Assembly: GCA_017513095.1 (NCBI GenBank) | Contig: JAFWDJ010000024.1 | Location: forward strand, 6,073-70,072 | DNA: 64,000 nucleotides | DNA from: Clostridia bacterium | GTDB taxonomy: Bacteria; Bacillota; Clostridia; Oscillospirales; RGIG577 | Direction: 5' to 3' | In this document: in pieces, positions 1-64,000 of the stretch | Position numbering within the stretch: position 1 is the first letter of the stretch | Layout: each line of letters starts with the position of its first letter | Program-made: the position numbers and the translations under genes | The notes under the pieces: generated by a model | What the model was told of the DNA's origin: nothing | Databases searched by the model: none | The model's input: the letters and a program-made list of their open reading frames with translations, nothing else

Positions 1-258
1 TTTAAGCTTATCGATAAGCTTGAGGCCGAGGATTACGTATTCCTCGCTTCCGAGGATTTAAACACGGAGAACGCGGTGAAGTACGTATCCGTCTCCAAGG
101 CGGGCGACTTCGCGGTGCTCTACGCGTCTCAAAGGTACGAACAGATGAAGCTTGAAAAAACGGGCGTAAATCAGGTGACCGTAAGCGTTTACCCGTTCGC
201 GGGGCCGCGCGGCACAGTATGGGCGGGCGTTACGTTCGACCTGCCGTTTACGTATTAA
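1..258 (+). CDS. 3' end of a CDS that begins upstream of the window (hypothetical protein)
   Basis: Frame 1 is open from nt 1 to TAA at 256-258 (FKLIDKLEAEDYVFLASEDL...DLPFTY*). A strong hairpin follows. No family recognised. Confidence 0.45.
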   Translation, partial: FKLIDKLEAEDYVFLASEDLNTENAVKYVSVSKAGDFAVLYASQRYEQMKLEKTGVNQVTVSVYPFAGPRGTVWAGVTFDLPFTY

Positions 259-268
259 AAAAAGCATA

Positions 269-307
269 CCCCCTCCGTTCCCTTTTAAAAACGGAGGGGG
301 TCATTTT
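269..307. terminator. Bidirectional rho-independent terminator
   Basis: 11-bp perfect stem ccccctccgtt(269-279)/aacggaggggg(290-300), flanked by an A-run and a T-run. Sits between convergent genes. Confidence 0.65.
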
Positions 308-1562
308 ATTTTGCCTGGGGTCTTCGTTCCTTTACCATGCTCATTAAGACCGCAGATATCAAAACGAGCGCGAATACGCATGAGAGCGCGTTCTTATGCG
401 AGGACAGCGCGCCCGCAAGAAAGGCGTATATCATCGGGAACAGCGCGGCCGCAGCGCGTGAGAACGTGTTGAGTATGCCTATCGCGGTGCCGCTTCGCAC
501 GCCCGCGATCTGCGGGAGCTCCTGAAGCATCGTGCGCGGCCCCGTTACGGCCCAGCCGTCCATGAGCGCGCCGAAAAAGAGCGACGCGCCCGCCGCAGTC
601 AGGTTTCCGCTCTGAAGGGCGAGTATGCGAAGGACGACGCTTGCTATCATGGCCGGCCATACGAACGGCTTCTTCCTCCCCACCTTATCGGAAATCACGG
701 GCAGCACGGCGTAGCCTATCATGGAGCCCAGGCTTCCCATCGAGGCGATGAGCGCGGCAAGGCGCGGCGTCGAGCCCGCGACGTCGAGCATTACGGTGGG
801 CGCAAAGCCCATATACGTCTGTACGGCGCCGACAAGTATGAACTCGGCTATGAATATGAGCCATGCGTCGCGCGTGGAGAAAATGAGCTTTAAATTCTGA
901 CGTATCGACACCTTTTCGATGTCGGCGGAAAGCTCGCGGTTCAAAACGACCTCGTCGGCGCGCTTGTCGCGCGCGAGTATGAGCCACAATACCGCGATGA
1001 CGAGGATAAAGCCGCCCACAATGCGGTACATTATATGCCAGCCGCCGACCGCGTCGCATATGGGGAACGTGAGGTTATATCCTATGAGCATGCCCATATG
1101 ACCCGAGCTTAAAAGAAAGCCGTTGGCGCGGAAAAGCTCCTTCTTTTCAAACCACGTCGTTATGACCTTTATATTTCCCGGGAAAGATATTGCCTGTGAA
1201 AGTCCCGCAAGGAACATGAAAACGTAGAACGCCGTGAAATTGTCGGTAATACCGCGTCCGAATACGGCAACGGCTCCGACGAATACGGATATCGCCATAA
1301 GCACCTTCGTGCGGAAACGGTCAAGCAGCATTCCCGATATGAGCGTAAAGCACATGAGCCCGAGCGGTATCGCGCCCCATATGGCGGAGGTCTGATACTC
1401 GTTCCAGCCGAGGTCGGGCGCGATCGTCGTAAACAGCGTCGATATGGACGCGCCCGAGAAGCCGTAAACGGTGAAGTAGATAAGGCATATGAGCGCGAGC
1501 ATCACGTATTTAAAGCCGGGACGCACGTCTTTTTTTATCGTCTTTTTTTGAAGAGCGTCCAA
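306..1562 (-). CDS. MFS transporter
   Basis: 418 aa, hydrophobic throughout in a 12-TM-like pattern. MFS loop motif GMLLDRFRTK (G-x-L-x-D-R-x-G-R-K-like). Confidence 0.75.
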   Translation of the reverse strand: MDALQKKTIKKDVRPGFKYVMLALICLIYFTVYGFSGASISTLFTTIAPDLGWNEYQTSAIWGAIPLGLMCFTLISGMLLDRFRTKVLMAISVFVGAVAVFGRGITDNFTAFYVFMFLAGLSQAISFPGNIKVITTWFEKKELFRANGFLLSSGHMGMLIGYNLTFPICDAVGGWHIMYRIVGGFILVIAVLWLILARDKRADEVVLNRELSADIEKVSIRQNLKLIFSTRDAWLIFIAEFILVGAVQTYMGFAPTVMLDVAGSTPRLAALIASMGSLGSMIGYAVLPVISDKVGRKKPFVWPAMIASVVLRILALQSGNLTAAGASLFFGALMDGWAVTGPRTMLQELPQIAGVRSGTAIGILNTFSRAAAALFPMIYAFLAGALSSHKNALSCVFALVLISAVLMSMVKERRPQAK

Positions 1563-1589
1563 AAAGGGGTCACTTCCTTCGTCGGACAG

Positions 1590-1622
1590 TAAAAAACGGG
1601 AGCAGAATACTCCCGTCTTTTT
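1590..1622 (-). terminator. Rho-independent terminator downstream of asnS
   Basis: Stem acgggag(1596-1602)/ctcccgt(1610-1616), with a T-run on the minus strand (A-run 1591-1596 on plus). Confidence 0.6.
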
Positions 1623-1633
1623 GTTTTGCTTTA

Positions 1634-3028
1634 TTATCTGTCAAGAGTACCGACTGTTCTGGGGAACAACAGCACGTCGCGGATGTTCTGCATACCCGTC
1701 ATGTACATTATAAGGCGCTCAAAGCCGAGACCGAAGCCCGCATGCTTTACACCGCCGTATTTTCTTAAATCGAGGTACCATTCGTAATCGGCCTCGTTAA
1801 GTCCGCATTCCTTCATGCGCGCGCGAAGCACGTCCTCGCGCTCCTCTCTCTGGCTGCCTCCGACTATCTCGCCTATGCCGGGAACGAGGCAGTCCATAGC
1901 CGCAACGGTCTTGTTGTCGTCGTTTACGCGCATGTAAAACGATTTTATCTCCTTCGGGTAATCGGTCACGAATACGGGCTTTTTGTATACCTGCTCGGTT
2001 ATGAAGCGCTCGTGCTCCGTCTGAAGGTCGCTTCCCCACGTTACGGGATACTCGAACTTATCCTTGTGCTGTGCGAGTATGTCGATGGCCTGAGTATACG
2101 TTATGTGCTCGAAGTCGCTTGAAACTATGCCGCTTAAACGCTCGATGAGCTCCTTGTCCATGAATTTGTTGAAGAATTCCATCTCGCGGGGGCAGTGCTC
2201 GAGCACGTAGGATATAACGTACTTTATCATATCCTCGGCAAGCTTCATGTCGTCGTTTAAATCCGCGAAGGCGATCTCGGGCTCTATCATCCAGAATTCC
2301 GCCGCATGACGCGCGGTGTTGGAGTTTTCGGCGCGGAAGGTGGGGCCGAATGTATATACCTTCTTGAAGGCCATTGCCATTGCCTCGGCTTCGAGCTGAC
2401 CGCTTACGGTAAGCGACGAGGCCTTTCCGAAGAAGTCCTCCTTTTCGTTTACGGTGCCGTCCTCGTTTTTGGGAAGGTTATTTAAGTCGAGAGTGGTAAC
2501 TCTGAACATCTCGCCCGCTCCCTCGCAGTCGCTGCCCGTGATTATCGGGGTGTGAACGTAAACGAAGCCGCGCTTCTGGAAGAAGTCGTGTATTGCGTAC
2601 GCCGCAACGGAGCGCACACGGTAAACGGCAAGGAACGTGTTCGTTCTCGGACGAAGGTGCGATATGCCGCGCAGGAATTCCATGGAATGGCGCTTCTTCT
2701 GAAGCGGATAATCGGGCGTGGAGCGTCCCTCGATCGTCACCTTTTCGGCCTTTATCTCGAACGGCTGCTTTGCCTCGGGCGTTACGGCAACCGTGCCGTC
2801 AACCCAAATGGACGAGCCCACGTTGAGCTTCGATAATTCCTTAAAATTATCAACGACGCCGTCTTCAAAAACTATCTGTATGTTTGAAAACGACGTGCCG
2901 TCGTTTATTTCAATAAATCCGAAATTCTTCGACGCGCGCGTGGTGCGTACCCATCCGCAGACGGTCACCTTCTGCCCGTCGAGCTTTTCGTAAGAATCAA
3001 ACAGGTCCTTGATTTCTATCTGTGCCAA
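1634..3028 (-). CDS. asnS: Asparagine--tRNA ligase
   Basis: 464 aa. N-terminal OB anticodon-binding domain ([11 protein letters not shown]) and class IIb core motifs ([30 protein letters not shown]). Typical AsnRS length. Confidence 0.95.
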
Positions 3029-3105
3029 TTAAATCAATCCTTTCTTTGAGGTTTTCACTCATATCTTATTTATTATAATAACTTAAAATCGGAAATACAA
3101 GATAT

Positions 3106-3143
3106 AATAATAAAAAAGTGCGAAAGCCGCTTACTTTCGCACT
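3106..3143 (-). terminator. Rho-independent terminator downstream of the SGNH hydrolase gene
   Basis: 10-bp stem agtgcgaaag(3117-3126)/ctttcgcact(3134-3143), followed on the minus strand by a T-run. Confidence 0.6.
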
Positions 3144-3168
3144 TATGTACGTTGATTTCTGCCCGCGC

Positions 3169-3909
3169 TTACTCGGACAGTATTTCAGGAAGCCTTTCTT
3201 TGATAAAGGCGATCACTTCGCCTGCGATTTTTTTATGTCCCTCGGCGTTCGGATGTATGCCGTCGATGCAGATATAATCCCTGTAATGACGCTCCTTTAA
3301 AAACGACGTGCGGACGTCTATGACCTCGCAGCCGTGCCTGCGCGCGGTTTGCATAAGTATATTGTTGTAATGCTCGTGCGAGCGGTATATCTGATAAAGG
3401 TCGTATTCGAGCCATTTTAAAACGTTGTTTCGTCCCTCGTCCGAAAATTCGCGCGTGAACCAATTGAAATAACGCTCGGCGTCGATTATCGGAAGATTCA
3501 TAAATACGGCGGTCGAGCCCGCTTCCCTTATCATTTCAATCATTTCTGTAAGGTTGCGCGTGTAGTCCTCCACGGATACGTGGCTTACATGCTCCATATC
3601 GGGCACCTTCGCTATCTCCTCCCAGTAATGGTCGGTGTCGTTGCCGCCGAAGCAGATAAGATTAAGCGTGCGGGAAAGGTCGACGCCCGCCTTTTCGTCC
3701 AAAATGAGCCTGCGCCTTAAAAGGCGTCTGCCCTTTTCCGTAACGTATCCGAAATGCGCGAAGTTCTCCACGGGGAGATTAAGCTTTTCCGAAACGAGGC
3801 CGACGCAGCCGGCGGAGTCAAGTCTTATATAGCGCTTTGTATCCGCGTCGAGCGCAACGCCCTGAAGGAGCGAATCGCCCCAGACCATAATTCTGTCAAA
3901 TCTGCTCAT
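3169..3909 (-). CDS. SGNH/GDSL-family hydrolase
   Basis: 246 aa. Block I MVWGDSL (catalytic Ser), block III FGGNDTD, block V DGIHPNAEGH. Confidence 0.75.
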   Translation of the reverse strand: MSRFDRIMVWGDSLLQGVALDADTKRYIRLDSAGCVGLVSEKLNLPVENFAHFGYVTEKGRRLLRRRLILDEKAGVDLSRTLNLICFGGNDTDHYWEEIAKVPDMEHVSHVSVEDYTRNLTEMIEMIREAGSTAVFMNLPIIDAERYFNWFTREFSDEGRNNVLKWLEYDLYQIYRSHEHYNNILMQTARRHGCEVIDVRTSFLKERHYRDYICIDGIHPNAEGHKKIAGEVIAFIKERLPEILSE

Positions 3910-3996
3910 AAAGCAACCTCCGAAATTCTTTATATAATAAAACAGGAACAGGAACGGGCAAAAAAGCCCGTCCCTTTGATTTTTTTGTATCGGTGA

Positions 3997-4482
3997 TTAT
4001 GCGTTTTCGCCCTCGGCTGCGCCCTCTTCGGACTTTTCGGCTTCGTCCTTTGCCTCGGGTTCGATGTCCTCCGCCGCCTTTTTATCGGGAGCCGGATCGC
4101 CCGTTTCAAGCTTTACGCCCTGAACGTGGATGTTGATGCGCTCAACGGATATGCCGGTCATCGTCTCAACGTCGTCCTTTATCTTCGCCTGAAGCTTTTC
4201 GGAAACAACGGGGATAACGGCGCCGTACTGAACTATGATGTGCGCGTCGATAACGGCGGAGCCGTTGTTTATTTCGACCTTTATGCCTCTGGGCACGTTT
4301 CTTTTGCTCAGAAGCTCAGCAAGGCCGCCGGTGATGCTCTGTGCCACGCCTGCGATGCCGTCGGTTTCGGTAACGGCCACGGACGCGATGGCGGATATTA
4401 CGTCGGGCGATATTTTTACCGTGCCGATGTCTATTTCTTCTTCCGTGGGCTCATGGTTTAAGTTTATGTCCTTATCCTCCAT
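3997..4482 (-). CDS. Asp23/Gls24-family alkaline-shock-like protein
   Basis: 161 aa. Asp23-type core (ISPDVISAIASVAVTETDGIAG...INIHVQGV) with an acidic tail. Same position downstream of spoIIIA as B. subtilis yqhY. Confidence 0.8.
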   Translation of the reverse strand: MEDKDINLNHEPTEEEIDIGTVKISPDVISAIASVAVTETDGIAGVAQSITGGLAELLSKRNVPRGIKVEINNGSAVIDAHIIVQYGAVIPVVSEKLQAKIKDDVETMTGISVERINIHVQGVKLETGDPAPDKKAAEDIEPEAKDEAEKSEEGAAEGENA

Positions 4483-4567
4483 TATTTTGTACCTCCTGTT
4501 ATATTTACGGTGTTGTGTTTTTGTTTACGTATGTAATTCTATCATACAATAAATTTCGCTTGTATGT

Positions 4568-5122
4568 CTATTTTATTTCCAAAATCTTAATTTTATCCGC
4601 GGAAATGCCCGTTTGGGTTATAACGATATCCTTAAGCTGCGCGATCTGCGTCTTTTCAAGGCCGTCGGCCTTTACCGTAAGCGTTACGGAGCCGTCGGTA
4701 ATATACGCCGCGCAGTCCGCGAAGCCCTTTGCGCGGACGAGGTTTTCAACGGAGCTCTCCGCAAGTATCGCGTCGGCCATTGCATCCAGCTTTTCGGCGG
4801 CTTTGCTTTTGTCCTCTTCGGAAAGCGATTCGTTGTTTATTACTTCTTTTAAGAGAAAAGCGGCCTCGTCGCGGCTCTTCTGGCGCGTAAGCCGCGCCTG
4901 AGCTATCGCGGGATCTGTCTGCGCGCCCGCGCCTTCGGCGGAAAGGTTGGCGCCGGGCGCGGACACCTCTGCCGTCTCGCCCAGGTCGCTCGACGCGGGG
5001 CTTACGGTTTCGGTTATGTCAAACATGCCGTTTGAATCAGTATAAACGACATTTAGATAAACGGCAAGTGCGATAAGTCCCGCAAGTACAACTATAACAT
5101 ATTTTTTCTTTTTTAAATACAT
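4568..5122 (-). CDS. spoIIIAH: Stage III sporulation protein AH
   Basis: 184 aa with an N-terminal TM anchor. Last gene of an eight-gene spoIIIA-type operon; size and position match SpoIIIAH. Confidence 0.8.
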   Translation of the reverse strand: MYLKKKKYVIVVLAGLIALAVYLNVVYTDSNGMFDITETVSPASSDLGETAEVSAPGANLSAEGAGAQTDPAIAQARLTRQKSRDEAAFLLKEVINNESLSEEDKSKAAEKLDAMADAILAESSVENLVRAKGFADCAAYITDGSVTLTVKADGLEKTQIAQLKDIVITQTGISADKIKILEIK

Positions 5123-5143
5123 TTATTATTCCTCCTTTTGTTT

Positions 5144-5701
5144 TTATGATGAAAGCTTTATAACGCAGATGCTGCTTGAGGGTATTGAAAAAAGCGTTCT
5201 TACGGCTTCTGTTATTGTAAGTACGGTATTATTGTTGTCCGCGCCCTCGCACGCGATTACAACACCGCGCACACGGGGCTCGTTTTTTCTTACAACGATG
5301 GGCTCCTGATTTCCGCCGCTCGAAACGGTAAGAATGCTTTTCTGACTGTCGTACGCCGAGGATATGCGCTCTGAATCGGATGACTCTGTCTTGTTCTCGC
5401 GGCTTTCGACGGCATATACGCGTTCGGTGCCGTTTTCAAGCGTTATCATTACCTCGCATTCCCCCGCCCCGTCCAGCCTTTCAACTATCGCCTTCACCCG
5501 CTGCTCGAGCGTTTTGGCGTATTCTAAATTGTCGCCTTCGTTTGAAGCGCTAAAGTCGGTTTTGTCGCGCGTTTCGCCGACAAGGTCGGGCAGAAATATG
5601 ATAAAGAGGCCGATAATTATGAGTATGATAATAAATTTCGTGTTTTTGCCGCGGAAAACCTTTCTCAAGCTTTCGATATCCACCGATTCACCCGCTCTCA
5701 T
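5144..5701 (-). CDS. spoIIIAG: Stage III sporulation protein AG
   Basis: 185 aa with a single N-terminal TM. C-terminal block (RVRGVVIACEGADN) typical of SpoIIIAG. Operon position fits. Confidence 0.8.
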   Translation of the reverse strand: MRAGESVDIESLRKVFRGKNTKFIIILIIIGLFIIFLPDLVGETRDKTDFSASNEGDNLEYAKTLEQRVKAIVERLDGAGECEVMITLENGTERVYAVESRENKTESSDSERISSAYDSQKSILTVSSGGNQEPIVVRKNEPRVRGVVIACEGADNNNTVLTITEAVRTLFSIPSSSICVIKLSS

Positions 5702-6170
5702 TTGTTTTAATAATAAGCTCCTGTGCGCCGTATCGCACTTTAAGCGCCGCTTCGTCTATCGCGTTCCGGTCGTCCTCGCCGTAAAGTGTTATTTCAAGCG
5801 ACTTGACGCTTTGCTCGCCGTCAAGCCGCGCTTTTACGTTTCCCGGGCGCACGCCGTATTCTTCTAATAGATATGCTTTTACATCCTCGCATATTCCCTC
5901 TTCGGCAAATCTTATTACCTGCATTTTATACGTATCGTTAAAATCGCGGCCATCAGGACTTTCGGTAATAGTGCCGACGTCGGGCGTTATGTACCCCACC
6001 GCACCGTTTGCGAGGTCTTTAAGCGGAGATAAAAGCGCCGCAAGCGCGATAAGGCCGCAGATAAGCTTTAGCGGCGCGCCGAGCGCGCCTTTCGGAAAGA
6101 GAAATCTTATTATCCCCAAAAAAACGCTCAGCGCGATAAGCGTTACGATAAAGGATTTTATATAAGCCAT
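5688..6170 (-). CDS. spoIIIAF: Stage III sporulation protein AF
   Basis: 160 aa with two N-terminal TM helices. Operon position between AE and AG. Confidence 0.75.
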   Translation of the reverse strand: MAYIKSFIVTLIALSVFLGIIRFLFPKGALGAPLKLICGLIALAALLSPLKDLANGAVGYITPDVGTITESPDGRDFNDTYKMQVIRFAEEGICEDVKAYLLEEYGVRPGNVKARLDGEQSVKSLEITLYGEDDRNAIDEAALKVRYGAQELIIKTNESG

Positions 6171-7295
6171 TTATTTTGCCCCCACGGAGACCGTAAGACC
6201 GATCGAAATTACCATAAACACGCATACGCAGACGTTCAGTGAAAATATATACGAAATCGCCGCCGCAAATCCGTTTAAAAGCTTTGTAAGCCGTTCGTTT
6301 CCGAGCGTCTCCGAAAGCGCGGCGGTAATTTTGAAAACGACGAGCTGCGCACCTATCTTTATAAGCGGTATAAGGAAGATGAGCACGACGCCTATGATGC
6401 CGAATACCCCGAAGGCCGACTTTATGATGTGGGAATACGAAATTACAAGGTCGGCGGCGTCGGAGATTATTTTCCCCACGACGGGGACGGCATTCGATAC
6501 GGTGAACTTTACCGTTCTGCCGGCCGCCGCGTCTCCTATAGACGCGACGACTCTGTTTAACGTGATAAAGCCCGTAAAGACCGTGAGCATAAGCCCGAGC
6601 GAAAAGTTTAAAAAGCCGGATATAAGATTACAAAGTCCCGAAAGCTTTACCCCGTCGAATACGGCGTCGGCCGATGAGAGCGCAAGGCGGCAGCATATGA
6701 GCGGAATGAATACGTATTCGACGGCGTGCGACATGGCTTCGATGAGAAAGAAAAGCCAGAATTCAAGCGTGCCCGCGCTTGCGGCTTCGCCTCCCGTAAA
6801 AAGCAATATCACCATGGCGGGAGTGAGCGCCTTGACGAACGAAACGCCGCCCGAGACGGCCGACATTCCCGTCGCTATCACGTCCTTTAATACGGAGATC
6901 ATAACGAGCGAAGCGCTGAGGGCGCATACGGCGTCGGCCGTTTGCGACACCTCACCCGCCGCGAAGGAGCCGCCGAAAACGGTTATGACGGAGCAGAGTA
7001 TCATAACGCCGAGGATCAAAAGCGCGCCTTTTAATGCGCTTTTTAACTCCCCGAAAAATATGTCTGCAACTCTGTTCGGGATATTTCTTATCCCCTCTAA
7101 TCCGCTGCCGCCGACTATTGCGCCCGTGACGGCCTCGGCGCCGAATTCGGGGAAAAGCGCGGCTCTCACGCCGTAGAGCTCATTATCGGCGGCGCGTGCG
7201 TCTATGCCGAATCCGTCCAGGGCACCGATATCCGCAGCGCCGGCGGAAACGGCGGATAACGAAAGAAGGAGGATAAAGAATACAAGCTTTTTCAT
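6171..7295 (-). CDS. spoIIIAE: Stage III sporulation protein AE
   Basis: 374 aa with a signal peptide and a polytopic membrane profile. Size and order match SpoIIIAE. Confidence 0.85.
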   Translation of the reverse strand: MKKLVFFILLLSLSAVSAGAADIGALDGFGIDARAADNELYGVRAALFPEFGAEAVTGAIVGGSGLEGIRNIPNRVADIFFGELKSALKGALLILGVMILCSVITVFGGSFAAGEVSQTADAVCALSASLVMISVLKDVIATGMSAVSGGVSFVKALTPAMVILLFTGGEAASAGTLEFWLFFLIEAMSHAVEYVFIPLICCRLALSSADAVFDGVKLSGLCNLISGFLNFSLGLMLTVFTGFITLNRVVASIGDAAAGRTVKFTVSNAVPVVGKIISDAADLVISYSHIIKSAFGVFGIIGVVLIFLIPLIKIGAQLVVFKITAALSETLGNERLTKLLNGFAAAISYIFSLNVCVCVFMVISIGLTVSVGAK

Positions 7296-7299
7296 GGCT

Positions 7300-7686
7300 T
7301 TATCTCAATAGCGCCGTAAGCGCCGACAGGACCTCAAAAAACACGGGAAGAGAAAGCGCAAGCAGTATGAGCTTTCCGGCAAATTCAAGCTTGCTTCCGA
7401 TGGCGCTTTCGCCCGCGTCGCGGCAAAGATTTACGCCTATTTCGCACAGGCACGCGATGCCGACGGCTTTGAGCATAAGCGAAAAGAATCCGCCGTTTAT
7501 GCCGCCGAGCGCCGCTATGTCCGACAGCCCCGAGAAAATCTCTCCAATATAGCCGAGAGACAGAACGAACAGAAGTATCCCGCAGGCAAGCGAGATAAGT
7601 ACACGGTATTCGCTTTTGTACTGCTTTAAAACGACAGAGAGGACGACACCCGATAAGGCGATACCGATAAACTTTAATATCTCCAT
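7300..7686 (-). CDS. spoIIIAD: Stage III sporulation protein AD
   Basis: About 128 aa, four-TM protein. Start chosen at MEILKF (7686), after the G-rich RBS and the spoIIIAC stop. The ORF could extend to 7704. Confidence 0.75.
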   Translation of the reverse strand: MEILKFIGIALSGVVLSVVLKQYKSEYRVLISLACGILLFVLSLGYIGEIFSGLSDIAALGGINGGFFSLMLKAVGIACLCEIGVNLCRDAGESAIGSKLEFAGKLILLALSLPVFFEVLSALTALLR

Positions 7687-7705
7687 AAAGAATGCCCCCG
7701 TCACC

Positions 7706-7918
7706 CTAAAGCCCGAACACGCTTTTTATCGTGGAAAAAAGTGCACTTATCTCGCGTATCACCATAGTAAGCACTACGATAAGTCCGGCCAGCGTCGTAA
7801 GCATGGCCTGCTCCTCGCGCCCCGAACGTATCAGAAGCTGATTGAGCACCGCAACGAGTATCCCAATCGCCGCTATTTTGAATACAAGCTCAACGTCCAT
7901 CGTTTTTCCTCCCGTCAC
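7706..7918 (-). CDS. spoIIIAC: Stage III sporulation protein AC
   Basis: 70 aa, two-TM mini protein in the correct operon position. Confidence 0.75.
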   Translation of the reverse strand: MTGGKTMDVELVFKIAAIGILVAVLNQLLIRSGREEQAMLTTLAGLIVVLTMVIREISALFSTIKSVFGL

Positions 7919-8427
7919 AGTGCGGCTATCGCGATTATCGCCGCGGCGATTACCGAAAGCCCCATATACATGCGCGTTCTCTTTTTTTCCTCCTCGCGCG
8001 CCGAAATCATTATCTGCGAAAGCTCCTCTTTCGCATATGATATCGAGCGTATCTGAGCGACGGCGTCGCCCGCGCCGAGATCGCGCCCGAGTGAGAGCAT
8101 GGCATCATATTCGCGCGAAGCGAAAACAATAGGCGAAAAAAGCGCCTGAAGCGACGACTCCCATATCGTAAAGACGGGCGGCCTCGGTATGAGGATCATG
8201 CTTTCGCGGCATCGAAGATAAAACCGCCCCACGGGCCCGTCTATGCGCGACAGCTTATAAAACGCCTCCTCGAGCGGCGCGCGGGCGAACGTTATTTCGT
8301 TCTGAAGCGCCGTAAGACTCAATATAAGGTCGGCGATGATCTCCGTGCGCGCTTTAAGCTGGCGCTTTAAAAATACGCCTAAAGAAAGGCCGGAAAAAAG
8401 AATAAGCACACATCCTGCGATTTTCAT
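7915..8427 (-). CDS. spoIIIAB: Stage III sporulation protein AB
   Basis: 170 aa with N- and C-terminal TM helices. Overlaps the spoIIIAC start by 4 nt. Operon position fits. Confidence 0.75.
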   Translation of the reverse strand: MKIAGCVLILFSGLSLGVFLKRQLKARTEIIADLILSLTALQNEITFARAPLEEAFYKLSRIDGPVGRFYLRCRESMILIPRPPVFTIWESSLQALFSPIVFASREYDAMLSLGRDLGAGDAVAQIRSISYAKEELSQIMISAREEEKKRTRMYMGLSVIAAAIIAIAAL

Positions 8428-8444
8428 GACAAAGCTGCGCTCCT

Positions 8445-9386
8445 TTAAAGATAATGAACGCTCGGCGTTCCGAGCCTCGGCACGTTTGAAAGCGTGACGG
8501 CCAGCGAAAACACCTTCTCGTCAAAAAGCCGCGAAAAAGCGGGCTTTTTTCGTATCTCATCGACGCTTTCCCCGTGCGCGGAGGCAATTACGGCGACTCC
8601 CGTGTTGTGCGCCGTCATCACGGCGCGCGCGTCGGCTTCGTTTAAGAGCTCGTCTGTAATTATCACGTCGGGCGACATTGAGCGAAGCATAATGCTTACG
8701 CCTATGCTTTTGGGGCACATATCGAGCACGTCGGTGCGCACCCCTACATCGTTTTGCGGCTCGCCCTTATACATGGCGCAGATCTCGCTGCGCTCGTCGA
8801 TAACACCGACCTTTACACCCTTAAAGCCGAGCGTTTCGACGCCGTTTGAAAGCTGGCGCGCGATATCGCGAAGCAGCGTTGTCTTTCCGCACGACGGCGG
8901 TGAAATGACGATGACGCTTCTTACGCGGTTGTCCTTTATTATCTCGTCTATTACCGCGTCGGCGCAGCCTTTGATTTCGCGGGCTATCCTGAAATTGAGA
9001 GACGACACGTCGCGGATGCTTAAAACCCCGCCGCCGTCGGTTATCACCTTTCCGCAGACGCCGACGCGGTGACCGCCGCGAATCGTTATAAAGCCGCATC
9101 TTAGCTCCTCTAAAACGCTGTGCACGGAAGCGCCCGTTATAAATTCAAACGTCGCGGCCATGTCTTCCTTCGTGACCGTATACGGCGCGCTCGGCGGCAA
9201 ATACGCGCCGATCGGCATACAGCCCGAATCGAGCGAGATCATAACGGGCGCGCCCGTTTTAAGGCGTATTTCATACGCGCGCGCTTTTATATCGCCGGAA
9301 AGCCGCAAAAGCTGCGTTCGTATATTCGGTGCGGTGTAATCTGCCGCACGGTCGAATCTCTCGGCCTTTTCGTTTATCGCTTTCAT
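8445..9386 (-). CDS. spoIIIAA: Stage III sporulation protein AA (secretion-type ATPase)
   Basis: Walker A ISPPSCGKTTLLRDIA and Walker B-like VIITDEL. Start placed at MKAINEK (9386), preceded by AAAGGAG. The longer ORF (to 9425) would abut the ligA terminator. Confidence 0.85.
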   Translation of the reverse strand: MKAINEKAERFDRAADYTAPNIRTQLLRLSGDIKARAYEIRLKTGAPVMISLDSGCMPIGAYLPPSAPYTVTKEDMAATFEFITGASVHSVLEELRCGFITIRGGHRVGVCGKVITDGGGVLSIRDVSSLNFRIAREIKGCADAVIDEIIKDNRVRSVIVISPPSCGKTTLLRDIARQLSNGVETLGFKGVKVGVIDERSEICAMYKGEPQNDVGVRTDVLDMCPKSIGVSIMLRSMSPDVIITDELLNEADARAVMTAHNTGVAVIASAHGESVDEIRKKPAFSRLFDEKVFSLAVTLSNVPRLGTPSVHYL

Positions 9387-9440
9387 CGCCCGCTCCTTTG
9401 TTTTTTGTTTAAGTCTATGGGACAACTTGTAGGTTTAGAA

Positions 9441-9473
9441 CAAAAAAAGAAGGCAGGAATTAACCTGCCTTCC
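9441..9473 (-). terminator. Rho-independent terminator downstream of ligA
   Basis: Stem gaaggcagg(9449-9457)/cctgccttc(9465-9473), followed on the minus strand by TTTTTTT. Confidence 0.65.
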
Positions 9474-9495
9474 CGGTGACGGAAAGTTTTAAACA

Positions 9496-11544
<2,049 letters not shown>

Positions 11545-11679
11545 TTACCATACATTTGGAGATTTTACACTCAAAAAAGCGCCGCCAAACGCTTTTTTGG
11601 AAGAAAAAAATCGAAATTTTCTTGAAAAAAGGTATTGATTTTTGAAAAAGCCTGTGATATCATAATTAAGCTGTTGTTC

Positions 11680-11756
11680 GGGCCTTTAGCTCAGTTGGTT
11701 AGAGCAACCGGCTCATAACCGGTTGGTCCGGGGTTCGAGTCCCTGAAGGCCCACCA
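11680..11756 (+). tRNA. tRNA with CAU anticodon (Ile2-like lysidine type, or elongator Met)
   Basis: 77 nt: GGGCCTT acceptor pairs with AAGGCCC and is followed by ACCA. D-arm AGCTCAGTTGGTTAGAGC, anticodon loop CTCATAA, T-arm GGTTCGAGTCC. Body resembles Firmicute tRNA-Ile2(CAU); identity is not decidable by eye. Confidence 0.9.
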
Positions 11757-11760
11757 TAAA

Positions 11761-11787
11761 CCACGCGTCTGCGCGTGGTTTTTTTAT
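11761..11787 (+). terminator. Terminator after the tRNA
   Basis: Stem ccacgcg/cgcgtgg followed by TTTTTTT. Confidence 0.7.
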
Positions 11788-11789
11788 TG

Positions 11790-11817
11790 AAAAGCTCCGC
11801 CGAAAGGCGGAGCTTTT
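11790..11817. terminator. Bidirectional terminator
   Basis: Stem aaaagctccgcc/ggcggagctttt with GAAA loop. Serves the convergent minus-strand gene that ends at 11822. Confidence 0.7.
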
Positions 11818-11821
11818 CAAT

Positions 11822-12418
11822 TTATTGTTTCCGTGTGCCGTGAAACGGATTTGCGGCCGGTTTTCGTATCGGCAAAGAATAATCCCGCTCGAACAGCTCT
11901 TCGATCAGATCGGATTTGAGCTTCTCCACTTCGACGGACTCAAAAATGTATTTTTCGATGAAAGGCCTGCTTTTTGCGCGGTACTTATAAAGCCCGTTCT
12001 TCTCCTGTATGTGCGACAGCTCCCTCCGCCAGAGAAGCGAGAGCTGCCTTTTTAGCTTCGGCTTCCCCGACGGCTTGGGCGGACGCAGTTCATATAAGTC
12101 AATCCCGCCGCCCTCTTTGTTTACAACGATGATGCCCCAGTCTTCGGGAACGTGATCCGCCGCATGCGCCGCGTGAGATGAGCCGATAACGATAATGTTT
12201 CTGTCGAAGTATTTGTTGTAATCCTTGATTTGCCGCGGCAGACGGGCATATGAATCCGCGTCGCTCTTTATCTCGATCCCGCAAAGGTCGTTCTCTGTCA
12301 CCATCACAAGATCGGCGCGGGAGCGTCCCATCGAAAGCTCGTCAAAAAAGCGCACTTTTTCGTATTGCTTCTCAAGATAAAGGCACAGACCGTCTCTTAT
12401 ATCGGCGTCATACAGCAT
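11822..12418 (-). CDS. PD-(D/E)xK nuclease-like protein (resembles the 'sce7726' family)
   Basis: 198 aa. Candidate restriction-endonuclease-like core RADLVMV...GIEIKSDADS (D...E-x-K). N-terminus DIRDGLCLYL is reminiscent of sce7726-family proteins; this assignment is from memory only. Confidence 0.45.
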   Translation of the reverse strand: MLYDADIRDGLCLYLEKQYEKVRFFDELSMGRSRADLVMVTENDLCGIEIKSDADSYARLPRQIKDYNKYFDRNIIVIGSSHAAHAADHVPEDWGIIVVNKEGGGIDLYELRPPKPSGKPKLKRQLSLLWRRELSHIQEKNGLYKYRAKSRPFIEKYIFESVEVEKLKSDLIEELFERDYSLPIRKPAANPFHGTRKQ

Positions 12419-12770
12419 ATCCGCACTCCCGATACGTTTGTTTTTGCGTCATCGTCTCACGCTTCCTTTCCTTGGGCGCTTTTGCGCCTCGGTGTTCTTT
12501 TGAGGATATAATACACCGTCCGGCGGGGATTTTTTAACCCACCGGACGGGTGTGGGGATTAAATCGCGATATTATACGGCTTCTCCCTTGCTTTGTCCGT
12601 CGCATAAGTGTCTGGCTCGCATAATTTCAGTAGGTTTTTGCGCGTTCGTTCCGACTGCTTGGTTTATAAGTCCGAATCCACGCTAACTTCGGGCACTGCC
12701 GAATACCGTAGTATTTTGATTTAGAGAAGACGAAGGTGTTAGTCGTTTTTCTATTACTTTTGTATTGATA

Positions 12771-13580
12771 TCAGTAAAATCGGTGACCATAAACCCACAG
12801 TGCTTGATCAACCTTTCTGCCATCTTCGGGTTTCCTGAAGTTTATTTCCTCGTCATAGAAGTATTTTTCTAATAACCTGATATATTTAAGATATGCAGAG
12901 TCACCTTTAATGCTATCGGCTTTTTGCCGAGTAAGTAATTTTAAAAAAGCATTTTCGTTCTTATCTGGCAGAGACCTTAATGGAATGTTGCACCCTGGCA
13001 CGGCTCCTTCATCAAGCGCTTCGATAGCTTTCATTGCAAATTGGTCATAAATTGGGTAATAACCACCCGAAACAAAATATAGTATAGTTATCAAATACAC
13101 GGAGCCTACCCCAGTTATTGTTTGTTCCCCATTAACGTTCAAGACTTCTCTTAGGCGTGTGAGAAGATTCTCCGGGTTGTCATCATATGTTTCCTTATTA
13201 TCAGCATAGTCCTTTTTAAAACTATGAATATTCTGGACAAGGTATCCTATATCTATTTTCCCTTTTCTATTATTTGCCGCAAGACATTCCCCGTTCTGTC
13301 CATCATTCCAACCGTTACCTGTAAAAATATAATTGGGGTACTTGCTATCCTTATGATTTATGCGTCCCATTTTCCAGGCTAACATATGAACAATATCTGC
13401 GTCCGACCAGTCTGTTTTCGTCAATAAACAAGTGATGTCTTTCTCAATCCATTCGCAACTACGAGAAATCCTTTTTACAGTGTATTTATCTTTATCTAGA
13501 AAATAATCATTACTATATAAATCGATAAACTCTTTGCGCTCAATGGGCATGCTATTAACACTAAAAGATTGCAGTTTCAT
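12771..13580 (-). CDS. Hypothetical protein (low-GC orphan)
   Basis: 269-aa uninterrupted ORF. About 40% GC in a 60-nt spot count (13081-13140), against about 60% in neighbours. No family recognised. Confidence 0.6.
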   Translation of the reverse strand: MKLQSFSVNSMPIERKEFIDLYSNDYFLDKDKYTVKRISRSCEWIEKDITCLLTKTDWSDADIVHMLAWKMGRINHKDSKYPNYIFTGNGWNDGQNGECLAANNRKGKIDIGYLVQNIHSFKKDYADNKETYDDNPENLLTRLREVLNVNGEQTITGVGSVYLITILYFVSGGYYPIYDQFAMKAIEALDEGAVPGCNIPLRSLPDKNENAFLKLLTRQKADSIKGDSAYLKYIRLLEKYFYDEEINFRKPEDGRKVDQALWVYGHRFY

Positions 13581-13804
13581 TTTTTACTATCCTCCGTTCT
13601 ACTTTCTTAAATAGACTTTTAATGTTTTGTTCATTTATTACCTATCTTCTTTTCTCCCTTCTGTCTCCAAAATCGCGCAGCTTTTTCGCCGCCGCACATC
13701 GCTCCATACCCATATAATAACACAAAGCAACATCTTACGGCAAGCCTCACAAAGATTCACACATCCCATTCCCTGCCGGCGGACAGACGCGTTTCCGCCT
13801 CCGC

Positions 13805-14872
13805 TTACTTATACGCCCTCACCGCCGATTCAAGCGCCGCTTTCACTTCGTCCCTTAACTCCGCGGGCTCCAGCACGACGACGTCCGGCGCGTAGCTTAT
13901 CGCGAACTGCTTCATCGCAAGCCTGTTTACGCGCGCGGAGACGTCCGCGTGCGTTTCGGTCTCGTTAAAAAAGCGCACGTCCATGCCGAACATATCAATG
14001 ACGTCGCTTATCATCGCCTTTACGATGCGAAACGTTACACGCGCGTTATCGCTCGAATACATATAGACGTGCTCCGCCATGTACTTTGCGAGGTCGAAAC
14101 GCCTGCCTTGTGCGCCTTCGAGCGTGTCAAACGGCTTTACGGGCGACTCCTCGAGAATTTTTACGTCCGCTATGCGGTCAATGCGGTAATTCGATATGTC
14201 GTTATATTTGTCGTAGTTGCATATAAGGTAATACTTGCCCTCTTTGGCTGCCATCTGATAGGGGCTTACGATATACTCGCGCACGGAGCCGTCCTCTCTT
14301 ATGCGCTTGTGACGCTTTTTGTCAGCGCCGTATTCAAGATACGAAAAAGAGACCTTCCGCCCCTTCGATATTGCCTCGTCGAGCGTTTGTATCGTAAAAA
14401 ACAGCTCGGGATTCTGCGGCAGCGTATCGGGCATGGTGTAGATGTGCTTTACGTGAGCGTGAAAATACTCGCTCGAAAGCCCCTCGAGCTTTTCAACGAG
14501 CTCCCTGCACTGGTTGTATGGGATGTGCTTCGAAAAGAGAAGGCTGTCGATAAGGAGACGAAGCTCCCCTTCGGTAAAATCGCGCAGAAGATAAAAGTCG
14601 TAGAGGATATTGGCCTCCTCGGGCTCCCCGGTCCTGGGGTTCGGGATCATGCGCTTTGTTTCCTTGTATTCGATACTGTATCCGAAGTCGATAAGGTCGA
14701 GGATGTTGCGGCGAACGGCCTTGCGGTCGGCCTTCATGCCATACTCCCTTAAGAGTATGTCCTGAATCTGTTTTTGGCTGAGACAATGATTCTCGTCCGT
14801 GTATTTTTTAAAGATGTCCAGAATATTTAATATTAGGAGCTTCTTTGGCTTTTCCGTATACATTTTCGTCAC
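13805..14872 (-). CDS. WYL-domain transcriptional regulator
   Basis: 355 aa. N-terminal winged HTH (LSQKQIQDILLREYGMKADRKAVRRNI), a central WYL-type block (YYLICNYDKYNDISNYRIDRI) and a C-terminal WCX-like region. Confidence 0.8.
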   Translation of the reverse strand: MTKMYTEKPKKLLILNILDIFKKYTDENHCLSQKQIQDILLREYGMKADRKAVRRNILDLIDFGYSIEYKETKRMIPNPRTGEPEEANILYDFYLLRDFTEGELRLLIDSLLFSKHIPYNQCRELVEKLEGLSSEYFHAHVKHIYTMPDTLPQNPELFFTIQTLDEAISKGRKVSFSYLEYGADKKRHKRIREDGSVREYIVSPYQMAAKEGKYYLICNYDKYNDISNYRIDRIADVKILEESPVKPFDTLEGAQGRRFDLAKYMAEHVYMYSSDNARVTFRIVKAMISDVIDMFGMDVRFFNETETHADVSARVNRLAMKQFAISYAPDVVVLEPAELRDEVKAALESAVRAYK

Positions 14873-14955
14873 CTCTCGTTTATTTTATCATTTTCTTCAT
14901 AATAATACAACACCGGATGGGGCGAAAAAGCCCCATCCGATGACTCGCGGTTTTC

Positions 14956-16251
14956 TTATGCGACAGCGGTTTTGGAAACGGCGCAGCTTTCCCGGAGGCT
15001 TTTCATATCTTCGGAAACGAGGACGCCCTTCTTTGCGAGAGCGTGCGCCACGGCGTCCAAAAAGGCGCGGTTCTTTACGAGAAGCTCCTTGACCTTTTGA
15101 TAGTAACGCGCCATGTCCGCGGCCGCAACGGCCTCCTGCCTTGCCATAAGCTCGTTTGAGTCACGGTGAGTATCGCTGCGGTAGAGGTCAAAGCCGCTAA
15201 AGCAGAGATCGTTTTCCATGTAATCGATGAGTGAAAAAGCTTCATCAATATCCTGCGAGCTGCCCACGTCGAACGTGCCGAAGCGTATTTCCACTGCGGC
15301 GCGTCCCGCAAGAGATACGAGGATATTGTATTCCATGTCGGAAAGCCTGTGAATTGAGCCTTTGGCGCGCGACTGTGTAATGCCGGTCCCGTCGCCGTCC
15401 TCAAAATGTGCTATAACGAGCGAAACGCTGCCGGGAGAAAGGAGCTCGGACGCGGCTGCGTGTCCGCTCTCGTGGTATACGAGCAAGGAGTTGTTGCTTT
15501 CTGCGGAAAGATCGATGGGCACGTGTTCGCCGGGCGCAAGCTTGTATTCGATGAGAAGGCACGCCTGCGTGATATGCTCCATGGTGATGTGCTCCGCGCG
15601 GCTGTAGCCCGCCAGAAGGCCGGCCTCGTTTATCACCGTCTCCAAAACGGCACAGGAGCGGCCGCCGAGGATGCTCGCTACGGTTTTCGGGTCTATGTCT
15701 TCGCAGAGCTTCTTTTTGGAGAGGTAGTGGCTTATGATATCCTCCGCGTCTTTGCCGCGGGGAGCACGTACATTGATGCTTTGGTCGAAGCGCCCCGCGC
15801 GGGTCAGCGAACGGGGCAGCTTGCCTACGTCGTTGGCCGTTGCGAGAATGAATACGTCCTTTCCCTTCACCTCGTCGATGCAGGCCTGCACCGCTACGTA
15901 TTCCTCGGAGTCGCGGTGGCTCGAGTCGTCGTTTGCGAATTTGTCCATGTCGTCCATAAAGACTATCGACGGCGCGTTTTCGGCGGCCGCGTCGAACGTG
16001 TCCTTTATCGTCTTTACGAATTCGCCGTTCGGCTCCGTTTTGCGGCAGATAAAAGTCTTACGCCCCGAGGCTTCGATGAGACACTTCGCCATGAGCGACT
16101 TGCCTACGCCCGGTTCACCGTAAAGAAGCAGTCCGTTGGGAGCGTTCGCGCCGAGCGCGCGATAGACGTCCGTGTTCTTAAGCGTGTCCGCGATGCGGAT
16201 AAGATCGCGCTTTATCGATGCGTAGCCTATGACCTTGTCAAATGCGTTCAT
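14956..16251 (-). CDS. Soluble FtsH-like AAA+ ATPase / M41 metalloprotease paralog (no TM segment)
   Basis: 431 aa. Walker A GEPGVGKS, Walker B VFMDDMD, SRH with Arg finger (LTRAGRFDQ), HEXXH (YHESGHAAA), and a downstream GRAAVEIRFG...GSSQDIDEAF block as in FtsH. Lacks the N-terminal TM and periplasmic region of FtsH. Confidence 0.75.
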   Translation of the reverse strand: MNAFDKVIGYASIKRDLIRIADTLKNTDVYRALGANAPNGLLLYGEPGVGKSLMAKCLIEASGRKTFICRKTEPNGEFVKTIKDTFDAAAENAPSIVFMDDMDKFANDDSSHRDSEEYVAVQACIDEVKGKDVFILATANDVGKLPRSLTRAGRFDQSINVRAPRGKDAEDIISHYLSKKKLCEDIDPKTVASILGGRSCAVLETVINEAGLLAGYSRAEHITMEHITQACLLIEYKLAPGEHVPIDLSAESNNSLLVYHESGHAAASELLSPGSVSLVIAHFEDGDGTGITQSRAKGSIHRLSDMEYNILVSLAGRAAVEIRFGTFDVGSSQDIDEAFSLIDYMENDLCFSGFDLYRSDTHRDSNELMARQEAVAAADMARYYQKVKELLVKNRAFLDAVAHALAKKGVLVSEDMKSLRESCAVSKTAVA

Positions 16252-16394
16252 GATTTTGTCCTCCGTTTTTTTATTGCTTTTATTTTTCCTTACGACTGTA
16301 TTCTAAATAAAGCCATGGGGCTTTTTTGCCGCATCGCCAATGAAAAAACGGAGATTTTATAAAATAACGTGCGGCGGATTTTTCCCCGCGCGCG

Positions 16395-16425
16395 AAAAAG
16401 CTCCGCGTCAGCGGAGCTTTTTTGC
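16395..16425 (-). terminator. Terminator overlapping the glnB stop codon
   Basis: Stem aaaaagctccgc/gcggagcttttt. The TGA of the P-II gene (16408-16410) lies in the loop and stem. Confidence 0.55.
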
Positions 16426-16806
16426 TTTATCCCCTTTTTTGTCTTCCTCTTCGCTTTGCGACTGCAGCGCGTCGTATCCCCTTTCGCCCGTGCGTATCTT
16501 TATCGCGTCTTTAATCTCGTAGACGAATATCTTGCCGTCGCCGACCTCGCCCGTTTTCGCAACGCGCATTATCGCGTCGATCGTCTTGTCGCGCCAGTCC
16601 TCCGAAGATACGACTATCTCGAACTTAATCTTCGGATGCATCATGATATCGACGGCCTGGCCTCTTACGACCGTCTTGTAGCCGCGCTGTATGCCGAAGC
16701 CCATGACCTGCGAAACGGTCACGCCGTTTACATCGATGTTGCTTAACGCCTCTTTTATATCCTCAAGCTTTTCCTCACGCACTATCGCTTCGATTTTGTA
16801 CATCAT
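16408..16806 (-). CDS. glnB: P-II nitrogen regulatory protein with a roughly 20-aa charged C-terminal tail
   Basis: 132 aa. P-II fold motifs (T-loop GFGIQRGYKTVVRGQ; TGEVGDGKIFV; IRTGERG). Adjacent to amt. Confidence 0.9.
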   Translation of the reverse strand: MMYKIEAIVREEKLEDIKEALSNIDVNGVTVSQVMGFGIQRGYKTVVRGQAVDIMMHPKIKFEIVVSSEDWRDKTIDAIMRVAKTGEVGDGKIFVYEIKDAIKIRTGERGYDALQSQSEEEDKKGDKAKKLR

Positions 16807-16826
16807 AAAAAATCGTCCTCCTTTTA

Positions 16827-18068
<1,242 letters not shown>

Positions 18069-18093
18069 TAAGATTACCCCCCAAGCGAAATAG

Positions 18094-18134
18094 AATAAAA
18101 AAAGACGCTCAGGCAAAACTGCCTGAACGTCTTT
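18094..18134 (-). terminator. Terminator-like hairpin in the amt leader
   Basis: 14-bp stem (one mismatch) aaagacgctcaggc(18101-18114)/gcctgaacgtcttt(18121-18134), followed on the minus strand by TTTTT. Lies 26 nt upstream of the amt ATG. Confidence 0.5.
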
Positions 18135-18146
18135 GTTCACGCTGAT

Positions 18147-18175
18147 ATAATACCACGCGGCGCGCCGAAAATCAA
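18147..18175 (-). promoter_or_regulatory. Putative sigma-A promoter of amt-glnB
   Basis: Minus strand reads TTGATT(18175-18170)-17 nt-TATTAT(18152-18147). Confidence 0.4.
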
Positions 18176-18282
18176 TACCCGTTCCGATGTTTGGCAATAG
18201 CGCCGAAAAGAAGGCGCGATTTTATCGTCACATTTGACAAAAAGTACTATAAATCTGCGTCGGTATTTGATTTGGGGACGCT

Positions 18283-20610
18283 TTACTCTTCGATGAGCCA
18301 GTAATCGTTGTCGTCGCCTTCACTTAAAATGAGGGTGTCGAGCTTTTTATAATCTCCGCCGTAATTATACGAATATATGCGGCCGTTTACAACGTAGTAG
18401 ATAACGTCGCCGATGTAGCACAGGCGCTCCTGGCCGAGATATACGTATGAGCCGGAGTCGTCGATAAGCTGCGCCTCCTGCTTCAGCTTTTCGCCGTTTA
18501 TGTGGAATACGTAAGCGGCGTACGTATAGTCGTTTGCCGAATAATCCTCGGTCGAGAAGGCGAAGTTATTGCGGGCCTTGTCAACCATGAGCGCCTTGTG
18601 ATCGTAGGTCACTTCGGAGTATACGCTGCGCGAGGTGCCGACCTTTACGGTATCGAGCTCGACCGGCTGGCCGTTTACTATCTTAAAGAGCGAAAGCTTT
18701 AAGCCGTCGTCTATGGTGCCCACGTTCTCGCGCTGGCCCTTGTCGTTTATTATAAAGCTGTCCTTCGTGTCGCGGCCTATGCCCAAAAGAAGGTCGTCGC
18801 CCACCGGATGGAGATACGAGGAGTATCCGGGCACCTTTAATTGACCCGTTATTTTGGGATTTGCGGGGTCGGACGCGTCTATGACGAAGAGCGGGTCGAC
18901 CTGCTTGTACGTTACCATGTAGACCGTGCTGCCGTCAAATCTTGCGGAGTATACGCGCTCGTCCTTCGCAACGCCCGTAACAGAGCCCGCAACGCTCATA
19001 TCGGAGGGGTCTATGATAAAGAGGCTGCTTCCGTTCTTTCCGCTGTAATCGGTCGTTACGACTCTGAAATAGCCGTTGTACTCGTCCATCGCGAACTGGT
19101 TTATAACGGAGCCGGGAAGCTTTACGCTGCCCTGAGGAATAACGGATCTGCCCTCAAGGTCAAAGTATAATATGCACGTCTGCGTATCGTTATTATCCCA
19201 ATCGTATTCATACGAGGCGATGTATATCGAGTCGTTGTTCATATATACGTCGCCGCCGTTTCCGAATACGGATTCGATGTTTGCCGGGGAATCGTCGGTT
19301 ATGTCTATTACCGCGAAGTTTAGATAGCTCGTCTCGGTAATCTGAGGCATAATGGCAATCTTGTTTGCCTCAATCTCGGTCGCCTTGCCGCCGTTCGCCT
19401 TTGTGTCGCGGTATACGGGGATGAAGTCTTCGTCAAGGTCGTATACGTATTTTTCGGTGATGATGTATACGAGGTCGTCTATCTTTCTCGTGGATACGTT
19501 GTAGCCCTCAAGCTCGGAGGATTTAACGAGCTTCGGAGCGCTTTTGTCGGATATGTCGTATACGAACGCCGCCGTGAAGCTCTTGCCGTAAAAGCTTCCG
19601 AGCATAAGCTCGTCGCTGTTTTCGTTTTCGTACGTCTCGTAATAGTCGGTCGAGCCTACGAGCACGAGTCTGTCGCCGTCGACGTACATATCGCGGTAGT
19701 ATGCGTTGTCGGGAGCCGAAAGCTCGGACGCAAGCTCCATTTTGCCGTTGTCCTTCGCTTCAACGATGTAAACGCCGTCGTAGCTCATATAATATATGAA
19801 CTTTCCGTCGGTCTTTATTATGTCGGCCTCGTCCACGCCCTCGACCTGGGTGTTGGTCTCGGAGTAATCGGCGTCGTCGCCGCCTCCGCCCATGCCGCCC
19901 TCGGCCGTTTTTGTGGCGGAATTGGATGCGGAAACGCGCAATTCGTCGCTGTCCTCGGCCTCCTCGGCTATGGCGCCGTCAGCCGCGTAGAAGTAGTCGT
20001 AACTCGCGAACATATTCGAGTAATTCTTTTCGACTACCGATTTTATCTCGCTGTGCGAAGCGTAATATTTAAGGCTGCCGAGCGCATTCTCGGCCGCCGC
20101 GAGTGCGTTTTTCGCATCAGCCGCTTTGTCGTCGCCGTAAATGGTTATATAGCCGTCGGAGAAGTCGACGTTAAGTCCCAGCGCCGTCTCGCAGAGCGCG
20201 CGTATCGGCACCATGGAGCGGTCGTTCTTTATTATCGTTTTCGTATCGAGCGGGTAAGTCTGGCCGTCTACCGAAAACGACGACTCGTTTATCGGGAAGA
20301 TTATCGTTTTGCCCGATATTTTAATTACCGCCGCGTTGTTTTCAAACGATACGTCCGCGCCGAACGCCTCGGAAATCGATCTTAACGGTATGAGCGTGCG
20401 GTCCGAATTTACTATCGGGGTGACGCCGGAGTTGTCCGCGTCATGGTAGAAGACCGTACCGTCCTTTAAGTATCTCGGGTCATGGAGACGGAACACGACC
20501 ACGCTGTCGGATGAGCCGCTGCTTTCGGACTCGGCAAATCCGACGGACGAAACCGCTACTGCGCCGATGATAAGAAGCACGGCGAGAAGCATAGCTATAA
20601 GTCTTTTCAT
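18283..20610 (-). CDS. Secreted protein with a copper-amine-oxidase-like N-terminal domain and a C-terminal beta-propeller domain
   Basis: 775 aa with a signal peptide. 'Stalk' domain (DRTLIPLRSISEAFGADVSF...MVPIRALCETALGLNV) followed by a long beta-propeller-type region, as in the Firmicute 'beta-propeller domain' family. Confidence 0.7.
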   Translation of the reverse strand: MKRLIAMLLAVLLIIGAVAVSSVGFAESESSGSSDSVVVFRLHDPRYLKDGTVFYHDADNSGVTPIVNSDRTLIPLRSISEAFGADVSFENNAAVIKISGKTIIFPINESSFSVDGQTYPLDTKTIIKNDRSMVPIRALCETALGLNVDFSDGYITIYGDDKAADAKNALAAAENALGSLKYYASHSEIKSVVEKNYSNMFASYDYFYAADGAIAEEAEDSDELRVSASNSATKTAEGGMGGGGDDADYSETNTQVEGVDEADIIKTDGKFIYYMSYDGVYIVEAKDNGKMELASELSAPDNAYYRDMYVDGDRLVLVGSTDYYETYENENSDELMLGSFYGKSFTAAFVYDISDKSAPKLVKSSELEGYNVSTRKIDDLVYIITEKYVYDLDEDFIPVYRDTKANGGKATEIEANKIAIMPQITETSYLNFAVIDITDDSPANIESVFGNGGDVYMNNDSIYIASYEYDWDNNDTQTCILYFDLEGRSVIPQGSVKLPGSVINQFAMDEYNGYFRVVTTDYSGKNGSSLFIIDPSDMSVAGSVTGVAKDERVYSARFDGSTVYMVTYKQVDPLFVIDASDPANPKITGQLKVPGYSSYLHPVGDDLLLGIGRDTKDSFIINDKGQRENVGTIDDGLKLSLFKIVNGQPVELDTVKVGTSRSVYSEVTYDHKALMVDKARNNFAFSTEDYSANDYTYAAYVFHINGEKLKQEAQLIDDSGSYVYLGQERLCYIGDVIYYVVNGRIYSYNYGGDYKKLDTLILSEGDDNDYWLIEE

Positions 20611-20687
20611 AATTATCTCTCCTGTCCGTTTATTTGTTAAATAAGACGATAATAATTATAAAAAGTTTCAAAATAATTAAGAAAATT

Positions 20688-21410
20688 TTAATAAAACTGC
20701 TCGCGGAGCAGATTTATTATCTTTTTTTCAAGGCGCGACACCGACACCTGAGAAATTCCCAGAATCGCGGCCGTCTGAGTCTGCGTAAGGTCGTGGAAGA
20801 AGCGAAGATCAATGAGCCGCCTCTCCTTTTCGGGGAGGCGCAAAATAGCACTGCGAAGCGCCAGCCTGTTAAGAATCGCCTCCTCTGTATCGGAGCCTGA
20901 GAGCATGCTTTCAAGCGTCGCCCCATCGCCGTCCCAAAGCGGCGCGTCGAGACTCTGAGGCGGGGACACAGCTTCGATGGCCGATGCGATAAGCTCGCTT
21001 TCGACGCCGAGCCTTTCGGCTATTTCGCTTAGCTTCGGCTCCCTTCCGAAAGCGGCAGAAAGCTCCGCGGAGGCTCGCTGCGCCTTGTACATAAGCTCCT
21101 TTAGGCTGCGGGACGACTTTATCATCGACGAGTCGCGGAAATACCGCTTTATTTCGCCGATTATAAGCGGCACGGCGTAGGTAGAGAACTTTACATTGTA
21201 GGACGCGTCAAAGGCGCGGGCGGCGCGCATAAGGCCTATGGCGCCTATCTGAAACAGGTCCTCCGCGTCGGCGCCGCGCCCCGTAAAACGCGAGCACACG
21301 CCGCGCACGAGCTTCATGTTTTTAAGTATAAGCTCTTCCCTCGCGCCGTCGTCGCCGTCTTTGATCCTCTGTATGAGCCTGTCATTTTCCTCGGAATATG
21401 AAGTGTTCAT
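20688..21410 (-). CDS. sigF: RNA polymerase sporulation sigma factor F
   Basis: 240 aa. Sigma-70 regions 2-4 (DLFQIGAIGLMRAARAFD...; HTH QTQTAAILGISQVSVSRLEKK). Third gene after spoIIAA-spoIIAB. Confidence 0.9.
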   Translation of the reverse strand: MNTSYSEENDRLIQRIKDGDDGAREELILKNMKLVRGVCSRFTGRGADAEDLFQIGAIGLMRAARAFDASYNVKFSTYAVPLIIGEIKRYFRDSSMIKSSRSLKELMYKAQRASAELSAAFGREPKLSEIAERLGVESELIASAIEAVSPPQSLDAPLWDGDGATLESMLSGSDTEEAILNRLALRSAILRLPEKERRLIDLRFFHDLTQTQTAAILGISQVSVSRLEKKIINLLREQFY

Positions 21411-21841
21411 CGCCTTGTGATTATGCGCTTGCGCATTACGACCTTCGTGCCGCGCCCCACCCTTGAGCTTACGCGCACGCTGTCCATAAAGCTCTCCATG
21501 ATCGTAAAGCCCATGCCGCTCCTCTCGCCCGTTTCGCAGGTCGTAAAAAGCGGCGTTCGCGCCCGCTCGATGTCCTCGATGCCGCTTCCCCTGTCGGATA
21601 TGCCGACCTCGAGCGTATCCGAATTGATTATTCGGGCGCGAATGGAAATCTCGCCCATCGCGTCCCTGTATGCGTGTACAATGCAGTTCGTCACCGCCTC
21701 GGATACGGCCGTTTTTATCTCGGTTATATCCGAAAGCGTGGGATCGAGCTGCGACGCGAACGCTGCGACCGCGGCGCGCGCAAAGCCTTCGTTTACGGAG
21801 CGCGCCGGTATTGTAAGCTTTAAATAATTGTTTACCGTCAT
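21407..21841 (-). CDS. spoIIAB: Anti-sigma F factor (Ser kinase)
   Basis: 144 aa. HATPase N-box AVSEAVTNCIVHAY, G-boxes DRGSGI and GERSGMGF. Overlaps the sigF start by 4 nt. Confidence 0.9.
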   Translation of the reverse strand: MTVNNYLKLTIPARSVNEGFARAAVAAFASQLDPTLSDITEIKTAVSEAVTNCIVHAYRDAMGEISIRARIINSDTLEVGISDRGSGIEDIERARTPLFTTCETGERSGMGFTIMESFMDSVRVSSRVGRGTKVVMRKRIITRR

Positions 21842-21856
21842 TTTATGTACCCCCTT

Positions 21857-22162
21857 TTATCTTATCCGTATGAGACGGTTTACGCCCGACATCTCGAATA
21901 TGCGCCTTATCTGAGCATTTTTCACGCGAAGCTCAAGAGTAGCGCCGAGCTCGCACAAAAGCTTGTAGCGTCCCAGCACAAGCCCTATGCCGGAGCTGTC
22001 CATAAAGACGACGCCGCTCATATCAATGGTAAGCTTCTTTACGTCCTTCATAGAGATTATGTCGTCTATGGCGTCTCGCGTCTTTTTTGCCGTGTGATGA
22101 TCGAGCTCGCCGCTTAAATATACGGTAAGCCCGCCGCCATTGTATTCGTACGTTATCTGCAT
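21857..22162 (-). CDS. spoIIAA: Anti-sigma F factor antagonist (STAS)
   Basis: STAS domain with the phosphorylatable Ser motif FMDSSGIGLVLG. Start at MQITYE (22162), after GGAGG. Confidence 0.85.
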   Translation of the reverse strand: MQITYEYNGGGLTVYLSGELDHHTAKKTRDAIDDIISMKDVKKLTIDMSGVVFMDSSGIGLVLGRYKLLCELGATLELRVKNAQIRRIFEMSGVNRLIRIR

Positions 22163-22240
22163 GGTATGACCTCCGAAAAAAGCATTTAACGAAAGCATTA
22201 TAAGCCCCGGGACTCAAAAATACCCGAAAAGATTGTCGCA

Positions 22241-22272
22241 AAAAAAATAAGGGCCGCCAAAATGGCGGCCCT
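22241..22272 (-). terminator. Terminator downstream of the S4-domain gene
   Basis: 9-bp stem agggccgcc(22250-22258)/ggcggccct(22264-22272), followed on the minus strand by a T-run. Confidence 0.7.
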
Positions 22273-22283
22273 GCGGCAAGATT

Positions 22284-22526
22284 TTACGTTATAACTTCGT
22301 ACATTGTCTGCGCGTCGTCTTTTCTCACCGTTTCCTTAACGTCCGTTACCCTGACCTTTATATTCTTCTGTCCGAAGGCAATTTCTATTGTGTCGCCCGC
22401 TTTTATCTCGTAAGAAGCCTTGGCCGGTCTGCCGTTTACGATGACGCGCCCCGCGTCGCACGCTTCGTTTGCGACCGTTCTGCGCTTTATTAGACGCGAT
22501 ACCTTTAAATACTTGTCAAGTCTCAT
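22284..22526 (-). CDS. S4-domain RNA-binding protein (YabO/Hsp15-like)
   Basis: 80 aa from MRLDKYLKVSRLIKRRT (S4 motif). The upstream part of the 150-aa ORF overlaps hup and is Arg/Leu-rich junk. Confidence 0.8.
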   Translation of the reverse strand: MRLDKYLKVSRLIKRRTVANEACDAGRVIVNGRPAKASYEIKAGDTIEIAFGQKNIKVRVTDVKETVRKDDAQTMYEVIT

Positions 22527-22611
22527 GGCTTTCCTCTCACTTAAAAACACGATATAGAAAATATAGCTTCTGTTTTGCGAAACAGAAGCTATAATCTGCA
22601 AAATCAAATAA

Positions 22612-22884
22612 TTATGCGATGGTATCCTTAAGAGCCTTGCCTGCCTTGAAAACGGGAGCCTTAGAAGCGGGGATGTCGATAGTCTTGCCGGTCTGCGGGT
22701 TCTTGCCCTTGCGAGCGGGACGATCCTTAACCTCAAAAGTACCGAAACCGATTATCTGTACCTTGTCGCCGGCCTTGAGCGCCTCGGTAACAACGTCGAG
22801 TACTGCGTTTACGGCAATGTCTGCGTCCTTCTTGGATAAACCTGATTTCTGTGCAACGGTAGCAATTAACGTGCTTTTGTTCAT
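22612..22884 (-). CDS. hup: DNA-binding protein HU
   Basis: 90 aa: MNKSTLIATVA...GFGTFEVKDRPARKGKNPQTGKTIDIPASKAPVFKAGKALKD. GGAGG RBS before the ATG at 22884. Confidence 0.95.
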   Translation of the reverse strand: MNKSTLIATVAQKSGLSKKDADIAVNAVLDVVTEALKAGDKVQIIGFGTFEVKDRPARKGKNPQTGKTIDIPASKAPVFKAGKALKDTIA

Positions 22885-22938
22885 GATAACCTCCAAATGT
22901 TTTATTTTTTCTCTCTTAACAATGCTTAAGACTAAAAG

Positions 22939-23733
22939 TTAAACCAAATTTTTATATTCGTTCCAAAGCTTGTCCATTTCAACAAGGCTTAACTTGTCAA
23001 TGGGTACATTATACCTTAATTCCGCCTGCTTTTCAATATATAAATAACGACTTATGAATTTTTTATTTGAAGCCATCAAAGAAAGCTCCGGGTCTATCTT
23101 CAGCCGTCTCAATATATTCACGCAGGCGAACATAACGTCGCCTCCCTCTTCGGAGATCTTTTCGCAATCGCCCGATTTTAAGGCCTCGGAAAGCTCGTCC
23201 ACCTCTTCGCGAAGCTTTGAGAGGGCGTCATCGTCGGATTCAAAGTCAAATCCGACCTTGGCGGCCTCCTTTTGTATTTTGTACGCATACATCGGCGAGG
23301 GCAGACTCTTTGCGATGCCGCTCATAACGTCGGACGCGTCCTTCTGCGCCTTTTCCTGCTTCTTTATCTTCGCCCAGTTGTCAAGCACCTCGTCGGCGTT
23401 GTCGGCCTTAACGTCGGAAAAGATGTGAGGATGACGCCGTATCAGCTTTTCGCAGATGCCGGTCGTCACGTCGTTGATATTGAAGCGGCCTGATTCTCTG
23501 GCCATTTCCGTATGGAATACGACCTGGAGCAGAACGTCGCCGAGCTCTTCCTTTAAATGCTCGTCGTTTCGTTCCTCTATCGCGTCAACTACCTCGTAAG
23601 TCTCCTCGATAAAGTTGCTCTTTATTGAATCGTGCGTCTGTTCGCGGTCCCACGGGCACTCTTTGCGCAGGATCTCCATTATCTTTAGCAAGTCAGAAAA
23701 AGTATATGCGCTTTTTTGTTCAAAGTCAACCAT
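22939..23733 (-). CDS. mazG: MazG-family nucleoside triphosphate pyrophosphohydrolase
   Basis: 264 aa with tandem MazG domains (EETYEVVDAIE...EELGDVLLQVV; second EE..E..GD block). Synteny yabM-yabN(mazG)-yabO-hup as in Bacilli. Confidence 0.85.
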   Translation of the reverse strand: MVDFEQKSAYTFSDLLKIMEILRKECPWDREQTHDSIKSNFIEETYEVVDAIEERNDEHLKEELGDVLLQVVFHTEMARESGRFNINDVTTGICEKLIRRHPHIFSDVKADNADEVLDNWAKIKKQEKAQKDASDVMSGIAKSLPSPMYAYKIQKEAAKVGFDFESDDDALSKLREEVDELSEALKSGDCEKISEEGGDVMFACVNILRRLKIDPELSLMASNKKFISRYLYIEKQAELRYNVPIDKLSLVEMDKLWNEYKNLV

Positions 23734-25386
23734 TTATTTTGATATCCTTTCTTTTTTTATCCACCCGAAGCGCTCCATTATCGAAACGAGCTTTTTGCCC
23801 TTGGGCATAAGCAAGAGGTCCTCGCGTATAAATCCGCGCAGCGCCACGAGCATGAAGAAGTATATGAGAAGCGCGGCAACAAGCGCAGCAAGTGTGGCTA
23901 TATGAGGATTTATTACCCTTGCGAGCGCATTGTAGCATACGTACGAGCCTACGCCCATCGCCGCCGCGCTTACAAGCGGCTTTATGAGCATATTTAAGAA
24001 ATTCAGGCGGATATGCGTGACCTTTATAAGCATTATAAAGTTGAGTATCGTTATCGTGGCATAACAAAGCGTTGTGCCTATGGGCGCGCCGCCTATGTTT
24101 ATCGACGGAGTGCCGACTAAAAAGTAATTCGTAACAAGCTTTACAACGCCGCCGCAGAGCATTGTATATACCGGTATATTGGGACGGCTTATCGCCTGGA
24201 GCATGGAGTTCGTTATCGACACCATGCAGACGAAAAGCACGCCCGCTCCGAGCGAAGTAAGCAGCGGAGCCGCGATCTCGACCTCGCTTAAGCGCTTAAA
24301 GAAGATAAGGCTCAAAATGGGCTTGCTCAACACGGCAAGGCCTATGGCGCAGGGCATTGCTATAAGCATACCTATGCGGAGTCCCGAGCCTATAGTCGCG
24401 TGAAGCTTTACCTTGTCCTTTACCGCGAACGCGGCCGAGATTATCGGGATTATGCTAATGCTTAAGCTTACGACTATCGAGGGCGGCAGATTGAAAAGCG
24501 TTACGGCCATCGACGTATACGTGCCGTAGAGCGAATTGGCCTGCGCCTGCGTAAAGCCCGCGTCACCGAGACGGTTCATAACGAGCAGAAGGTCGATAAG
24601 GTTGGTTATGCTTATGACCGACGCGCCTATCGTTACCGGTACGGCTATCTTTAAAAGCTGGCGGAATATTTCCTTTCCGGGCCGCGCCTCTTGCCCCTTG
24701 GCAAGGCTTTTTATCTCGCGCACGCGCTTTGAGCGCTGGTAATAGACCCACATGAGAATCGCGCCCAGAATGCTTCCGACGGTTATACCCGTAACTGCTC
24801 CGGAAGCCGCAAGCTCGATGGACTGACCGGCCTTTATTATCATATAAGCCGCAAGAAAGCCTATTACAAGCTTTGCGGCGGCCTCCACCACCTGAGACAT
24901 CGCCGTGGGTACCATGTTCGAGAGCCCCTGAAAGAAGCCGCGGAACGTGGACATTATCGCAACAAAGAATATCGCGGGAGCGATCACGAGCACGCTCGTC
25001 ATGGCCTTATCGTTGTTCGCGGCCTTTGAGAAGGCGTCGGCTCCGAAGAACATTATAAGCGAAGCCGCAAGTCCCACGACCATGAAAACCACGAGGGACA
25101 CGTTGAATATGCGTTTAACGTCAGCCCATCTTCCGAGCGCCGCGTTTTCGGATACCATTTTCGATATGGCAACCGGAAGTCCGGCGGTGGAAAGCACGAA
25201 CAGCAGCTGATATATGCTGTACGCGGTCTGAAAGTATCCCATACCCTCGCTGCCTATTAAGTTTGTAAGCGGCACCTTGAAGAGCGCGCCGATAATTTTT
25301 ACAATGACGTTTGCGGCAATGAGGATCATCGCGCCGTGCATAAACGAACTCTGCGTGTTCGTAAGACTTGATCGCCTTTCGTTCAA
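23734..25386 (-). CDS. MOP-superfamily flippase (SpoVB/YabM-like polysaccharide or lipid II flippase)
   Basis: 550 aa with a 14-TM-like profile. Sits immediately upstream of mazG, as yabM does in B. subtilis. Confidence 0.75.
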   Translation of the reverse strand: MNERRSSLTNTQSSFMHGAMILIAANVIVKIIGALFKVPLTNLIGSEGMGYFQTAYSIYQLLFVLSTAGLPVAISKMVSENAALGRWADVKRIFNVSLVVFMVVGLAASLIMFFGADAFSKAANNDKAMTSVLVIAPAIFFVAIMSTFRGFFQGLSNMVPTAMSQVVEAAAKLVIGFLAAYMIIKAGQSIELAASGAVTGITVGSILGAILMWVYYQRSKRVREIKSLAKGQEARPGKEIFRQLLKIAVPVTIGASVISITNLIDLLLVMNRLGDAGFTQAQANSLYGTYTSMAVTLFNLPPSIVVSLSISIIPIISAAFAVKDKVKLHATIGSGLRIGMLIAMPCAIGLAVLSKPILSLIFFKRLSEVEIAAPLLTSLGAGVLFVCMVSITNSMLQAISRPNIPVYTMLCGGVVKLVTNYFLVGTPSINIGGAPIGTTLCYATITILNFIMLIKVTHIRLNFLNMLIKPLVSAAAMGVGSYVCYNALARVINPHIATLAALVAALLIYFFMLVALRGFIREDLLLMPKGKKLVSIMERFGWIKKERISK

Positions 25387-25453
25387 AGAATAAGCCTCCC
25401 GAAGTTTTTAATAAATAATATGGAGCGCCGTGCGTTTTTATGCGGTGCGCCGC

Positions 25454-27574
25454 TTATACGTTGAATAAAAGCTCCGCGTAGGTGGGTATGGGCCAAAGCT
25501 CCTCGTCCACGATACGTTCAAGCGAATCGCAGTATCTTCTTATCTCGTCCATATCGCGGCAGATAACGTCGCGGTAGTAGCAGGCATTGTCGAAGGTAAA
25601 TTCGCGTCCGAGTATCTTCTTTAAATCCTGCCTTAACGTATATACGGCCTCATTTAAAGCGTTTATGCGCGTTGAAACGACCTTGAACTGTATCGACAGA
25701 TTCTCCGCAGCAGCGCTGTCTATCGCCTTTACGGCCGCGAGCGTCTCGGATATTTCCTTTAAGTACTTCTGCGACGCCGGAACTATCTGACGGCGCACGA
25801 GGTCTATGAGCGTACGCGCCTCGATTATCTTTTCCTTGGAGTATTTTTCGAGCATTATATCGAATCTTGCGGCAAGCTCGGACATCTGGTAGATGTTGTA
25901 GCGCTTGAAGATGGCAATAGTCTTTCTTTCAACAACGACCTTGGACGCGTCGACCATATTCGTTATCTCGGGAAGGCCTCTTCTTCTCGCTTCCTCGACC
26001 CACTCCTGCGAATAGCCGTTGCCGTTGAATAAAACGCGGCTGTGATTTTTGTAGATGTCCTTAATGATATCGCGTATTCCCGCGTTTATATCGTCGTATC
26101 CCCTGAGGCGTTCGGTTATTATCTCAAACGATTCCGCCGCTATCGTGTTTATTATCGTCGTTGCGAACGATACGGGCGCGGACGAGCCGAGCATGCGGAA
26201 CTCGAACTTGTTTCCCGTGAACGCGAACGGCGACGTGCGGTTTCTGTCGGAGTCGTCCGCCGATACGCTGGGGATGGCGCCCACGCCTACCGTGAGCGTG
26301 CTCTGCTTGTGAGCGGGCTGCTTCGGCGCCTCGCCCGCGATGTTAAGGAGCTTATTCGTTATATCCTCGCCCAAAAACATCGAAACTATGGCCGGCGGAG
26401 CCTCAAATCCGCCGAGTCGCTGGTCGTTGCCGGTGTTGGCAGCGGAAAGCCTGAGGAGTCCCGCATATTCGTCGACCGCGCGCACCATTGCGGAGATGAA
26501 GAGAAGGAATTCGAGATTGTCGCGTTCGCCGCCCTTCTTGGGAGGAGCGAGAAGATTTTTGCCCGTGTCCGTGGAGATGGACCAGTTGTTGTGCTTGCCG
26601 GAGCCGTTTATGTAGGAGAAGGGCTTTTCGTGGAGCAGGCATGCAAGACCGTGACGGTATGCCACGCGCTGCATCGTCTCCATTATGAGCTGGTTCTGGT
26701 CGGAGGCTATGTTTGCGGTGGTGTAAACGGGCGCAAGCTCGTGCTGCGCGGGAGCCACCTCGTTATGCTTCGTTTTCGCGAGTATGCCCATCTTCCAAAG
26801 CTCTATATCGAGCTCCTTCATGTACGAGGATATGCGCTCGGAAAGCGCGCCGTAGTAGTGATCCTCGAGCTCCTGACCCTTGGGAGGGCGCGAGCCGATA
26901 AGCGTGCGTCCCGCGAAAACGAGGTCCTTGCGCTGAAGGAACTTCTTGTAATCTATGAGGAAGTATTCCTGCTCAACGCCGATGCTGGGCGTTACCTTTT
27001 TTACGTCGTCGTGGCCGAGCACACGCAAAAGCTCGACGGCCTTGTCGTTTAAAGCCTGCATGGAGCGAAGAAGCGGGGTCTTTTCGTCCAGCGTTTCGCC
27101 CGTGTACGACAAAAACGTAGTGGGTATGCAGAGCGTAACGCCCGACAGGTCCTCCTTTAAGAAGGTGGGCGACGTGGGATCCCACGCGGTATATCCGCGC
27201 GCCTCGAACGTAGCCCGAAGGCCGCCCGACGGAAAGCTCGACGCGTCCGATTCACCCTTAATCAAGACCTTGCCGTTGAATTCGAGTATTGCGTGTCCGC
27301 CGTGCTCCGCCGAAAGAAAAGCCTCATGCTTTTCGGCGGTAGAGCCGTTTAAAGGCTGGAACCAGTGCGTATAATGCGTGGCTCCCCTTTCAAGCGCCCA
27401 CTCTTTCATAACGAGAGCGACCTCGTCGGCCACCTCGCGTGAAAGCTGATATCCTCCGTCTATGGCTTTTCTGAATTCCTGATAAGCCTGCGCGCTTAAA
27501 CGCTCCTTGATTATGCTTTCGTGAAAAACGTTGCACGCGAAGTCTCGCTCCATTACAAAATTATTATTATCCAT
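25454..27574 (-). CDS. glnN: Type III glutamine synthetase
   Basis: About 706 aa. GSIII-type length and motifs (NGSGKHNNWS, EVAPAQHELAP). The start is uncertain (27574 or 27586). Confidence 0.9.
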   Translation of the reverse strand: MDNNNFVMERDFACNVFHESIIKERLSAQAYQEFRKAIDGGYQLSREVADEVALVMKEWALERGATHYTHWFQPLNGSTAEKHEAFLSAEHGGHAILEFNGKVLIKGESDASSFPSGGLRATFEARGYTAWDPTSPTFLKEDLSGVTLCIPTTFLSYTGETLDEKTPLLRSMQALNDKAVELLRVLGHDDVKKVTPSIGVEQEYFLIDYKKFLQRKDLVFAGRTLIGSRPPKGQELEDHYYGALSERISSYMKELDIELWKMGILAKTKHNEVAPAQHELAPVYTTANIASDQNQLIMETMQRVAYRHGLACLLHEKPFSYINGSGKHNNWSISTDTGKNLLAPPKKGGERDNLEFLLFISAMVRAVDEYAGLLRLSAANTGNDQRLGGFEAPPAIVSMFLGEDITNKLLNIAGEAPKQPAHKQSTLTVGVGAIPSVSADDSDRNRTSPFAFTGNKFEFRMLGSSAPVSFATTIINTIAAESFEIITERLRGYDDINAGIRDIIKDIYKNHSRVLFNGNGYSQEWVEEARRRGLPEITNMVDASKVVVERKTIAIFKRYNIYQMSELAARFDIMLEKYSKEKIIEARTLIDLVRRQIVPASQKYLKEISETLAAVKAIDSAAAENLSIQFKVVSTRINALNEAVYTLRQDLKKILGREFTFDNACYYRDVICRDMDEIRRYCDSLERIVDEELWPIPTYAELLFNV

Positions 27575-27695
27575 ACCTGCACACATAATCCATTTAAGCT
27601 ATTTAGACCTTATGGACATTTCCTTTCTCCCAAAAACATGGGTTTATTTGAGTTAAAAAACCGCCGTAAAGCTTTTATTAAATTTATATAATAAG

Positions 27696-28895
27696 TCAGT
27701 TGAACTTATCAAACGCAAATTCTGTCCCCTCGGCTTTCGGAACGCCGTAATAGTCCCACTGGTGATCCGTGTCGCGCATAAATTCGTCCGTTACGTTGAA
27801 ATATTTATGCGCGGCGTAAGACGTAAATCTGTCGCCGTGTATATTGTCCTCGGTTATGCCGAAATCTATTGGGTCGTCCCACGTTGCGTCCACGCAGTAC
27901 CACTCGCCGCCTAAGTTTACCATATTCCACGCGTGCTCCTCTGCGGAATACGCGTGCGCGCCGGAGATTATCATGTTTTCTATGCCCAGCATATCCATAA
28001 AAAGTGAGAACGTCGAGGCATAGCCCATGCACGAGGCGCTGTGCTCTATAAGGAAACCGTAAGGATTTTCACAGTCCCCGCCGCCTTCGCCGACTATTGC
28101 GCTTTTGTCGTAATCGGCGTGGGTTATCATATAATCGTGTACGGCGTGCTCCTTTTCGTATTCGGTCATGTCGCAGGTTATGACGCGGGACAATACGTCA
28201 GCCGCGGCGCGCAGCACGGCCGCGTCCTTTTCGGAAAGCCCCGAGGCGTCGCCGGTGCGGTATGCCGCAAGCACGGCGGTGGAGTCGTATACGGCCATTT
28301 CGTTTAAGCCCGACGAGTCGAACACGACGTAACCGTTTTCATCGAGGGATACGGCATATTCAGACGCGTCGTACAGATCCGCCGAAGCGGCGCCGTCATC
28401 GCCCGCAGATTCAAAGCAGCCGCGAAAGGCCGCCTTCGCCGCGGGGGTATCCGTGCATATCAAAAGCGCGGCAAAGCCTTGCCGGGACACGACCTCGGCG
28501 GACTTTACGATATCCGCCTCCCTCGGCGCGTATCCCGAGAAATCCGAGTATCGGTTTTTTATGTATTCGTAAAGCGCGTCGGCCGCTTCGTCCCCGCAGT
28601 CCTCTTCGGAAAGCCGAAAAACGGCGATCTCCTGCGGATTTAAGCCCTCGGCGCAGATTACGGCAGCGTCTTTTAAAAGCCCGCCGTCAATGCCGTAAAA
28701 ATCTTTTGCGTATTTGAATGCTTCGCTTTTTTCGGCAAGCGTTTCTTTATAGACCGAAGAGTCGGGCTGGCTTTTTAGTACGATTTCGGCAATTTCAAGC
28801 GCCGATTTTTCGGGCGCCGACCGGCCTTGACACGCCGAAAGCGCAAAAACTGCCGCCAAACATAAAAGCAAAAGGAAAAGTCGTTTCATTTTCAC
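27696..28895 (-). CDS. Lipoprotein with a C-terminal transglutaminase-like cysteine protease core
   Basis: Lipobox LSAC. C-terminal Cys-His-Asp core pattern (SASCMGYASTF...HAWNMV...VDATWD). Confidence 0.65.
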   Translation of the reverse strand: MKMKRLFLLLLCLAAVFALSACQGRSAPEKSALEIAEIVLKSQPDSSVYKETLAEKSEAFKYAKDFYGIDGGLLKDAAVICAEGLNPQEIAVFRLSEEDCGDEAADALYEYIKNRYSDFSGYAPREADIVKSAEVVSRQGFAALLICTDTPAAKAAFRGCFESAGDDGAASADLYDASEYAVSLDENGYVVFDSSGLNEMAVYDSTAVLAAYRTGDASGLSEKDAAVLRAAADVLSRVITCDMTEYEKEHAVHDYMITHADYDKSAIVGEGGGDCENPYGFLIEHSASCMGYASTFSLFMDMLGIENMIISGAHAYSAEEHAWNMVNLGGEWYCVDATWDDPIDFGITEDNIHGDRFTSYAAHKYFNVTDEFMRDTDHQWDYYGVPKAEGTEFAFDKFN

Positions 28896-29035
28896 CTCGG
28901 AAAGTACCGAAATATAAAAACACGCTGCTTTTATAATATCACAATTCGGCCCGTTTGTCGAATAAAACTTTGCAAATAATAAAAAACGGTAAGCCTGCCG
29001 AAAAAAACGGAAGGCTTACCACGTTTATTCGTCGT

Positions 29036-29422
29036 TTATTGCAGTTTTGCGCCGCAGCTTGAGCAGAACTGACTGCCGGGCGCGTTTCCTGCGCCGCATT
29101 CGCCGCACATCACGCTGTCCTTAACGCCCGCAAGCTTTATCTTTAAGAGTTCTATATCCTTAAGCTTTTCGGAAATGACCGCGCATTTTTCGTTTATGGT
29201 CTCCGAAGGCTCACCGTTCTCCGAGAAAGCTTTATATACGAGCCTGCCTATTTCGGTGTAGAGAGAATCCACTTCGTTTTCAACGTCGGCTATCGCGACC
29301 TTCAGCTTGGTCGCTTCAACGATCTCGCCCGTTTTTTTTGTTACGGTCGTCGTCGTCGAACGCGCCGCCTTGACAAATTGGTTGAATAAACCGCTCGTTA
29401 TGTTGTCTGCCATCATAGTCAC
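29036..29422 (-). CDS. Zinc-ribbon domain protein
   Basis: 128 aa. Coiled-coil-like N-terminal part and a C-terminal CGECG...CSSCG ribbon. Confidence 0.6.
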   Translation of the reverse strand: MTMMADNITSGLFNQFVKAARSTTTTVTKKTGEIVEATKLKVAIADVENEVDSLYTEIGRLVYKAFSENGEPSETINEKCAVISEKLKDIELLKIKLAGVKDSVMCGECGAGNAPGSQFCSSCGAKLQ

Positions 29423-29505
29423 CTTTCTTTATGTTACTTAAAATAAATGCATCTGTAATATATTTATTATATCGGGAAACTCCCGAAATGTCTACATGGT
29501 TTCGG

Positions 29506-30978
29506 CTATTTTTTATTTAAGAAAGCCTCAAGCTTTTCGTGATTGCGCTTAACTTTTGAAAAATCATCGATATACTCATACGGATATTTGTAGTTGAAAA
29601 CGCGCTCTATCCTGCCGCCGCCGCAGAGAAGCTTGCTTACAGCTCCCGCTCCCGCGCCGAGCACGGGCATTACCTCCTCCATCATATATACGTTGTAGAG
29701 GCTTTCAAAGCCGGGCTTTGAATAGCCCGTGTTTTCAAGATTGCCGAGCGTAGATTTCTGGCGGTAGAGATAATACGGAAGATATCCGTTTTCCGAAAGT
29801 CGCTCGGACGCGTACGAAAGCATGCCGTTTACCCGCTCGAACTCGCGCGTCATGTCGACGCGGTCGTAGTTCAAATTCGAGCCGCGCTTTACGCTCAGCG
29901 TGTGAACCGTCACGTTCTCGGGCTCAAGCGTCAGAATATCGTCCACGGTACGCATAAAGCTCTCCTGCGATTCGCCCGGGAGCCCTGCTATGACGTCCGT
30001 ATTTATGCATTTGAAGCCCGCCTCGCGCGCGAGATAAAACGCGCCGAAGAAATCTTCTCTCGTATGTCTGCGGCCGAGCTTTTTCAGTATCTCGTCGTTC
30101 GTCGTCTGAGGATTTACGCTCACGCGCGTCACGCCGAGCGCTTTTGCGTCCGAAAGCTTCTTTTTCGTTATCGTGTCTGCCCTGCCCGCCTCGAGCGTAT
30201 ATTCGGACAGTTTCGAGACGTCGAAGCTGTCGTATACGCAGGAAAGCAGCCTCAAAAGCTCGTTTTCGTCAAGCGATGTGGGCGTGCCGCCGCCTATGTA
30301 TATCGAGCGTAAATTAAGGGAAAGCGAGGAAATGAGGCTCGAAAGCTCCAAAAGCTCGCGTATGAGCAGTGAAACGTAGGGATGAACGAGATTTCCGGCT
30401 TTTTCTATGGAGTGCGACACGAAGCTGCAGTAGCTGCATCGGCTCACGCAGAACGGGATTGATATGTAAAGCGAAATATCTTTACACCCTACGCCGTCAA
30501 TTATGGCGCTCTGCACGTCGGACACCTTCAATATGAGCTCGCTTTTTTCGCGCGAAACGTAATAGTCGTCCATGAGCGTTTTAAGAGCGCCGTCGTAATC
30601 GTTTGATTTTCTTAAGTCCCTCGCAAGCTTCGCGGGGCGGATACCCGTAAGTATCCCCCACTTGAGATCGGCGCCTGCGGCCGACTTTGAGGCCTCGTAC
30701 GCCGATTTTTTCACGAGGTCCTTAAACGCCCGCTTATATGAAAGCGTGTCCGCAGGCATATCGTCCTCGCGTCGTTCGGAGGATGCCCGGTAAGTACTGC
30801 CTTTATATGAAATCTCGGTGTCGATGTATAATATGCCGTTTTCCTGCCGTTTTGTGCTGACACACTCGTCGGGATCGCCGCACGCCGGCTTTTCGGAGAC
30901 GGTCTCGAACCAGAAAAAGCTCTTTAAAACGGTATATACGCTGTATGACTCGTCGTGTCCCGCGGTCTTAATTTGCAT
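29506..30978 (-). CDS. hemZ: HemZ-type oxygen-independent coproporphyrinogen-III-oxidase-like radical SAM protein
   Basis: 490 aa. CVSRCSYC (CxxxCxxC) cluster motif and HemN-like body. The long N-terminal extension is typical of HemZ. Confidence 0.75.
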   Translation of the reverse strand: MQIKTAGHDESYSVYTVLKSFFWFETVSEKPACGDPDECVSTKRQENGILYIDTEISYKGSTYRASSERREDDMPADTLSYKRAFKDLVKKSAYEASKSAAGADLKWGILTGIRPAKLARDLRKSNDYDGALKTLMDDYYVSREKSELILKVSDVQSAIIDGVGCKDISLYISIPFCVSRCSYCSFVSHSIEKAGNLVHPYVSLLIRELLELSSLISSLSLNLRSIYIGGGTPTSLDENELLRLLSCVYDSFDVSKLSEYTLEAGRADTITKKKLSDAKALGVTRVSVNPQTTNDEILKKLGRRHTREDFFGAFYLAREAGFKCINTDVIAGLPGESQESFMRTVDDILTLEPENVTVHTLSVKRGSNLNYDRVDMTREFERVNGMLSYASERLSENGYLPYYLYRQKSTLGNLENTGYSKPGFESLYNVYMMEEVMPVLGAGAGAVSKLLCGGGRIERVFNYKYPYEYIDDFSKVKRNHEKLEAFLNKK

Positions 30979-31561
30979 AGCGGCTTTCTCTCATGTAGGG
31001 GTTGTTCATTCGCTCGTAATTAAGCGTCGTCTTGGGACCGTGACCGGGGAAAACGGCGCAGTTGCCGGAGATGAGGCTGAGCCTCTTGAGCGAACGAAGC
31101 ATCTCCCTGTAATCGCCGCCGGGCAGGTCGCATCTGCCGCAGTTCTCACGAAACAGCGTATCGCCGCTGAATATGGTGGCTTCCACCTTTACGCAGAGAG
31201 AGCCCTTTGAATGGCCGGGGGTTATTAAAAATTCATAAGTAAGGCCGCCTATTTCAAGGGTGTCGCCGTCCTCAACGTAACGCACGTCCTTCCAGTCCTT
31301 TTTTATGTTCGTCTCCTCTTTGCAGACGTAAATCGGGATATTGAGCGCTTCCTGAATCTTTTTTACGGCGCCGATATGGTCGAAATGCGTGTGCGTAAGA
31401 ATTATTGCCTCGGCGTCTATCTTTATCGTGCGAAGCACGTCGAGAATCGTAAGCGCCTCGTCGCCGGGATCGATTATAACGCCCGTGGCCGCGTTTTCGT
31501 CGAATACTATATAACAGTTCGTTTCGAGCGCGCCTACGGTTATGTTCATGCCCTTCAACAT
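30968..31561 (-). CDS. MBL-fold metallo-hydrolase
   Basis: HxHxDH motif (LTHTHFDHIG) and downstream PGHSKGS. Start at MLKGMNI (31561), after AAGGCGGA. Confidence 0.8.
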   Translation of the reverse strand: MLKGMNITVGALETNCYIVFDENAATGVIIDPGDEALTILDVLRTIKIDAEAIILTHTHFDHIGAVKKIQEALNIPIYVCKEETNIKKDWKDVRYVEDGDTLEIGGLTYEFLITPGHSKGSLCVKVEATIFSGDTLFRENCGRCDLPGGDYREMLRSLKRLSLISGNCAVFPGHGPKTTLNYERMNNPYMRESRYAN

Positions 31562-31589
31562 AAATGATCCGCCTTTCTTTCTATGAAAA

Positions 31590-32039
31590 CTATTTGTTTT
31601 TTGAGTCAAGTAATATGGTCACGGGGCCGTCGTTTAATATTTCCACCTGCATATCAGCGCCGAACCGGCCGTGCGCCACCTTCGAAATGCCGCTTTTTTT
31701 CATCCTTTCGATGAATTCAAGGTACATATTCTCGGCAAATTCGGGCTGCGCCGCGTTAATGTAGCTCGGGCGGTTGCCCTTTTTCGTGTCGGCGCAGAGG
31801 GTGAACTGCGATATGATAAGCGCCTCGCCGCCGATATCCAAAACGGAAAGATTCATCTTGCCGTTTTCATCGGAGAAAATTCTCAGCGCCGGTATTTTTT
31901 TTAAAAGATACTCCATATCCTCCTTCGTGTCTTCCGAAAAAACGCCGAGCAGGATATTGAGCCCCTGCGATATCTCGCCTATCACTTCGCCTCCGACCGA
32001 GACACGGGACGAACGCACTCTCTGAATAAGCGCCCTCAT
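31590..32039 (-). CDS. dtd: D-aminoacyl-tRNA deacylase
   Basis: 149 aa: MRALIQRV...ISQFTLCADTKKGNRPS...NDGPVT, typical of Dtd. Confidence 0.92.
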   Translation of the reverse strand: MRALIQRVRSSRVSVGGEVIGEISQGLNILLGVFSEDTKEDMEYLLKKIPALRIFSDENGKMNLSVLDIGGEALIISQFTLCADTKKGNRPSYINAAQPEFAENMYLEFIERMKKSGISKVAHGRFGADMQVEILNDGPVTILLDSKNK

Positions 32040-32060
32040 AACGCACCGCCTTTAAAATAA

Positions 32061-34238
32061 TTACTGCATGCCTCTTACAACGTCTATAACGCCCTGAATG
32101 CGCGACAGCTTGTTCATGACGAACTCAAGCTGCGCAAGCGACTTTATCTCAATGGATACGTTGATAAGCGTAAAGCCGTCCTTCGTTTCGCGCGCGTTTA
32201 TGCTGCTCGTCTTTATCTTCATCGTCGAGAAAAGATTTATAACGTCGGCCACGATGTTGAGCCTGTCGCGCGAAACTATCTGAAGCGTCGATGTAAACAG
32301 CGATTCGCTCGTCTGCGTCCAGCTTACCTTGACCCAGCGCTGATTTGAGTCGCGCTCCGTGTTGTTTACGACGTTTACGCAATTCTTCTTATGCACCGAT
32401 ACGCCGAAGCCGCGCGTGATAAAGCCTACGACCTCGTCGCCCGGAAGCGGATTGCAGCAGCGGGCAAGCTTTATAAGGCAGTTGTCCATGCCCTCGACAA
32501 GGATGCCTCTGTAATTCTTCGTCTGCGGCTTTTCGGGCTGCTCAGGTGCGGCAAGCTCGGGCGCGGGCTCTGGCTCCTGCTGCTTTTTCTGCTTGTCACA
32601 TTCGCTTAAAACCTTTAATATGACCTTGTTGAGCGAAAATCCGCCGTAGCCTATGCCCGCGTAGAGGTCGTCCATGGATTTTGCGGAAAACCTGTTTAAA
32701 AGCGGGACGCGAATTTCGTCCTTTAAAACGTCGTTCATCGACAGGCCGTTTCGCTTTATCTCTTTTTCAAATTCGTTCTTGCCGCGCGTTATGTTTTCGT
32801 CGCGCTTCTCCTTTTTGAACCACTGGCGTATCTTGTTGCGTGCGCCGCTCGTTTTGCACATTTTAAGCCAGTCGAGCGAGGGGCCGTGCGACGAGGACGA
32901 ACGGATTATCTCGACTATGTCGCCGTTGTGAAGCACGTAATCTATGGGAACGATGCGGCCGTTTACCTTGCCGCCGTTCATGTTGTTGCCGACGCCCGAA
33001 TGTATGGCGTACGCGAAGTCTATTATCGTCGAGCCCTGCGGCAGATTGAGCACGTCGCCCGCCGGAGTGAATACGAATACCTCGTCCGCGAACATGTCTA
33101 TCTTGAGCGCGCGCATAAGGTCGTCGGGGTCCTCAGACTCCTTTTGTATCTCGAGAAGCTGCCTTACCCAAATGAGGTTCTCTCCGGCACGCTTGTCCGT
33201 TATGTTCTGCTTATACTTCCAGTGCGCCGCGATACCCATCTCGGCGACCTCGTCCATTTCCTTCGTGCGTATCTGCACCTCAAATGCGACGCCCGCCTTG
33301 CCTATTACTGTAGTGTGAAGCGACTGATACATATTCGGCTTCGGCGTGGAGATATAGTCCTTGAAGCGTCTCGGTATGGGCTTGTACATGTCGTGCATTA
33401 TGCCTAAGACGTTATAGCAGTCTACCGTTTCGTCGACTATTATGCGTATGGCAAAAAGGTCGTATATCTCATCGAAACTGCGGTTCTGCGTATACATTTT
33501 GCGGTATATGCTGTATATGTGCTTCGCACGGCTCGATATGGTATGCTTTAAGCCTGCTTCGTCAAGACGCTTTTTAACGCTCTCCTCTATGCTTGAAAGA
33601 AAGGCCTCGTTCTGCACCATTTTCTTTGCGATGTTTTCCTCTATTTCGCGGCAGGCAATCGGATCGAGTATCTTTATCGAGATGTCCTCAAGCTCCGTTT
33701 TTATCTTCTGAATACCGAGCCGGTGCGCGAGCGGCGAATAGACCTCTATCGTTTCAAGCGCCTTCTGACGCTGCTTCTCCTCGGGCATCGACGAGATCGT
33801 GCGCATATTGTGAAGCCTGTCGGCAAGCTTTATAAGCAGCACGCGGATGTCCTTCGCCATGGCGAGGAACATTTTCCGAAGATTCTCGATCTGCTGCTCC
33901 TCCTTCGAGGAATACGGTATGCGGCCGAGCTTTGTAACGCCGTCGACGAGGTCGGCGATCTCTTTGCCGAACTGCGACTTTATATCGTCGAGCGTGACGT
34001 CCGTATCCTCCACCGTATCGTGAAGGAGCGCCGCCGTTATGGAGTCGGAGTCGAGCGACATGTCGGCCAGAATATTCGCCACCTCGAGCGGATGGATGAT
34101 AAACGGGCCGCCGGCCACGCGCGTCTGCGATTTGTGTGCCTCGCGCGCAAGCTCGTACGCTCGCGTTATCTTATCGAAATCGGCGTTCTTATTGTATTTT
34201 TTAATTTTCGCGATAAGCTGATCGAATATTTCCTGCAT
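32061..34238 (-). CDS. relA: Bifunctional (p)ppGpp synthetase/hydrolase
   Basis: 725 aa. HD hydrolase domain (HPLEVA...HDTVEDT), synthetase motif RAKHIYSIYRKM, plus TGS and ACT domains. Confidence 0.95.
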   Translation of the reverse strand: MQEIFDQLIAKIKKYNKNADFDKITRAYELAREAHKSQTRVAGGPFIIHPLEVANILADMSLDSDSITAALLHDTVEDTDVTLDDIKSQFGKEIADLVDGVTKLGRIPYSSKEEQQIENLRKMFLAMAKDIRVLLIKLADRLHNMRTISSMPEEKQRQKALETIEVYSPLAHRLGIQKIKTELEDISIKILDPIACREIEENIAKKMVQNEAFLSSIEESVKKRLDEAGLKHTISSRAKHIYSIYRKMYTQNRSFDEIYDLFAIRIIVDETVDCYNVLGIMHDMYKPIPRRFKDYISTPKPNMYQSLHTTVIGKAGVAFEVQIRTKEMDEVAEMGIAAHWKYKQNITDKRAGENLIWVRQLLEIQKESEDPDDLMRALKIDMFADEVFVFTPAGDVLNLPQGSTIIDFAYAIHSGVGNNMNGGKVNGRIVPIDYVLHNGDIVEIIRSSSSHGPSLDWLKMCKTSGARNKIRQWFKKEKRDENITRGKNEFEKEIKRNGLSMNDVLKDEIRVPLLNRFSAKSMDDLYAGIGYGGFSLNKVILKVLSECDKQKKQQEPEPAPELAAPEQPEKPQTKNYRGILVEGMDNCLIKLARCCNPLPGDEVVGFITRGFGVSVHKKNCVNVVNNTERDSNQRWVKVSWTQTSESLFTSTLQIVSRDRLNIVADVINLFSTMKIKTSSINARETKDGFTLINVSIEIKSLAQLEFVMNKLSRIQGVIDVVRGMQ

Positions 34239-34254
34239 GTCGTTCCCCTGTGTT

Positions 34255-36342
34255 TTATGCGTTTGCGTAGTCCTCTTTGAGCTTGGTAAGTATCTTGGAA
34301 TCGTTTAAGTCGATTTTCGGCGCGCCCTTGTTTATATAAACCTTTATCGTTTTATCAACGTACTGAAAGCTTATAAGCGAATTTTCGGCCATTACCTCTA
34401 AGCAGACCATCATTTTTGCATGGTTTACGTCGCGCTTTGAATGCCACGACACCTCGCGCGCGAGCGTTAAAACAGAAAACTCGCATATGCCGCGCTGCGC
34501 CTTGGAGCAAAGATATCTGTAAGTCGCCACGAAATCGTCTCTTACGGGTATTATCGTTTCGAGCTCATCTTTTTTAAGGCTCAGACAGTCCCTGTGCTTT
34601 AAGTATATCTCATGGCAGGTATGCATATTTGTGCCGTACTGCCTTGAAAGCTCCATGTCTTTAATAATGAACTGCACCGAATCCCTGCCGCGGTACGTGT
34701 GGATGCCTGCCGTAAACACTATGTCAACGCGGTCTCCGGAGATAACGCCGAGCTCCTCCTCCGTTTTATTGAAATAGAAGGCCGAAACGAACTTGTCGCG
34801 GTCGAGCTGGATGTTGAATCTCAGATGCTTGTTTCCCGAAATGGGCACGGTATCCCAGATGAGCACGTTCTTCATGATGAAAACGGGCGTGGGATTTGCC
34901 GTACCGTAAGGCTCCAGCACGGAAAGCTCGTTTATCGTGTCTATCGTCGCCTCGCCCGGGTATAATTCGCAGTCCGCCATGAGAGCCGGAAGCTCTATGG
35001 ACATAAGCTCCTCACGGCTTTGGCGGTTTATCTCCTCCCTGAAGGCAGGGATGTTTTCTTTCTTTATGCTCAGTCCCGCCGCAAGCTCGTGACCGCCGAA
35101 TTTTTCGAGATAAGAGCTCGTTTTTTCAAGTGCGCGGAAAAGGCTGAAATTGCCCACGCTGCGGCCGCTGCCCTTTCCGGGCTCCTCCTGAGTCGATATG
35201 AGTATCGTGGGACAGGAGTAACGCTCGCATATTTTCGACGCTACTACGCCTATGACGCCCTGATGCCATTCTTCGTTCTCCAATACTATTATCGAGGGCT
35301 CGTTTTTCTTTATGCCGCGGATTTCAAGTGCCTCCGTGACCTGGCGCAGTATCTGGGCCTCGGTCTCCTGGCGAAGGCGGTTCTTTTTTATAAGCTCGTC
35401 GGCTATCTCGTCGGCCGTATTCTTATCCTTCGTCACAAAGAGCTCTACCGCGAGATTAGCGTTTCCAACGCGTCCCGCCGCGTTTATGCGCGGAGCGAGC
35501 ACGAAGCTTACGGAAACGGCGTTTATCGGCTTATCCTCAAGGCCCGATTTGTTTATAAGCGCCCTAAGTCCTAAATTCTCGGTGCTCTGAAGGTGCTTTA
35601 AGCCCTCCTTTGCGATAAGCCTGTTCTCGCCCGAAAGCGGCATAACGTCGGCAATCGTGCCTATCGCCACAAGCTCGCAGTAGCGGCAGAAGAGATCCTT
35701 CATTTTTGCCTTGCCCGCGATAGCGCAGATGAGCTTGAATACGACGCCCACGCCCGCCAAATTCTTAAAGGGGTACGGGCAGTCGGGACGCTTCGGGTTT
35801 ATAACGGCGAAGGCATCGGGTATTTCTGACGAGCATTCGTGATGGTCGGTTATTATTATGTCGAGACCTATGGAGTTTGCGTATTTTACCTCTTCAAACC
35901 CCGTTATGCCCGAATCGACCGTGATAAGCAGTGTCGCGCCCGCGTCGTAAAGCGCCTTTATGGCGCAGGAATTAAGACCGTATCCCTCGTCGCATCTCTG
36001 CGGTATGTAGTACGCGGTCTCAAGGCCCAAAGACGAAAGATAATTTATAAGCACCGCGGTAGCGGTAACGCCGTCGACGTCGTAGTCGCCGTAAACGGCG
36101 ATTTTTTCGCGGTTCTTAACAGCGCGCGCAAGCCTTTCACAGGCCTTATCCATATCCTTCATGAGGAACGGATCGTTCCAAAGCTCCACGCCTGCTTCTA
36201 TAAATGAATTTGCCTCATCGGCGTTATTTATTCCCCTGTTTATAAGCAATATTTTGACAAGCTCGCTCTGAGCAAGCGAAGAAAGCGCGTCCGTGTTCTG
36301 CGTTCTTCTGTCAAACATACATTGCCATGAGCTGTTTTTCAT
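34255..36342 (-). CDS. recJ: Single-stranded-DNA-specific exonuclease RecJ
   Basis: 695 aa. DHH motifs (VYGDYDVDG, ITVDSG, IITDHH) and DHHA1 (GGHELAAG). Confidence 0.92.
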   Translation of the reverse strand: MKNSSWQCMFDRRTQNTDALSSLAQSELVKILLINRGINNADEANSFIEAGVELWNDPFLMKDMDKACERLARAVKNREKIAVYGDYDVDGVTATAVLINYLSSLGLETAYYIPQRCDEGYGLNSCAIKALYDAGATLLITVDSGITGFEEVKYANSIGLDIIITDHHECSSEIPDAFAVINPKRPDCPYPFKNLAGVGVVFKLICAIAGKAKMKDLFCRYCELVAIGTIADVMPLSGENRLIAKEGLKHLQSTENLGLRALINKSGLEDKPINAVSVSFVLAPRINAAGRVGNANLAVELFVTKDKNTADEIADELIKKNRLRQETEAQILRQVTEALEIRGIKKNEPSIIVLENEEWHQGVIGVVASKICERYSCPTILISTQEEPGKGSGRSVGNFSLFRALEKTSSYLEKFGGHELAAGLSIKKENIPAFREEINRQSREELMSIELPALMADCELYPGEATIDTINELSVLEPYGTANPTPVFIMKNVLIWDTVPISGNKHLRFNIQLDRDKFVSAFYFNKTEEELGVISGDRVDIVFTAGIHTYRGRDSVQFIIKDMELSRQYGTNMHTCHEIYLKHRDCLSLKKDELETIIPVRDDFVATYRYLCSKAQRGICEFSVLTLAREVSWHSKRDVNHAKMMVCLEVMAENSLISFQYVDKTIKVYINKGAPKIDLNDSKILTKLKEDYANA

Positions 36343-36394
36343 ATCCTCACCAACATAATTTTTATATACATCATATTATAAGCAATAATAATTT

Positions 36395-36423
36395 ATTATA
36401 CCAGATGTAGTGACCTCTGACAA
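36395..36423 (-). promoter_or_regulatory. Putative sigma-A promoter of the recJ-relA-dtd block
   Basis: Minus strand reads TTGTCA(36423-36418)-17 nt-TATAAT(36400-36395) with a TG extension. Confidence 0.5.
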
Positions 36424-36464
36424 CAAAAATAATTAAAAATCTTTAATTTTTATATTATCAAAAG

Positions 36465-36500
36465 CCAAAAAGACAGCAAAAACTTTAGCTTAGCTGTCTT
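36465..36500 (-). terminator. Terminator downstream of the small radical SAM gene
   Basis: Stem aagacagc(36470-36477)/gctgtctt(36493-36500), followed on the minus strand by TTTTGG. Confidence 0.55.
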
Positions 36501-36529
36501 TGAAGGGTTTAAAAATAGGCTTTTGCCGT

Positions 36530-37141
36530 TTATTTTACCATCTCGCGTATACGAAGTGGAATACCGAGCTTTTGACAGAGCTCCTTAGAGCGTTCGATCT
36601 GCTCCTTCGGGATTATGTCTACTACGGTAAACATCGTATCTATCCCCGCTGCCCTGCAGCGCTTTGCAAAGGCGCACATCGCGTCGAACGCCTTTTCGCC
36701 GTATACGGGGCGCGTGACCTTTGTATAGCCGGCGGCGTCGGGCGCGTTTAAGCTTATCGAAACTATGTCGATAAGTCCCTTTATTTCGGGCACGATGTCG
36801 CGGCTGTTTATAAGGTCGGAAAGGCCGTTCGTGTTCAGGCGTATCGGCGTCTTTGTGCGCGATTTTATAAGCCTTGCCGTCTCGCACATCGCATCTGCGC
36901 GCTCAGTGGGTTCTCCGTATCCGCAAAAGACGATCTGCGCGTATTTGTCGAGCTTTCGCTCATCGAGCGCGGCGGTTATCTCCGCAAGCGACGGCTCGTG
37001 ATCGAGCCATAACGGGTCGGAGCCGTAGGCGCCGTCACCGTTGTTTCGTATGCAGAAAACGCAGTCGCACGGACAGGCGTTCGTTATATTCAAATAGAGA
37101 TTGTCCTCCACCTCGTACGTTATAGTCATAAATTTTTTCAT
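36530..37141 (-). CDS. Small radical SAM protein (TatD-associated type)
   Basis: 203 aa. N-terminal CPCDCVFC cluster motif. Confidence 0.7.
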   Translation of the reverse strand: MKKFMTITYEVEDNLYLNITNACPCDCVFCIRNNGDGAYGSDPLWLDHEPSLAEITAALDERKLDKYAQIVFCGYGEPTERADAMCETARLIKSRTKTPIRLNTNGLSDLINSRDIVPEIKGLIDIVSISLNAPDAAGYTKVTRPVYGEKAFDAMCAFAKRCRAAGIDTMFTVVDIIPKEQIERSKELCQKLGIPLRIREMVK

Positions 37142-37287
37142 GGTGTTTTCCCGTTCTGTTTTAAAAATCTAAGCCGAAGCAAGTCGATTATACTACATAT
37201 ATGTTCTTTATGTCAACCGCGAAGAACATGTGCCCTATGTGCATTTTTGTAAAAAACACCTTTAAAAAACGTTCAATTTTTGAAAAC

Positions 37288-37316
37288 TTGACAACTTAAA
37301 AATTTTATGGTATACT
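37288..37316 (+). promoter_or_regulatory. Putative sigma-A promoter
   Basis: TTGACA(37288-37293)-17 nt-TATACT(37311-37316) with a TG extension. Lies 50 nt upstream of the NlpC/P60 gene. Confidence 0.55.
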
Positions 37317-37368
37317 CCTCGTATAACTTTTACTGGCTTGGGAAAATTTTTGAGGAAAGAAGGTGTCC

Positions 37369-38175
37369 ATGCAAGGGCTAAGAAAGAAAAGTATTAAATC
37401 AAAAATATTGGAGTACATCGTTATTTCAGCAATCATTGTAATTTCCCTCGGCGCAACAGCGGCATTTGCTGGCGATTGGGGTCAGGGCGTGGTAATCGCC
37501 TCCAAGGGCCTCAATGTAAGAGCATCCGCTTCTTTGGATGGTGAAAAAATATCAGTTATACCGGACGCAACTGTTGTAAGCGTTAATGCAATGACTCCCG
37601 ACGGACGTTGGTATGATGTTACATTCAAAGGCGTGTCCGGATACGTTTCCAGCGACTATCTTTCGCTGCGGACATACGATATAGAAAACTACGGTAAATA
37701 TTTCGACGACGCAAGCGGAACATACGTCGAACCCGAGCTTTTTACCGACAAGGAAGTAACCGCCACGTTCTCCGTTAACAGAGATGGGAACACACCCGAG
37801 GGACAGGTAGTCTGCGAGTTCGCAGCGAACTTCTTAGGTGTGCCTTATGTATCAGGGGGCACATCTCCGAAGGGATTTGACTGTTCGGGATTCGTTCAGT
37901 ACGTCTTCTCGGAGTGCGGTTACCAATTACCCCGCACTGCGACCGAACAGTGCGAGTCATTATCTATCACGGTAGATAAATCCGACTTGCTCCCCGGCGA
38001 CCTTGTTTTCTTCAAGCAGCCGGGTAACTCAAAGCCGATTGGTCATGTAGGCATATATGTCGGAGACGGCCTCTTCATACATGCAACCTACACCGGCGAC
38101 GTAATAAGATACGGTGACCTTAATACAAAATATTATATAGAAAATTATGTCACGTCAAAAAGGCTTTTATCTTAA
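37369..38175 (+). CDS. SH3b + NlpC/P60 cell-wall peptidase
   Basis: N-terminal TM/signal, SH3b-like domain (LNVRASASLDGEKISVIPD...GYVSSDYL), NlpC/P60 catalytic Cys (GFDCSGFVQYVF) and His (GHVGIYVG). ATG at 37369, after GAGGAAAGAAGG. Confidence 0.85.
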   Translation: MQGLRKKSIKSKILEYIVISAIIVISLGATAAFAGDWGQGVVIASKGLNVRASASLDGEKISVIPDATVVSVNAMTPDGRWYDVTFKGVSGYVSSDYLSLRTYDIENYGKYFDDASGTYVEPELFTDKEVTATFSVNRDGNTPEGQVVCEFAANFLGVPYVSGGTSPKGFDCSGFVQYVFSECGYQLPRTATEQCESLSITVDKSDLLPGDLVFFKQPGNSKPIGHVGIYVGDGLFIHATYTGDVIRYGDLNTKYYIENYVTSKRLLS

Positions 38176-38253
38176 AGCTACACCCAAGCAAAGTAAAAAA
38201 GCCTATAGTCGTGCAGTATCGTTCTATGTAGTATCTAAGTAGTATCAAATATG

Positions 38254-38290
38254 AATTGGACAGGTTTTTGCAGTACCTGTCCAATTTTCT
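38254..38290 (+). terminator. Rho-independent terminator
   Basis: 11-bp stem aattggacagg(38254-38264)/cctgtccaatt(38276-38286) followed by TTT. Confidence 0.65.
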
Positions 38291-38328
38291 TATAAGGATT
38301 TTCGTCACGCTGCGGAAAGGAAACGGCT

Positions 38329-39021
38329 ATGAACGAAGCATTGAAAAAAGAATTAGCGGCGCTTTCAAGCGAAAAGCATGCCGAATTTTCGAAAAAGCTT
38401 ATCCCCACCTCCGCGCTTATCATGGGCGTTAAAACGCCGGAGCTTAAGCGCCTTGCAAAAAAGATAAGCCGCGGCGATTATAAGGCGTTTCTAAGCGCCC
38501 CCTGCTATAATACGTATGAGGAAACGGCGCTTCGCGCGCTTGTGATTAGTTTCGCGAAGCTTGATTTAAGCGAGCGCTTGGCGCTGATTGAGGACTTCGT
38601 ACCGCACATCGACAACTGGGCCGTATGCGACCTTTTCTGCAGCGCGCTCCGCCCCGTAATAAAGAAGAACCGAGGCGAATTTTTTGCGCTTATCCAAAAG
38701 TATCTCTATTCGGATAAGGAGTTTTACATCCGCTTCGGTCTCGTTGTTATTCTTGTCGGCTTCGTTTGCGAGGAGTACGCACCGCTCGCCTTTGAAATTT
38801 TCGACACGGTCGATAAAAGCGCCTTCTACGCCATGATGGGAGCCGCCTGGACTCTTGCCGAGTTCTATATAAAGCTTCCCGAGCTTACGCTTCCCTATCT
38901 TTTAAATAACCGCCTCGACGACAGAACGTATAACAAGGCGATATCAAAAATGCTCGAGTCGTACCGTGTAAGCGACGAGGACAAAAAAATGCTTCGCCGC
39001 ATGAAGAGAAAATCGTCTTAA
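38329..39021 (+). CDS. DNA alkylation repair protein (AlkD-like HEAT-repeat family)
   Basis: 230 aa. Family-typical helical repeats and the DNWAVCD motif. Confidence 0.7.
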
Positions 39022-39851
39022 CCATTATATAATCCGCGAAGAAGCTCTATCTCTTTTTTATATCCGTCGAGATCGCACGGCGTTTCAAGGCAGAACGGCA
39101 GGCCCGAAAGCTTTTCGTGATTTATTATGCGCCCTATCGCCTCGAGGCCGAGATGCCCTTCGCCTATTTTGGCGTGTCTGTCCTTGTGCGCGCCCAAAGG
39201 GTTCATACTGTCGTTAAGATGTACGGCCTTAAGGCGGTCAAGCCCTATAATATCGTCAAACTCCGCGAGCACCCCGTCGGGATCGCCCGCGATATCGTAT
39301 CCCGCGTCCCATACGTGGCAGGTGTCAAGGCATACGCCGAGCTTGCCTTGAAGCTTTACTCTGTCTATTATTTCCCTTATCTCCCCGAAATTCGAGCCGA
39401 CCTCGCTGCCCTTTCCCGACATCGTTTCAAGCAACACGACGGTCGACTGCCCGGGGGTAAGCACCTCGTTTAAAAGGGCCGCTATGTATTCTATGCCCTT
39501 CTCTATGCCCTGTCCCACGTGGCTGCCCGGGTGGAAGTTGTAGTAGTTTCCGGGCGTATATTCAAGGCGCAAAAGGTCGTCGCGAAACGTATCGAGCGCG
39601 AACGTGCGCTTGTGCTCGTCCGCGGCGCACGGATTTAAGGTATACGGCGAATGGGCAATGACGGGGCCTATGTCCGCCGCCTTTGCCGCCTCAAGGTAGA
39701 GCGCCGCATCCTCGGGGTCGATATCCTTTGCCGCGCCGCCGCGCGGATTTCTGGTAAAGAACTGAAACGTCGTCCCGTTTACGTAAACGGCGTCCTTATA
39801 CATATTATAGTACCCTTTCGACGATGAAAGATGGCATCCAATTCTGAACAT
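39018..39851 (-). CDS. nfo: Deoxyribonuclease IV (endonuclease IV)
   Basis: 277 aa. AP endonuclease family 2 motifs ([29 protein letters not shown]...HAKIGEG). Confidence 0.9.
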
Positions 39852-39867
39852 AATATCCTCCGAAGGC

Positions 39868-40998
39868 TTATGAGAGCCTCATTTTAAAATCCTCGTATCC
39901 GAAGCTTTTTACAAGCTCGGTCTTTCCGCTTTTGTGAAGTATCGCGATAGACGGAAGGCACATGCCGTTGAACGTGTTGTTTTTCACCATGGAATATATG
40001 GCCATATCCCCGAAAACAAGCCTGTCGCCCACGCTCAAGGGCCTGTCGAAAGAATAATCGCCTATTATATCACCCGCAAGACAGGTGGCGCCCGCCAGAC
40101 GGTATGTATGCGCCTTCTCGCCCGCCTCGCCGCTGTCAAAAAGCGGCGGCCGGTACGGCATTTCGATTACGTCGGGCATATGGCACGCGGCGGAGGCGTC
40201 AAGAAGCGCGATGTAGATGCCGTTTCTTACGATGTCCAGGACCGCGGCAATAAGATAGCCCGCGTTGAGCGCGACGGCCTCGCCCGGTTCGAGATATACC
40301 TCCACGCCGTATTTTTGCCGGAAGCGGCGCACGGCCGAAATCAGCGCGTCCCTGTTGTAGTCCGCGCGCGTTATGTGATGGCCGCCGCCGAAATTTATCC
40401 ATTTCATAAGGGGGATGAACTCGCCGAACTTTTCTTCAACCGCTGAAATAGTCTCAATGAGAGCGTCGCTGTTCTGTTCGCAGAGCGTGTGAAAATGAAG
40501 CCCGTCTATGCCGGATAAAAGCTCGGGACGAAAGGCCGCGCGCGTCACTCCGAGCCTTGAGCCGGGCGCGCACGGGTCGTATATCGCGTGATCCTGCGTG
40601 GAATGCTCGGGATTTATGCGTATGCCGAAGCTTTTACGGCTCTTTTGGGCCGCATCTTTGTATTTTTCCCACTGTGAGAAAGAGTTGAACACGATATGGT
40701 CGCCATATTTTAATATTTCAGAAAACTCGCGCGGATCGTAAGCCGCCGAAAATACGTGCGTCTCCTTTCCCATTTCTTCGTGCCCGAGGCGCGCCTCGAA
40801 AAGACCGCTTGCCGTCGTGCCGTCAAGATATTCTCCGATGAGCGGGTACACACAAAACATGGAAAATGCTTTTTGAGCAAGCAGGATTTTGCATCCTGCC
40901 TGCTCTTTTACGTCTTTAAGTATTTTTAAATTCTCTATAAGCTTCCCCTCGTCAAGAACGTAGCACGGCGTGGGAAGCGACGAAAGCCCGGCCTTCAT
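39868..40998 (-). CDS. nspC: Carboxynorspermidine/carboxyspermidine decarboxylase
   Basis: 376 aa. Alanine-racemase-fold PLP decarboxylase with the typical CANSDC N-terminus ([13 protein letters not shown]). Follows a CANSDH gene. Confidence 0.85.
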
Positions 40999-42200
40999 CA
41001 GTCCACCAATACAGGGTTAAAGTCTTCTTCCCACGGAAGGCCCCATTTATTGAGCGCGTCCATAAACGGATCGGGGTCGAACTGCTCTATGTTCCATACG
41101 CCGGGGCGATTCCATTTGCCCGTCATCACGAGCATTGCGCCTATCATCGCGGGAACGCCCGTCGTATACGAAATGGCCTGGCTTCCCACTTCCTTATAGC
41201 ATTCCTGATGGTCGCAGATGTTGTAAAGATAGTAGGTCTTATCTTTGCCGTCCTTCTTTCCGCGGAATATGCAGCCGATATTCGTCTTTCCCACGGTGCG
41301 CGGACCGAGCGTTGCGGGATCGGGCAGCACGGCCTTTAAGAACTGAAGCGGCACTATCATTTTGCCCTCGTATTCTATCGGCTCGATAGACGTCATGCCG
41401 ACGTTCTCAAGGCACTTTAAATGAGTAAGATAGCTTTGGCCGAACGTCATGAAGAAGCGTATGCGCTTTATGCCCTTTATGTTGAGCGCAAGGCTTTCAA
41501 GCTCCTCGTGGTGAAGAAGATACATATCCTTTTTGCCCACGCCCTTAAAGTCGTATTCGCGCTTTATCTCCATGGGCGCAGTCTCCACCCATTTGCCGTC
41601 CTCCCAGTAGCTGCCGTTCGCGGAGACCTCGCGTATGTTTATCTCGGGATTGAAATTCGTCGCGAACGGATATCCGTGGTCGCCGCCGTTGCAGTCGAGT
41701 ATGTCGATATAATTTATCTCGTCGAACTGGTGCTTCATCGCGTACGCGGAGAATACGCCCGTAACTCCGGGGTCGAAGCCGCTGCCCAAAAGCGCGCAGA
41801 TGCCCGCCTCTTTGAACTTTTCCATGTACGCCCACTGCCACTTGTATTCAAACTTTGCAGTATCGAGCGGCTCATAATTGGCGGTATCGATATAATGCGT
41901 TTTCGTTTTAAGGCAGGCGTCCATTATCGTAAGATCCTGATAAGGGAGCGCAAGATTTAAAACGACGTCGGGCCCAAACTCGTTTATCAGCGCGACGAGC
42001 TCGTCTACGTTGTCCGCGTCCACCTTTGCGGTGTGTATCTTCGTTTTCGTAGTGCCCGAAAGCTTCTCCTTGAGCGCATCGCACTTTGACTTCGTGCGGC
42101 TGGCTATCATTATCTCCTCGAAGACCTCGCTGTTCTGGCAGCACTTATGAATTGCCACGCTTGCCACGCCTCCGCAGCCGATTATCATACATTTTCCCAT
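40998..42200 (-). CDS. Carboxynorspermidine/carboxyspermidine synthase (saccharopine-dehydrogenase family)
   Basis: 400 aa. N-terminal Rossmann motif IIGCGGVASV. Length and neighbourhood match CANSDH/CASDH. Confidence 0.8.
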   Translation of the reverse strand: MGKCMIIGCGGVASVAIHKCCQNSEVFEEIMIASRTKSKCDALKEKLSGTTKTKIHTAKVDADNVDELVALINEFGPDVVLNLALPYQDLTIMDACLKTKTHYIDTANYEPLDTAKFEYKWQWAYMEKFKEAGICALLGSGFDPGVTGVFSAYAMKHQFDEINYIDILDCNGGDHGYPFATNFNPEINIREVSANGSYWEDGKWVETAPMEIKREYDFKGVGKKDMYLLHHEELESLALNIKGIKRIRFFMTFGQSYLTHLKCLENVGMTSIEPIEYEGKMIVPLQFLKAVLPDPATLGPRTVGKTNIGCIFRGKKDGKDKTYYLYNICDHQECYKEVGSQAISYTTGVPAMIGAMLVMTGKWNRPGVWNIEQFDPDPFMDALNKWGLPWEEDFNPVLVD

Positions 42201-42228
42201 TATTCGTACCTCCTTTAAGAATATAAAA

Positions 42229-43074
42229 TCAAAGTATCTGAAGTATTATTTCCCTCGTTATCTTGCAGGCCGCCGCGGTCGATATGCCGCTTTGGTCGTA
42301 ATGCGGCGAAAGCTCGTTTATGTCGCACGCGACGATATTGAGACGGTTGAGCATGAGTATCGCCCCCATTAGCTCCTTAAAGCTTACGCCGCCTGCCTCG
42401 GGCGTTCCCGTGCCGGGGAATGCCGACGGATCGAGAACGTCCAAATCGAGCGAAAAGTACACGGGCTTTCCCCTAAGCTCCTCGACGGCACCGGAAAAGC
42501 CGTCGAGGTCGAATTTGTGAAGCTTCGTATGCTCTTTTGCGAACTCGAATTCGTATTTTTCGCCGCTTCGTATGCCGAACTGATGTATGCGCCCGTCTCC
42601 CGTGAGCTTCCATACCTGCTTCATGACAGTCGAGTGGGAAAGCTCTTCGCCTATATATTCGTCCCTTAAATCCGTGTGCGCGTCGAAATGTATGACGTGA
42701 AGGTCGGGATAAGCCCGGACGGCCGCGCGCATAGCGCCAAGCGTTACGAGATGCTCCCCTCCGAGCATGATAAAACGCTTTTTGTCGGCTATGAGCCCTG
42801 CGGCGTAATCCTCTATCATTTTAAGCACGCGCTCGGTATTTCCGAACGGCAGATCGAGGTCGCCGCCGTCGAAGACCTTTACGTCCGTAAGGTCACGGTC
42901 ACAGTAGGGCGAGTATGTTTCGATGCCGAACGACTCTCCGCGTATCGCGGCGGGGCCGAAGCGCGTTCCCGGGCGGAATGAAGTCGTACCGTCGAACGGC
43001 GCGCCGAAAACAACGGCGTCGGCTTCGTCGTAGTCAGCGTCGCAGCCGATAAAAGTATGCACGTTCTTATTCAT
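42229..43074 (-). CDS. speB: Agmatinase (ureohydrolase family)
   Basis: 281 aa. Arginase-family Mn motifs (GGEHLVT, HFDAHTDL, SLDLDVLDP). Confidence 0.88.
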   Translation of the reverse strand: MNKNVHTFIGCDADYDEADAVVFGAPFDGTTSFRPGTRFGPAAIRGESFGIETYSPYCDRDLTDVKVFDGGDLDLPFGNTERVLKMIEDYAAGLIADKKRFIMLGGEHLVTLGAMRAAVRAYPDLHVIHFDAHTDLRDEYIGEELSHSTVMKQVWKLTGDGRIHQFGIRSGEKYEFEFAKEHTKLHKFDLDGFSGAVEELRGKPVYFSLDLDVLDPSAFPGTGTPEAGGVSFKELMGAILMLNRLNIVACDINELSPHYDQSGISTAAACKITREIILQIL

Positions 43075-43915
43075 TCAAAAGCTCCTTTACATACGTCGGC
43101 AGCGCAAATGCCCCGAAATGCAGGTCGGTGTTGTAGTACTTCGTTTTGATGCCGAGCTCGTTCCATTCCGAGGCGAACATATCAAGCACGGGATCGAACT
43201 TCTTTGACGCGAATCCGAACAGCCAGTGACCCGACGGATACGTCGGGATGTGCGCCTGATATACGAAGCTCATGTCGAATATGCTCTTGATTCTCCTGTG
43301 CGCCGACTGCATGTTTACCGCGTCGTTGGGATAGAACGGGCTTTCGTGCTGATTTATGAGTATGCCCGTGTCGTTTAGGGCGCGGTAGCAGTTGCCGTAG
43401 AACTCCTTCGTAAAGAGCACCTCTCCGGGGCCGAACGGGTCGGTCGAGTCGACAATTATAAGGTCGTAGGTGTTCTGCGTTCGGCGCACGAATTTAAGGC
43501 CGTCCTGATATATGAGATTTACGCGCGGGTCTTCAAAGCCCACGGCCGTTTTCGGAAGGTATTCCTTGCAGATTTCAACTACGCGCTCGTCTATTTCAAC
43601 TACGTCTATATTTTCTATCGTCTTGTATTTTACAAGCTCCCTCATGGCTCCCCCGTCGCCCGCGCCGATTATCAGCACGTTTTTGATACCGGGGTTTACC
43701 ACCATGGCGGGATGAGTTATCATCTCGTGATATATGAATTCGTCGCGCTCCGTAAGCATCATTATGCCGTCGAGCGTAAGGAAGCGGCCGAATTCCTTCG
43801 AGTCGAATACGGATATCCACTGATAATCGCTCTTCTCCTGATAAATCTGGCGCGTTACCTTGATGGAAAAGCGCACGTTATCGGTATGATATTCGCTGAA
43901 CCATAAGTCGTCCAT
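43067..43915 (-). CDS. speE: Spermidine synthase / aminopropyltransferase
   Basis: 282 aa. Motifs IIGAGDGGAMRE and DLIIVDSTDPFGPG. Confidence 0.9.
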   Translation of the reverse strand: MDDLWFSEYHTDNVRFSIKVTRQIYQEKSDYQWISVFDSKEFGRFLTLDGIMMLTERDEFIYHEMITHPAMVVNPGIKNVLIIGAGDGGAMRELVKYKTIENIDVVEIDERVVEICKEYLPKTAVGFEDPRVNLIYQDGLKFVRRTQNTYDLIIVDSTDPFGPGEVLFTKEFYGNCYRALNDTGILINQHESPFYPNDAVNMQSAHRRIKSIFDMSFVYQAHIPTYPSGHWLFGFASKKFDPVLDMFASEWNELGIKTKYYNTDLHFGAFALPTYVKELLNE

Positions 43916-43916
43916 T

Positions 43917-45362
43917 TTACGCTCCTTTCACTACGTTGAGAAAGCTTACGTCCATGCTCTCGGGGCCGGTTATCATGCAGCCCTTGTCCTTGGCGTATTT
44001 TATGTATTCTATGATATTCGGCGTTACGGCCTCGCCGGGCGCGAGTATCGGTATTCCGGGAGGATAGCACATTACGAACTCGGCGCATACCCTGCCGCTG
44101 CATTCTAAGAGAGGCAGGCTCTCCTTTTCGGCGTAGAACGCCTCCTGCGGAGAGGCAAGCACGACGGGACTTATATACTCGGAGTCGAGCATATCCTTAT
44201 TGCTGCGCTTGTAAAGACGCTGAATCTCGCCGAGCGAGCCGATAAGCCGCTCTATGCTCTTGTTCTTGTCGCCCACCGAGATATACGCAAGGATGTTGCT
44301 TAAATCGCCGAACTCTATCTGTATGCCGTATTCGTCACGCAATAGGTCGTATACCTCTATGCCCGCAAGCCCGAGCCCCAGCGTATTTACGGACAGCTTC
44401 GTCGTGTCGAAGTCGAAGATGCTGTCGCCGTTTATAAGCTCCTTTGAATATGCGTAATAGTCGCCGATTTGGTTTATCTCCTCGCGCGCGTAATTCGCGT
44501 AGCGCTTGACCTTTTCAAATATCTGAACGCCGTTTAAGGCAAGGTTGCGCCTTGAAATATCGAGGCTTGAAAGAAGAAGATAAGAGCCCGACGTCGTCTG
44601 CGTCAGGTTTATTATCTTTCTTACATAGTCGGCGTTCACGGCGGCGGAGCAAAGAAGGAGCGAGCTTTGCGTAAGCGAGCCGCCAGATTTGTGCATGCTT
44701 ACGGCGGCCATGTCGGCTCCCGCGGCCATGGCGGAAATCGGCATATCCGTTCCGAAGTAAAAGTGAGTGCCGTGCGCCTCGTCGACGAGCACGCGCATAC
44801 CGCGCGCGTGCGCAAGCGTCACTATGCTTTTAAGGTCGGAGCATATGCCGTAATACGTCGGATTGTTCACGAGTATCGCCTTCGCGGTCGGATGCTCGTC
44901 TATCGCGCGCGCGACGTCGGAAACCGACATGCCGAGCGCGATGCCAAGATCCCTGTTCGTCTGCGGATTTATATATATCGGCACGGCGCCGCACAGCACG
45001 AGCGCGTTTATAACGCTCTGATGCACGTTTCGCGGAAGTATTATCTTATCGCCCGCCTTTACGTTTGAAAGAATCATCGACTGCACGGACGACGTTGTGC
45101 CGCCGACCATGAAAAAGGCGTTTGCGGCCGAAAAAGCCTCGGCGGCAAGCTGCTCGGCTTCTTTTATCACGCTTACGGGATGGCAGAGGTTGTCGAGCGG
45201 CTTCATCGAGTTTACGTCCACAGAAAGGCACTTTTCGCCCAAAAACTCGGTAAGCTCTGGATTTCCCTTGCCGTGCTTATGACCCGGCACGTCGAACGGA
45301 ACGAGCCTGTCGTGGCGCATATGCTCAAGAGCCGCAAGAAGCGGCGCTCTGGACTGATCCAT
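43917..45362 (-). CDS. speA: Orn/Lys/Arg decarboxylase family protein (probable arginine decarboxylase)
   Basis: 481 aa. Fold-type I PLP decarboxylase with the PLP-Lys motif SMHKSGG. Context with speB/speE. Confidence 0.8.
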   Translation of the reverse strand: MDQSRAPLLAALEHMRHDRLVPFDVPGHKHGKGNPELTEFLGEKCLSVDVNSMKPLDNLCHPVSVIKEAEQLAAEAFSAANAFFMVGGTTSSVQSMILSNVKAGDKIILPRNVHQSVINALVLCGAVPIYINPQTNRDLGIALGMSVSDVARAIDEHPTAKAILVNNPTYYGICSDLKSIVTLAHARGMRVLVDEAHGTHFYFGTDMPISAMAAGADMAAVSMHKSGGSLTQSSLLLCSAAVNADYVRKIINLTQTTSGSYLLLSSLDISRRNLALNGVQIFEKVKRYANYAREEINQIGDYYAYSKELINGDSIFDFDTTKLSVNTLGLGLAGIEVYDLLRDEYGIQIEFGDLSNILAYISVGDKNKSIERLIGSLGEIQRLYKRSNKDMLDSEYISPVVLASPQEAFYAEKESLPLLECSGRVCAEFVMCYPPGIPILAPGEAVTPNIIEYIKYAKDKGCMITGPESMDVSFLNVVKGA

Positions 45363-45366
45363 TCGC

Positions 45367-46137
45367 CTACACCTCCTGATATACGTTCGTGCCGCTGAAT
45401 ATTTCTATCATTTCGCGCCTGAGCGAATTTGTTATATCAAGCCTTATCTTCGGCGGTATCTCATATACGTCCGAGTTGAAGAGATAATTCTGAAGCACGA
45501 TATCCTTTATGAGCATCTTCGTATGAAATATGTTCGACTGATAGACGTTTACGTCAACGGCGTCGTATTTCTGGAGTATGCCGTCGTTTATATAGTCCTG
45601 TATCGAGGTTATGTTGTGGTCGATAAAGAGCTTTTTGCCCTCCATGTTCCGTGTAAAGCCCCTTACGCGGTAGTCCATCGTGATTATATCGGAATCGAAG
45701 CTTCCGATGAGGAAATCGAGCGTTGAAAGCGGCGTTATCTCACCGCAGGTCGCGACGTCTATATCAACGCGGAACGTGGCTATCGACGTTTCGGGATGAT
45801 ACTCGGGATATGTGTGCACGGTGACGTGGCTTTTGTCGAGGTGGGAGACGACCGTCTCTCCGCTCATTACCTTTACCATGCTTTCCTCTGCGATGAGGAA
45901 CGTCACGCTTGCCCCCTGCGGCTCGTAATCCTGCTTTGAGATGTTTAAAACGGTCGCGCCTATCATCTCGGTAAGCCGCGTGAGTATCGCCGTGAGACGC
46001 TCCGAATTGTACTGCTCATTTATGTATTTTATATAGTCCTGCTGCTCGCGCGCCGTTTTTGCATAGCATATATCGTAAATATTGAAGCTCAGCGCCTTGG
46101 TGAGATTGTTGAAGCCGTAAAGTTTCATTTTATCCAT
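45367..46137 (-). CDS. speD: S-adenosylmethionine decarboxylase proenzyme (E. coli SpeD type)
   Basis: Near-colinear with E. coli SpeD ([24 protein letters not shown]..., [33 protein letters not shown]). Start at MDKMKL (46137), after GGAGG. Confidence 0.9.
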
Positions 46138-46515
46138 GCCAGCACCTCCGAAATAAGAAAAGATGTACCCTGCATACCCGGGTACATCTTGTAAAATCGG
46201 TTTTATTCCCGCCGTAAAAGCCCTTTTTTCGTCTTTTTCGGGCTTCGGCTCTCTCAAAAATCCCTTCAGAGTCTATATAGTAAGAACTACTTTTACTACT
46301 CTTATTGACCGTTTCACAAGCGTGCACCAAAGTACACTTGGTTATGAAGTAACCAACTGGCAATTGAGTTGCCAACTTATAAAAGTTGCGCTCTTAACGC
46401 AATCAATAAGGCAAAGTTGCTGCTTTGCCGTCGGCAGTTTGACCCGGCTGTCCGTATGGCCTTAAGCTTCCCGAAGGGAAACTGGTCAAAAGTTGTTCTC
46501 GCTATATGCTTGAAA
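46138..46515 (-). promoter_or_regulatory. Long structured 5' leader of the polyamine operon (unclassified cis-regulatory RNA candidate)
   Basis: About 375 nt between a TTGACA / T-A-rich -10 region (about 46520-46552) and the speD ATG. Contains at least 8 local hairpins (e.g. ggcaaag/ctttgcc, ttggtta/taaccaa) and a terminal terminator. Confidence 0.5.
46152..46190 (-). terminator. Intrinsic terminator inside the speD leader
   Basis: 11-bp stem aagatgtaccc(46160-46170)/gggtacatctt(46180-46190), followed on the minus strand by TTTCTTATTT. Ends about 15 nt before the speD RBS. Confidence 0.6.
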
Positions 46516-46671
46516 CCAATATTATAATAAGTTATTTTCGATACCTTTGTCAAGCTTTTAGGGAAAAAAGGCGCATGAGTGCGAAATAATGCGCGCTCCC
46601 TTGCCGAAAATCAGGGTTTTTAAGCGATTTTTGACGCGCGCGGCACTTGACGCCCGAAAAACGGCGGCTAT

Positions 46672-47244
46672 TCAGCCGTAGCAGAAATACGTGTTGCCGT
46701 CGCGCTCGTATACGCCGCGCCCCTGCCGGAACTGCGCCTGAAATATCACGTCGGGCGGGCAGTCCACCTCGCCGTAGGCGGCCGCGCGCGCATTGTCGTA
46801 GCAGCGCGCGGGGATATTGCTTTCGGACACGCTGTAAAGCCTTCCTGCGCAGGCGTACTGCCCCTTACGGTATATGTTGGCCTCTATGGTGTCCGGAAAA
46901 CGCGAGTCGGCGCAGCGATTTAAGAGCACGCACGCGACGAGCTGCTGGTGGCGATCGGAAATCCAGCTTGAGCCGGCCTCGAAATAGACGACACGTGCGA
47001 GCATGTCGAGTTCATCGTTTATTTCGTCCTGCGCCTGCTGCCAGAGAGTCTTGGCTGCGAGTATCACGCCGTCGCTTTCTGACGCGCCGAGCGTTCTTGC
47101 GTTTTCGGCCGCAGTGTGCGCCTCGGCTTTGATTGCTTCCTTCGCGTCGAAATATCCCGCCTGCGCTCCGCCGCACGCTAACGCGGCCGTAATAATCATA
47201 AGCGCAATCAGCGCCTTATGTCGCAGCTTAAATAATCCGTTCAT
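46672..47244 (-). CDS. SleB-like cell wall hydrolase (spore cortex-lytic family)
   Basis: 190 aa with a signal peptide. Hydrolase_2 block (VVYFEAGSSWISDRHQQLVACVLLNRCADSRFPDTI). Confidence 0.8.
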   Translation of the reverse strand: MNGLFKLRHKALIALMIITAALACGGAQAGYFDAKEAIKAEAHTAAENARTLGASESDGVILAAKTLWQQAQDEINDELDMLARVVYFEAGSSWISDRHQQLVACVLLNRCADSRFPDTIEANIYRKGQYACAGRLYSVSESNIPARCYDNARAAAYGEVDCPPDVIFQAQFRQGRGVYERDGNTYFCYG

Positions 47245-47451
47245 TTTGTTTTCCTCCGTTTTTGTTTGATAAGCCCAAGGCTTTCTTTGTTAATTCTGTC
47301 CAAAAATTACCGGATTTATAACCGTATCGGGAAAATATTTATTTCGTAGGGATTTTCAAACGCGGACGGTGCATAAAGTATTGAAAGCCTACCAAATCAA
47401 TGTTATTATTATGATATAAGCGAGCTTATCTTTTGAAACGTGGTGAGATCA

Positions 47452-47889
47452 GTGAAAATATCAACAAAGGGACGGTACGCGCTTCGCGTGATGCTCGATC
47501 TGGCGCAGCGCCGTGACGAGGGCTTTATTTCGCTTAAGGACATATCGAAGCGCCAGGACATCTCTAAAAAATACTTAGAGCAGATAGTCCCCGCTTTAAG
47601 CAAGGCGGGAATGCTTGTCGCGAACAGGGGCTTTCTTGGCGGATACAGGCTTGCGGACACCCCCGACAAATATACCGTGGGAGAAATACTAAGGCTTACC
47701 GAGGGCAGCCTCGCCCCCATCGCCTGCCTTGAGCGCGAGCCGAATGACTGTCCGCATTGCGGCGAGTGTATCACGCTTTCCATGTGGCAGGGTCTTTACG
47801 GCGTGATTACGGAGTATCTAAACGGCATAACTCTTCAGGACATGCTTGACAAGTACAAGGAAAGCGGCAATTTTGACTATGTTATCTGA
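47452..47889 (+). CDS. Rrf2-family transcriptional regulator
   Basis: wHTH (KISTKGRYALRVMLDLA) and a three-Cys cluster (CLEREPNDCPHCGEC). GTG at 47452 gives the canonical Rrf2 N-terminus. The ORF opens at 47440. Confidence 0.85.
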   Translation: MKISTKGRYALRVMLDLAQRRDEGFISLKDISKRQDISKKYLEQIVPALSKAGMLVANRGFLGGYRLADTPDKYTVGEILRLTEGSLAPIACLEREPNDCPHCGECITLSMWQGLYGVITEYLNGITLQDMLDKYKESGNFDYVI

Positions 47890-47903
47890 GGGCGGGTGCG
47901 GCA

Positions 47904-49103
47904 ATGACGAAAAGGTACGAGAAGATAGACAAATCGTTTTTTGATGAGGTGCACGACAGAACGGGCACCGGCGCGATAAAATACGACGTGACTCCCGGGG
48001 GCGTGTCATATCCCGATATGCTGCCGCTGTGGGTGGCCGATATGGACTTTAAGGCGCCGCCCGCCGTGACGGACGCGCTTGTTTCGTGCGCGCGCCACGG
48101 CATATTCGGCTACACCGATCTCGGCGAAGAATACGGCCGCGCCGTCACGGACTGGTTTTACCGCCGCATGGGACTTCGGGCCGATCCGTCGTGGATAGTA
48201 AAGGCGCCGGGCGTCGTTTTTTCCATGTGCATGGCGATACGCGCGCTTTGTGCCCCCGGCGACGCGGTGCTTATCTGCCAGCCGGTATATCACCCGTTCG
48301 CAAAGATAATACCCGCAAACGGCAGACGGCTCGCGGTAACGGAGCTTGTTATGAAGAACGGCCGTTATGAAATTGATTTCGGCGATTTTGAGGATAAGAT
48401 AAAGCGTAATAATGTAAAGCTGTTTCTTTTATGCTCGCCGCACAATCCCGTATCGCGCGTATGGACGCGCGCGGAGCTTGAGAAGATGGCGGAGATTTGC
48501 CGTCGGCACGGCGTTTTGGTCGTATCCGACGAGATCCACTCGGATTTTGTGTACGAGGGACATACGCATATCCCCTTCGCCTCGCTTTCAAGTGAAGTTT
48601 CCGACATGACCGTGACCTGCACGGCGCCGTCAAAGACGTTCAATCTTGCGGGGCTTCAGGCCGCGAATATGCTTATCGAGAATAAGACGTTAAGGGAGCG
48701 CGTAAGGCGCGAATGCCTTTCTGCGGGCTACGGCGGGCACAACGTCGCGGCGGCGTGCGCTTCGCTTGCCGCGTATAAGCACGGCGAACAGTGGCTTGAG
48801 GTACTGCTTTCGTATCTTTCGGACAACGTGGGGCTCCTTTCGGAAGCGCTTGACGCGACGAACGGAAAAGTAACGTTAATCAGACCCGAGGGGACTTATC
48901 TTATGTGGCTTGACTGCCGCGCGCTTTCGATGACCGACGAGGAGCTCGACGCGTTTTTCCTGAAGTCGGCGGGGCTTTACTTAAATTCGGGCTATATTTT
49001 CGGGCGCGGCGGAAGCGGCTTTATGCGCATGAACATCGCCTGCCCGAAGGAGACGCTTGACGCGGCGCTCGGTCGGCTCTCTCGCGCCGTTTCAAAGCTA
49101 TAA
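47904..49103 (+). CDS. patB: MalY/PatB-type cystathionine beta-lyase (class I/II aminotransferase fold)
   Basis: 399 aa. PLP-Lys motif APSKTFNLAGL. Family-typical N-terminus (DRTGTGAIKYD). Confidence 0.85.
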   Translation: MTKRYEKIDKSFFDEVHDRTGTGAIKYDVTPGGVSYPDMLPLWVADMDFKAPPAVTDALVSCARHGIFGYTDLGEEYGRAVTDWFYRRMGLRADPSWIVKAPGVVFSMCMAIRALCAPGDAVLICQPVYHPFAKIIPANGRRLAVTELVMKNGRYEIDFGDFEDKIKRNNVKLFLLCSPHNPVSRVWTRAELEKMAEICRRHGVLVVSDEIHSDFVYEGHTHIPFASLSSEVSDMTVTCTAPSKTFNLAGLQAANMLIENKTLRERVRRECLSAGYGGHNVAAACASLAAYKHGEQWLEVLLSYLSDNVGLLSEALDATNGKVTLIRPEGTYLMWLDCRALSMTDEELDAFFLKSAGLYLNSGYIFGRGGSGFMRMNIACPKETLDAALGRLSRAVSKL

Positions 49104-49123
49104 ATGAAAAAGGAGCATGAAAA

Positions 49124-50428
49124 ATGCATGATATAGTATCCAGGATAATTTTATATAAAAGCCTGCCGGAGTTCTCGATATTAACGGGACTTTCCGGGGT
49201 GTCGTCCGCGGCGCTTTCGGGATGCGGAAATAAGGACGCTTTGAGAATAAGATTCTACGATGAGGTAAGACGCATTCTTGAGCTTGCGTCGAAATACGGC
49301 TTTGACAAAAATCTGTGGCACGATTTTCTTTCGTATCTTCTCATAATGGACGAAAATCCGCTGAGCCTTTCGTGCGAGAAGAACTCCGCGTCGCTCGGCA
49401 GCATGGCGCGCTTTGCCGAAAACGACCATCTCGCCTTCTGGCAGCTTTTCAATTACGATTTCGCGTTGCTCGAAGGTGCGCTCGGCGCCGACGTATTCTC
49501 TGTGCTGCAAAATTACGTTTCGCCCTCCGCCGGTGACTTTATGTACGACCGCGCGATAAGCGAAAAGGTCCGCCTTCTGTCGGACGCGCTTTCCGAAGCC
49601 GCGGACGCGCAGAGCTTTTCAGAGCGCATCGTAGCGTTCTACCGTCGTTACGGCGTGGGCTCGTTCGGCATGAACAAGGCCTTTCGGTTCGATACGGATT
49701 TAAACGGGAATATCGCATTCAAGCCGATAAGCAATATGGTGAAGGTCTCTTTTTCGGATATCATCGGCTATGAGATACAGAAAGAGAAGCTTATAGAGAA
49801 TACGCGCGCCTTCGTTTCGGGCAAGCGCGCGAACAACGTGCTTTTGTACGGTGACAGCGGCACGGGCAAATCGACAAGCATAAAGGCCGTCGTAAACGAA
49901 TACTACGCCGACGGACTGAGGATGATCGAGATATACAAGCACCAGTTTCGGGATTTGTCGGCGCTCATATCGCGTATAAAGCCGCGCAATTATAAGTTCA
50001 TAATCTATATGGACGACCTTTCGTTTGAGGATAACGAGACGGAATATAAATTCTTAAAGGCGGTCATCGAGGGCGGCATGGAGACCGTGCCCGATAATAT
50101 TCTCATATACGCCACCTCCAACCGACGCCATCTGATACGCGAGATATGGCGCGACCGCAACGACGTCGAGGTCACCGAGGCCGAGGTCCATCATTCCGAT
50201 ACGCTTGAGGAGAAGCTGTCGCTCGCCCACCGCTTCGGCGTGACGATAAACTTTTCAAAGCCCACGCGGGCGCAGTATATGGATATCGTATCGAAGCTTG
50301 CCGAGAAGAACGGCCTGAAAATCGACGGCGCGGAGCTTAAAAAGGAAGCCGACAGGTGGGAAATGGCCCACGGCGGCTTATCCGGACGCACGGCTCAGCA
50401 GTTTATCAATCATTTATTGGGGAAATGA
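49124..50428 (+). CDS. DUF815-type ATP-binding protein (AAA-like)
   Basis: 434 aa. Walker A GDSGTGKST and Walker B IIYMDDLSF. Resembles the DUF815 family. Confidence 0.7.
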   Translation: MHDIVSRIILYKSLPEFSILTGLSGVSSAALSGCGNKDALRIRFYDEVRRILELASKYGFDKNLWHDFLSYLLIMDENPLSLSCEKNSASLGSMARFAENDHLAFWQLFNYDFALLEGALGADVFSVLQNYVSPSAGDFMYDRAISEKVRLLSDALSEAADAQSFSERIVAFYRRYGVGSFGMNKAFRFDTDLNGNIAFKPISNMVKVSFSDIIGYEIQKEKLIENTRAFVSGKRANNVLLYGDSGTGKSTSIKAVVNEYYADGLRMIEIYKHQFRDLSALISRIKPRNYKFIIYMDDLSFEDNETEYKFLKAVIEGGMETVPDNILIYATSNRRHLIREIWRDRNDVEVTEAEVHHSDTLEEKLSLAHRFGVTINFSKPTRAQYMDIVSKLAEKNGLKIDGAELKKEADRWEMAHGGLSGRTAQQFINHLLGK

Positions 50429-50433
50429 GAAAC

Positions 50434-50471
50434 GGGGCTTATATGACAAAACTCAAAGTCATATAAGCCCC
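50434..50471. terminator. Bidirectional terminator bounding the low-GC cluster
   Basis: 14-bp perfect stem ggggcttatatgac(50434-50447)/gtcatataagcccc(50458-50471). Confidence 0.7.
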
Positions 50472-50557
50472 TTAATTATATTTACATATATGTCCTCCAA
50501 GCAAATAATCGTAAGCAACGATATAAATCATCTCTTGATATAAGTTTGAATTTTACG

Positions 50558-51328
50558 TTAGCGGCCGCCGTATTCGCTGCCATAATAGAGAACTTTTCTG
50601 TTCTCGATCTTACGATGATTAACGTCAATAATATATTCGTTTGAATATTGAGCCATCCAATATTCGCCAGACAACTTGCGATTAAGCAGTTTGTCCATCT
50701 CTTCTGATAGATATTCATAATTTGAGTTCCAAACACAAAGTTCTTCGCCGCTCAGTTCAGAATCGTTATCGTTGGCAGGCAGCACGGGATCGGATTTTAC
50801 GTATTCAATCAAGGCATGCAGCTTGTGTGATTCCCTACCTTCGCCCTGCTGTTTATAAAACTCTTCAAAAGAACTCAACAAATCATCGCATTCGATCCAC
50901 ATTGCAGAGTCGCCTGAACCGTACTTGGAATTCCGGATTACGATAGTTTCCAGATTATTCGCCGATATCCCTTGCTTTTTACAGTAATTGAGAAAACGGT
51001 TTATCTCTTTAGGAACCGCGTCTTGTAGCGGTATTTTTGGATATTCTCCATCTTCATCACATAATCCTTCAATGATTGCGGCGCTGAACAGCAGCTCGCA
51101 TAATTCTTCAAGGCTTTTTGCTGTGGATAATGATTTGCCGCCAAAACAGATCTCGCCGTTTTTAACTTCAGGAATAAGGTAAATGCTCTCCGCCGCTTCA
51201 TCTCCCCCATCTTCAGGGCTGACAGCATGCCAAAAATCCGCCATTTTCTTATTCTCGTCAATCAGATATATCTCCAGAATATAGCTTGCACTGCTCGAAT
51301 TGGTCACAAAATCCGTGCGTATTTTCAC
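50558..51328 (-). CDS. FVTNSSS-motif protein, paralog 3 (unknown function)
   Basis: 256 aa. GTG start after GAGGA. N-terminus MKIRTDFVTNSSSASYILEI is shared with the ORFs at 51988-52815 and 55027-55698. Confidence 0.75.
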   Translation of the reverse strand: MKIRTDFVTNSSSASYILEIYLIDENKKMADFWHAVSPEDGGDEAAESIYLIPEVKNGEICFGGKSLSTAKSLEELCELLFSAAIIEGLCDEDGEYPKIPLQDAVPKEINRFLNYCKKQGISANNLETIVIRNSKYGSGDSAMWIECDDLLSSFEEFYKQQGEGRESHKLHALIEYVKSDPVLPANDNDSELSGEELCVWNSNYEYLSEEMDKLLNRKLSGEYWMAQYSNEYIIDVNHRKIENRKVLYYGSEYGGR

Positions 51329-51465
51329 TTTAGGTCCTCATTTCTTTATTGAAATATTGATAAAACCAAGCACGGGGCAACGGCTGGTCCTTGAATATTA
51401 TTATATGCTGCCGCCCTTAAGACAGGCAAATCCTTTGCCAAAAACGCGCTCTCTCTCGCGGCGTA

Positions 51466-51618
51466 TCACCGTTTGTCTGCGGCGATATAAATATCGGGAG
51501 CTTTCGTATAATTTTTACGTGAGAGGTTTTGCAAAGCGCACCTTATGCAGTTCACCGGGAAACCGCAGCTCGGGCACACGCCGTCCTCCATAGGCGTACC
51601 GCAGCGCGGACAATCCAT
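51466..51618 (-). CDS. Mini zinc-ribbon protein, copy 1 (50 aa, absent from the ORF track)
   Basis: MDCPRCGTPMEDGVCPSCGFPVNCIRCALQNLSRKNYTKAPDIYIAADKR. GGAGGAG RBS 5 nt upstream. The first 24 codons are duplicated at 55749-55853, with mostly synonymous differences. Confidence 0.65.
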   Translation of the reverse strand: MDCPRCGTPMEDGVCPSCGFPVNCIRCALQNLSRKNYTKAPDIYIAADKR

Positions 51619-51635
51619 ATTTACTCCTCCTTTTC
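51547..51635 (-). repeat. About 89-nt repeat (RBS + zinc-ribbon coding start), copy 1
   Basis: About 90% identical (7 mismatches in the 72 coding nt by manual alignment) to 55782-55870. Confidence 0.8.
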
Positions 51636-51987
51636 TTAAAAATAATGCTGTTGTCGGTATATTCGTGTGAGCTTTGAATTATTATAATCAAGTGTTTTTA
51701 CACTGATTTTGCTGATATTCAACTTTGTATCCTGATATCCGCCTCTTATTCTTTTTAGGCTGCTGTATTTAGTAAACCTTATGCAGTAAAGAGACGATCG
51801 TTATTATATAATTGCTGCTTTTCTGTTCTCTCTATACCTTTGAGCACTTCTTTTCTTAACAGTCCGATCCACCGGAGCAGTTTTTTTGAAAAATCGTAAG
51901 CATAATTGCCGCGTTAAACAAATCATGGGTCTTCCGGTTGCGGCAGTTTCGGCCGCTTATTTAAGAAATTCTTCGATGGGGCGCAAT

Positions 51988-52815
51988 TCACACCCCCGCG
52001 AGCCAATCGAAAATCATCTCGAAATCATTTTCCGAAATTATAGGGATGTTAAGCTCCAAGGCTTCTTTTATTTCCGCAGTAGTAGATTTCGGATCGTTGG
52101 TTATTAAATAGTCAACATTTCTCGAAATCGTACTAACGACAGTACCGCCGAACGCATCGATAAAATCTTCTGCATCTTCTCTATAAACGCAATTTTCAGC
52201 AATAAAAAATCTTTTGCCTTTAAATGCATGTATATCTAAGCCGCTTGTCTCACTGAAAACGCTTCCGCTGCGCATATGCAAACAAATGCTTTCCCATTCT
52301 TCTTCCGCACTTCCATCGAATTTTTCATATACGTGCGGTTTGACTTCTTTGGTCAAGAGTTTTACCGTGCCGCCATAACGCACGAATTCTCCCCATGCTT
52401 TGTGTGTTTGGGTAATGGTAATGAACGAAATGTCTGATGTGTTGAAAAAAGAAGATCTTAAGGCGCTTTCAAAATCATCAAGGTCTTTAGTCATTTTTTT
52501 CAAAAAATCATCATCATATTTTTGGCTTAGTTTTTTTAAGCTTTCATTAGGACATTCTTCGTCGCTTTCCGGGTCAGTGTAATCTAAAAGCGTAACAGAA
52601 TCAGTCAGTGCTTTTGCCAAATCGGAAACAGAATCGATGCCGGTCAAAGCTTTCAGATTTGCCACATTAAAGCTTGCTTCACCGCCGCCATATGTATAGG
52701 TATCTGTAGGATCGATCTCGACCCACACTTTTTTATCATTTGGACCCATAACTTCGATTACGACGGAAAAACTGCTGCTTGAGCTGTTTGTCACAAAATC
52801 AGTTCTGAATTTCAT
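51988..52815 (-). CDS. FVTNSSS-motif protein, paralog 2, fused to a C-terminal BRCT domain
   Basis: 275 aa. N-terminus MKFRTDFVTNSSSSSFSVVIEV. C-terminus FKGKRFFIAE...GGTVVSTISRNVDYLITND...NIPIISENDF aligns with the LigA BRCT in this window. Confidence 0.8.
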   Translation of the reverse strand: MKFRTDFVTNSSSSSFSVVIEVMGPNDKKVWVEIDPTDTYTYGGGEASFNVANLKALTGIDSVSDLAKALTDSVTLLDYTDPESDEECPNESLKKLSQKYDDDFLKKMTKDLDDFESALRSSFFNTSDISFITITQTHKAWGEFVRYGGTVKLLTKEVKPHVYEKFDGSAEEEWESICLHMRSGSVFSETSGLDIHAFKGKRFFIAENCVYREDAEDFIDAFGGTVVSTISRNVDYLITNDPKSTTAEIKEALELNIPIISENDFEMIFDWLAGV

Positions 52816-52838
52816 GTTGAATCTTCCTTTCCGTTAAA

Positions 52839-53915
52839 TTATTTTGTTCTTTCTTCGCTGCCGCAGAAGACGATTTGTGGCATAAGCGGGCATCCGCCCA
52901 TGCATAAGGCTTTTTTTTCGCAGCCGGGGCAGGCCGCGCGCATTTTATCGCGGAAACGCTCGAAGGGCTCGCTGTTCCACGCGTCTTCGATTGAAACTTC
53001 TTCGCCAAGCCGTACCTCATAGCGTTTATTCTGGTCGAAGGAGCACGGCACCATGACCATATCCGCGCCGATGTAGCAGCTGAAGCGCCCGCCCTCGCAC
53101 GTATCGAGAGACTCGGGCATGATGCGTTTGCAGAAGTTCAGCGCGCCGGGCACGTTGCAGGAGTCCATGCCCACCTTGAATGAATGGTGCTTGTCTACCT
53201 GAGAAAAGAACTTGGCCACGCGGGGATCGTTAACGTCCAGCACGTTTGACTGTGACCCCTGTCCCGCCGGCTTGTGCAGAAGAAAGATCACCGCGTTGAT
53301 TCCCTGAGGAAAGTCGTCTCGCTCGAGCCTGTCGATGGCCTCGTCGATGCTGTTCCGGCCGAGTACGTAGTGGATATTTGTCTTCACGCCCGCACAAAGC
53401 AGCATCCGAACGGCGTTTAGTGTATACTCGCTTCGATACCAGCTTACAGCGACTGCGCCGCAATACTTTTTGCAGAGAGCGGCAATTTCCGGCGTCATGC
53501 CGTAGCCTGAGGTCGTGAAGTTTGGTACAAGGCAGTTTTCCCGGCTGATGCGCAGCAGGTCTTCAAAATGTTCGTGCTGATCGGGGTCGCCCCTGCCGCC
53601 CAGCGCAAGCTGGTTGCAGCGGCCGCGGCACTGCTTTGCAATCAGACGGAAGTTTTCAACCGTCATATTGGGCTGCTCCACCAAAAGACCGCTCTGATAG
53701 CACCCGATGCCGGCCTTTGCGCAGAGACCCGTTCTGCCGTGGATGCAGTGCCCCATAACACCGACGTCGATAAGATGCGGAAACGACGCCATAAACGGAT
53801 CGACTCCGGTGTCGCGCCCGTTTTCGTCAAGCACGCCCGTGCGTATATATGCGCCCGTGTCGGTGTCAAAGGCGGATTTAAAATGATATTTCTTGTCGTC
53901 GATTATGTATTTCAT
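52839..53915 (-). CDS. Radical SAM/SPASM-domain enzyme with non-canonical N-terminal Cys spacing
   Basis: 358 aa. CIHGRTGLCAKAGIGC (Cx7Cx6C) where CxxxCxxC is expected. GGE-like ALGGRGDP and TNG-like NFTTSGYG. SPASM Cys pattern CEGGRFSCYIGADMVMVPC...CPGCEKKALCMGGCP. Confidence 0.75.
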   Translation of the reverse strand: MKYIIDDKKYHFKSAFDTDTGAYIRTGVLDENGRDTGVDPFMASFPHLIDVGVMGHCIHGRTGLCAKAGIGCYQSGLLVEQPNMTVENFRLIAKQCRGRCNQLALGGRGDPDQHEHFEDLLRISRENCLVPNFTTSGYGMTPEIAALCKKYCGAVAVSWYRSEYTLNAVRMLLCAGVKTNIHYVLGRNSIDEAIDRLERDDFPQGINAVIFLLHKPAGQGSQSNVLDVNDPRVAKFFSQVDKHHSFKVGMDSCNVPGALNFCKRIMPESLDTCEGGRFSCYIGADMVMVPCSFDQNKRYEVRLGEEVSIEDAWNSEPFERFRDKMRAACPGCEKKALCMGGCPLMPQIVFCGSEERTK

Positions 53916-53971
53916 TTATTCAAATCTCCCTCGTTTTCTTTCCGATATATTCTCTGCCGCCCTTTTTTGTT

Positions 53972-55012
53972 TCATTCCTGAGTCGAATCAGACGGCGTCA
54001 GATACTGCGCGATAAACTCCTGCTCGCTGATAATAGGAATGCCGTCTGATTGTGCTTTACGTATCTTTGTTGTGCCTGAGTCCGGAAAATTGGTGATAAG
54101 AGCAGTCGTTTTGGAGGATACGCTTCCGCTCAGCTTTCCGCCGTTATGGAGAATTATCTCTTTTAACGCATCCCTGCTTGAAAAATTGAACAGATCGCCT
54201 GTGACGACAAAGGTCTTTCCCGAAAGTTTTTCAAATTCTCCTAAGAGCGCTGCATTAAGCCCTTGAAAGGAAAAAGATATCTTTCCCGAAAGCTTTTCAG
54301 ATTCTCCGGATGAAATGTTTACGGCCTTCTGTTTTTTCGGTTTTTCCGGCGGAACATAAAATACTTCGTTTTCGGGATAATGAATTTCGATAGTTTTGTA
54401 AGGAGCGGTCAGCCGTTTCTTCGGGTAAGGTTTGGAAGGCACGATTTCATCTGAGCACATTTGTTTTTTTCCGTCAAAAAGCACGTAGTCCTGCCTCTCC
54501 CACATGGGCTTTTCTTTAAACTCGTAAAGCTTCCCTTTGATTCTGAAGCTGTCCTCAGTCGGATCGTGAATAATACTCCATCTGTCACGAGCATAAAAAT
54601 CACACGTGTCAATGTAACGCATAACGGTAACAGAAGGATATCCGCTCTCAGAGTACGCAAGGTAGACAGTTCTGTTTTTCCAGTCTTCCGCGAAAAATAC
54701 CGCCTTCATATATGGATAATTTTCCAGCACATAAGGCACATGTGCGCTTTCGCATTCAAATTGAGCAATTCCATCGCATAACGTGTCTATTATCTTCCCG
54801 GGATTATCGTTATCGGGCCAGATTGTCCTGACCGCATCCAGTACGTCGAATTCCAATCCTCTGAAAACAGCCCCTGAGAAATAAGCAGTTTTCTCATATT
54901 GCTCTTTTGCGGCGGCGTCGGTAGAACCTGCTGTAAACGGGCACATCCTGCCTTCCGAAGTAAGCCTTTCAATAAATGCGTCTTTCTTTTCTTTTGCAGT
55001 ACTGTAATTCAT
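53972..55012 (-). CDS. Unknown N-terminal domain + C-terminal BRCT domain protein
   Basis: 346 aa. C-terminus LSGKTFVVTGDL...GGKLSGSVSSKTTALITN...GIPIISEQEF closely parallels the LigA BRCT (FTVVVTGTL...[18 protein letters not shown]...[10 protein letters not shown]). Confidence 0.8.
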   Translation of the reverse strand: MNYSTAKEKKDAFIERLTSEGRMCPFTAGSTDAAAKEQYEKTAYFSGAVFRGLEFDVLDAVRTIWPDNDNPGKIIDTLCDGIAQFECESAHVPYVLENYPYMKAVFFAEDWKNRTVYLAYSESGYPSVTVMRYIDTCDFYARDRWSIIHDPTEDSFRIKGKLYEFKEKPMWERQDYVLFDGKKQMCSDEIVPSKPYPKKRLTAPYKTIEIHYPENEVFYVPPEKPKKQKAVNISSGESEKLSGKISFSFQGLNAALLGEFEKLSGKTFVVTGDLFNFSSRDALKEIILHNGGKLSGSVSSKTTALITNFPDSGTTKIRKAQSDGIPIISEQEFIAQYLTPSDSTQE

Positions 55013-55026
55013 TATAATCCCCCCTG

Positions 55027-55698
55027 TTAAACCAAATCAAAATCTGATGTATCAAAGTATTCGCCGGTTCTCAGGTTCAGTCGTTTTATCTCTACGCCGC
55101 TTACGCGTCCCGGACCATATGAGCTGCACAGACGTTTTGCGAGCGTTTCCAAAGACCGACCGCCCCAATTATAACGACATACAGCCGCATTTCCGAATGA
55201 TTCTCCAATTGCGTCCGAAACTGTATTGATGTATGTTACCATTTCTGCTTCGGCACGCATTTTTTCTATTCCGGTCTGGGCTTTAAGATACTTTTGGGCC
55301 AGTTCAATGAGTATTATGTCGTTGTCTGCAATAATATCCGCCATCTCTCCCCATGCGTCGTAGCGTCGCTTCACCGTTATTTCGACAATATCCCGAACGC
55401 TGTTGAACTTAGTGCATGCTTCTCTTATAAATCTTTCCTTTTTACGGCGCAGCGGGTATGAGTCCGTGCTTTCCCAGTAATCATGAATTGAGCCTGCAAG
55501 CCATGTCGCCAGCTCGTTCACGGAAGAAAGGTGAGAATTGATGTTTTTCAAATCTCCGTTAAAAACCATTGTGGAGCCTCCGTCTGAGGTCTGCCTGTTC
55601 TCCGAAATGCTGACATATCGATTTGGCGAGCTGATCATAACCTCCACTGTAAAATTGCTTGAACTGGAATTTGTCACAAAGTCTGTGCGTATTTTCAT
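55027..55698 (-). CDS. FVTNSSS-motif protein, paralog 1 (unknown function)
   Basis: 223 aa. ATG after GGAGG. N-terminus MKIRTDFVTNSSSSNFTVEVMI. Shares an I-x-I-x(n)-WGE block with paralog 2. Confidence 0.75.
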   Translation of the reverse strand: MKIRTDFVTNSSSSNFTVEVMISSPNRYVSISENRQTSDGGSTMVFNGDLKNINSHLSSVNELATWLAGSIHDYWESTDSYPLRRKKERFIREACTKFNSVRDIVEITVKRRYDAWGEMADIIADNDIILIELAQKYLKAQTGIEKMRAEAEMVTYINTVSDAIGESFGNAAVCRYNWGGRSLETLAKRLCSSYGPGRVSGVEIKRLNLRTGEYFDTSDFDLV

Positions 55699-55748
55699 TA
55701 TACCTGCCTCCTTGCCTTTCTAAATATGCTGTAAAACCGTGTTTTCTC

Positions 55749-55853
55749 TTACGCTTTGTCCTGAACTTTTAATTCTGCGTGACAATTCACCGGGAAACCG
55801 CAGTTAGGGCAAACGCCGTTCTCCATAGGCGTACCGCAGCGCGGGCAATCCAT
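55749..55853 (-). CDS. Mini zinc-ribbon protein, copy 2 (34 aa, absent from the ORF track)
   Basis: MDCPRCGTPMENGVCPNCGFPVNCHAELKVQDKA. GGAGGA RBS. Lies 50 nt upstream of paralog 1. Confidence 0.65.
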   Translation of the reverse strand: MDCPRCGTPMENGVCPNCGFPVNCHAELKVQDKA

Positions 55854-55870
55854 AAGTATTCCTCCTTTTT
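55782..55870 (-). repeat. About 89-nt repeat, copy 2
   Basis: See 51547-51635. Confidence 0.8.
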
Positions 55871-55953
55871 GGTTAAAAATGCGGCAATTTAGCCTTAGTA
55901 TTTATTTTGTATCATCGTCCGTGAGCGCATCTTCTTCATAGAGGCCAAGGGAT

Positions 55954-57285
55954 TCAAAGCTTTTTCAGCATTTCTAACGCATTACGGTCGCCGCCCTCAG
56001 CGCCTCTCTTGATCCACGCCTTTGCAATAGTTTCATCTCTCTTAACACCGTCTCCGCGACCATACATAAGTCCCAGGTTTGTCTGGGCCTGCGGAAATCC
56101 CAGTTCTGCTCCCCGCCGGTACCACTGAACCGCCGCCGCTTTGTTGACTGCAACGCCGCGTCCTTTCTCATAGCACAAGCCTAGCATCCACATTGCTTTC
56201 GCACTGCCTCCTTCTGCAGCTTTTTTTGCCCATCGGATGCCGTCCTGATAGTCTATCGCGCTGTCTCCGTCGCTGATGCAAATGCCAAGAGATATATACG
56301 ATTCCGCAATATCCGTCTGCGCGTTTATATCCCCGCTCTCTGCAACGGTTTTCCGTTCGAGGATCGATCGGATTATTTCTGTTAAATTCAGCGCATCATT
56401 ATCTCCGGCTTCAGCCGCCCGGGATATATACTCTTCGGCTTTTGCCAGATTTCGCGGGACGCCGAGTCCCCTTTCGTACATCAGCCCTATGTTGAAAATG
56501 GCGTCTCTGTCATTACGTTCTGCTAGACGATCAAACCAGAGCTTTGCTTTCCTGTAGTCCTGTTTCAAACCATTTATCCTCTTGAAATAAGAGATCGCAA
56601 GATTTGTCATAGCATAGATGTTTCCATACGGAGCAAGGCGCATGGATTCTTCCAGCGTTGTCGGTCGATATTCCTCATTTTCCCGACCGTCAGTGCTTTC
56701 CGCAATTGTATTTGATAGTTCAATCGCAATATTCACCAATCCCTTTTCGATCAGATTGACGCCGAGTGCGGAGTAATACGCTTCGGAAATCGCATCTGAA
56801 TAAATAATCAGATGGTTATCCGAAGCAGGAAGCGCAGACAACGCTTTGATCGCCGCAGGCAGAAAATCCAGTTCCCGTTTCTTTCCCAGCTTCAAGGAGA
56901 GATCGCCCTCCCATGCGGGAGCCTGTCCTTTGGCACGGACAGTATGCAAGCTGCATCCATGTTCCGTAATCGCAAGAGCATAGAAGATACAAGCCAGCGT
57001 TTTTGAGATCTCCTCCTTCGATGGCATTGTTTCCCGCACATAGGCGCTCAAAGCAATAGGGATGCGATCGAGGGTATTGTAATCTAAAGCAAAGCATTGA
57101 TCCTGCCCAAGCGCCTGAATTTCCGATTGCAGAAAGAGGGACAGGTACCGTCCCATGATCGCCTCTCCCTGTACGGCAACAGGCTGTTTCGGTAGCTGCA
57201 ACCAATGCTCTTTGTGTAATTCGTATTGATTTAGTATTTTCTCTATCGCTTCGTTTGGGGTCAGAAGGGACATCCATTCTCTCAT
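55954..57285 (-). CDS. Sel1-repeat (SLR/TPR-like) protein
   Basis: 443 aa. The C-terminal half holds several Sel1 repeats (AIFNIGLMYERGLGVPRNLAKAEEYISRAAEAG; AMWMLGLCYEKGRGVAVNKAAAVQWYRRGAELG; AQTNLGLMYGRGDGVKRD...). Confidence 0.8.
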   Translation of the reverse strand: MREWMSLLTPNEAIEKILNQYELHKEHWLQLPKQPVAVQGEAIMGRYLSLFLQSEIQALGQDQCFALDYNTLDRIPIALSAYVRETMPSKEEISKTLACIFYALAITEHGCSLHTVRAKGQAPAWEGDLSLKLGKKRELDFLPAAIKALSALPASDNHLIIYSDAISEAYYSALGVNLIEKGLVNIAIELSNTIAESTDGRENEEYRPTTLEESMRLAPYGNIYAMTNLAISYFKRINGLKQDYRKAKLWFDRLAERNDRDAIFNIGLMYERGLGVPRNLAKAEEYISRAAEAGDNDALNLTEIIRSILERKTVAESGDINAQTDIAESYISLGICISDGDSAIDYQDGIRWAKKAAEGGSAKAMWMLGLCYEKGRGVAVNKAAAVQWYRRGAELGFPQAQTNLGLMYGRGDGVKRDETIAKAWIKRGAEGGDRNALEMLKKL

Positions 57286-57376
57286 AATCTTACACCTCGT
57301 TTTAAGTAATTAAGCGCGATTCTCATCTGCATTAAAATCCGTCTTTTAGGTATTTCTGCTTAACCGGATAATATAT

Positions 57377-58231
57377 CTACTCTGAAACCAGAGTATCAAA
57401 ATATTCATCCTCGAATTCTTCTCTGCTCTTTATCCCCAGTTCTTTTATACGCTCCACCGCATTTTTAAACGATTCTTCATCTATTTTTACCGGGAATATC
57501 TCGGTAAACTCACTTAAACTGAGCTCAAACAATTTTCTCTCTCCAAACAATTCTTCAATAGAATCGTAGTAATAATTTTCATAATCATCACTATCGAATT
57601 CAAATAGTTTTTTGAACTTTTCATAAGAAAGTATGTCTGCAACATAATCGAAATAGGCAGAATCGAAATAGTCACTATCGGGGTCTGCCCATATCGTTAC
57701 CACTAACGGAATCATCGGCAGTGGGCCCGAATATTTGGTGTATGAGGAGAATGATTTGGTTTTTGGATCGTAAAACCTTCCCCAAATCCCTTCACTATCA
57801 TCATCTTCTTCATTCTCTTGGAGGTCCTCTCCAAATGGCTTGTAGTCGAAGCTTAAGAATAACCGTCCGTCCTTAAGCTCCGCATCTAAAGATTGTTTTG
57901 AACCGGGATCAAATCCTGAAATTGATCCTCTAAAATAACAGGTGGGCGCTGTGTCAGCAATTCTTTGGAAAAGGTCACAATCATCCTCGAGAAGACCGTA
58001 CCAGACTCCATACGGACCGCTGAGACCTAAAGACATTTCTCCCGATTTCCAGCATGTGTCTACTTCCTTTTCAGGATCGCCTATCGTTACATCCAAATAC
58101 CAGCAGTCGTGTTTTTCTCTGTATTGCTTTTTCCGATCATTTGCGTAATGCCTAAGCACCTTCATAACCTCCAGACACTCTTCTTTTGTTCCCTTAACGG
58201 TAATCACCGTTGTAAAATCAGCTGCTCCCAT
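57377..58231 (-). CDS. Acidic hypothetical protein (first gene of the low-GC cluster)
   Basis: 284 aa. GGAGG RBS. Asp/Glu/Tyr/Phe-rich C-terminal half. About 40% GC in a spot count. No family recognised. Confidence 0.65.
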   Translation of the reverse strand: MGAADFTTVITVKGTKEECLEVMKVLRHYANDRKKQYREKHDCWYLDVTIGDPEKEVDTCWKSGEMSLGLSGPYGVWYGLLEDDCDLFQRIADTAPTCYFRGSISGFDPGSKQSLDAELKDGRLFLSFDYKPFGEDLQENEEDDDSEGIWGRFYDPKTKSFSSYTKYSGPLPMIPLVVTIWADPDSDYFDSAYFDYVADILSYEKFKKLFEFDSDDYENYYYDSIEELFGERKLFELSLSEFTEIFPVKIDEESFKNAVERIKELGIKSREEFEDEYFDTLVSE

Positions 58232-58496
58232 GTTAATACCTCCATCAGTTTATTCTGATTGATTTTTATCGCACCATTATTATACAAAATCGAGTTAGAC
58301 AGAACCTGTCCATGTGATATACATTTTCAAAAAATTTTAGCAATTATAAATATTTTTTCATGATTCCAATTAGCTGTATGCTCGTTTACGGCGGCTCTTA
58401 ATTCTGATGAGATAAATTGACGTGTTAAACCGTCGTTACAAATATCCGACTATAATTATACTCCAAATTCCGAAAAAACCAGATTTTTGACTTAAT

Positions 58497-58536
58497 ACAA
58501 AAAAGAAGTGCGGCCGATTGGCCGCACCCTTTTTGA
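58497..58536. terminator. Bidirectional terminator between the PolC-like gene and the low-GC cluster
   Basis: Stem gtgcggcc(58508-58515)/ggccgcac(58520-58527), with an A-run upstream and a T-run downstream. Confidence 0.6.
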
Positions 58537-58578
58537 GCGCATATTAACCTTAAAATAATTTGGTTTCGCCGCGGTTTC

Positions 58579-61151
58579 CTATCGATCCAAGCGTTTCGCC
58601 CTATACGGCACGCGGATGCTGCCGTTTTCGGGGACGAAACGCTCCGCGTGGGACGCGTTTTTGTCGGCAGGAAGGAATGAAATGCCAGAGTCGTAGCATT
58701 CCAGGGCAAGCTTCAGGATTTTTATACGTTCCGACTCAATACATCTTTCGCCCTGCTTTCCCACAATTCGATTATACTCCTCATAGGCGCGCGCGCGGCC
58801 TTCGGCGAGGACGCCGTAGAGGACGCCGTAATCGAATTTTGGCTCATCAAACTCATCAATGCACGAAAGAACGGCGGCAAAGAACGCGGCGGGGCGGTTT
58901 ATTCTGTACCATACCTTCCTGAGATCGTTTATCACGGATCCGATCGCGTGCGCCTTTGGAAAAAGATAATATATCTCCCTCATCGATGCGATTAACCGTT
59001 CGGGGACGCCGTGTTGCTTCATTATTTCAAGCTGACTTTCATCAAAGCCGTGACGCGCCCTGCCCATTCTCACGTATTGTGCTATGGAATACGCGTCTTT
59101 TCGTCCTACTCCGTATCTCATCAGAGAAAGCATGACGTCCTCGCGAAACGCGATAGGCCCGCCGCAGTCGGCGCACGCCCCGATAAGCTCTCCGGGATCG
59201 TCGGAGCGGTCGAAGACGCCGTGATCAAAGCCAAAGATATTTACAAGGTCGGAGAATTTTGTCGGCTTTACGGCGGAGATAAATCTTTTAAAACTCTCCG
59301 AGCCGAAAGAAATGCCCTCAAGACTTGCGGCGCCGAAATACGAGGCGAAATCTATATCGCCAATATCAATGCTTTCTGCCGGCACGCCCGAATACTCTTC
59401 CATAAGCTTAAGCTCCGAAAAAAGCGTAAAGTCGTACATACATATTCTTTCAAGTGGGAGATAACGACAATCAATAAGCGTTATAGGCTTGACTTTGCCG
59501 CAAGAGCGTGACAGATACGTGTACCGTGTCGGTGAAAAGTCGGATATATCATATCCCCGGGGAACGATGAGAAAGGCTCCGGGGTGTCGGCCGCCCGCTA
59601 CATGCACCGACGCCATTTTTTTGACAATGCGTTCTCTTTGTCCGAGGCCTATGGACGTATTCGTTTCTTCGCAGTATTTATCTACCAGATCCGAAATACA
59701 CCGCTCGCCCATCCGTCCGTAAATCGTAGACTCCGAACCGGCGAGAACCGTGTTGTTCCTGCCGAACACCTCTTCAAGGCAATCAAGAATTTCCGTTCGG
59801 ATATCTTCGGCAAAGTTAAAATAAAACTCAGGTGATATGTCCCCTTCGTACCCGGTGAAGAATTCGCACGGGAGATTATGCCCGTCGCCCGTGTAAGGTG
59901 TGCCGCAGTCGGGACAAAGGCGCCTTTCGACGCCGAAGGTGACAAGATCGTATCCCGAGGCGCACTCCGTCTCATCGACGAATTCTACCCTTTTGCAATT
60001 CGGGCAGAAATAATGCGGCGGCAGAGGATTTGTCTCCGTTATGCCCAAAAGATACGAAACGAACGAACTTCCGACGCATCCGCTAAGCTTGTGAATATAG
60101 CCTTTACCGCGGCTTTTGTCGGACATTTTCGCCGCAAGCAGATAGTGTGACCAGCCGTCCGAACTGTCAATCTTTTCGAACTCGTCCGCTATGCGCAGGC
60201 GTATGATATCCGGCGCCGCTTCGCCGTATTTTTCGGCGGAGGCACTCAGAGCGCGCGATATGACCTTGCTTCGCGCGTAAGGAAGACAGAGCGTCGGCTT
60301 TTCAAACGGGAGCGGGTCGAAGCTTTCGACCGCTTCCGCGATGAGGTTCGTGTTTTCTATGACCGCCGTTTCCGTCATATCCCCAAGGAACGCAAAATCG
60401 CGAAGCATCTCCTCGGTCGACTTCATAAAGGCGATATTTTCATCCTGCCCGTCCTTCTGATGGAGGATCTTAAAGCAGAGCTCGTCTTCCTTTGTTATGC
60501 AGTTCGCGCGGCTTACCGCGGCGGGATGTTTTCCGATGCTCTGAAGGACGCGGACTGCCGCGAGTGCCGCCTCTTTGAGCGCGGCCCCGTCCGCTTCCTC
60601 TGACGAAACCGCCGAAAGCGCGCTTTTTGGGGGCAAGGTGATCTCTGCGTAATCGACGCCGTCAAATAGGACGAAAGCTCGCGCCGGACGTCAGCTTCGC
60701 TTTTATTTACGAAGCTTTGTATATGATCCCACGTGCATTCCCTGCCGATGAGAACGTCCTCTTTGTATTTGAGCACCAAATCCCAATCGATGTACGGCCG
60801 TTGATCGTTTTTAAGGTCCGTCGCCGCTTTTCGGTAACCGGCCGAAATGATAAGGTACACGTTTCTTAATCCGTGCCTCGTTTTGGCAAGCAGTGTTATA
60901 AAGAATTCGCCGCCGTTTTTGTCATGGCATAAAAGCCGCACGCCGAAAATGGCCTTGATTCCCGCATTCGCGCTTTTAACGGCTTCTGAAAGCTTTAAAA
61001 CGGAATGCACGGAGTCGAAATCTGTTATCGCCACGGCGTTTGAGCCGTTTTTTACTGCGAAATCCACGACGTCATCGGGCGTTATCACCGTTTCCCGGTA
61101 TCCGAAGCAGGAGCTTACGCCAAGCTCGATATGTCTTTTTTCGTTTGCCAT
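58579..61151 (-). pseudogene. Truncated, frameshifted PolC-like (PHP + Pol III alpha) paralog
   Basis: Two overlapping ORFs (60513-61151 and 58579-60636). PolC-type zinc module PPHYFCPNCKRVEF...CPDCGTPYTGDGHNLPCEFF. Colinear with PolC to the C-terminus (YLFPKAHAIGSV...ISFLPAD). No exonuclease, OB or N-terminal domains. The reading frame changes near 60671-60690. Confidence 0.7.
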
Positions 61152-61169
61152 TTAGTATTCCTCCGTTCT

Positions 61170-62318
61170 TTATTCCGTCTTCCTCTTTCTTCTGCCGGCG
61201 TTCTCGCTTGCCTTGAAGTTGTAGATGGGCTTAATTATCTTCTCTATAACTACCGTGTCCCCAATATTTTTGATTATCTCTTCCATGGGCTTATATACCA
61301 TCGGGCATTCGTCTATCGTATCCCGTGTGACGGATGTCGTAAAAATGCCCTCCATAGATTCCTTATATGCTGTAAGCGTAAAAGAATCAAGGGCGTCCTT
61401 TCTGCTCATAAGCCTGCCCGCGCCGTGAGGCGCGCTGAAATTCCACTCCTCGTTTCCGAGACCCGTGCAGATAAGGCTGCCGTCGCGCATATTCATCGGA
61501 ATGAGAAGTCGCTCGCCCTTTTTGGCTGATACGGCTCCCTTTCGCAGAATCATTGCGCCGACGTCGACGTAGTTGTGGACCGTCGAAAAGCTTTTCTCCT
61601 CGGTAAGCTTCATACCGTCGAGGATGACTTCCTTTATGACCGTGCGGTTGAGATGCGCGAACGCCTGCATGAACTCCATATCGTGAAGGTAATCCCGCAT
61701 ATCGTCTCCGCTGAGGTATGAAAGCTCATACGGTATCTCATCCTGTCCGCGCCCGCCGCAGGCGCCGTACGCCTTTTTCTGATAATGCTCCGCCACGCGA
61801 AGACCGAGATTGCGGCTTCCCGTATGTATCACGAGATAAAGGTTATCCTCGTCGTCGCGGTCTATCTCGATAAAGTGATTGCCGCCGCCGAGCGTTCCAA
61901 TGCTCTCCTTTGCCCTGCGGATATCGATCTTTTTTACGCAACGAAGATCATAGATATCAAGACGGCCGTGGCTTCGGTGGCTCCTTTCGCGCACCTCGAA
62001 GCCGCAGGGGATATTTTGGCGTATAAAGCTGTCGAGCTTCGGCAGGTCGATGCGTTTTTCGGAAAGCTTCACCGTGAGCATACCGCAGCCTATATCCACG
62101 CCCACGACGTTGGGAACGATTTTATCATGTATCGTCATCGTTGTGCCTATGGTAGAGCCCTTGCCGGCGTGCACGTCGGGCATAATGCGTATCCTTGCGC
62201 CCTCTGACGCCGGCTGGTCGCAGAACGCCTTTATCATGCTCTCCGCAGAGGGCTCAAGGGTGTCCGTAAACACATTTGCCTCTGCGTATCTGCCTTTTAT
62301 CTCAATCATTCGTTTCAC
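61170..62318 (-). CDS. rtcB: RtcB-family RNA 3'-phosphate ligase
   Basis: 382 aa. Motifs MPDVHAGKGSTIGTT, GGGNHFIE and SAPHGAGR. Confidence 0.9.
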   Translation of the reverse strand: MKRMIEIKGRYAEANVFTDTLEPSAESMIKAFCDQPASEGARIRIMPDVHAGKGSTIGTTMTIHDKIVPNVVGVDIGCGMLTVKLSEKRIDLPKLDSFIRQNIPCGFEVRERSHRSHGRLDIYDLRCVKKIDIRRAKESIGTLGGGNHFIEIDRDDEDNLYLVIHTGSRNLGLRVAEHYQKKAYGACGGRGQDEIPYELSYLSGDDMRDYLHDMEFMQAFAHLNRTVIKEVILDGMKLTEEKSFSTVHNYVDVGAMILRKGAVSAKKGERLLIPMNMRDGSLICTGLGNEEWNFSAPHGAGRLMSRKDALDSFTLTAYKESMEGIFTTSVTRDTIDECPMVYKPMEEIIKNIGDTVVIEKIIKPIYNFKASENAGRRKRKTE

Positions 62319-62470
62319 CGCCTTTTTTGATTATTCATAAATACGCTCGTTTGCCTTATTTCGCTAAAATGAAGTATAGCGAACGGCATGTTCCAAAAAC
62401 GGGACATCGACGCATGGGAGTATTAAAAAGAATAAGCCCGCAGGGAATGACCTTAAACGTGCGCAGGAGA

Positions 62471-62512
62471 TAAAAAAGAGACCCGCGATCGTTAGACGAC
62501 GGCGGGTCTCTT
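62471..62512 (-). terminator. Terminator downstream of lysS
   Basis: 11-bp stem aagagacccgc(62476-62486)/gcgggtctctt(62502-62512), followed on the minus strand by a T-run. Confidence 0.7.
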
Positions 62513-62535
62513 TGGGGTAATTGCGGAAAGATAAA

Positions 62536-64000
<1,465 letters not shown>

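Follow-up and report, generated by a model that had tools for sequence, protein, structure and literature searches.

A radical-SAM/SPASM enzyme and N-terminally tagged proteins form a two-part module widespread in gut-bacterial mobile elements and phages

The locus lies within a 64,000-nt stretch of a Clostridia bacterium contig (hereafter the window) and comprises nine ORFs, all on the minus strand, between two strong hairpins. We label them A to I in transcription order. Their positions and close packing agree with the first-pass annotation, the successive gaps being 91, 100, 50, 14, 56, 23, 369, and 137 nt (14–137 nt plus one of 369 nt). Each ORF is preceded by a GGAGG-like ribosome-binding site (Shine-Dalgarno), and none of the nine contains a hydrophobic segment. 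Both edges had been read as strong bidirectional terminators. The hairpins do fold strongly, the upstream one (58497–58536) at −20.0/−22.3 kcal/mol on the two strands, with T-runs on both sides, and the downstream one (50434–50471), a perfect 14-bp hairpin, at −22.8/−23.4 kcal/mol. A consensus terminator scan called only the former, on both strands; the latter has a weak T-tract and received no call.

The cluster is also set apart by its composition, as previously proposed. Its GC content is 0.446, compared with 0.516 for the remaining window, which places it ∼8 SD under other 8-kb windows (170 equal-sized windows outside the cluster; minimum 0.491, SD 0.0086), and the tetranucleotide distance, nowhere else in the window above 0.013, reaches 0.030 here. 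The spot counts reported earlier are exact (0.40 at 57421–57480 and 0.617 at 8461–8520). GC3 is 0.69 for F, 0.57–0.59 for C and H, and 0.38–0.51 for the other six genes, with B the highest of these at 0.51. The value for F bears out the description of a host-like enzyme gene. The mosaic origin read into it does not stand: GC is higher in the enzyme than in its tagged partners at 34/34 loci, both following the GC of the flanks, so this split is general to the module and is not evidence of separate origin in the window cluster. No integrase was found within the cluster or the eight flanking genes scanned, again as annotated.

The conserved anchor of the module is F (52839–53915), a radical-SAM/SPASM enzyme of 358 aa. 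Its class is established by scores over the SPASM cut-offs (PF13186, 30.2 bits against 21.5; TIGR04085, 27.0 against 27), by a GGRGDP motif of the GGxGDP type, and by profile matches, of which the best to a solved structure is SuiB (5v1q; E = 1e-6, residues 64–341), followed by PqqE, BtrN, anSME, and SkfB. The C-terminal cysteines are arranged as C329xxC332x5C338x3C342...C351. The canonical CX3CX2C is absent, its place being taken by C57-x7-C65-x6-C72, and F has no Pfam Radical_SAM match of its own. Only generic SPASM models matched among Pfam, NCBIfam, PADLOC, and PHROG; no RiPP rSAM model of NCBIfam came near its cut-off, and neither viperin-type similarity nor a nucleic-acid-modifying rSAM signature was found in the NCBIfam profile search. 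No leader-binding domain of the RRE or PqqD type was found in F, and just 56 residues lie ahead of its first Cys. Homologs fall into 4396 clusters at 90% identity (E ≤ 1e-5), and enzyme identity is 65–87% across Clostridia, Eggerthellaceae, Bacteroidales, and Anaerolineaceae. An exact copy of F bears the name “SPASM domain-containing protein [Clostridia bacterium]”.

Three further genes encode proteins that share an N-terminal tag, and we refer to such proteins as clients: D (55027–55698; 223 aa, with 81 unnamed homolog clusters), G (51988–52815; 275 aa), and I (50558–51328; 256 aa, GTG start, N terminus MKIRTDFVTNSSSASY). G begins with MKFRTDFVTNSSSSSF, continues into a body and a C-terminal BRCT domain (E = 2e-10), and starts 23 nt downstream of F, the canonical position of a tagged ORF. 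The segment encoding the tag comprises codons 1–17 of D (55648–55698) and 52765–52815 and 51278–51328 in G and I, respectively; the 39-nt repeat family D2 marks all three. These genes had been annotated as FVTNSSS paralogs. They are better regarded as different proteins with a 16-residue tag in common; overall identity among them is only 25–27%, with an invariant M-K-x-R-T-D-F-V-T-N-S-S-S at the N terminus.

Built on 182 unique proteins, the tag consensus is M-K-[IFV]-R-x-D-[FY]-V-T-N-S-S-S-S-S-[FY] and is almost invariant (16-residue peptide MKIRTDFVTNSSSSSF). Residues 1–13 are unchanged in 45 homologs with a mean column identity of 26%. The codons vary freely at synonymous sites, including TCN/AGY for Ser, which shows selection on the peptide and not on DNA. 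Many phage proteins align to HMM positions 1–20 only, and once the tag is stripped, 176 proteins separate into 34 groups that BLAST does not connect. An exhaustive HMM search for D returned 3168 clusters at 50% identity, with the alignment beginning at residue 1 in nearly all among the matches listed, and enzymes 85–90% identical to one another accompany clients at a median identity of 16%. The tag is thus a modular peptide, conserved at the peptide level. In the AlphaFold model of D (pLDDT 93.4, pTM 0.87), residues 1–10 are of low confidence (pLDDT 56), and residues 13–17 form the beginning of β strand 1, so part of the tag may simply be structural. The model had no Foldseek match in PDB or BFVD.

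Clients range from 90 to 1062 aa, many of those in phages being just 100–200 aa with no recognizable binding domain. Among 53 long clients we identified BRCT (11), LRR_5 (8), β-propeller (4), HIRAN (1), and TIR (1) domains, and BRCT, LRR_5, HIRAN, TIR, Sel1, and the E-type domain recur in clients and neighbors taken together. That the cluster matches no known system, as first noted, is sustained in Pfam, NCBIfam, PADLOC, and PHROG, none of which gave a function for the FVTNSSS proteins, for A, or for the N-terminal domain of E.

Enzyme and tag are tightly linked far beyond the source genome. When 80 genome loci were retrieved by the enzyme alone, 76 contained a tagged ORF; among the 56 that extend 1.5 kb or more to each side, 54 did. 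The nearest tag lies ≤100 nt downstream of the enzyme in 65/80 loci and ≤100 nt upstream in 6, and 101/103 tags are on the same strand as the enzyme. Conversely, each of nine look-ups starting from a tagged protein led to a SPASM gene, either adjacent or no more than 3 kb away. The enzyme and one to six tagged ORFs occur together on 26/28 viral contigs; in most of these, including large phage contigs, the enzyme is followed by an array of three to six small tagged proteins. The viral enzymes are 46–58% identical, except two. Across these contigs no neighbors are conserved other than the enzyme and tagged families, which sit in replication and NAD-salvage regions. On an Agrobacterium plasmid, MKIKLDFVSNSSSTSF immediately precedes an enzyme of 36% identity that has the canonical CX3CX2C motif, as CDKGCVFC. 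Where all tags have Gly at position 6, the enzyme bears K67Q in 2/5 loci, versus 2/106 otherwise (Fisher p = 0.009, uncorrected for phylogeny), a weak co-variation involving few lineages. The conserved unit is therefore a two-part core, the rSAM/SPASM enzyme plus at least one tagged protein, and not the nine-gene block of the first-pass annotation. No description of this module exists in Pfam, NCBIfam, PADLOC, or the literature.

The remaining genes are optional or confined to the window. E (53972–55012; 346 aa) combines a conserved domain, X, with a BRCT domain (residues 261–334; E = 6e-14). It shares 46–48% identity with the last ∼340 aa of the 1172- and 1261-aa BRCT proteins that follow a tagged gene at two loci (L001 and L012), and X, for which the AlphaFold model is poor (pLDDT 56), is also present in a 685-aa partner at L004-6. 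B (55954–57285; 443 aa) is a Sel1-repeat protein (Pfam E = 2e-38) with homologs 0.2–8 kb from the enzyme at five loci (L040, L049, L073, L077, and L082), four of them within ∼3 kb. A (57377–58231; 284 aa) is acidic, with a pI of 4.3, and its N-terminal ∼130–160 residues recur, at 29–40% identity, beside the module or up to ∼3.6 kb from it at L001, L016, and L019. BRCT, the E-type domain, Sel1, and the A-type domain are thus recurrent but optional accessories. C (55749–55853; 34 aa, upstream of D) and H (51466–51618; 50 aa, upstream of I) are CxxC...CxxC zinc-ribbon mini-ORFs, 74% identical to each other, and C belongs to an 87-nt repeat at 90% identity. Such mini-genes are found upstream of tagged genes in this window only, and at none of the other loci.

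Module neighborhoods include serine recombinases, an integrase, ParA/ParB, RepA_N, a relaxase, and a NikA-like protein, together with BrxL, TIR, HIRAN, UvrD, Mrr, and GmrSD. The immediate neighbors elsewhere mix mobile-element, defense, and housekeeping genes. Among 107 nearest-neighbor ORFs from 27 loci, just a handful match defense models and several are housekeeping genes; PADLOC, run on the cluster, found nothing past the BRCT region and did not recognize a system. Both results count against a conflict role. The defense part of the original proposal is not supported as stated, given the BRCT-only match, the mixed neighbors, and the presence of the module in phages too. RtcB and the split PolC/DnaE-like gene, which had been offered as a clue, do not recur beside the module at other loci, and their adjacency in the window therefore looks incidental. 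The module travels on integrative and conjugative elements and in large phages, with clients swapped quickly, and this context makes a role in conflicts among mobile elements, phages, and hosts the most probable one; defense, counter-defense, and establishment are candidate forms. Overall, the earlier observation is confirmed and its interpretation is partly supported: the genes co-occur widely outside this genome, do not map cleanly to a characterized pathway, and differ sharply in composition from their flanks, which supports an undescribed system.

These data are consistent with a mobile two-part module in which F is a dedicated maturase that modifies the tag of swappable clients, here D, G, and I, in the service of such a conflict, a reading that we hold with moderate confidence. 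The tag is most likely both the recognition and the modification site of F. Being flexible, it would enter F as peptide substrates enter other SPASM enzymes, and the 5′-deoxyadenosyl radical would alter it through, for instance, a cross-link or the oxidation of a side chain (Ser, Thr, or Asn). The best-known SPASM cross-linkers use Cys and Trp, neither of which is in the tag, so the chemistry would be of another type. Modification would mature the clients, whose variable bodies may supply target binding or effector activity on DNA ends or proteins; BRCT, HIRAN, LRR_5, β-propeller, and TIR domains, fused or encoded nearby, would add to these activities, with E, B, and A as optional accessories. 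However, the missing CX3CX2C and Pfam Radical_SAM match in the window enzyme count against a maturase, as do the absent RRE/PqqD-like domain, the short stretch before the first Cys, and the lack of Cys and Trp in the tag.

The gene linkage is compatible with the tag as a substrate and as a binding partner alike. If the tag were a docking handle that plugs into the enzyme, clients would be interchangeable targeting adaptors and the enzyme the effector, steered by BRCT/HIRAN to DNA ends and by LRR/Sel1/β-propeller domains to proteins, where it would modify or damage its target. This arrangement explains linkage and modularity equally well, and it suits client domains that are binding modules rather than enzymes, as well as one highly conserved enzyme with many fast-changing partners, reminiscent of swappable specificity subunits. 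We nonetheless regard it as unlikely: SPASM enzymes of known function act on their bound peptide or protein, SuiB, PqqE, anSME, and SkfB being the nearest solved relatives; many phage clients offer no recognizable binding domain; and F has no nucleic-acid-modifying rSAM signature. It is quite improbable that the motif is a Ser-rich anion/nucleotide nest or cofactor loop, and the pair an enzyme and the receptor of its small-molecule product, which clients would bind or use. A β strand followed by a T-N-S-S-S-S loop may resemble phosphate-binding loops, the invariant Asp6, Asn10, and Ser run could coordinate a ligand, and viperins, rSAM enzymes of immunity, provide a precedent in making nucleotide analogs. 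Yet a binding site normally requires the rest of its fold, whereas this motif is common to at least 34 BLAST-unlinked groups and is the sole common segment in many proteins; residues 1–10 are modeled at low confidence, and the SPASM domain, with no viperin-type similarity, points toward peptide or protein substrates.

A RiPP-type natural-product cluster, in which tagged ORFs would be precursors with an N-terminal leader, modified before cleavage and export, seems to us very improbable. An rSAM/SPASM gene beside several ORFs with a conserved N terminus and a variable remainder does recall one-enzyme, many-precursor loci, and SuiB is the nearest solved relative, but RiPPs join a conserved leader to a short variable core. 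Clients instead reach 1062 aa, D folds at pLDDT 93, and many contain BRCT, LRR, or HIRAN domains; the window cluster has no protease, exporter, or RRE, no NCBIfam RiPP rSAM model is near its cut-off, and phages carry the module in replication regions. The slimmest chance falls to a fortuitous pile-up of unrelated low-GC cargo, with the common N terminus a translation-initiation or DNA-level element. A, B, C, and H are indeed missing from most related loci and neighborhoods are heterogeneous; this explanation is already contradicted by the synonymous codon variation and by the enzyme-tag linkage across phyla and in phages, and homologs of E, A, and Sel1 recur near the module elsewhere.

The module resembles several known systems in part. 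The PADLOC candidate PDC-S48 is touched through model PDLC05027, matched by E (E = 1.6e-10) and G (E = 1.8e-7), but the match stays within the BRCT region at the C terminus (positions 329–406 of the 411 in the profile), and no other component matched. T4 internal proteins likewise place a short conserved N-terminal peptide, there a capsid-targeting one, on polymorphic, fast-exchanged small phage proteins in arrays. There, the prohead and its protease, and not an rSAM enzyme, recognize the signal. Our tag is found in chromosomal and conjugative-element loci as well, and its phage arrays lie in replication rather than structural regions. For the peptide-processing sub-systems of vWA-MoxR (VMAP) ternary conflict systems, the predicted substrate of an rSAM-SPASM enzyme is a genome-encoded peptide with a short conserved motif, FxSxx; this C-terminal peptide is freed by a metallopeptidase and acts together with vWA, MoxR, and AP-ATPase components (Kaur, Burroughs, Iyer, Aravind 2020, PMC7159879). 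The pairing of rSAM-SPASM with a short conserved motif is shared; our cluster has no metallopeptidase, vWA, MoxR, or AP-ATPase, and its motif lies at the N terminus of multi-domain proteins that stay intact.

With the RiPP cross-linkers SuiB/StrB (Lys-Trp), PqqE, SkfB, and the cyclophane synthases (“triceptides”), the module has in common one enzyme and a conserved sequence in several adjacent ORFs. Such enzymes cross-link three-residue aromatic-X-X motifs (PMC11851443, PMC11499958), which F7-V8-T9 and F16-x-x of the tag may resemble. Unlike those systems, the 16-residue element precedes a folded, functional protein and not a short core, and RRE, protease, exporter, and any matched NCBIfam RiPP rSAM equivalog are absent. 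The anaerobic sulfatase-maturating enzyme (anSME/AtsB), likewise an rSAM/SPASM enzyme without a separate RRE domain, acts on a short motif of full-size proteins, the sulfatases, and not on a small peptide. It oxidizes a Ser or Cys side chain, and anSME is among the profile matches of F (4k36/4k37; E about 0.009, SPASM region). The module differs in lacking both a sulfatase and the (C/S)xPxR motif (TIGR03942 reaches 13 bits where the cut-off is 349), and in placing its motif at the extreme N terminus of dozens of unrelated mobile-element and phage proteins.

The client proteins of the cluster, D, G and I, all begin with the invariant pattern M-K-x-R-T-D-F-V-T-N-S-S-S. The first-pass annotation had described them as FVTNSSS paralogs; the common N-terminus is borne out, but the identity of the three proteins overall is only 25–27%. 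The shared N-terminal tag is 16 residues long. D has 81 homologue clusters, none of them named, and in an alignment of 45 of its homologues, where mean column identity is 26%, residues M1, K2, R4, D6, F7, V8, T9, N10, S11, S12 and S13 are invariant. An exhaustive profile search retrieved 3168 clusters of the tagged family at 50% identity, the profile alignment beginning at residue 1 in nearly all matches listed. Across 182 unique proteins of this kind, the tag consensus reads M-K-[I>F>V]-R-x-D-[F>Y]-V-T-N-S-S-S-S-S-[F>Y]-[VI]. Its codons are free at synonymous sites (four each for Val and Thr, AGR and CGN for Arg, TCN and AGY for Ser), so the constraint lies on the peptide and not on the DNA or RNA.

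Behind the tag, the clients diverge. They span 223–275 aa in the window and 90–1062 aa elsewhere; some tagged proteins of up to 800 aa carry BRCT, HIRAN, LRR_5 or DUF6273 domains behind the tag, and 53 long clients include BRCT (11), LRR_5 (8), β-propeller (4), HIRAN (1) and TIR (1) partners. When residues 1–22 were cut from 176 tagged proteins and the remainders compared by BLAST (E≤1e-3), the proteins fell into 34 groups with no BLAST link between them. Between loci whose enzymes are 85–90% identical, the best-matching clients have a median identity of 16%, essentially the tag alone. Judged from these comparisons, clients turn over far faster than the enzyme. The AlphaFold model of D is confident overall (pLDDT 93.4, pTM 0.87), with residues 1–10 averaging 56, so that the most conserved part of D is a low-confidence, probably flexible tail preceding β-strand 1. 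A Foldseek search with this model gave no significant match in PDB or BFVD, and profile searches with the D-family and X-domain alignments (X being the N-terminal domain of the BRCT protein E) against PDB sequences returned chance-level matches only.

The tag is closely linked to the radical-SAM/SPASM enzyme, F. Every genomic context retrieved for D homologues contains a 356–360-aa SPASM protein encoded on the same strand, either next to the tagged gene or no more than 3 kb from it, and these enzymes are 74–82% identical to F even where their tagged partners are 30–60% identical to D. A search of species-representative genomes seeded with F alone yielded 80 loci at 65–87% identity, from Oscillospiraceae, Acutalibacteraceae, Lachnospiraceae, Eggerthellaceae, Bacteroidales, Erysipelotrichaceae and Anaerolineaceae, including one from the cultured Acetatifactor muris DSM 23669 (Lachnospiraceae; L064). 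The pairing of enzyme and tagged gene therefore recurs outside this genome, a check that the first-pass annotation had proposed: at least one tagged ORF is present in 76 of the 80 loci, and in 54 of the 56 whose flanks reach 1.5 kb or more on each side. In 65/80 loci the closest tagged ORF begins no more than 100 nt downstream of the enzyme, in 6/80 no more than 100 nt upstream of it; 101 of 103 tagged ORFs lie on the enzyme's strand, and 18/80 loci have two to four tagged genes. We define the module as an F-type enzyme with a same-strand ORF starting M-K-x-R-x-D-[FY]-V-T-N-S-S within about 2 kb. The window has three such ORFs, and G, beginning 23 nt downstream of F, shows the canonical layout. 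In five loci all tags have Gly instead of Asp at position 6; K67Q occurs in two of these five enzymes versus 2/106 others (Fisher p=0.009, ignoring phylogeny), and one of the two also carries R196H and several changes in its N-terminal 40 residues. This pattern of tag D6G with enzyme K67Q/R196H, seen in five loci with phylogeny ignored, hints at co-evolution of enzyme and tag.

Sequence features place F (358 aa) in the rSAM/SPASM class, with a non-canonical cluster loop. Curated thresholds for SPASM are passed (PF13186, 30.2 bits against a cut-off of 21.5; TIGR04085, 27.0 against 27). The C-terminal cysteines C273, C280, C291, C329-x2-C332-x5-C338-x3-C342 and C351, which carry the CX2CX5CX3C...C signature, are invariant in six close homologues, and five SPASM-region cysteines (C273, C291, C329, C332 and C338) are invariant also in the wider alignment. 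The radical SAM [4Fe-4S] cluster is ligated by three cysteines, canonically CX3CX2C. The putative loop of F is C57-x7-C65-x6-C72, invariant among close homologues; in the wider family the first and last Cys (C57 and C72) stay fixed and the middle one changes position. In the alignment this loop contracts to CX3CX2C in a 36%-identical Agrobacterium homologue, which has the canonical CDKGCVFC, and is Cx8CxxC in phage RB16. The SAM-binding ("GGE") motif, here LALGGRGDP (GGxGDP), is conserved in the family. The family profile matches SuiB (E=1e-6, residues 64–341), then PqqE, BtrN, anSME and SkfB, the last over residues 52–292, and TIGR04317 aligns to residues 64–159. Pfam PF04055 does not match the window protein itself and is on record for two approximately 85%-identical homologues, P0235 and P0287. 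At 90% identity the homologues of F form 4396 clusters; its exact copy is an NCBI "SPASM domain-containing protein" from a Clostridia MAG.

In the window, all nine minus-strand ORFs (A–I in transcription order, 50476–58496) are found where they had been annotated, each preceded by a GGAGG-type ribosome-binding site, with intergenic gaps from A to I of 91, 100, 50, 14, 56, 23, 369 and 137 nt. No hydrophobic segment was found in any of them, which predicts nine soluble proteins. The two bounding hairpins described earlier have folding energies of −20 to −23 kcal/mol on both strands, and the upstream one scores as a terminator in both directions in a consensus scan. The earlier domain calls also agree with ours: Sel1 in B, BRCT in E and G, SPASM in F and zinc ribbons in C and H. 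D, I, the acidic protein A and the N-terminal 230 residues of E have no Pfam, NCBIfam, PADLOC or annotated PHROG family match.

The low GC content that had been reported from two spot counts, both of them exact, was confirmed by a composition check: cluster GC is 0.446 versus 0.516 for the remainder of the window, same-size windows elsewhere (n=170) have a minimum of 0.491 (sd 0.0086), and the tetranucleotide distance of the cluster to the remaining window is 0.030, whereas elsewhere it reaches at most 0.013. The 1-kb composition profile shows a second patch of low GC (0.426) at 13001–14000, where the GC skew is strongly negative (−0.258). The cluster had also been thought mosaic. By GC3 the pattern is real (0.69 for the rSAM gene F; 0.38–0.51 for A, B, D, E, G and I), but it is no evidence of separate origins here: the mosaic look is intrinsic to the module, because the enzyme gene is GC-richer than its clients in 34/34 loci and both follow the GC of the flanks (r=0.91 for the enzyme and 0.88 for clients).

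Ordinary host genes flank the cluster: a DUF815 ATPase and an aminotransferase on one side, and on the other a PHP/Pol III-α gene, RtcB and a class II aminoacyl-tRNA synthetase. The PHP-domain ORF (60513–61151) overlaps the Pol III-α NTPase-domain ORF (58579–60636) by 124 nt in a different frame, and 58579–61151 is a frameshifted, truncated DnaE/PolC-like gene adjoining RtcB; no similar gene recurs beside the module in other loci. Neither flanking direct repeats nor att-like sites were found in 50400–58600.

Several accessory genes recur with the module. E is 46–48% identical to the C-terminal ∼340 residues of 1172- and 1261-aa BRCT proteins that come after the tagged gene in L001 and L012, and the D–E pair mirrors the arrangement of a tagged gene followed by a BRCT protein 3′ of the enzyme in L001 and L012–14. 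The BRCT domains of E and G score 52.5 and 41.2 bits (Pfam cut-off 21.3). The X domain of E is also found at the end of a 685-aa partner in L004–6; its AlphaFold model, built from five sequences only, is poor (pLDDT 56), and we rejected a Foldseek resemblance to sliding clamps as meaningless (E>0.1 on this model). E has a 66-nt internal duplication at 54214–54307 (28-nt repeats, 93% identity), which places EKLSGK twice in the pre-BRCT linker, and this 25-aa insert is missing from the orthologous modules in L001 and L012. The N-terminal ∼130–160 residues of A recur directly beside the module in L001 and L016 and, in L019, ∼3.6 kb downstream of the enzyme, beyond the tagged array. Five loci have a Sel1 protein at 0.2–8 kb from the enzyme, and in four of these it is no more than about 3 kb away. 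An 87-nt direct repeat of 90% identity (51548–51634 and 55783–55869) covers the ribosome-binding site and first 24 codons of H and C, and its copies differ mostly synonymously. Zinc-ribbon mini-ORFs of this kind were found upstream of tagged genes in no other locus.

Relatives of the enzyme are also carried by 28 IMG/VR contigs of up to 244 kb, at 46–58% identity except for two at 79%. On most of these the enzyme is followed by arrays of three to six small tagged ORFs (90–260 aa), all starting MK[IVFY]RxDFVTNSSSSS[FY], many of which align over the first ∼20 HMM positions only. Enzyme and tagged families are the sole conserved neighbors across the viral loci. The genes around the phage copies include DNA polymerase, primase-helicase, LigA, NAMPT, NAD synthetase, RNA ligase and a Thg1-like enzyme; in L098, L101, L104, L109, L111, L113, L116 and L122 the module lies amid replication and NAD genes, a tRNA-His guanylyltransferase-like gene and a reverse transcriptase. 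Functions of the kind that abound there have been linked by others to counter-defense. In two phage loci (L117, 8429–10789, and L119) the rSAM gene has an insertion of ∼428 aa directly before the GGxGD motif, with the intein hallmarks of a starting Cys, two LAGLIDADG-like motifs and an end ...SHN followed by Cys. A ∼198-aa client family occurs in 16/28 viral loci (for example L109, 14978–15571, and L105, 12763–13359; range L097–L121), usually as the last gene of the array; straight after the tag it has CxICG...CxNxHxxC...CPIC, a segment that probably forms a zinc-binding module. When ten phage clients and the Agrobacterium client described below were scanned against Pfam and PHROG, the only matches were LRR_5 in one protein and a weak N-terminal one to phrog_7397.

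On the conjugative plasmid pAt2 of Agrobacterium tumefaciens (L124, NZ_CP048524.1, 23045–36040), a 131-aa protein starting MKIKLDFVSNSSSTSF lies directly upstream of the 36%-identical "radical SAM protein", and the pair adjoins a SMEK-domain gene, an RHE_PE00001-family protein and a site-specific integrase. T4-like phages (RB16, RB43, KP15, Miller) encode a 27%-identical full-length rSAM protein (phrog_7293, function unknown), present in RB16 (L123) and 166 other T4-like records amid small hypothetical genes; the carriers are Straboviridae of Klebsiella, Enterobacter, Citrobacter, Cronobacter and E. coli. We rejected these phages as members of the module, there being no tagged ORF near their rSAM gene.

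Pfam-annotated neighborhoods of the module contain mobile-element genes (tyrosine and serine recombinases, ParA/ParB, RepA_N, relaxase, NikA-like proteins and transposases) and defense-type genes (BrxL, TIR, HIRAN, UvrD, Mrr, GmrSD, a Type I R-subunit-like helicase and SbcCD). In an unbiased census of the two nearest large ORFs per side (27 loci, 107 ORFs), defense matches were few (DruE-like, SngC, PglZ, DRT reverse transcriptase and SoFic), clear housekeeping genes were also present, and the commonest nearest neighbor was LRR_5 (10/107). Given these mixed mobile, defense and housekeeping neighbors, the module is mobile cargo that lands in varied places. SbcD/SbcC-like pairs (Metallophos with AAA_23/SbcC) occur in two unrelated loci, just 3′ of the last tagged gene in L133 (3870–7771) and a few kb downstream of the module in L001 (17966–20678), and may be another link to DNA ends.

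The simplest explanation of the near-obligatory linkage between rSAM gene and tag would be that of enzyme and substrate. In such a mechanism, the tag would enter the enzyme and be modified by radical chemistry, and the client body with its BRCT, HIRAN, LRR or TIR modules would supply a targeting or effector function. Candidate reactions, suggested by established SPASM chemistry, are oxidation of a Ser, Thr or Asn side chain, as by anSME, and an aromatic-to-Cβ cross-link of the three-residue type, for example across F7-V8-T9 (compare PMC11851443, PMC11499958). The main rival takes the same linkage to mean that the tag is only a docking handle, recruiting the enzyme to whatever the client binds. 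A ligand-binding loop, as a reading of the tag, fits poorly, and so does the view that these genes form no system. A RiPP cluster is likewise a poor fit: RiPP clusters have a short leader-plus-core precursor, an RRE and a protease or exporter, whereas client D is modelled as a folded protein (pLDDT 93), and no RRE, peptidase or ABC transporter is among the Pfam and NCBIfam matches of the nine ORFs.

The first-pass annotation had also raised a role in conflict or damage response. A conflict role, be it defense, counter-defense or establishment, is plausible because it would fit the speed at which clients are replaced, the presence of the module in phages and ICEs, and the TIR, LRR, BRCT and HIRAN partners; on the other side, PADLOC identifies no system and the census gave few defense matches. 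On the enzyme–substrate reading, we tentatively propose, while considering it rather doubtful, a protein-tagging system of phages and mobile elements, in which rSAM modification would turn the tag into a warhead or docking epitope that arms or assembles swappable conflict proteins. BRCT, the commonest partner domain, might recognize the Ser-rich tag once it is modified. The S13-x-x-[FY]16 spacing of the tag recalls pS-x-x-F/Y, the form of the ligands bound by BRCT repeats of eukaryotes. Alternatively, BRCT might deliver the armed protein to DNA ends of the invader or host.

The module is abundant: it occurs in gut and rumen anaerobes of several phyla, in large phages and on an Agrobacterium plasmid, and it has no family model and no name other than "SPASM domain-containing protein". 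If the tag is modified, radical-SAM chemistry would be applied to a whole repertoire of folded proteins via a portable N-terminal tag, to our knowledge rare outside sulfatase maturation, and the modification might serve as an enzyme-installed protein tag. If true, this would be a new organizing principle in phage–host and plasmid–host conflict, with one conserved maturase and many swappable clients bearing BRCT, HIRAN, LRR or TIR domains. Neither Pfam, NCBIfam and the PHROG annotations nor the literature that could be searched yielded a description of the motif, family or gene pair.

The claim that the cluster matches no known system held up when the defining features of RiPP, anSME, PADLOC and VMAP systems were each tested and found lacking. 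In having only 56 residues ahead of its first Cys and no detectable RRE domain, F resembles anSME more than leader-dependent RiPP enzymes. anSME acts on proteins and oxidizes a side chain. F scores 13.2 bits against the anSME equivalog TIGR03942, far below its cut-off of 349, and anSME pairs with a sulfatase bearing (C/S)xPxR, whereas the window cluster has no sulfatase. A check against PADLOC-DB 2.0 gave a sole match, of the BRCT region to PDC-S48, all others having E>0.02. In the literature on radical SAM/SPASM with BRCT, HIRAN, LRR, phage or defense, nothing relevant was found but a different, FxSxx system, that of VMAP ternary-system peptide processing, which combines vWA, MoxR ATPase, metallopeptidase, a C-terminal FxSxx peptide and rSAM-SPASM (PMC7159879). 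Pfam detects no vWA, MoxR or peptidase domain in the nine ORFs, and DUF2201/AAA pairs, present in L008 and L012, are several genes distant from the module and show no conservation. In contrast to the C-terminal VMAP motif (FxSxx, PMC7159879), the motif of the present module is N-terminal. Considered together, rSAM/SPASM-dependent post-translational maturation is known, whereas it is unusual for full-size proteins to bear a portable N-terminal tag, for one enzyme to have many clients, and for such a system to be carried by phages and mobile elements.

Follow-up and report, generated by a model that had tools for sequence, protein, structure and literature searches.

The radical-SAM/SPASM enzymes closest to the system described here act on two kinds of substrate. 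Anaerobic sulfatase maturases (anSMEs) modify a short conserved motif, C/S-x-P-x-R, in whole proteins, with chemistry at the C-beta of Ser or Cys. The RiPP maturases (SuiB, CteB, PqqE and SkfB, as well as the triceptide and FxS-type cyclophane enzymes) are encoded beside one or several substrate genes, whose products carry an invariant recognition sequence followed by variable sequence; aromatic-x-(Thr/Ser) triplets mark the sites of cyclophane formation. A different use of a short N-terminal peptide is found in the polymorphic internal proteins of phage T4, which bear a capsid-targeting sequence of about 10 residues that is cleaved by the prohead protease, and which are packaged in the capsid. 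The FxSxx/SPASM peptide system involves C-terminal peptides and is distinct from the tag system (PMC7159879). Literature searches with the motif string discussed below, and with combinations of SPASM, phage and defence, found no description of the tag system that we report here.

Three minus-strand ORFs in the 64-kb stretch of DNA that was analysed (the window) share the start MK[IF]RTDFVTNSSS, and a sequence-only reading had placed both the ORFs and the motif correctly. Tagged protein 1 (223 aa; 55027..55698) is the founder of our query family and consists of the tag followed by an alpha/beta domain of about 200 aa; tagged protein 2 (275 aa; 51988..52815) combines the tag, a protein-1-like domain and a C-terminal BRCT domain; and tagged protein 3 (256 aa, with a GTG start; 50558..51328) has a post-tag part with only distant kinship to proteins 1 and 2. 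The tag of protein 1, MKIRTDFVTNSSSSNF (codons 1-16; 55651..55698, minus strand), is invariant across two alignments of full-length homologues, and its counterparts on the same strand are MKFRTDFVTNSSSSSF in protein 2 (52768..52815) and (M)KIRTDFVTNSSSASY in protein 3 (51281..51328). A Shine-Dalgarno-like purine run lies 5' of each ORF, and the window holds no further copies of the tag. A 12-residue match occurring three times within 64 kb cannot be of chance origin. The Ser codons are TCC AGT TCA, AGC TCA AGC and TCG AGC AGT, exactly the switches between the TCN and AGY families that had been described, and the first 14 codons (42 nt) differ pairwise at 12-18 nt, with 7-8 synonymous and 1-2 non-synonymous codons. 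Because the DNA under the tag differs mainly at synonymous sites, selection on the tag acts on the protein, as had been proposed, and gene conversion or a DNA-level signal is ruled out as the cause of its conservation.

Beyond the tag, protein 2 (without its first 20 residues) matches the profile of the paralog-1 family at an hhalign probability of 96.9% (E 2e-10, about 111 columns), and protein 3, trimmed in the same way, matches it weakly (63%, E 7e-5), with no BLAST similarity to proteins 1 and 2 outside the tag. The second shared block that had been pointed out, AWGE, is indeed common to proteins 1 and 2, but to these alone; protein 3 has YGSGD in its place. The 81 homologues of protein 1 are all unnamed, and searches of the three paralogs against Pfam, NCBIfam, PADLOC and PHROGs yielded no informative family and no PHROG of known function, so that the family remains as unrecognised as it was at first sight. 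The AF2 model of protein 1 has an overall pLDDT of 93, its fold begins at a strand spanning residues 13-24, and residues 1-10, averaging about 52, are its sole low-confidence block; low N-terminal pLDDT is frequent and is not proof that these residues flex. Foldseek found zero PDB matches to this model at E<=0.001. The NCBI annotation starts paralog 1 downstream of the start used here, and public annotation can thus conceal the tag.

The BRCT domain of protein 2 (residues 198-263; 52027..52224, minus strand; PF00533, E 2e-10) has a counterpart at the C-terminus of an untagged 346-aa protein (53972..55012, minus strand; PF00533, E 5.9e-14) encoded between tagged protein 1 and the enzyme described below, which bears out the earlier report of both; the two domains are single and LigA-type, not tandem pairs. 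The 346-aa protein was tested as a remote relative of the tagged family and found to be unrelated. Further upstream on the same strand, and in the same low-GC island, lies a gene for a Sel1-repeat protein (443 aa; 55954..57285; PF08238, E 2e-38), which is not a conserved partner at other loci. The first gene of the apparent operon encodes an acidic 284-aa protein (57377..58231, minus strand), and its suggested remote kinship with the tagged family did not hold (hhalign probability 0.4%). A strong bidirectional terminator-like hairpin (58506..58529; 10-bp stem with 7 GC pairs) divides the cluster from an upstream PolIII-alpha-like gene. An Rfam scan of the cluster for riboswitches or leaders returned nothing, and no tRNA or obvious integration site was found nearby.

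The tag is far more widespread than the proteins of the window. Among 59 full-length homologues with a mean column identity of 30%, residues M1, K2, I3, R4, D6, F7, V8, T9, N10 and S11-S14 are invariant, and the motif is thus conserved in homologues as the sequence-only reading had asked to be checked. A word-indexed search with a tag-only profile gave short fragments alone, an artefact of candidate selection; an exhaustive search recovered 8,395 representatives (50% identity clusters) at E<=1e-3 among 1.84 billion. The consensus, MK[IVF]R-x-D[FY]VTNSSS[S][SN][FY], lies at the extreme N-terminus, the tag begins at residue 1 in 129 of 136 newly listed top matches, and among the Ser positions of the top matches conservation is lowest at S14 and S15. 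Once the tag is removed, 275 tagged proteins fall into 55 BLAST-unrelated groups, 25 of them singletons. The common domain of about 150 aa that had been suggested is therefore real inside the window, where hhalign detects it, but it does not extend to the tag at large, with its at least 55 unrelated groups. Cargo proteins range from about 90 to >1,000 aa (127-1,073 aa in one measured set), and the domains recognised in a set of 94 are LRR_5 (17), LRR_8 (14), BRCT (9), HIRAN (1) and TIR_2 (1). By these comparisons, the tag behaves as a portable N-terminal element and not as the hallmark of one domain. Its carriers are gut bacteria and their large phages, and the module, which is mobile, occupies low-GC islands in Clostridia of the gut and rumen and also occurs in Coriobacteriia and a few further lineages.

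The constant partner of the tag is a SPASM enzyme, rather than BRCT. In the window this is a radical-SAM-like protein of 358 aa (52839..53915, minus strand; PF13186, E 5.6e-7). Searches seeded with the enzyme gave 232 related genome loci; among the 80 that match best, 76 have one to four tagged ORFs, 61 have a tagged ORF that starts <=150 nt from the enzyme stop codon, and the enzyme is 72-88% identical. It is under much tighter constraint than the genes around it, with 70-88% identity as against 35-41% for the adjoining tagged proteins. Conversely, searches seeded with the tag find an enzyme homologue beside arrays of 2-7 tagged ORFs at about 30 of 42 viral loci and at three of four metagenome places. 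On one contig reached through the tag, no enzyme lies within roughly 8 kb on the upstream side and 3.5 kb on the downstream side. No other conserved neighbour, be it a protease, a transporter, a recognisable RRE or a kinase, was found at the bacterial or viral loci. This near-constant adjacency looks therefore like an undescribed system of one enzyme and its tagged proteins.

The SPASM assignment of the enzyme rests on residues 273-351 (52863..53099, minus strand), which score 30.2 bits with PF13186 (cut-off 21.5) and 27.0 with TIGR04085 (cut-off 27), and in which the cysteines of the CX2CX5CX3C pattern (C329-x2-C332-x5-C338-x3-C342) and the trailing C351 are invariant. The loop C57-x7-C65-x6-C72 (53700..53747, minus strand), whose three Cys are invariant in four enzyme alignments, presumably ligates the radical-SAM [4Fe-4S] cluster, with a spacing of CX7CX6C instead of the canonical CX3CX2C of the superfamily. 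The spacing differs among homologues (T4-like phages have CX7CX2C, and certain other phages C-x-C-x3-C-x3-C), and non-canonical cluster-Cys spacings occur in accepted radical SAM members. The window enzyme has no match to PF04055 at E<=0.1, and a precomputed match is present in 2 of the 120 listed homologues. A Foldseek search of the PDB, started from an AF2 model of low confidence (pLDDT 59, built on a shallow alignment), gave 60 matches at E<=0.001; the 50 that were listed all have the radical-SAM fold, among them anSME, AbmM, viperin, DesII, SuiB, CteB and PqqE. The top matches are to anSME (PDB identifiers 4k36-4k39), over the full length with E of about 1e-6 and TM of 0.5-0.56, and further radical-SAM/SPASM peptide maturases come next, but the resemblance is soft because the model is poor, and the enzyme scores 13.2 bits with the anaerobic sulfatase maturase family TIGR03942, against a cut-off of 349. 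The enzyme thus combines a full SPASM domain and a non-canonical three-Cys loop with what is probably a radical-SAM fold.

Based on these patterns, we hypothesize, with a probability of roughly 55%, that the tag links a wide range of proteins functionally to a single enzyme encoded beside them, by serving as that enzyme's recognition and modification site. That the motif might be the target of the adjacent radical-SAM enzyme was one of three ideas put forward by the sequence-only reading, and comparative data favour it among the three. The first 10 or so residues (including K2, R4, D6, F7 and V8), if flexible, would dock on the enzyme as an extended strand, and the 5'-deoxyadenosyl radical would then modify one invariant residue, which may be T9, N10, one of S11-S13 or F7, just ahead of the first strand of the cargo. 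A candidate reaction is Ser C-beta oxidation of the kind carried out by anaerobic sulfatase maturase, and a short crosslink between side chains, for instance an F-V-T cyclophane or an ether, is an alternative. The same chemical feature would thereby be given to every cargo protein, and in the window a single enzyme gene would serve three tagged genes.

The coupling of tag and enzyme, however, fits pure docking as well as modification. An unmodified peptide could tether the shared enzyme, as a catalytic subunit or effector, to interchangeable LRR, BRCT and HIRAN binding or sensor proteins, which would steer it to its true substrate, be that DNA, a nucleotide or a protein of host or phage. The many-to-one layout in which tag and enzyme are both frozen, the predominance of binding modules among recognised cargo domains, and the presence of viperin-type nucleotide-modifying enzymes among the fold matches (of a model with pLDDT 59) are all consistent with docking. 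So are T4-like phages whose enzyme homologue is 30% identical to that of the window and has no tagged genes nearby; the enzyme family can evidently work without the tag, and a tag-independent substrate may exist. Yet most phage cargos are small, diverse and devoid of a recognisable binding domain, the full SPASM domain is typical of peptide and protein modifiers, anSME, the best match by fold, has proteins as its substrates, and a mere docking motif would not usually include an invariant stretch of small polar residues like T-N-S-S-S. We consider docking unlikely on this evidence, though it is the strongest competitor to modification of the tag.

On large phage contigs, an enzyme homologue 46-62% identical to that of the window adjoins small tagged genes arrayed in sets of up to 7, with ORFs of about 90-260 aa. 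A match to phrog_7293, with E 6.6e-18 for the window protein and values as low as 4e-29 for the phage copies, links the enzyme to a family whose T4-like members are just 30% identical and lack tagged neighbours. Tagged phage proteins match phrog_7397 via the tag; both are phage families without an assigned function. When cultured phages were searched by tblastn with a tagged phage protein, no match emerged, perhaps owing to low-complexity masking. Arrays of small polymorphic ORFs in large phages, like the strict residue-1 position of the tag, might suggest a signal that sends proteins to a destination such as the phage capsid, a secretory pathway or some compartment, with a separate role for the enzyme, and LRR_5 and DUF285 cargos, whose domains often mark surface proteins, lack signal peptides here. 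Such targeting is improbable, since the genes that flank the arrays are accessory or belong to nucleotide metabolism (polynucleotide kinase, NAD synthetase, DNA methylase, reverse transcriptase) rather than coding for head proteins or proteases, the tag is also borne by BRCT, HIRAN and TIR proteins of non-phage chromosomal islands, the loci lack a conserved protease or transporter, and the near-obligate adjacency of the enzyme is left unexplained.

Still less probable is a structural or catalytic element, that is, the N-terminal strand and Ser loop of one fast-evolving domain that binds phosphate, a metal or another ligand. The post-tag domain common to the three window proteins, and single-linkage clustering that chains together many bacterial and many phage members, would fit such a domain, but 93 phage tagged proteins conserve nothing past residue 18, the tagged proteins are spread over mutually unrelated groups, and protein 1 has neither a solved-structure nor a profile match. 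Residues 1-10 are, moreover, unpacked in the high-confidence model of protein 1, which also speaks against the phosphate-binding loop considered by the sequence-only reading. The idea which that reading preferred, a phosphorylated Ser run ending in S-x-x-[FY] and read by the BRCT domains of the cluster, is very improbable: BRCT is enriched among cargos and neighbours and S-x-x-F resembles the BRCA1 tandem BRCT ligand, but pS-x-x-F is read by tandem pairs, BRCT is present in just 9 of 94 tagged proteins (and none was noticed in the phage arrays, which lay outside the Pfam scan) while the enzyme is nearly always there, no conserved kinase lies near the loci, and within the Ser run S14 and S15 are the least conserved.

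Returning to modification of the tag, the domains recognised on cargos (LRR, BRCT, HIRAN, TIR), together with the genes nearby, suggest that the system takes part in conflict between phages and hosts. A wider picture, which we put forward tentatively and at a little short of even odds, is that of a widespread and hitherto undescribed modification system, in which a SPASM enzyme modifies a universal 16-residue tag on >8,000 protein families, from small proteins of phages to LRR, BRCT, HIRAN and TIR proteins of bacteria, and passes to and fro between large phages of the gut and rumen and the Firmicutes and Actinobacteria that host them, with both sides using tagged proteins in conflict. Should the tag prove to be a substrate, radical-SAM modification of whole proteins would be directed, in thousands of unrelated cargos, by a very small portable sequence at the N-terminus. 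This would add a class of SPASM targets to sulfatases and RiPPs, might provide a 16-residue tag for enzymatic protein labelling, and would offer a functional handle on many 'hypothetical' genes of gut and rumen bacteria and large phages. The pairing of tag and enzyme yields a clean, testable prediction about residues 1-16.

Compared with known systems, the T4 capsid-targeting sequence is alike in layout, where a short constant peptide likewise heads small polymorphic phage proteins encoded in arrays, but the tag differs from it in sequence, pairs with a radical-SAM enzyme away from head genes, and is also present on large multidomain proteins of bacterial islands. The likeness to anSME lies in the enzyme, a radical-SAM protein with a full SPASM domain and the best full-length solved-structure match of the window enzyme (model pLDDT 59), and in a chemistry at Ser or Cys that recalls the invariant Ser triplet of the tag. 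The sulfatase motif, on the other hand, is absent from the tag, which sits at residue 1, anSME has CX3CX2C where the window enzyme has CX7CX6C, and the tagged cargos are dozens of families and not sulfatases. RiPP maturases share the adjoining enzyme and substrate genes, the invariant recognition sequence followed by variable sequence, and a fold match with the window enzyme (model pLDDT 59), and the F7-V8-T9 of the tag resembles the triplets of cyclophane sites. Unlike in RiPP systems, a conserved protease, a transporter and a recognisable RRE are absent from the tag loci, the tagged 'precursors' are proteins of 90 to >1,000 aa, of which paralog 1 is confidently folded in its AF2 model, and the tag, with just 16 residues, is probably leader and core at once.

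The motif shared by three genes of the window is a tag, a 16-residue N-terminal peptide followed by a protein that we refer to as its cargo. The three tagged ORFs lie on the minus strand exactly where the sequence-only reading had placed them, at 55027-55698 (paralog 1, 223 aa, N-terminus MKIRTDFVTNSSSSNF), 51988-52815 (paralog 2, 275 aa, N-terminus MKFRTDFVTNSSSSSF) and 50558-51328 (paralog 3, 256 aa, GTG start, N-terminus (M)KIRTDFVTNSSSASY). Each is preceded by a ribosome-binding-like purine run, and the rest of the window holds no fourth copy of the motif. The serine codons switch between families as had been described (TCC AGT TCA, AGC TCA AGC and TCG AGC AGT), and pairwise comparison of the first 14 codons (42 nucleotides) shows 12-18 differing nucleotides and no more than 1-2 non-synonymous codons. 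As these differences are mostly synonymous, selection acts on the peptide and not on the DNA or RNA; the codon comparison thus bears out the earlier claim of conservation at the protein level and excludes recent gene conversion. Upon removal of its first 20 residues, paralog 2 still matches a profile of the paralog 1 family (hhalign 96.9%, E 2e-10), while paralog 3, treated likewise, matches it weakly (63%, E 7e-5) and has no BLAST similarity beyond the tag. A BRCT domain is found at the C-terminus of paralog 2 and likewise of an untagged neighbour of 346 aa, which was considered as a relative of the tagged family and found to be unrelated. The gene at 57377-58231, proposed earlier as a remote relative, is also unrelated (probability 0.4%). 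The N-terminal parts of the three paralogs match no Pfam, NCBIfam or PADLOC family and no PHROG with a function, in agreement with the initial failure to recognize the family. In the NCBI record for this MAG, paralog 1 is a protein of 180 aa (MBR2743357.1) whose downstream start removes the tag, and public annotation may systematically hide the motif in this manner.

A full-length search with paralog 1 retrieved 81 relatives, all metagenomic and unnamed. In alignments of 25 and 59 sequences, with a mean column identity of 27-30%, only residues 1-14 (Thr5 nearly so) and Gly117 of the AWGE block are invariant. The AlphaFold2 model of paralog 1 (pLDDT 93, pTM 0.86) has no match in the PDB; its sole low-confidence block comprises residues 1-10 (mean 52) and the predicted fold begins at the strand 13-24, which places the tag, as modelled, flexibly ahead of the cargo fold. 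An exhaustive search of 1.84 billion cluster representatives using a profile of the tag region only (E<=1e-3) identified 8,395 proteins. Of the 136 newly listed top matches, 129 have the tag starting at residue 1; the other seven are either called from a start further upstream or carry a close variant, for example MKIRLGFVSNSSSSSF. Upon removing the tag, 275 non-identical tagged proteins fell into 55 BLAST groups, of which 25 are singletons, and cargo length in genomes ranges from 127 to 1,073 aa. Among 94 tagged proteins, Pfam domains detected were LRR_5 (17), LRR_8 (14), BRCT (9), PQQ_2 (2), DUF285 (2), HIRAN (1) and TIR_2 (1), and the scan returned nothing for the others. These results show the tag to be confined to the protein N-terminus, to be under strong purifying selection and to be carried by dozens of unrelated protein families. 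A tally of 315 distinct N-termini, in which several positions were fixed by the selecting pattern, has position 5 free, position 3 hydrophobic and positions 7 and 16 Phe or Tyr, with Ala, Thr, Asn or Cys tolerated at 14-15; because of that selection, the unbiased evidence for invariance is that of the 25- and 59-sequence alignments. Two lineage-specific variants were seen among the compared loci L024:9393-10001, L034:9514-9975, L065, L083 and L084, viz., MKIRTGFVTNSSSYSS, with Asp6 replaced by Gly and located upstream of the enzyme described below, and MKFRTDFVTNSSDSSF, with Ser14 replaced by Asp.

Between paralogs 1 and 2 is encoded a radical-SAM-like SPASM-domain protein of 358 aa (52839-53915, minus strand), the enzyme. 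Its three invariant cysteines are spaced C57-x7-C65-x6-C72 and not CX3CX2C, and the spacing in phage homologues is CX7CX2C (T4-like phages) or C-x-C-x3-C-x3-C (others). The C-terminal part has a canonical SPASM CX2CX5CX3C arrangement with flanking cysteines and, on direct reading, the stretches GGRGDP and NFTTSG probably occupy the places of the radical-SAM GGE and ribose motifs. Because only homologues of >=79% identity were available, AlphaFold2 yields a poor model of the enzyme (pLDDT 59). This low-confidence model has its best PDB matches in anSME (4k36-4k39; full-length matches with E about 1e-6 and TM 0.50-0.56), followed by AbmM, viperins, TigE, DesII, SuiB, CteB, PqqE and SkfB. At the level of sequence profiles, anSME is reached only in its SPASM part (E 0.14), and every NCBIfam equivalog scores far below its cut-off. 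The GC content of the enzyme gene is 0.558 against 0.40-0.49 for its cluster neighbours (50558-58231), a difference for which extreme amino-acid constraint, or else a different or more recent origin, may be responsible.

Scanning 185,579 species genomes with the enzyme as seed yielded 232 relatives, and the best 80 of them (72-88% identical) were retained. These 80 come from Oscillospiraceae, Lachnospiraceae, Acutalibacteraceae, Eggerthellaceae, Atopobiaceae, Erysipelotrichaceae and some Bacteroidales MAGs, and include two cultured strains, [Clostridium] aminophilum KH1P1 and Acetatifactor muris DSM 23669. One to four tag-starting ORFs are present in 76 of these best 80 loci, and in 61 a tagged ORF starts <=150 nt from the enzyme stop codon. 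In the related loci, none of the other gene families around the enzyme is conserved. Where metagenomic places were seeded from tag-only matches, the enzyme adjoins in three out of four. Between loci, the enzyme is 70-81% identical against 35-41% for its tagged neighbours. Genomic coupling of the tag to a highly constrained enzyme of the radical-SAM-fold/SPASM type is thus near-obligate, and their functional coupling is well supported; the many-to-one arrangement would explain why tag and enzyme are both frozen.

The pairing extends to viruses. A back-translated tag pattern matched 42 stretches of IMG/VR viral contigs, mostly 30-350 kb, which hold arrays of 2-7 small tagged ORFs of about 90-260 aa, and a homologue of the enzyme lies beside the array in ~30 of the 42 (46-62% identical; 79% in two). 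The neighbours are accessory genes for polynucleotide kinase, NAD synthetase, DNA methyltransferase, Ro-like RNA-binding protein and reverse transcriptase. At L103:4930-5976 and three other viral loci, the reverse transcriptase gene (phrog_1423, E 8e-110) is immediately upstream of the enzyme gene; its product has an N-terminus that we take to resemble those of reverse transcriptases of diversity-generating retroelements. The phage tagged proteins show no conservation past residue 18 and match phrog_7397 through the tag only; this family and phrog_7293, which the enzyme matches, are both of unknown function. A Cys-rich tagged subfamily (...SSSSSY[IV]CEICG...) recurs in the phage arrays, and one subfamily of small phage proteins with the tag (loci L101 and L122) has [FY]-[SN]-H-H at the extreme C-terminus (...VGVYNHH, ...AKRFSHH, ...VTRYSHH), which may be a second conserved terminal motif.

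We consider it somewhat probable (about 0.55) that the tag is a modified substrate of the enzyme, and the coupling supports the adjacent rSAM enzyme, which had been the third alternative of the sequence-only reading. In the simplest model, the tag would be both recognition and modification site, a 16-residue combination of leader and core. Docking would be through its charged and hydrophobic first half (Lys2, Arg4, Asp6, Phe7 and Val8), and a hydrogen atom would be abstracted at one of the invariant Thr9, Asn10, Ser11-Ser13 or Phe7. Drawing on established family knowledge, two candidate chemistries can be proposed: oxidation at a Ser C-beta, analogous to that of anSME, and a short crosslink, for instance an ether or a cyclophane formed at the aromatic-x-Thr triplet. 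The strongest competing explanation is that the tag serves purely for docking and delivers the enzyme to other substrates, an explanation kept plausible by tag-less enzyme homologues in 171 T4-like phage records. These are Citrobacter phage Maroon (L131, MH823906.1, 91492-92643) and 170 other Straboviridae records from Klebsiella, Enterobacter, Cronobacter and Citrobacter hosts, whose radical-SAM protein (CX7CX2C loop, SPASM region reduced) is 30% identical to the enzyme and has no tagged ORFs near its gene. A targeting signal like that of T4 internal proteins is less likely, head genes not being among the neighbours of the viral tagged arrays, and so is a ligand-binding loop formed by a peptide that is modelled ahead of the fold. 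The BRCT phospho-Ser ligand, preferred initially, is likewise improbable and was not supported.

Circumstantial evidence suggests a role in phage-host conflict. The cluster in the window lies in a low-GC stretch (tagged and accessory genes 0.40-0.49, window 0.51), and related bacterial loci have SbcCD-like genes, a BrxL-like ATPase, WYL and DUF4143 ATPases and large helicases as neighbours, with type I-C-like cas genes, judged by eye from the sequences, beside one of them. This setting, these neighbours, the LRR, BRCT, HIRAN and TIR cargos and the arrays of small tagged proteins in large phages together provide the hint. A DUF815 AAA ATPase gene bordering the low-GC stretch (E 1.6e-94; 49124-50428, plus strand) converges on paralog 3 and is not a conserved neighbour of the tag-enzyme module elsewhere. 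Paralogs 2 and 3 are separated by 660 bp, within which lies a 50-aa zinc-ribbon-like ORF (51466-51618, minus strand) with two CxxC pairs (MDCPRCG...CPSCG), also called in another assembly. Outside the cluster, a PolIII-alpha-like gene (58579-61151, minus strand) is split into a PHP-domain ORF (60513-61151, 212 aa) and a DNA_pol3_alpha ORF in a different frame (longest ORF 58579-60636, with a 615-aa call elsewhere). To judge from the reading frames, a frameshift probably lies near 60640-60660. The gene calls of another assembled contig show this split too; it is due either to pseudogene formation or to misassembly.

Neither the tag nor its pairing with the enzyme is described in curated families, PHROG functions or the searchable literature. 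Conceptually, the pair is a variant of the theme of a radical-SAM/SPASM maturase with its cognate target, from which it departs in the universal N-terminal tag on whole proteins, the non-canonical cluster loop of the enzyme, the very large cargo repertoire and the phage-borne spread of the system.

Follow-up and report, generated by a model that had tools for sequence, protein, structure and literature searches.

The window, that is, the whole stretch of 64,000 nucleotides that was analysed, contains an array of minus-strand genes in the order 284-aa acidic protein, Sel1-repeat protein, small ORF (sORF) B, FVTNSSS protein of 223 aa, BRCT protein of 346 aa, SPASM radical-SAM (rSAM)-like enzyme of 358 aa, FVTNSSS+BRCT protein of 275 aa, sORF A, and FVTNSSS protein of 256 aa. 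The 256-aa FVTNSSS-family gene (50558..51328, minus) lies 137 nt downstream of sORF A, and the 223-aa member (55027..55698, minus) lies 50 nt downstream of sORF B. The SPASM gene (52839-53915, minus) and the FVTNSSS+BRCT gene downstream of it (51988-52815, minus) make up a conserved pair, 51988..53915, of a separate cassette. The GC content of the locus is 0.44–0.48 against about 0.52 in the flanks, which are housekeeping in nature, with an aminotransferase, a DUF815 ATPase, RtcB and a class II tRNA synthetase. No integrase was found within the island, and an Rfam scan of 49.5–58.6 kb returned nothing relevant. PADLOC on the neighbouring genes gave only BRCT-domain matches to candidate PDC-S48. 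Membership of the sORFs in a defence system was considered and dropped, as PADLOC gave no sORF match.

sORF A occupies 51466..51618 on the minus strand and has 50 codons, with the ATG at 51618 and the stop at 51466-51468. Its Shine-Dalgarno sequence, GGAGGAG (51624..51630, minus), is located 5 nt ahead of the ATG. The 50-aa product, MDCPRCGTPMEDGVCPSCGFPVNCIRCALQNLSRKNYTKAPDIYIAADKR, is composed of a ribbon, MDCPRCGTPMEDGVCPSCGFPV, and a tail, NCIRCALQNLSRKNYTKAPDIYIAADKR, with a net charge of +4. sORF B occupies 55749..55853 on the minus strand and has 34 codons, with the ATG at 55853, the stop at 55749-55751, and a Shine-Dalgarno sequence, GGAGGA (55860..55865, minus), 6 nt ahead of the ATG. 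Its 34-aa product, MDCPRCGTPMENGVCPNCGFPVNCHAELKVQDKA, is composed of MDCPRCGTPMENGVCPNCGFPV and a short, non-basic tail, NCHAELKVQDKA. Reading of the minus strand confirmed the ORF positions and ribosome-binding sites given for both in the original prediction. The family HMM recognizes sORF A and B at E=2e-16 and 9e-15, respectively, and found no third copy within the window. The exact sORF A protein is also recorded in Logan and ENA assemblies.

No direct repeat in the 8-kb region is longer than the one formed by the two sORFs, which has 87 nt, 90% identity and a spacing of 4235 nt. Copy 1 (51548..51634) consists of the Shine-Dalgarno site and codons 1–24 of sORF A, and copy 2 is at 55783..55869. 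A and B are similar from about 35 nt upstream of the ATG, through the Shine-Dalgarno site, to codon 24, after which the similarity ends abruptly. The following FVTNSSS genes show 85% nucleotide identity over their 13-codon N-termini, against 90% for the sORFs; for such an sORF-plus-FVTNSSS duplication unit, both aligned stretches are so short that joint and separate duplication look alike.

The 3′ end of sORF A is overlapped by two hairpins and then a U-run (51441..51487, minus), a terminator-like arrangement whose first hairpin is CGCCGCAGACA..., and a promoter-like TTGCCT-18-TATAAT (51400..51429, minus), identified by its match to the consensus, is located upstream of the next FVTNSSS gene. 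A metagenome locus, L001, resembles the window in this respect, the downstream hairpin CGCCGCAGACA... and, at the corresponding place, a promoter-like TTGCC-N-TATAAT being common to window copy A and L001 copy 2. Folding scores for the hairpin are weak for the window (z=-1.3) and better for L001 (z=-3.25).

Over the first 24 codons the two sORFs differ at 7 of 72 nt, exactly as counted by hand before. Five differences are synonymous (TGT/TGC, GTG/GTT, CCG/CCT, AAC/AAT and TGC/TGT), and two are conservative replacements, D12N and S17N. The Nei-Gojobori method gives S=14.7, N=57.3, dS=0.455 and dN=0.036, with dN/dS=0.08. The probability of at least five synonymous changes among the seven under neutrality is 0.005, and the same differences read in the +1 frame give 1 synonymous and 5 non-synonymous changes.

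The pattern extends to the family. A comparison of 23 distinct 66-nt ribbons taken from other contigs shows 21 of the 22 codons to be variable at the third position, against 10 at the first and 9 at the second. The pooled dN/dS is 0.105, with dS saturated at 1.7 and a mean nucleotide identity of 73%. The variable third positions and the saturated dS therefore place the constraint on the ribbon peptide, not on the DNA or RNA. Many family loci were found via peptide patterns, and since such retrieval favours conserved peptides, it pulls dN downward for the family as a whole; neither the window pair nor the called-gene search carries this bias. Close family pairs have 9 synonymous against 2 non-synonymous changes in the ribbon, and 3 against 6 in the tail. 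A Shine-Dalgarno core of at least 5 nt, GGAGG or AGGAG, is present about 7–8 nt upstream in 27 of 31 distinct family starts. Judged by their substitution patterns, sORF A and B are real genes, very probably translated, and the ribbon is under strong purifying selection whereas the tail is not; translation of both had already been argued from the substitution pattern of the pair. Some copies may be decaying, because the sORF B tail is short and non-basic and one homolog (L008) bears C3R.

A word-indexed search of 5.8 billion proteins retrieved 9 small proteins only. When 1.84 billion cluster representatives were searched exhaustively with a profile, 205 matches were obtained, about 130 of which are stand-alone proteins of 34–99 aa, with a median of 48. 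In 97 of 130 stand-alone representatives, residue 3 is the first Cys. The 22-residue ribbon starts directly from the protein start and in its short form reads M-x-CPRCGT-x-M-x-GG-x-CPxCGFPV; the family consensus is M-x-CPRCG-[TSAE]-x-M-x-G-G-[VI]-C-[PDN]-x-CGFP-[VIM]-[TN]-R-x-[RK]. Beyond the consensus the tails can not be aligned. They contain 24% K+R against 7% D+E, with a median net charge of +5, and 114 of 130 carry a positive charge; part of this basic bias could stem from overlapping downstream genes, whose ribosome-binding regions are rich in purines. The further Cys once pointed out in the sORF tails are not conserved, Cys making up 2% of the tails across the family.

Pattern scans of public contigs detected more nucleotide copies in rumen and gut Clostridia, Ruminococcus and Lachnospiraceae. 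The sole source name among the members is 'hypothetical protein [Lachnospiraceae bacterium]', and no model of the family was found in Pfam, NCBIfam or PADLOC. The family is thus widespread in gut and rumen Clostridia and has no functional name. Where the family profile matched larger proteins, these were just generic multi-ribbon proteins of the DZR or Zn_Ribbon_1 type and gave no sign of the sORF as a fragment of a larger gene or of a fusion hinting at function. A phage or plasmid origin was likewise rejected: tblastn against phage and plasmid record collections gave no matches, an IMG/VR scan gave three distant generic ribbons only, and the PHROG matches are weak. sORF A matches no PHROG and sORF B has only a weak phrog_2622 match (E=8e-4). 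Several other members recurrently match PHROG 6332, a 60-aa phage profile, at E 4e-4 to 5e-3, with the match spanning the ribbon and the start of the tail. In the literature searched, the peptide motifs CPNCGFP, CPRCGT and DFVTNSS were not found, the two text matches to FVTNSSS were in unrelated papers, and nothing relevant appeared on SPASM with BRCT or on zinc ribbons with coupling.

Both sORFs contain the predicted zinc-ribbon module, CPRCG-x8-CP(S/N)CG. In sORF A the putative Cys4 core is encoded by codons 1–22 (51553..51618, minus), with C3, C6, C15 and C18 assigned from the family consensus and AF2. These four Cys are invariant in a nine-sequence alignment of close homologs, and rare exceptions, such as C3R in L008, occur elsewhere in the family. 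AF2 with 8 sequences predicted sORF residues 1–22 with a pLDDT of about 80, and the tail with values below 50. The best Pfam matches of both sORFs are Zn_Ribbon_1 (PF13240) and DZR (PF12773), at 19.8 and 20.0 bits for sORF A and 23.8 and 23.7 bits for sORF B, under the gathering thresholds of 25 and 27.3. The assignment is borderline in that the sORFs share the zinc-ribbon fold class and are no formal members of Zn_Ribbon_1 or DZR. The AF2 ribbon overlays classical zinc ribbons, namely LysW, Spt4, a RanBP2-type finger and the adenylate-kinase lid, with rmsd 1.1–1.9 Å over 20–27 residues, and the top PDB sequence-profile matches are the bL32 and eL37 ribosomal ribbons (E=0.02–0.1, non-significant). 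Because the domain is so small, the structural and PDB matches do not reach statistical significance, and these likenesses serve as leads and not as evidence of membership.

The locus L001 encodes a SPASM enzyme 72% identical to that of the window, with an FVTNSSS protein of 486 aa and an sORF next in order. Some 4 kb upstream there is another sORF, which precedes a homolog of the 284-aa protein of the window. The sORFs are conserved in synteny, since L001 retains both copies, one of them at the matching position; the absence from syntenic loci that would have spoken against the original prediction was not observed. Elsewhere the surroundings change. Neighbours at other sORF loci encode RNase_T exonuclease, TipAS, PNPOx, DUF3990, KptA/Tpt1 and DUF2201 proteins; a sigma-70 factor, HIRAN, Fic, SbcC and DUF262 proteins; WYL/WCX, LRR_5/BRCT, NUDIX and Macro proteins, SNF2/PLD helicases and AbiEii; and a module of HTH_17 with a tyrosine integrase. 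In one isolate genome (GCA_000703065.1, locus L109), a member is located at the end of a His-Xaa-Ser rSAM cluster. L111 and L115 have small ORFs adjoining the sORF, with no relationship between them. A fixed functional partner was sought by BLAST and Pfam comparison of the neighbours and rejected, the genes being diverse. Because of this diversity, the genomic context yields no specific function.

The sORF is usually an internal cistron, with upstream gaps commonly of 11–54 nt. The start codon of the next gene overlaps or adjoins the end of the sORF in about 15 of about 25 distinct contexts, within a range of -35 to +27 nt, and the downstream genes usually have their own Shine-Dalgarno sequence inside the sORF tail. 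Between sORF loci, no conserved flanks were found beyond the Shine-Dalgarno site. The family sits in accessory arrays and mobile-element cargo operons of gut and rumen Clostridia.

This arrangement raises the question of whether the peptide matters at all. A purely cis-acting sORF, like ORF-11 in class 1 integrons, would use its strong ribosome-binding site to load ribosomes that re-initiate on the downstream cargo gene, with the peptide itself functionless. The strong, well-spaced Shine-Dalgarno sequences of 27 of the 31 starts, the many overlapping or abutting stops (-35 to +27 nt), the mutually unrelated downstream genes and the poorly constrained tails all agree with such a role. Yet a cis-acting role would not preserve 22 residues at a dN/dS of about 0.1 with saturated synonymous sites. 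It also fits poorly with the window, where sORF B and sORF A are separated from the next gene by 50 and 137 nt, respectively, and sORF A is followed by the terminator-like hairpin and a separate promoter-like site, and with the downstream genes, which mostly own a Shine-Dalgarno sequence inside the sORF tail. We regard a functionless peptide as improbable, and translational coupling may be an added feature of a functional protein.

The SPASM enzyme invites another reading, in which the sORFs would be Cys-rich precursor peptides, each with a leader and a variable core, modified by this enzyme in the manner of sactipeptides or ranthipeptides. Both window copies lie within 3 kb of the SPASM gene and L001 is arranged likewise; at L029 the sORF is 15 nt upstream of a SPASM gene, and at L109 the family member comes directly after the His-Xaa-Ser rSAM cluster. 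The conserved N-terminus and variable C-terminus also resemble a leader and core. Such proximity is not general, as a SPASM homolog is present in just 2 of 26 other sORF loci (202 kb) and, conversely, neither a regex nor the family HMM detected an sORF in any of six SPASM-FVTNSSS-BRCT loci. The precursor proposal is unsupported because the co-occurrence is rare in both directions; rSAM genes are common in anaerobes, hence a few chance adjacencies are expected. Moreover, the conserved Cys belong to canonical CPxCG metal knuckles while those of the tails vary, and an HxsA-like substrate is already encoded in the L109 cluster itself. In the 358-aa enzyme, Pfam at E<=1 detects SPASM alone, with no RRE/PqqD-like domain, a search that divergent RREs can escape. 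It is very unlikely that the sORFs are rSAM precursor peptides.

A better substrate candidate is the FVTNSSS protein. The 81 homologs of this family carry neither a functional name nor a Pfam domain, and no ribbon; they always begin at M1. Their N-terminus, MKIRTDFVTNSSS, comprises 13 residues that are invariant and predicted to be disordered. The model has a pLDDT of 89 and a pTM of 0.83, with the first ten residues as the sole low-confidence part, and no PDB match was found for the predicted fold. The six SPASM-FVTNSSS-BRCT loci, in three other element types, encode a SPASM enzyme (356–358 aa), then an FVTNSSS protein (225–249 aa), then a large BRCT protein, and are located on ICE- or plasmid-like DNA or beside helicases and WYL genes. 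Because FVTNSSS always follows the enzyme and has an invariant, predicted disordered N-terminus, the SPASM enzyme more plausibly acts on MKIRTDFVTNSSS than on the sORFs, as far as the models indicate. The expected general link between the sORF and FVTNSSS genes did not hold up either, since it is absent from all sORF loci except the window and L001. Taken as a whole, the original prediction stands in its coding and zinc-ribbon parts and is not supported in the FVTNSSS link, the rSAM precursor and the further Cys.

The Cys4 site might instead bind iron, making the protein a mini-rubredoxin that carries electrons to radical-SAM enzymes or other redox enzymes in the vicinity. Rubredoxins, too, have CPxCG knuckles as their motif, some members are near rSAM clusters, and rubrerythrin- or rubredoxin-like models give weak, non-significant matches (E 0.03–0.3). 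Against this, most contexts have no redox enzyme, the 8-residue spacer and missing aromatic core do not fit a rubredoxin, and the potentials of rubredoxins are much too high for reduction of the rSAM cluster. We find this hard to credit.

Least credible is that the repeat is a recombination or attachment site, a cassette boundary, or the N-terminal stump of a decayed larger ribbon gene, for although in the window and in L001 alike a gene block of 4.2 kb is flanked by same-orientation direct repeats and the similarity stops abruptly past codon 24, a DNA-level element or att site is rejected because the synonymous sites vary freely to saturation (73% mean nucleotide identity) and the flanks beyond the Shine-Dalgarno site are not conserved between loci, and moreover the island has no integrase, about 130 representatives are complete small proteins beginning at the ribbon, and the larger profile matches are only generic multi-ribbon DZR proteins.

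The sORFs very probably belong to a real, translated zinc-ribbon microprotein family, and not to a set of rSAM precursors. The explanation that best accounts for the whole is that they are paralogous zinc-ribbon microprotein genes with a presumed accessory or regulatory role, to which we assign a probability of about 0.6. In the corresponding mechanism, C3/C6 and C15/C18 would form two CPxCG knuckles holding one metal ion, most likely Zn2+. The conservation of the non-Cys residues R5, T8, M10, F20, P21 and V22 suggests that the metal-stabilized ribbon might then serve to bind a single conserved partner in the host. The predicted disordered, usually cationic tail would contact nucleic acid. The microprotein would be co-transcribed, and often translationally coupled, with the surrounding mobile-element cargo operon, serving it as a small accessory or regulatory factor, with coupling as a frequent extra feature. 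Action as a nucleic-acid-binding regulator is a tentative assignment that we would not yet call probable. A role as a small zinc-binding adaptor or sensor, as first suggested from the sequence, is possible.

A more specific version would make the family a new class of operon-embedded regulators of integrative and conjugative elements of Clostridia. The ribbon would dock on the ribosome or RNA polymerase as a conserved machine of the host, the variable R/K-rich tail would recognize local mRNA or DNA, and expression of the adjacent cargo cassette would be activated or coupled, like Com or N. This would account for sORFs scattered, sometimes in two copies, among unrelated cargo arrays. We regard it as a doubtful proposal. 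Com of phage Mu is a small Cys4 zinc protein that binds mRNA and activates translation of mom; the com gene overlaps the start of the downstream mom, its one dedicated target gene. The Cys spacing of Com differs from that of the sORF family, and Com is a functional analogue without shown homology.

Several known ribbons bear comparison. Zn_Ribbon_1 and DZR have two CxxC(G) knuckles with a short beta-hairpin between, as the sORF family does. The latter differs in being stand-alone, with the ribbon at the start, a basic tail, and the extra conserved residues R5, T8, M10, G12-G13 and F20-P21-V22. bL32 and eL37 similarly combine a Cys4 ribbon (in bL32, CPqC-G...h-iCPNCGy) with a basic RNA-binding extension. 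In bL32, however, the basic part lies before the ribbon, whereas the sORF tail comes after it, and bL32 and eL37 are single-copy housekeeping genes whereas the sORFs are in variable islands. The precursors of rSAM/SPASM enzymes (SCIFF/ranthipeptides, sactipeptides) share with the sORFs a small Cys-containing ORF near a SPASM enzyme, but for the sORFs this co-occurrence is not conserved and the Cys are in metal-binding knuckles.

The haloarchaeal proteins HVO_2753, HVO_0758 and Brz are shorter than 70 aa and have two C(P)XCG motifs in a single zinc-finger domain (PMC11241148, PMC10716476, PMC6562870). The Halobacterium brz gene is directly upstream of, and co-oriented with, bop, whose transcription Brz regulates (PMC2253796). 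Not every haloarchaeal C(P)XCG protein binds zinc (PMC11241148). With 50 and 34 aa and CPRCG plus CPSCG or CPNCG, the sORFs fit this class of C(P)XCG microproteins, which is descriptive and does not imply homology; a PDB profile search found no significant similarity of the sORFs to HVO_2753-like chains (E about 0.2). The sORF family differs from the haloarchaeal proteins in being bacterial and mobile-element-linked, sometimes with two copies per locus, and in having diverse neighbours. The fold class and the descriptive C(P)XCG class are thus already known, while the particular bacterial family is undescribed in the literature searched. Its marks, read from the sequences, are the distinctive ribbon motif, the basic tail, the operon-embedded position and the association with mobile-element cargo.

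Genes so small are systematically missed, and both sORFs are under the usual annotation cut-offs. At this locus the results shift the attention from the small ORFs to the uncharacterised FVTNSSS family as the likely SPASM partner, and nothing in the analysis points to unusual chemistry. The family travels with mobile-element cargo that includes helicases, WYL regulators, BRCT/LRR proteins, NUDIX/Macro/KptA enzymes and integrase modules. A strongly selected 22-residue ribbon in more than 100 sequence clusters represents a concrete, testable microprotein family of the gut and rumen.

The syntenic metagenome locus L001 carries two copies of the zinc-ribbon sORF (5921-6043 and 10001-10135), which lie about 4 kb apart on both sides of the SPASM-FVTNSSS block, and the same layout is present in the window. 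Contig L029 has the same SPASM gene starting 15 nt downstream of the sORF, which indicates that the sORF/SPASM cassettes undergo reshuffling. The gene immediately 3′ of sORF copy 1 in L001 encodes a 152-residue protein, to which the N-terminal 120 residues of a very acidic 284-residue window protein (57377-58231; no Pfam domain) display 31% identity. The window protein is part of the same pool of accessory genes.

In the sORF homolog of locus L008 (10001-10135), codon 3 reads CGT instead of TGT (MDRPRCG...), and the first metal ligand is thereby lost. This copy could be decaying or be a variant with three ligands, or the change could be a sequencing error. Another family member, of 36 residues, is found in L109 (GCA_000703065.1, 1165-6111), 22 nt 3′ of a His-Xaa-Ser system comprising HxsD, two radical-SAM enzymes and a 234-residue HxsA-like protein rich in H-x-S repeats; NUDIX, LigT and other genes come after it. 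L109 is a second rSAM neighbourhood of the sORF family, and the association is probably coincidental.

Directly adjoining the low-GC island, window nt 58579-61151 (GC 0.476, island-like) contain a PHP-domain ORF of 212 residues and a DNA_pol3_alpha ORF of 685 residues, which overlap in separate reading frames. The latter harbors a CPNC...CPDC zinc module. The two ORFs may be parts of a PolC/DnaE-like polymerase that is split or frameshifted, or they may represent a polymerase borne by the island.

Gene order defines a conserved, uncharacterised cassette at window 51988-55698 and in six other loci (L018-L023), in which a SPASM rSAM-like enzyme is followed by an FVTNSSS protein and then a BRCT protein. 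The enzyme bears the non-canonical Cys motif GHCIHGRTGLCAKAGIGCY (C-x7-C-x6-C). Within the 346-residue BRCT gene, a 28-nt tandem-like repeat (54214-54241 and 54280-54307; 93% identical, 66 nt apart) produces a duplicated peptide segment, '(E)KLSGK'.

The 81 homologs of the FVTNSSS family have neither a functional name nor a Pfam domain. Their N-terminus, MKIRTDFVTNSSS, is invariant, and disorder is predicted for its first ten residues. In the three window paralogs, codons 1-13 make up a 39-nt repeat family (51294-51332, 52781-52819 and 55664-55702), whose other two copies are 85% and 62% identical to the reference copy. Because these start repeats are kept although the proteins share only 20-25% identity overall, the N-terminal motif is under extreme constraint. 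The AF2 model of the FVTNSSS protein is confident (pLDDT 89), and a Foldseek search of the PDB with it returned no match (best TM about 0.2). The FVTNSSS protein may represent a new fold, and may serve the rSAM enzyme as a protein substrate.

Follow-up and report, generated by a model that had tools for sequence, protein, structure and literature searches.

Gene Organization of the Low-GC Island

The window (the whole stretch of 64,000 nucleotides analysed, from contig JAFWDJ010000024.1 of a Clostridia bacterium) contained a minus-strand island of low GC content at about 50.5–58.5 kb, and this island held both BRCT proteins found in addition to LigA. According to the GC profile of the window, the GC content was 44–48% at 50–60 kb versus 50–55% in the flanks. 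The features of the island were as follows, with the basis of each assignment in parentheses:

50558..51328, minus strand: 256-aa FVTNSSS-tail protein, GTG start (ORF, tail motif)
51988..52815, minus strand: 275-aa protein with FVTNSSS tail, body of about 170 aa and degenerate BRCT (ORF, Pfam)
52027..52224, minus strand: BRCT of the 275-aa protein, residues 198–263, pocket degenerate (Pfam, LigA alignments)
52768..52815, minus strand: N-terminal tail MKFRTDFVTNSSSSSF of the 275-aa protein (shared motif)
52839..53915, minus strand: 358-aa radical-SAM/SPASM enzyme with the non-canonical cluster motif C57-x7-C65-x6-C72 (Pfam SPASM, homologues)
53972..55012, minus strand: 346-aa protein with unrecognised N-terminal domain, disordered linker and BRCT (ORF, Pfam BRCT)
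54011..54232, minus strand: BRCT of the 346-aa protein, residues 261–334, RFC1/LigA class (Pfam, PDB sequence matches, Foldseek)
54214..54307, minus strand: local duplication in the 346-aa gene, 28-nt direct repeats (DNA comparison)
54413..54955, minus strand: N-terminal "X" domain of the 346-aa protein, about residues 20–200 (invariant alignment columns, AF2)
55027..55698, minus strand: 223-aa FVTNSSS-tail protein, gene directly ahead of the 346-aa gene (ORF, homologues)
55651..55698, minus strand: N-terminal tail MKIRTDFVTNSSSSNF of the 223-aa protein (shared motif)
55954..57285, minus strand: 443-aa Sel1-repeat protein in the same strand run (Pfam Sel1, E 2e-38)
57377..58231, minus strand: 284-aa acidic protein, first gene past the terminator (ORF)
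58506..58529, no strand: strong bidirectional terminator-like hairpin, 10-bp stem with 7 G-C pairs (hairpin search)

The hairpin probably marks where the island ends on its upstream side. The Sel1-repeat protein was regarded as an accessory of uncertain membership in the cassette formed by the enzyme and the tail proteins, with relatives in only 7 of 80 cassette loci. The membership of the 284-aa acidic protein (net charge −0.11 per residue; relatives in 2 of the 80 loci) is also uncertain. The context was that of a bacterial chromosome, and phage structural genes were absent around the cassette. Genes of DNA metabolism lay near the island, namely a PHP gene, a DNA_pol3_alpha-like gene and RtcB, and LigA was encoded elsewhere in the window, on the minus strand at 9496–11493.

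The BRCT Domains

A BRCT domain had been proposed from the sequence alone for each of the two ORFs, and Pfam bore this out. PF00533 was found at residues 261–334 of the 346-aa protein (E 5.9e-14, 52.5 bits) and at residues 198–263 of the 275-aa protein (E 2e-10, 41.2 bits), both above the gathering cut-off of 21.3 bits. NCBIfam LigA models and PHROG ligase families also matched the BRCT stretches of both proteins. An identity as LigA was rejected for both, since the NCBIfam LigA models matched over their last 70–110 positions only, with 17–48 bits against cut-offs of 369–1051. By these models, none of the adenylation, OB, Zn-finger and HhH domains of LigA was found upstream of either BRCT. Moreover, the PADLOC PDC-S48 models matched the two proteins (E 1.6e-10 and 1.8e-7), but the match spanned only the C-terminal BRCT (profile positions 329–406), which points to a domain in common and not to membership of that system.

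The BRCT of the 346-aa protein matched LigA 9vse (E 3.8e-9) and RFC1 2ebu/2k6g among PDB sequences. The AF2 model of this protein had a mean pLDDT of 77.7, with about 90 over residues 260–340, and the best Foldseek matches of its BRCT were RFC1, LigA and a phage ligase BRCT (2ebu at E 1e-5, 2k7f, 7u1a and 9hu3_B; rmsd 1.7–2.4 Å). When aligned to 2ebu, 2k6g and 9vse, it possessed all four residues of the 5′-phosphate site (T271, G272, R280 and K301), which in Rfc1 are Thr166, Gly167, Arg174 and Lys209 (PMC9359705). Single BRCTs of the RFC1/LigA class bind the 5′-phosphate of DNA and not phospho-peptides (PMC9359705). Because the pocket of this type is kept, the 346-aa BRCT most likely binds 5′-phosphorylated DNA ends or nicks and would bring the complex to DNA, as predicted from the four residues and fold similarity only. 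It resembled the single BRCTs of RFC1, bacterial LigA and PARP1 in sequence, fold and the T, G, R and K residues, but differed from them in that it was not joined to a ligase, a clamp loader or a PARP.

The 275-aa copy departed further from these domains in having no T, G or K. Alignments to LigA 1l7b and 9vse indicated that three of the four pocket residues had been lost (A206, Gly deleted, N233) and that R212 was kept. With this loss, the 275-aa BRCT more likely mediates protein contacts. The phosphate-pocket residues for which the sequence-only reading had proposed a check were thus present in one protein and degenerate in the other. The motif-for-motif agreement with the BRCT of the window LigA, which had been claimed for both ORFs, held for the 346-aa protein (33% identity, pairwise E 0.002). 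It did not hold for the 275-aa protein, which gave no BLASTP match to this LigA and whose motifs, GKRFFIAEN and GGTVVSTISRNV, were unlike the strings quoted earlier.

The 346-aa Protein

The local duplication previously noticed in the 346-aa protein was present at the DNA level as a 28-nt direct repeat (54214–54241 and 54280–54307), the copies being 93% identical and 66 nt (22 codons) apart. The repeats encode GESEKLSGK and GEFEKLSGK, resulting in a 22-residue insert in the linker ahead of the BRCT. This insert was missing from the closest homologues (P0007, P0008 and L005), and it sits in a disordered linker (AF2 pLDDT below 50 for residues 223–257).

The N-terminal region, already described as unrecognised, had no match in Pfam, NCBIfam, PHROGs or PADLOC. 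The pLDDT of the X domain was mostly 84–93 for residues 21–200, falling to 62–77 at 131–150, and its invariant alignment columns gave the motifs FRG, QFEC, FFAEDW, YLAYSESGY, CDFY.RDRW and HDP. No PDB fold match to it was found among the 50 listed for the 346-aa model, since all 50 covered at most 130 columns and were BRCT-containing structures. The X domain was common to 12 homologous clusters, in some of which it formed the C-terminal part of proteins of 331–606 aa. In addition, the 346-aa protein was 46% identical to the final 340 residues of a 1172-aa protein in locus L005. It carried no FVTNSSS tail. The order of a gene of the 223-aa type (FVT-225) followed by an X-BRCT gene was seen again in loci L004/L005; the 346-aa protein is thus a partner conserved on the downstream side of the 223-aa tagged protein. 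The X domain occurred in none of the 80 cassette genome loci, so that partners of the 346-aa type are restricted to one sub-lineage.

The Radical-SAM/SPASM Enzyme

The gene at 52839–53915, between the two BRCT ORFs, had been overlooked in the sequence-only reading and is the conserved partner of the FVTNSSS motif. Its 358-aa product matched PF13186 (SPASM) with an E of 5.6e-7 and 30.2 bits against a cut-off of 21.5, and TIGR04085 with 27.0 bits against a cut-off of 27. In 83 full-length homologues, the SPASM signature C329x2C332x5C338x3C342 was invariant, together with C273, C280, C291 and C351 and all three cysteines of the cluster motif C57-x7-C65-x6-C72. The enzyme itself had no PF04055 (Radical_SAM) match at E ≤ 0.1; the full-length relatives P0300 and P0323 carried PF04055, and P0300 also SPASM. 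Collinear, partial and sub-threshold matches were obtained to the rSAM/SPASM maturase models TIGR04317, TIGR03962 and TIGR04303, and no NCBIfam maturase model reached its cut-off on this enzyme. The best PDB sequence matches of the family were anSME, BtrN and PqqE. SPASM-domain radical-SAM enzymes characterised so far have peptides or proteins as substrates.

The canonical CX3CX2C motif was not found in the clade of the window, while relatives at 30–36% identity had CX3CX2C at the aligned position. Moreover, ALGGRGDP of the enzyme aligned with ALGG-G[NE]P of the canonical relatives, with a one-residue insertion, at the position of the Gly-rich "GGE" SAM-binding motif. The cluster loop is remodelled to CX7CX6C, and the enzymes with this loop would form an additional radical-SAM clade. 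One relative (P0239) had no cluster cysteines; given this loss and the non-canonical motif, some members may be inactive.

The enzyme was found in at least 177 bacterial species genomes of several phyla. In T4-like phages, a 27%-identical radical-SAM gene was present, which a tail protein did not adjoin.

The FVTNSSS Tail and Its Bodies

The 275-aa protein starts with MKFRTDFVTNSSSSSF, confirming the proposed fusion of one BRCT to an FVTNSSS start, and the same start was found on the ORFs at 55027–55698 and 50558–51328. The tail common to cassette proteins comprised 16 residues, MKIRTDFVTNSSSSSF, with the consensus MK[IF]R.[DG]FVTNSSS[ST]S[FY]. The back-translated motif occurred three times in the window versus none in 100 shuffles. 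The tail was invariant as protein, and its codons varied synonymously, including AGY/TCN serine switches, which indicates protein-level selection on a linear motif. In the AF2 model of the 223-aa protein (pLDDT 92.5 overall), residues 1–12 lacked secondary structure and their pLDDT was about 52, and the last tail residues, S-S-F-[IV], ran into the first beta-strand of the body. This model had no fold match in PDB or BFVD.

The bodies behind the tail were highly diverse. After removal of 20 residues, 353 tail proteins split into 63 BLAST groups, that is, at least 63 body families, and hhalign probabilities among the nine largest groups were at most 5.6%. Tail proteins ranged from 76 to 1062 aa, and their bodies included fusions to LRR_5 (BspA-type LRR), BRCT, TIR_2 and PQQ_2 (beta-propeller). 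Homologues of about 225 aa to the 223-aa protein were present among the FVTNSSS-family clusters listed. In the window, the bodies of the 275-aa and 223-aa proteins showed weak kinship (26% identity, E 0.001), and the 256-aa body had no BLAST kinship with either.

These features might also be expected of a docking peptide that is not a substrate and binds the enzyme or another hub, e.g., by beta-strand addition. Many bodies, as sensors or effectors, would then plug into one catalytic partner with a different target, e.g., a nucleotide, DNA or a host protein. The entry of S-S-F-[IV] into the first beta-strand in the 223-aa model is consistent with this, as are the LRR, BRCT, beta-propeller and TIR fusions, which are typical of sensor-effector architectures. 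The enzyme was 65–87% identical across phyla while the bodies were hypervariable, and the genetic linkage of enzyme and tail would be the same as for a substrate. However, the SPASM radical-SAM enzymes characterised to date act on peptides or proteins (PMC7159879), and the invariant Ser-rich stretch exceeds the usual needs of simple docking. Docking was considered unlikely.

Linkage of the Enzyme and the Tail

Of 80 enzyme-carrying species genomes searched with a regular expression, 72 had at least one ORF starting with MK[IF]R.DFVTNSSS. In most cases the tail ORF began just after the enzyme stop codon, in the same orientation, and as many as four stood in tandem. Of the eight loci where the expression found none, several (e.g., L060, L078 and L080) lay on contigs that stop at the enzyme gene or no more than about 1.1 kb from it, and others, such as L076 and L082, had full 10-kb flanks. 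Distant relatives whose enzyme has the canonical CX3CX2C motif, or which sit on a phage-like contig (L090, L091), retained the link. Among IMG/VR sequences, 324 tail ORFs were found in at least 120 viral loci, in arrays of up to six per contig; the enzyme was present in 59 of these loci and on the same strand as the tail ORFs in 58 of the 59. The phage bodies were small acidic proteins, and the BRCT, BspA-type LRR, TIR and beta-propeller fusions were among the bacterial ones.

The enzyme and the tail proteins were the only two families conserved across the cassette neighbourhoods. The cassette was absent from Pfam, NCBIfam and PADLOC models, and no paper on it was found in the searchable literature. 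In PADLOC-DB 2.0, the enzyme and the 223-aa protein had no match at E ≤ 0.1, and the 256-aa protein had only a chance-level GajB match (E 0.026). The cassette is widespread in gut bacteria and large phages, and undescribed.

The internal proteins of T4 carry a capsid-targeting sequence: these small, hypervariable proteins of a large phage come from gene arrays and have a short N-terminus in common. The cassette recalls them in its short common N-terminus on hypervariable small phage proteins, but there was no sequence similarity, and the FVTNSSS tail was tied to a radical-SAM gene and also occurred in bacterial chromosomes. On this model the tail might be a sorting signal, or alternatively an N-terminal degron for an AAA+ protease, the radical-SAM gene being a mere neighbour. 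The arrays of small acidic proteins with a common N-terminus of about 16 residues in large phage contigs fit this model. In its favour too, a virion structural protein gene adjoined one phage tail array (L112), and a 1797-aa AAA+/FtsH-M41 protein lay upstream of the cassette in Acetatifactor muris. Large proteins related to the latter were found in 11 of 80 loci, a minority. Furthermore, the cassette also occurred in chromosomal contexts without phage structural genes, as in the window, and the enzyme–tail linkage was kept across very distant lineages. A sorting or turnover signal was therefore judged improbable.

Distribution of the BRCT Modules

BRCT had been described as mostly confined to LigA and a few repair proteins in bacteria, making two further copies unusual. 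This generalization fails in the present lineage, where BRCT modules 60–74% identical were fused to LRR_5 and SWIM domains and about 47 of 120 listed FVTNSSS-family clusters had a C-terminal BRCT. In the cassettes, any BRCT was found in only 12 of 80. FVT-BRCT fusions immediately followed the enzyme gene in at least eight other genomes (six flagged FVT+BRCT, plus L050 and L064 with BRCT ORFs containing the tail motif), plus L001. The BRCT proteins are optional add-ons of the radical-SAM/tail cassette.

The repair-type genes SbcC, UvrD and RNase_T recurred near cassettes. Together with the PHP, DNA_pol3_alpha-like and RtcB genes close by and LigA elsewhere in the window, they might suggest that the two BRCT proteins are ordinary DNA-repair accessories placed beside the cassette by chance. 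This is very improbable, because the 275-aa protein itself carries the tail, the fusions recur downstream of the enzyme in the genomes above, and the 346-aa type is conserved just downstream of the 223-type tail protein.

The earlier model, in which the BRCTs read phosphorylated serines of FVTNSSS, fared no better. Tandem BRCTs read the pattern pSer-x-x-Phe, which S13-x-x-F16 of the tail happens to fit, and the T-G/K phosphate pocket is intact in the 346-aa BRCT. However, the pocket is lost in the tail-fused BRCT, and single BRCTs of the RFC1/LigA class bind the DNA 5′-phosphate and not phospho-peptides (PMC9359705). No kinase gene was detected among the island ORFs scanned against Pfam, and no kinase family recurred in the cassette neighbourhoods. 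Since a BRCT occurs in so few of the 80 cassettes and the motif is invariant in all, phospho-serine reading cannot explain the motif conservation, and we give this model very little credence.

Comparison with Known Systems

In anSME/AtsB and the sulfatases, a radical-SAM/SPASM enzyme acts on a short N-terminal-proximal motif of full-length folded proteins, a similar arrangement, and among PDB sequences the enzyme family matched anSME best, weakly (E 0.03) and over the SPASM region. In contrast to this system, the cassette had no C/S-x-P/A-x-R motif, its partner proteins had no sulfatase Pfam match, the cluster was CX7CX6C instead of CX3CX2C, and the putative substrates were dozens of unrelated bodies.

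RiPP maturase cassettes (PqqE, MftC, SCIFF maturase and FxsB/FxSxx-COOH) are similar in that a SPASM radical-SAM gene stands beside genes with a short conserved sequence, in the tandem "precursor" paralogues, and in the conflict islands that form some of the contexts. FxsB/FxSxx-COOH is a RiPP radical-SAM/SPASM system of conflict islands (PMC7159879). Unlike in these cassettes, the partners were proteins of 76–1062 aa, the one modelled (223-aa, pLDDT 92.5) being folded, and the conserved element stood at the very start of the protein. Neither a protease nor an exporter was conserved in the cassette neighbourhoods (ABC transporters in 6 of 80 loci), so the cassette is not a standard RiPP pathway. 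A RiPP biosynthetic cluster was rejected, there being no short leader-core precursor and no dedicated protease or exporter, with only the enzyme and the tail proteins conserved.

Proposed Function of the Cassette

The BRCT proteins belong to an island whose core is the two-part cassette of enzyme and tail proteins. In this cassette the tail may be the substrate or handle of the enzyme and BRCT one of several interchangeable targeting modules; we put the probability of this explanation at about even. The tail would thread into the radical-SAM/SPASM enzyme and undergo chemical modification there, or at a minimum be bound, in a manner resembling anaerobic sulfatase-maturating enzymes, whose target is a short motif close to the N-terminus of otherwise ordinary proteins. 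Behind the tail, every such protein would carry an interchangeable body, and the 275-aa BRCT would be a C-terminal module on such a tagged protein. A role in phage–host conflict may be suggested.

More tentatively, the cassette could be a natural protein-tagging system of large phages and gut bacteria, in which the enzyme makes the 16-residue tail reactive or cross-linked; this is possible, with the balance of probability against it. Candidate chemistries would be the conversion of serine to a formylglycine aldehyde and the formation of a Phe-Thr cyclophane. The tailed bodies would be acidic and anti-defence-like in phages, whereas bacteria would have BRCT, LRR and TIR fusions. The modification would give all bodies one biochemical property, which the BRCT versions may deliver to DNA ends.

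For BRCT biology, the RFC1/LigA-type single BRCT is a portable bacterial module well beyond ligases, and one sub-lineage of it has lost the phosphate pocket. If the tail is the radical-SAM substrate, a post-translational modification pathway would act on an invariant N-terminal handle of many unrelated full-length proteins. Such a system would span at least 177 bacterial species of several phyla and at least 120 viral contigs, and the arrays of small acidic phage proteins would gain a common biochemical logic. Acetatifactor muris DSM 23669 is a cultured host of the system.

Gene organization of the island

Seven ORFs formed a minus-strand run at 50558-58231 in the window ORF listing, with a GC content of 44-48% versus 50-55% in the flanks. 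Some of the encoded proteins carried the FVTNSSS tail, a 16-residue N-terminus shared by otherwise unrelated proteins.

Features of the island
58506-58529: strong terminator-like hairpin upstream of the ORF run
57377-58231, minus: 284-aa strongly acidic protein, without tail, its net charge being -0.11 per residue
55954-57285, minus: 443-aa Sel1-repeat protein
55027-55698, minus: 223-aa tail protein, N-terminus MKIRTDFVTNSSSSNF
53972-55012, minus: 346-aa X-BRCT protein, without tail
52839-53915, minus: 358-aa putative radical-SAM/SPASM enzyme, between the two BRCT ORFs
51988-52815, minus: 275-aa tail and BRCT protein, N-terminus MKFRTDFVTNSSSSSF
50558-51328, minus: 256-aa tail protein, N-terminus (V)KIRTDFVTNSSSASY
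55651-55698, 52768-52815 and 51281-51328: tail copies

No family match was found for the 284-aa protein, and its composition resembled that of the acidic bodies of FVTNSSS-tail proteins from phages. The 275-aa and 256-aa genes were separated by a 660-nt gap (51329-51987), which held a promoter-like site (51429-51400) and, as its sole ORF, a 50-aa zinc-ribbon-like frame (51466-51618) with weak Pfam matches to Zn_Ribbon_1/DZR. Besides housekeeping genes, the flanks contained RtcB, a PHP gene and a gene of DNA_pol3_alpha-like type; a prophage origin of the island was rejected, as the flanks lacked phage structural genes. Immediately upstream of the island terminator, two slightly overlapping ORFs (58579-61151, minus) encoded a 212-aa PHP domain protein and a 685-aa protein matching the DNA_pol3_alpha NTPase-domain only, and the pair resembles a DnaE-like polymerase that has been split or truncated.

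BRCT domains and the 346-aa protein

The two extra BRCT domains that the sequence-only reading had placed outside LigA were recovered by Pfam, with PF00533 exceeding its cut-off at residues 261-334 of the 346-aa protein (E 5.9e-14) and at residues 198-263 of the 275-aa protein (E 2e-10). In both proteins, LigA models of NCBIfam and ligase families of PHROGs matched the C-terminal stretches alone, and the PADLOC matches were limited to the BRCT regions. The reading had also aligned both domains with the window LigA (9496-11493, minus strand), which held for the 346-aa BRCT (33% identity) but not for the 275-aa BRCT, for which BLASTP gave no alignment. In the PDB sequence search, the 346-aa BRCT matched LigA 9vse (E 3.8e-9) and the RFC1 BRCT 2ebu and 2k6g. 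The fold matches obtained with Foldseek were RFC1 2ebu (E 1e-5), 2k7f (DNA complex) and 7u1a, and further LigA and the phage ligase subunit 9hu3_B.

The Rfc1-type single-BRCT subclass is common to bacterial ligases and PARP1, and the DNA 5'-phosphate site of yeast Rfc1 consists of Thr166, Gly167, Arg174 and Lys209 (PMC9359705). According to the alignment, the 346-aa BRCT kept all four residues (T271, G272, R280 and K301), and the 275-aa BRCT had A206, a deletion, R212 and N233 at these positions. Two tail-BRCT relatives, P0002 and P0003, kept the T-G, with Asn replacing Lys. We infer that the 346-aa BRCT binds 5'-phosphorylated DNA ends or nicks, and the pocket-less 275-aa BRCT may mediate protein contacts.

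Extra BRCT domains had been considered unusual in bacteria. That view was not upheld for this lineage: PF00533 occurred in about 47 of the 120 family clusters listed. The fusion of tail and BRCT was found immediately after the enzyme in at least eight genome loci (including L050 and L064), as well as in L001, and is a recurrent architecture. Furthermore, BRCT modules 60-74% identical to the 346-aa copy were fused elsewhere to LRR_5 and SWIM domains. Because the fusions recur and near-identical modules appear in other proteins, BRCT in these bacteria is a portable module and no rarity; the finding is a new architecture of a known domain. In the cassette island of contig L004, a 1373-aa protein (3408-7529) contained BspA-type LRRs and also matched BRCT weakly, and its neighbours were RNase_T, WYL, AAA_14/DUF4143 and SbcCD-like genes.

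The local duplication reported earlier in the 346-aa protein was confirmed as a 28-nt direct repeat, 93% identical, with a spacing of 66 nt. It added a 22-residue insert that was missing from the closest homologues and sat in a disordered linker (pLDDT <50 for residues 223-257 in the AF2 model). The N-terminal domain, designated X, was modelled with a pLDDT of mostly 84-93. No family was found for it in Pfam, NCBIfam, PHROGs or PADLOC, and Foldseek with the 346-aa model returned matches to the BRCT only and none to X. The X domain had 12 homologous clusters, in some of which it was the C-terminal part of 331-606-aa proteins. In L004 and L005, a 1172-aa protein ended in X and BRCT (46% identity to the 346-aa protein) and came after the enzyme and a 225-aa tail protein. 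In addition, longest contigs of matching length suggest that 223-type and 346-type genes are paired on one contig in four more cases.

The radical-SAM/SPASM enzyme

The 358-aa protein contained a SPASM domain (Pfam E 5.6e-7; TIGR04085 score equal to the cut-off) and matched radical-SAM/SPASM maturase models collinearly, though below threshold. C57, C65, C72, C148 and C152 were invariant in 87 homologues, as was the full SPASM set including C329x2C332x5C338x3C342. An exhaustive search yielded 1391 cluster representatives at E<=1e-3 and 204 at E<=1e-30. Full-length relatives with 30-36% identity possessed the canonical CX3CX2C and ALGGG[NE]P at aligned positions, and Pfam Radical_SAM was present in two canonical relatives; in the window clade, an 8-residue insertion resulted in CX7CX6C. 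Among PDB sequences, the family profile matched anSME, BtrN and PqqE best, each of them weakly and within the SPASM/twitch region. The single-sequence PDB search returned nothing but adiponectin, which was discarded as spurious. The enzyme also matched phrog_7293, listed as 'unknown function'. From these sequence features, we conclude that the protein is a derived radical-SAM/SPASM enzyme of putative activity.

The cluster cysteines were lost in P0239 (from L089). In alignment A7, P0239 and P0215 had lost either a single one or all three of the N-terminal cluster cysteines and may be pseudo-enzymes. Escherichia phage RB16 (L093, 2914-4068) and 166 other T4-like phage records encoded a 'putative radical SAM protein' that was 27% identical, had the motif C-x8-C-x2-C and lacked an FVTNSSS neighbour. 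Such homologues (RB16, KP15) were rejected as system members for want of a tail neighbour; this is a separate, likewise uncharacterised, branch of the enzyme family. On L004, an intact enzyme gene (8319-9386, 83% identity by tblastn) was replaced in the public gene calls by a spurious ORF on the opposite strand, and therefore family counts that rely on annotation will be too low.

Genomic association of tail and enzyme

With each species represented by one genome, the scan recovered 177 enzyme relatives with 65-87% identity, and 80 loci were kept. The hosts belonged to Clostridia, Lachnospiraceae, Oscillospiraceae, Eggerthellaceae, Bacteroidales, Anaerolineaceae and others, and included the cultured Acetatifactor muris DSM 23669. 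At least one ORF starting MK[IFV]R.DFVTNSSS was present in 72 of the 80 loci; most such ORFs shared the strand of the enzyme and began no more than a few tens of bases from its stop codon, and tandem runs reached four ORFs. When the neighbourhoods were clustered all against all, the enzyme and the tail were the sole conserved families, each other family reaching at most 11 loci. Moreover, the link holds in distant lineages: in L090, a canonical enzyme had an upstream ORF beginning MRYGFVTNSSSTSF, and in L091, a phage-like contig, four tail ORFs lay downstream.

IMG/VR was searched with a degenerate DNA pattern for the tail, giving at least 120 loci on contigs of 8-504 kb (most >20 kb), with up to six tandem copies per locus. 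Among the matches listed, there were 324 tail ORFs with a median of 136 aa. The enzyme family was found in 59 of the 120 listed loci, which were often short, and was on the same strand as the tail in 58 of these 59. Tail positions 14-16 (S, S, F/Y) were nearly invariant among the listed IMG/VR matches though outside the search pattern.

The tail and its bodies

The tail copies of the window and of other genomes varied at synonymous sites, including AGY to TCN serine switches and the reverse, and every copy compared had its own ribosome-binding site. Because the codons vary synonymously, selection acts on the peptide and not on the DNA, and a DNA-level element (recombination site or shufflon) was rejected on the same ground. 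The AF2 model of the 223-aa protein had a pLDDT of 92.5 and a pTM of 0.86, with residues 1-12 of the tail at about 52 and without secondary structure. Foldseek found no significant match to this model in PDB (best E 0.066, TM <=0.23) or in BFVD, and tail proteins had no family in Pfam, NCBIfam, PHROGs or PADLOC.

After the first 20 residues were cut from 353 unique tail proteins, the bodies fell into 63 groups without BLAST relation, and the profile-profile (hhalign) probabilities for the nine largest groups were <=5.6%; one divergent family was rejected by these two results. Among the three window bodies, those of the 223-aa and 275-aa proteins were weakly related (E 0.001), and no relation of the 256-aa body to either was found. 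Long tail proteins were fusions to BspA-type LRRs, BRCT, TIR or beta-propeller, and those of phages were small, with 99% of these proteins net acidic. The earlier term 'FVTNSSS paralog' is therefore best replaced by that of a common N-terminal tag carried by interchangeable bodies.

The BRCT domains had been proposed to read phospho-serines of the FVTNSSS motif. Tandem BRCT domains read the pattern pSer-x-x-Phe, and S13-x-x-F/Y16 of the window tails fits it. However, the motif is invariant also in the 68 of 80 cassettes without any BRCT, which this model fails to explain; the fit is probably coincidental, since most cassettes lack BRCT.

Neighbouring genes and proposed function

The variable neighbours of the cassette included RNase_T exonucleases, UvrD, SbcC-like ATPases, MrfA/Lhr-type helicases, HEPN, WYL and a giant AAA+/FtsH-like protein, a set characteristic of repair or conflict islands. 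In Acetatifactor muris DSM 23669 (L056, 3899-9292), the gene immediately upstream of the cassette encoded a 1797-aa protein in which two AAA+ modules were combined with an M41 peptidase domain of FtsH type, and related large proteins occurred in 11 of the 80 loci. An RtcB RNA ligase gene lay near the window island (61170-62318, minus). On one phage contig, L112 (9801-11117), the array had a virion protein gene on one side and one for RNA ligase on the other; the genes flanking this cassette copy included those of the RNA ligase, phrog_968, and of phrog_850, an RNA-binding protein. The RNA ligase genes near both may be a coincidence or a link to RNA repair.

The targets of SPASM maturases, notably anSME, are short motifs close to the N-terminus in full-length proteins. 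The model proposed here starts from the observed domain identities and gene linkage, the invariance of the tail with its low model confidence, and the diversity of the bodies. By analogy, the tail would enter the enzyme and then be modified or held, alongside the DNA-end and protein contacts suggested for the two BRCT domains. Alternatively, the tail could be a docking element without any chemistry, or a sorting or degron signal.

In Pfam, NCBIfam, PHROG annotation and PADLOC, no entry covered the tail proteins or gave a name to the enzyme clade, and full-text literature on the tail motif and on phage SPASM systems gave nothing relevant. The closest described systems were the FxSxx-COOH and FtsH ternary systems (Kaur et al. 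2020, PMC7159879). The cassette was rejected as either of them, as both the peptides and the radical-SAM clade differ. It falls within the radical-SAM/SPASM maturation theme, as a variant not described before.
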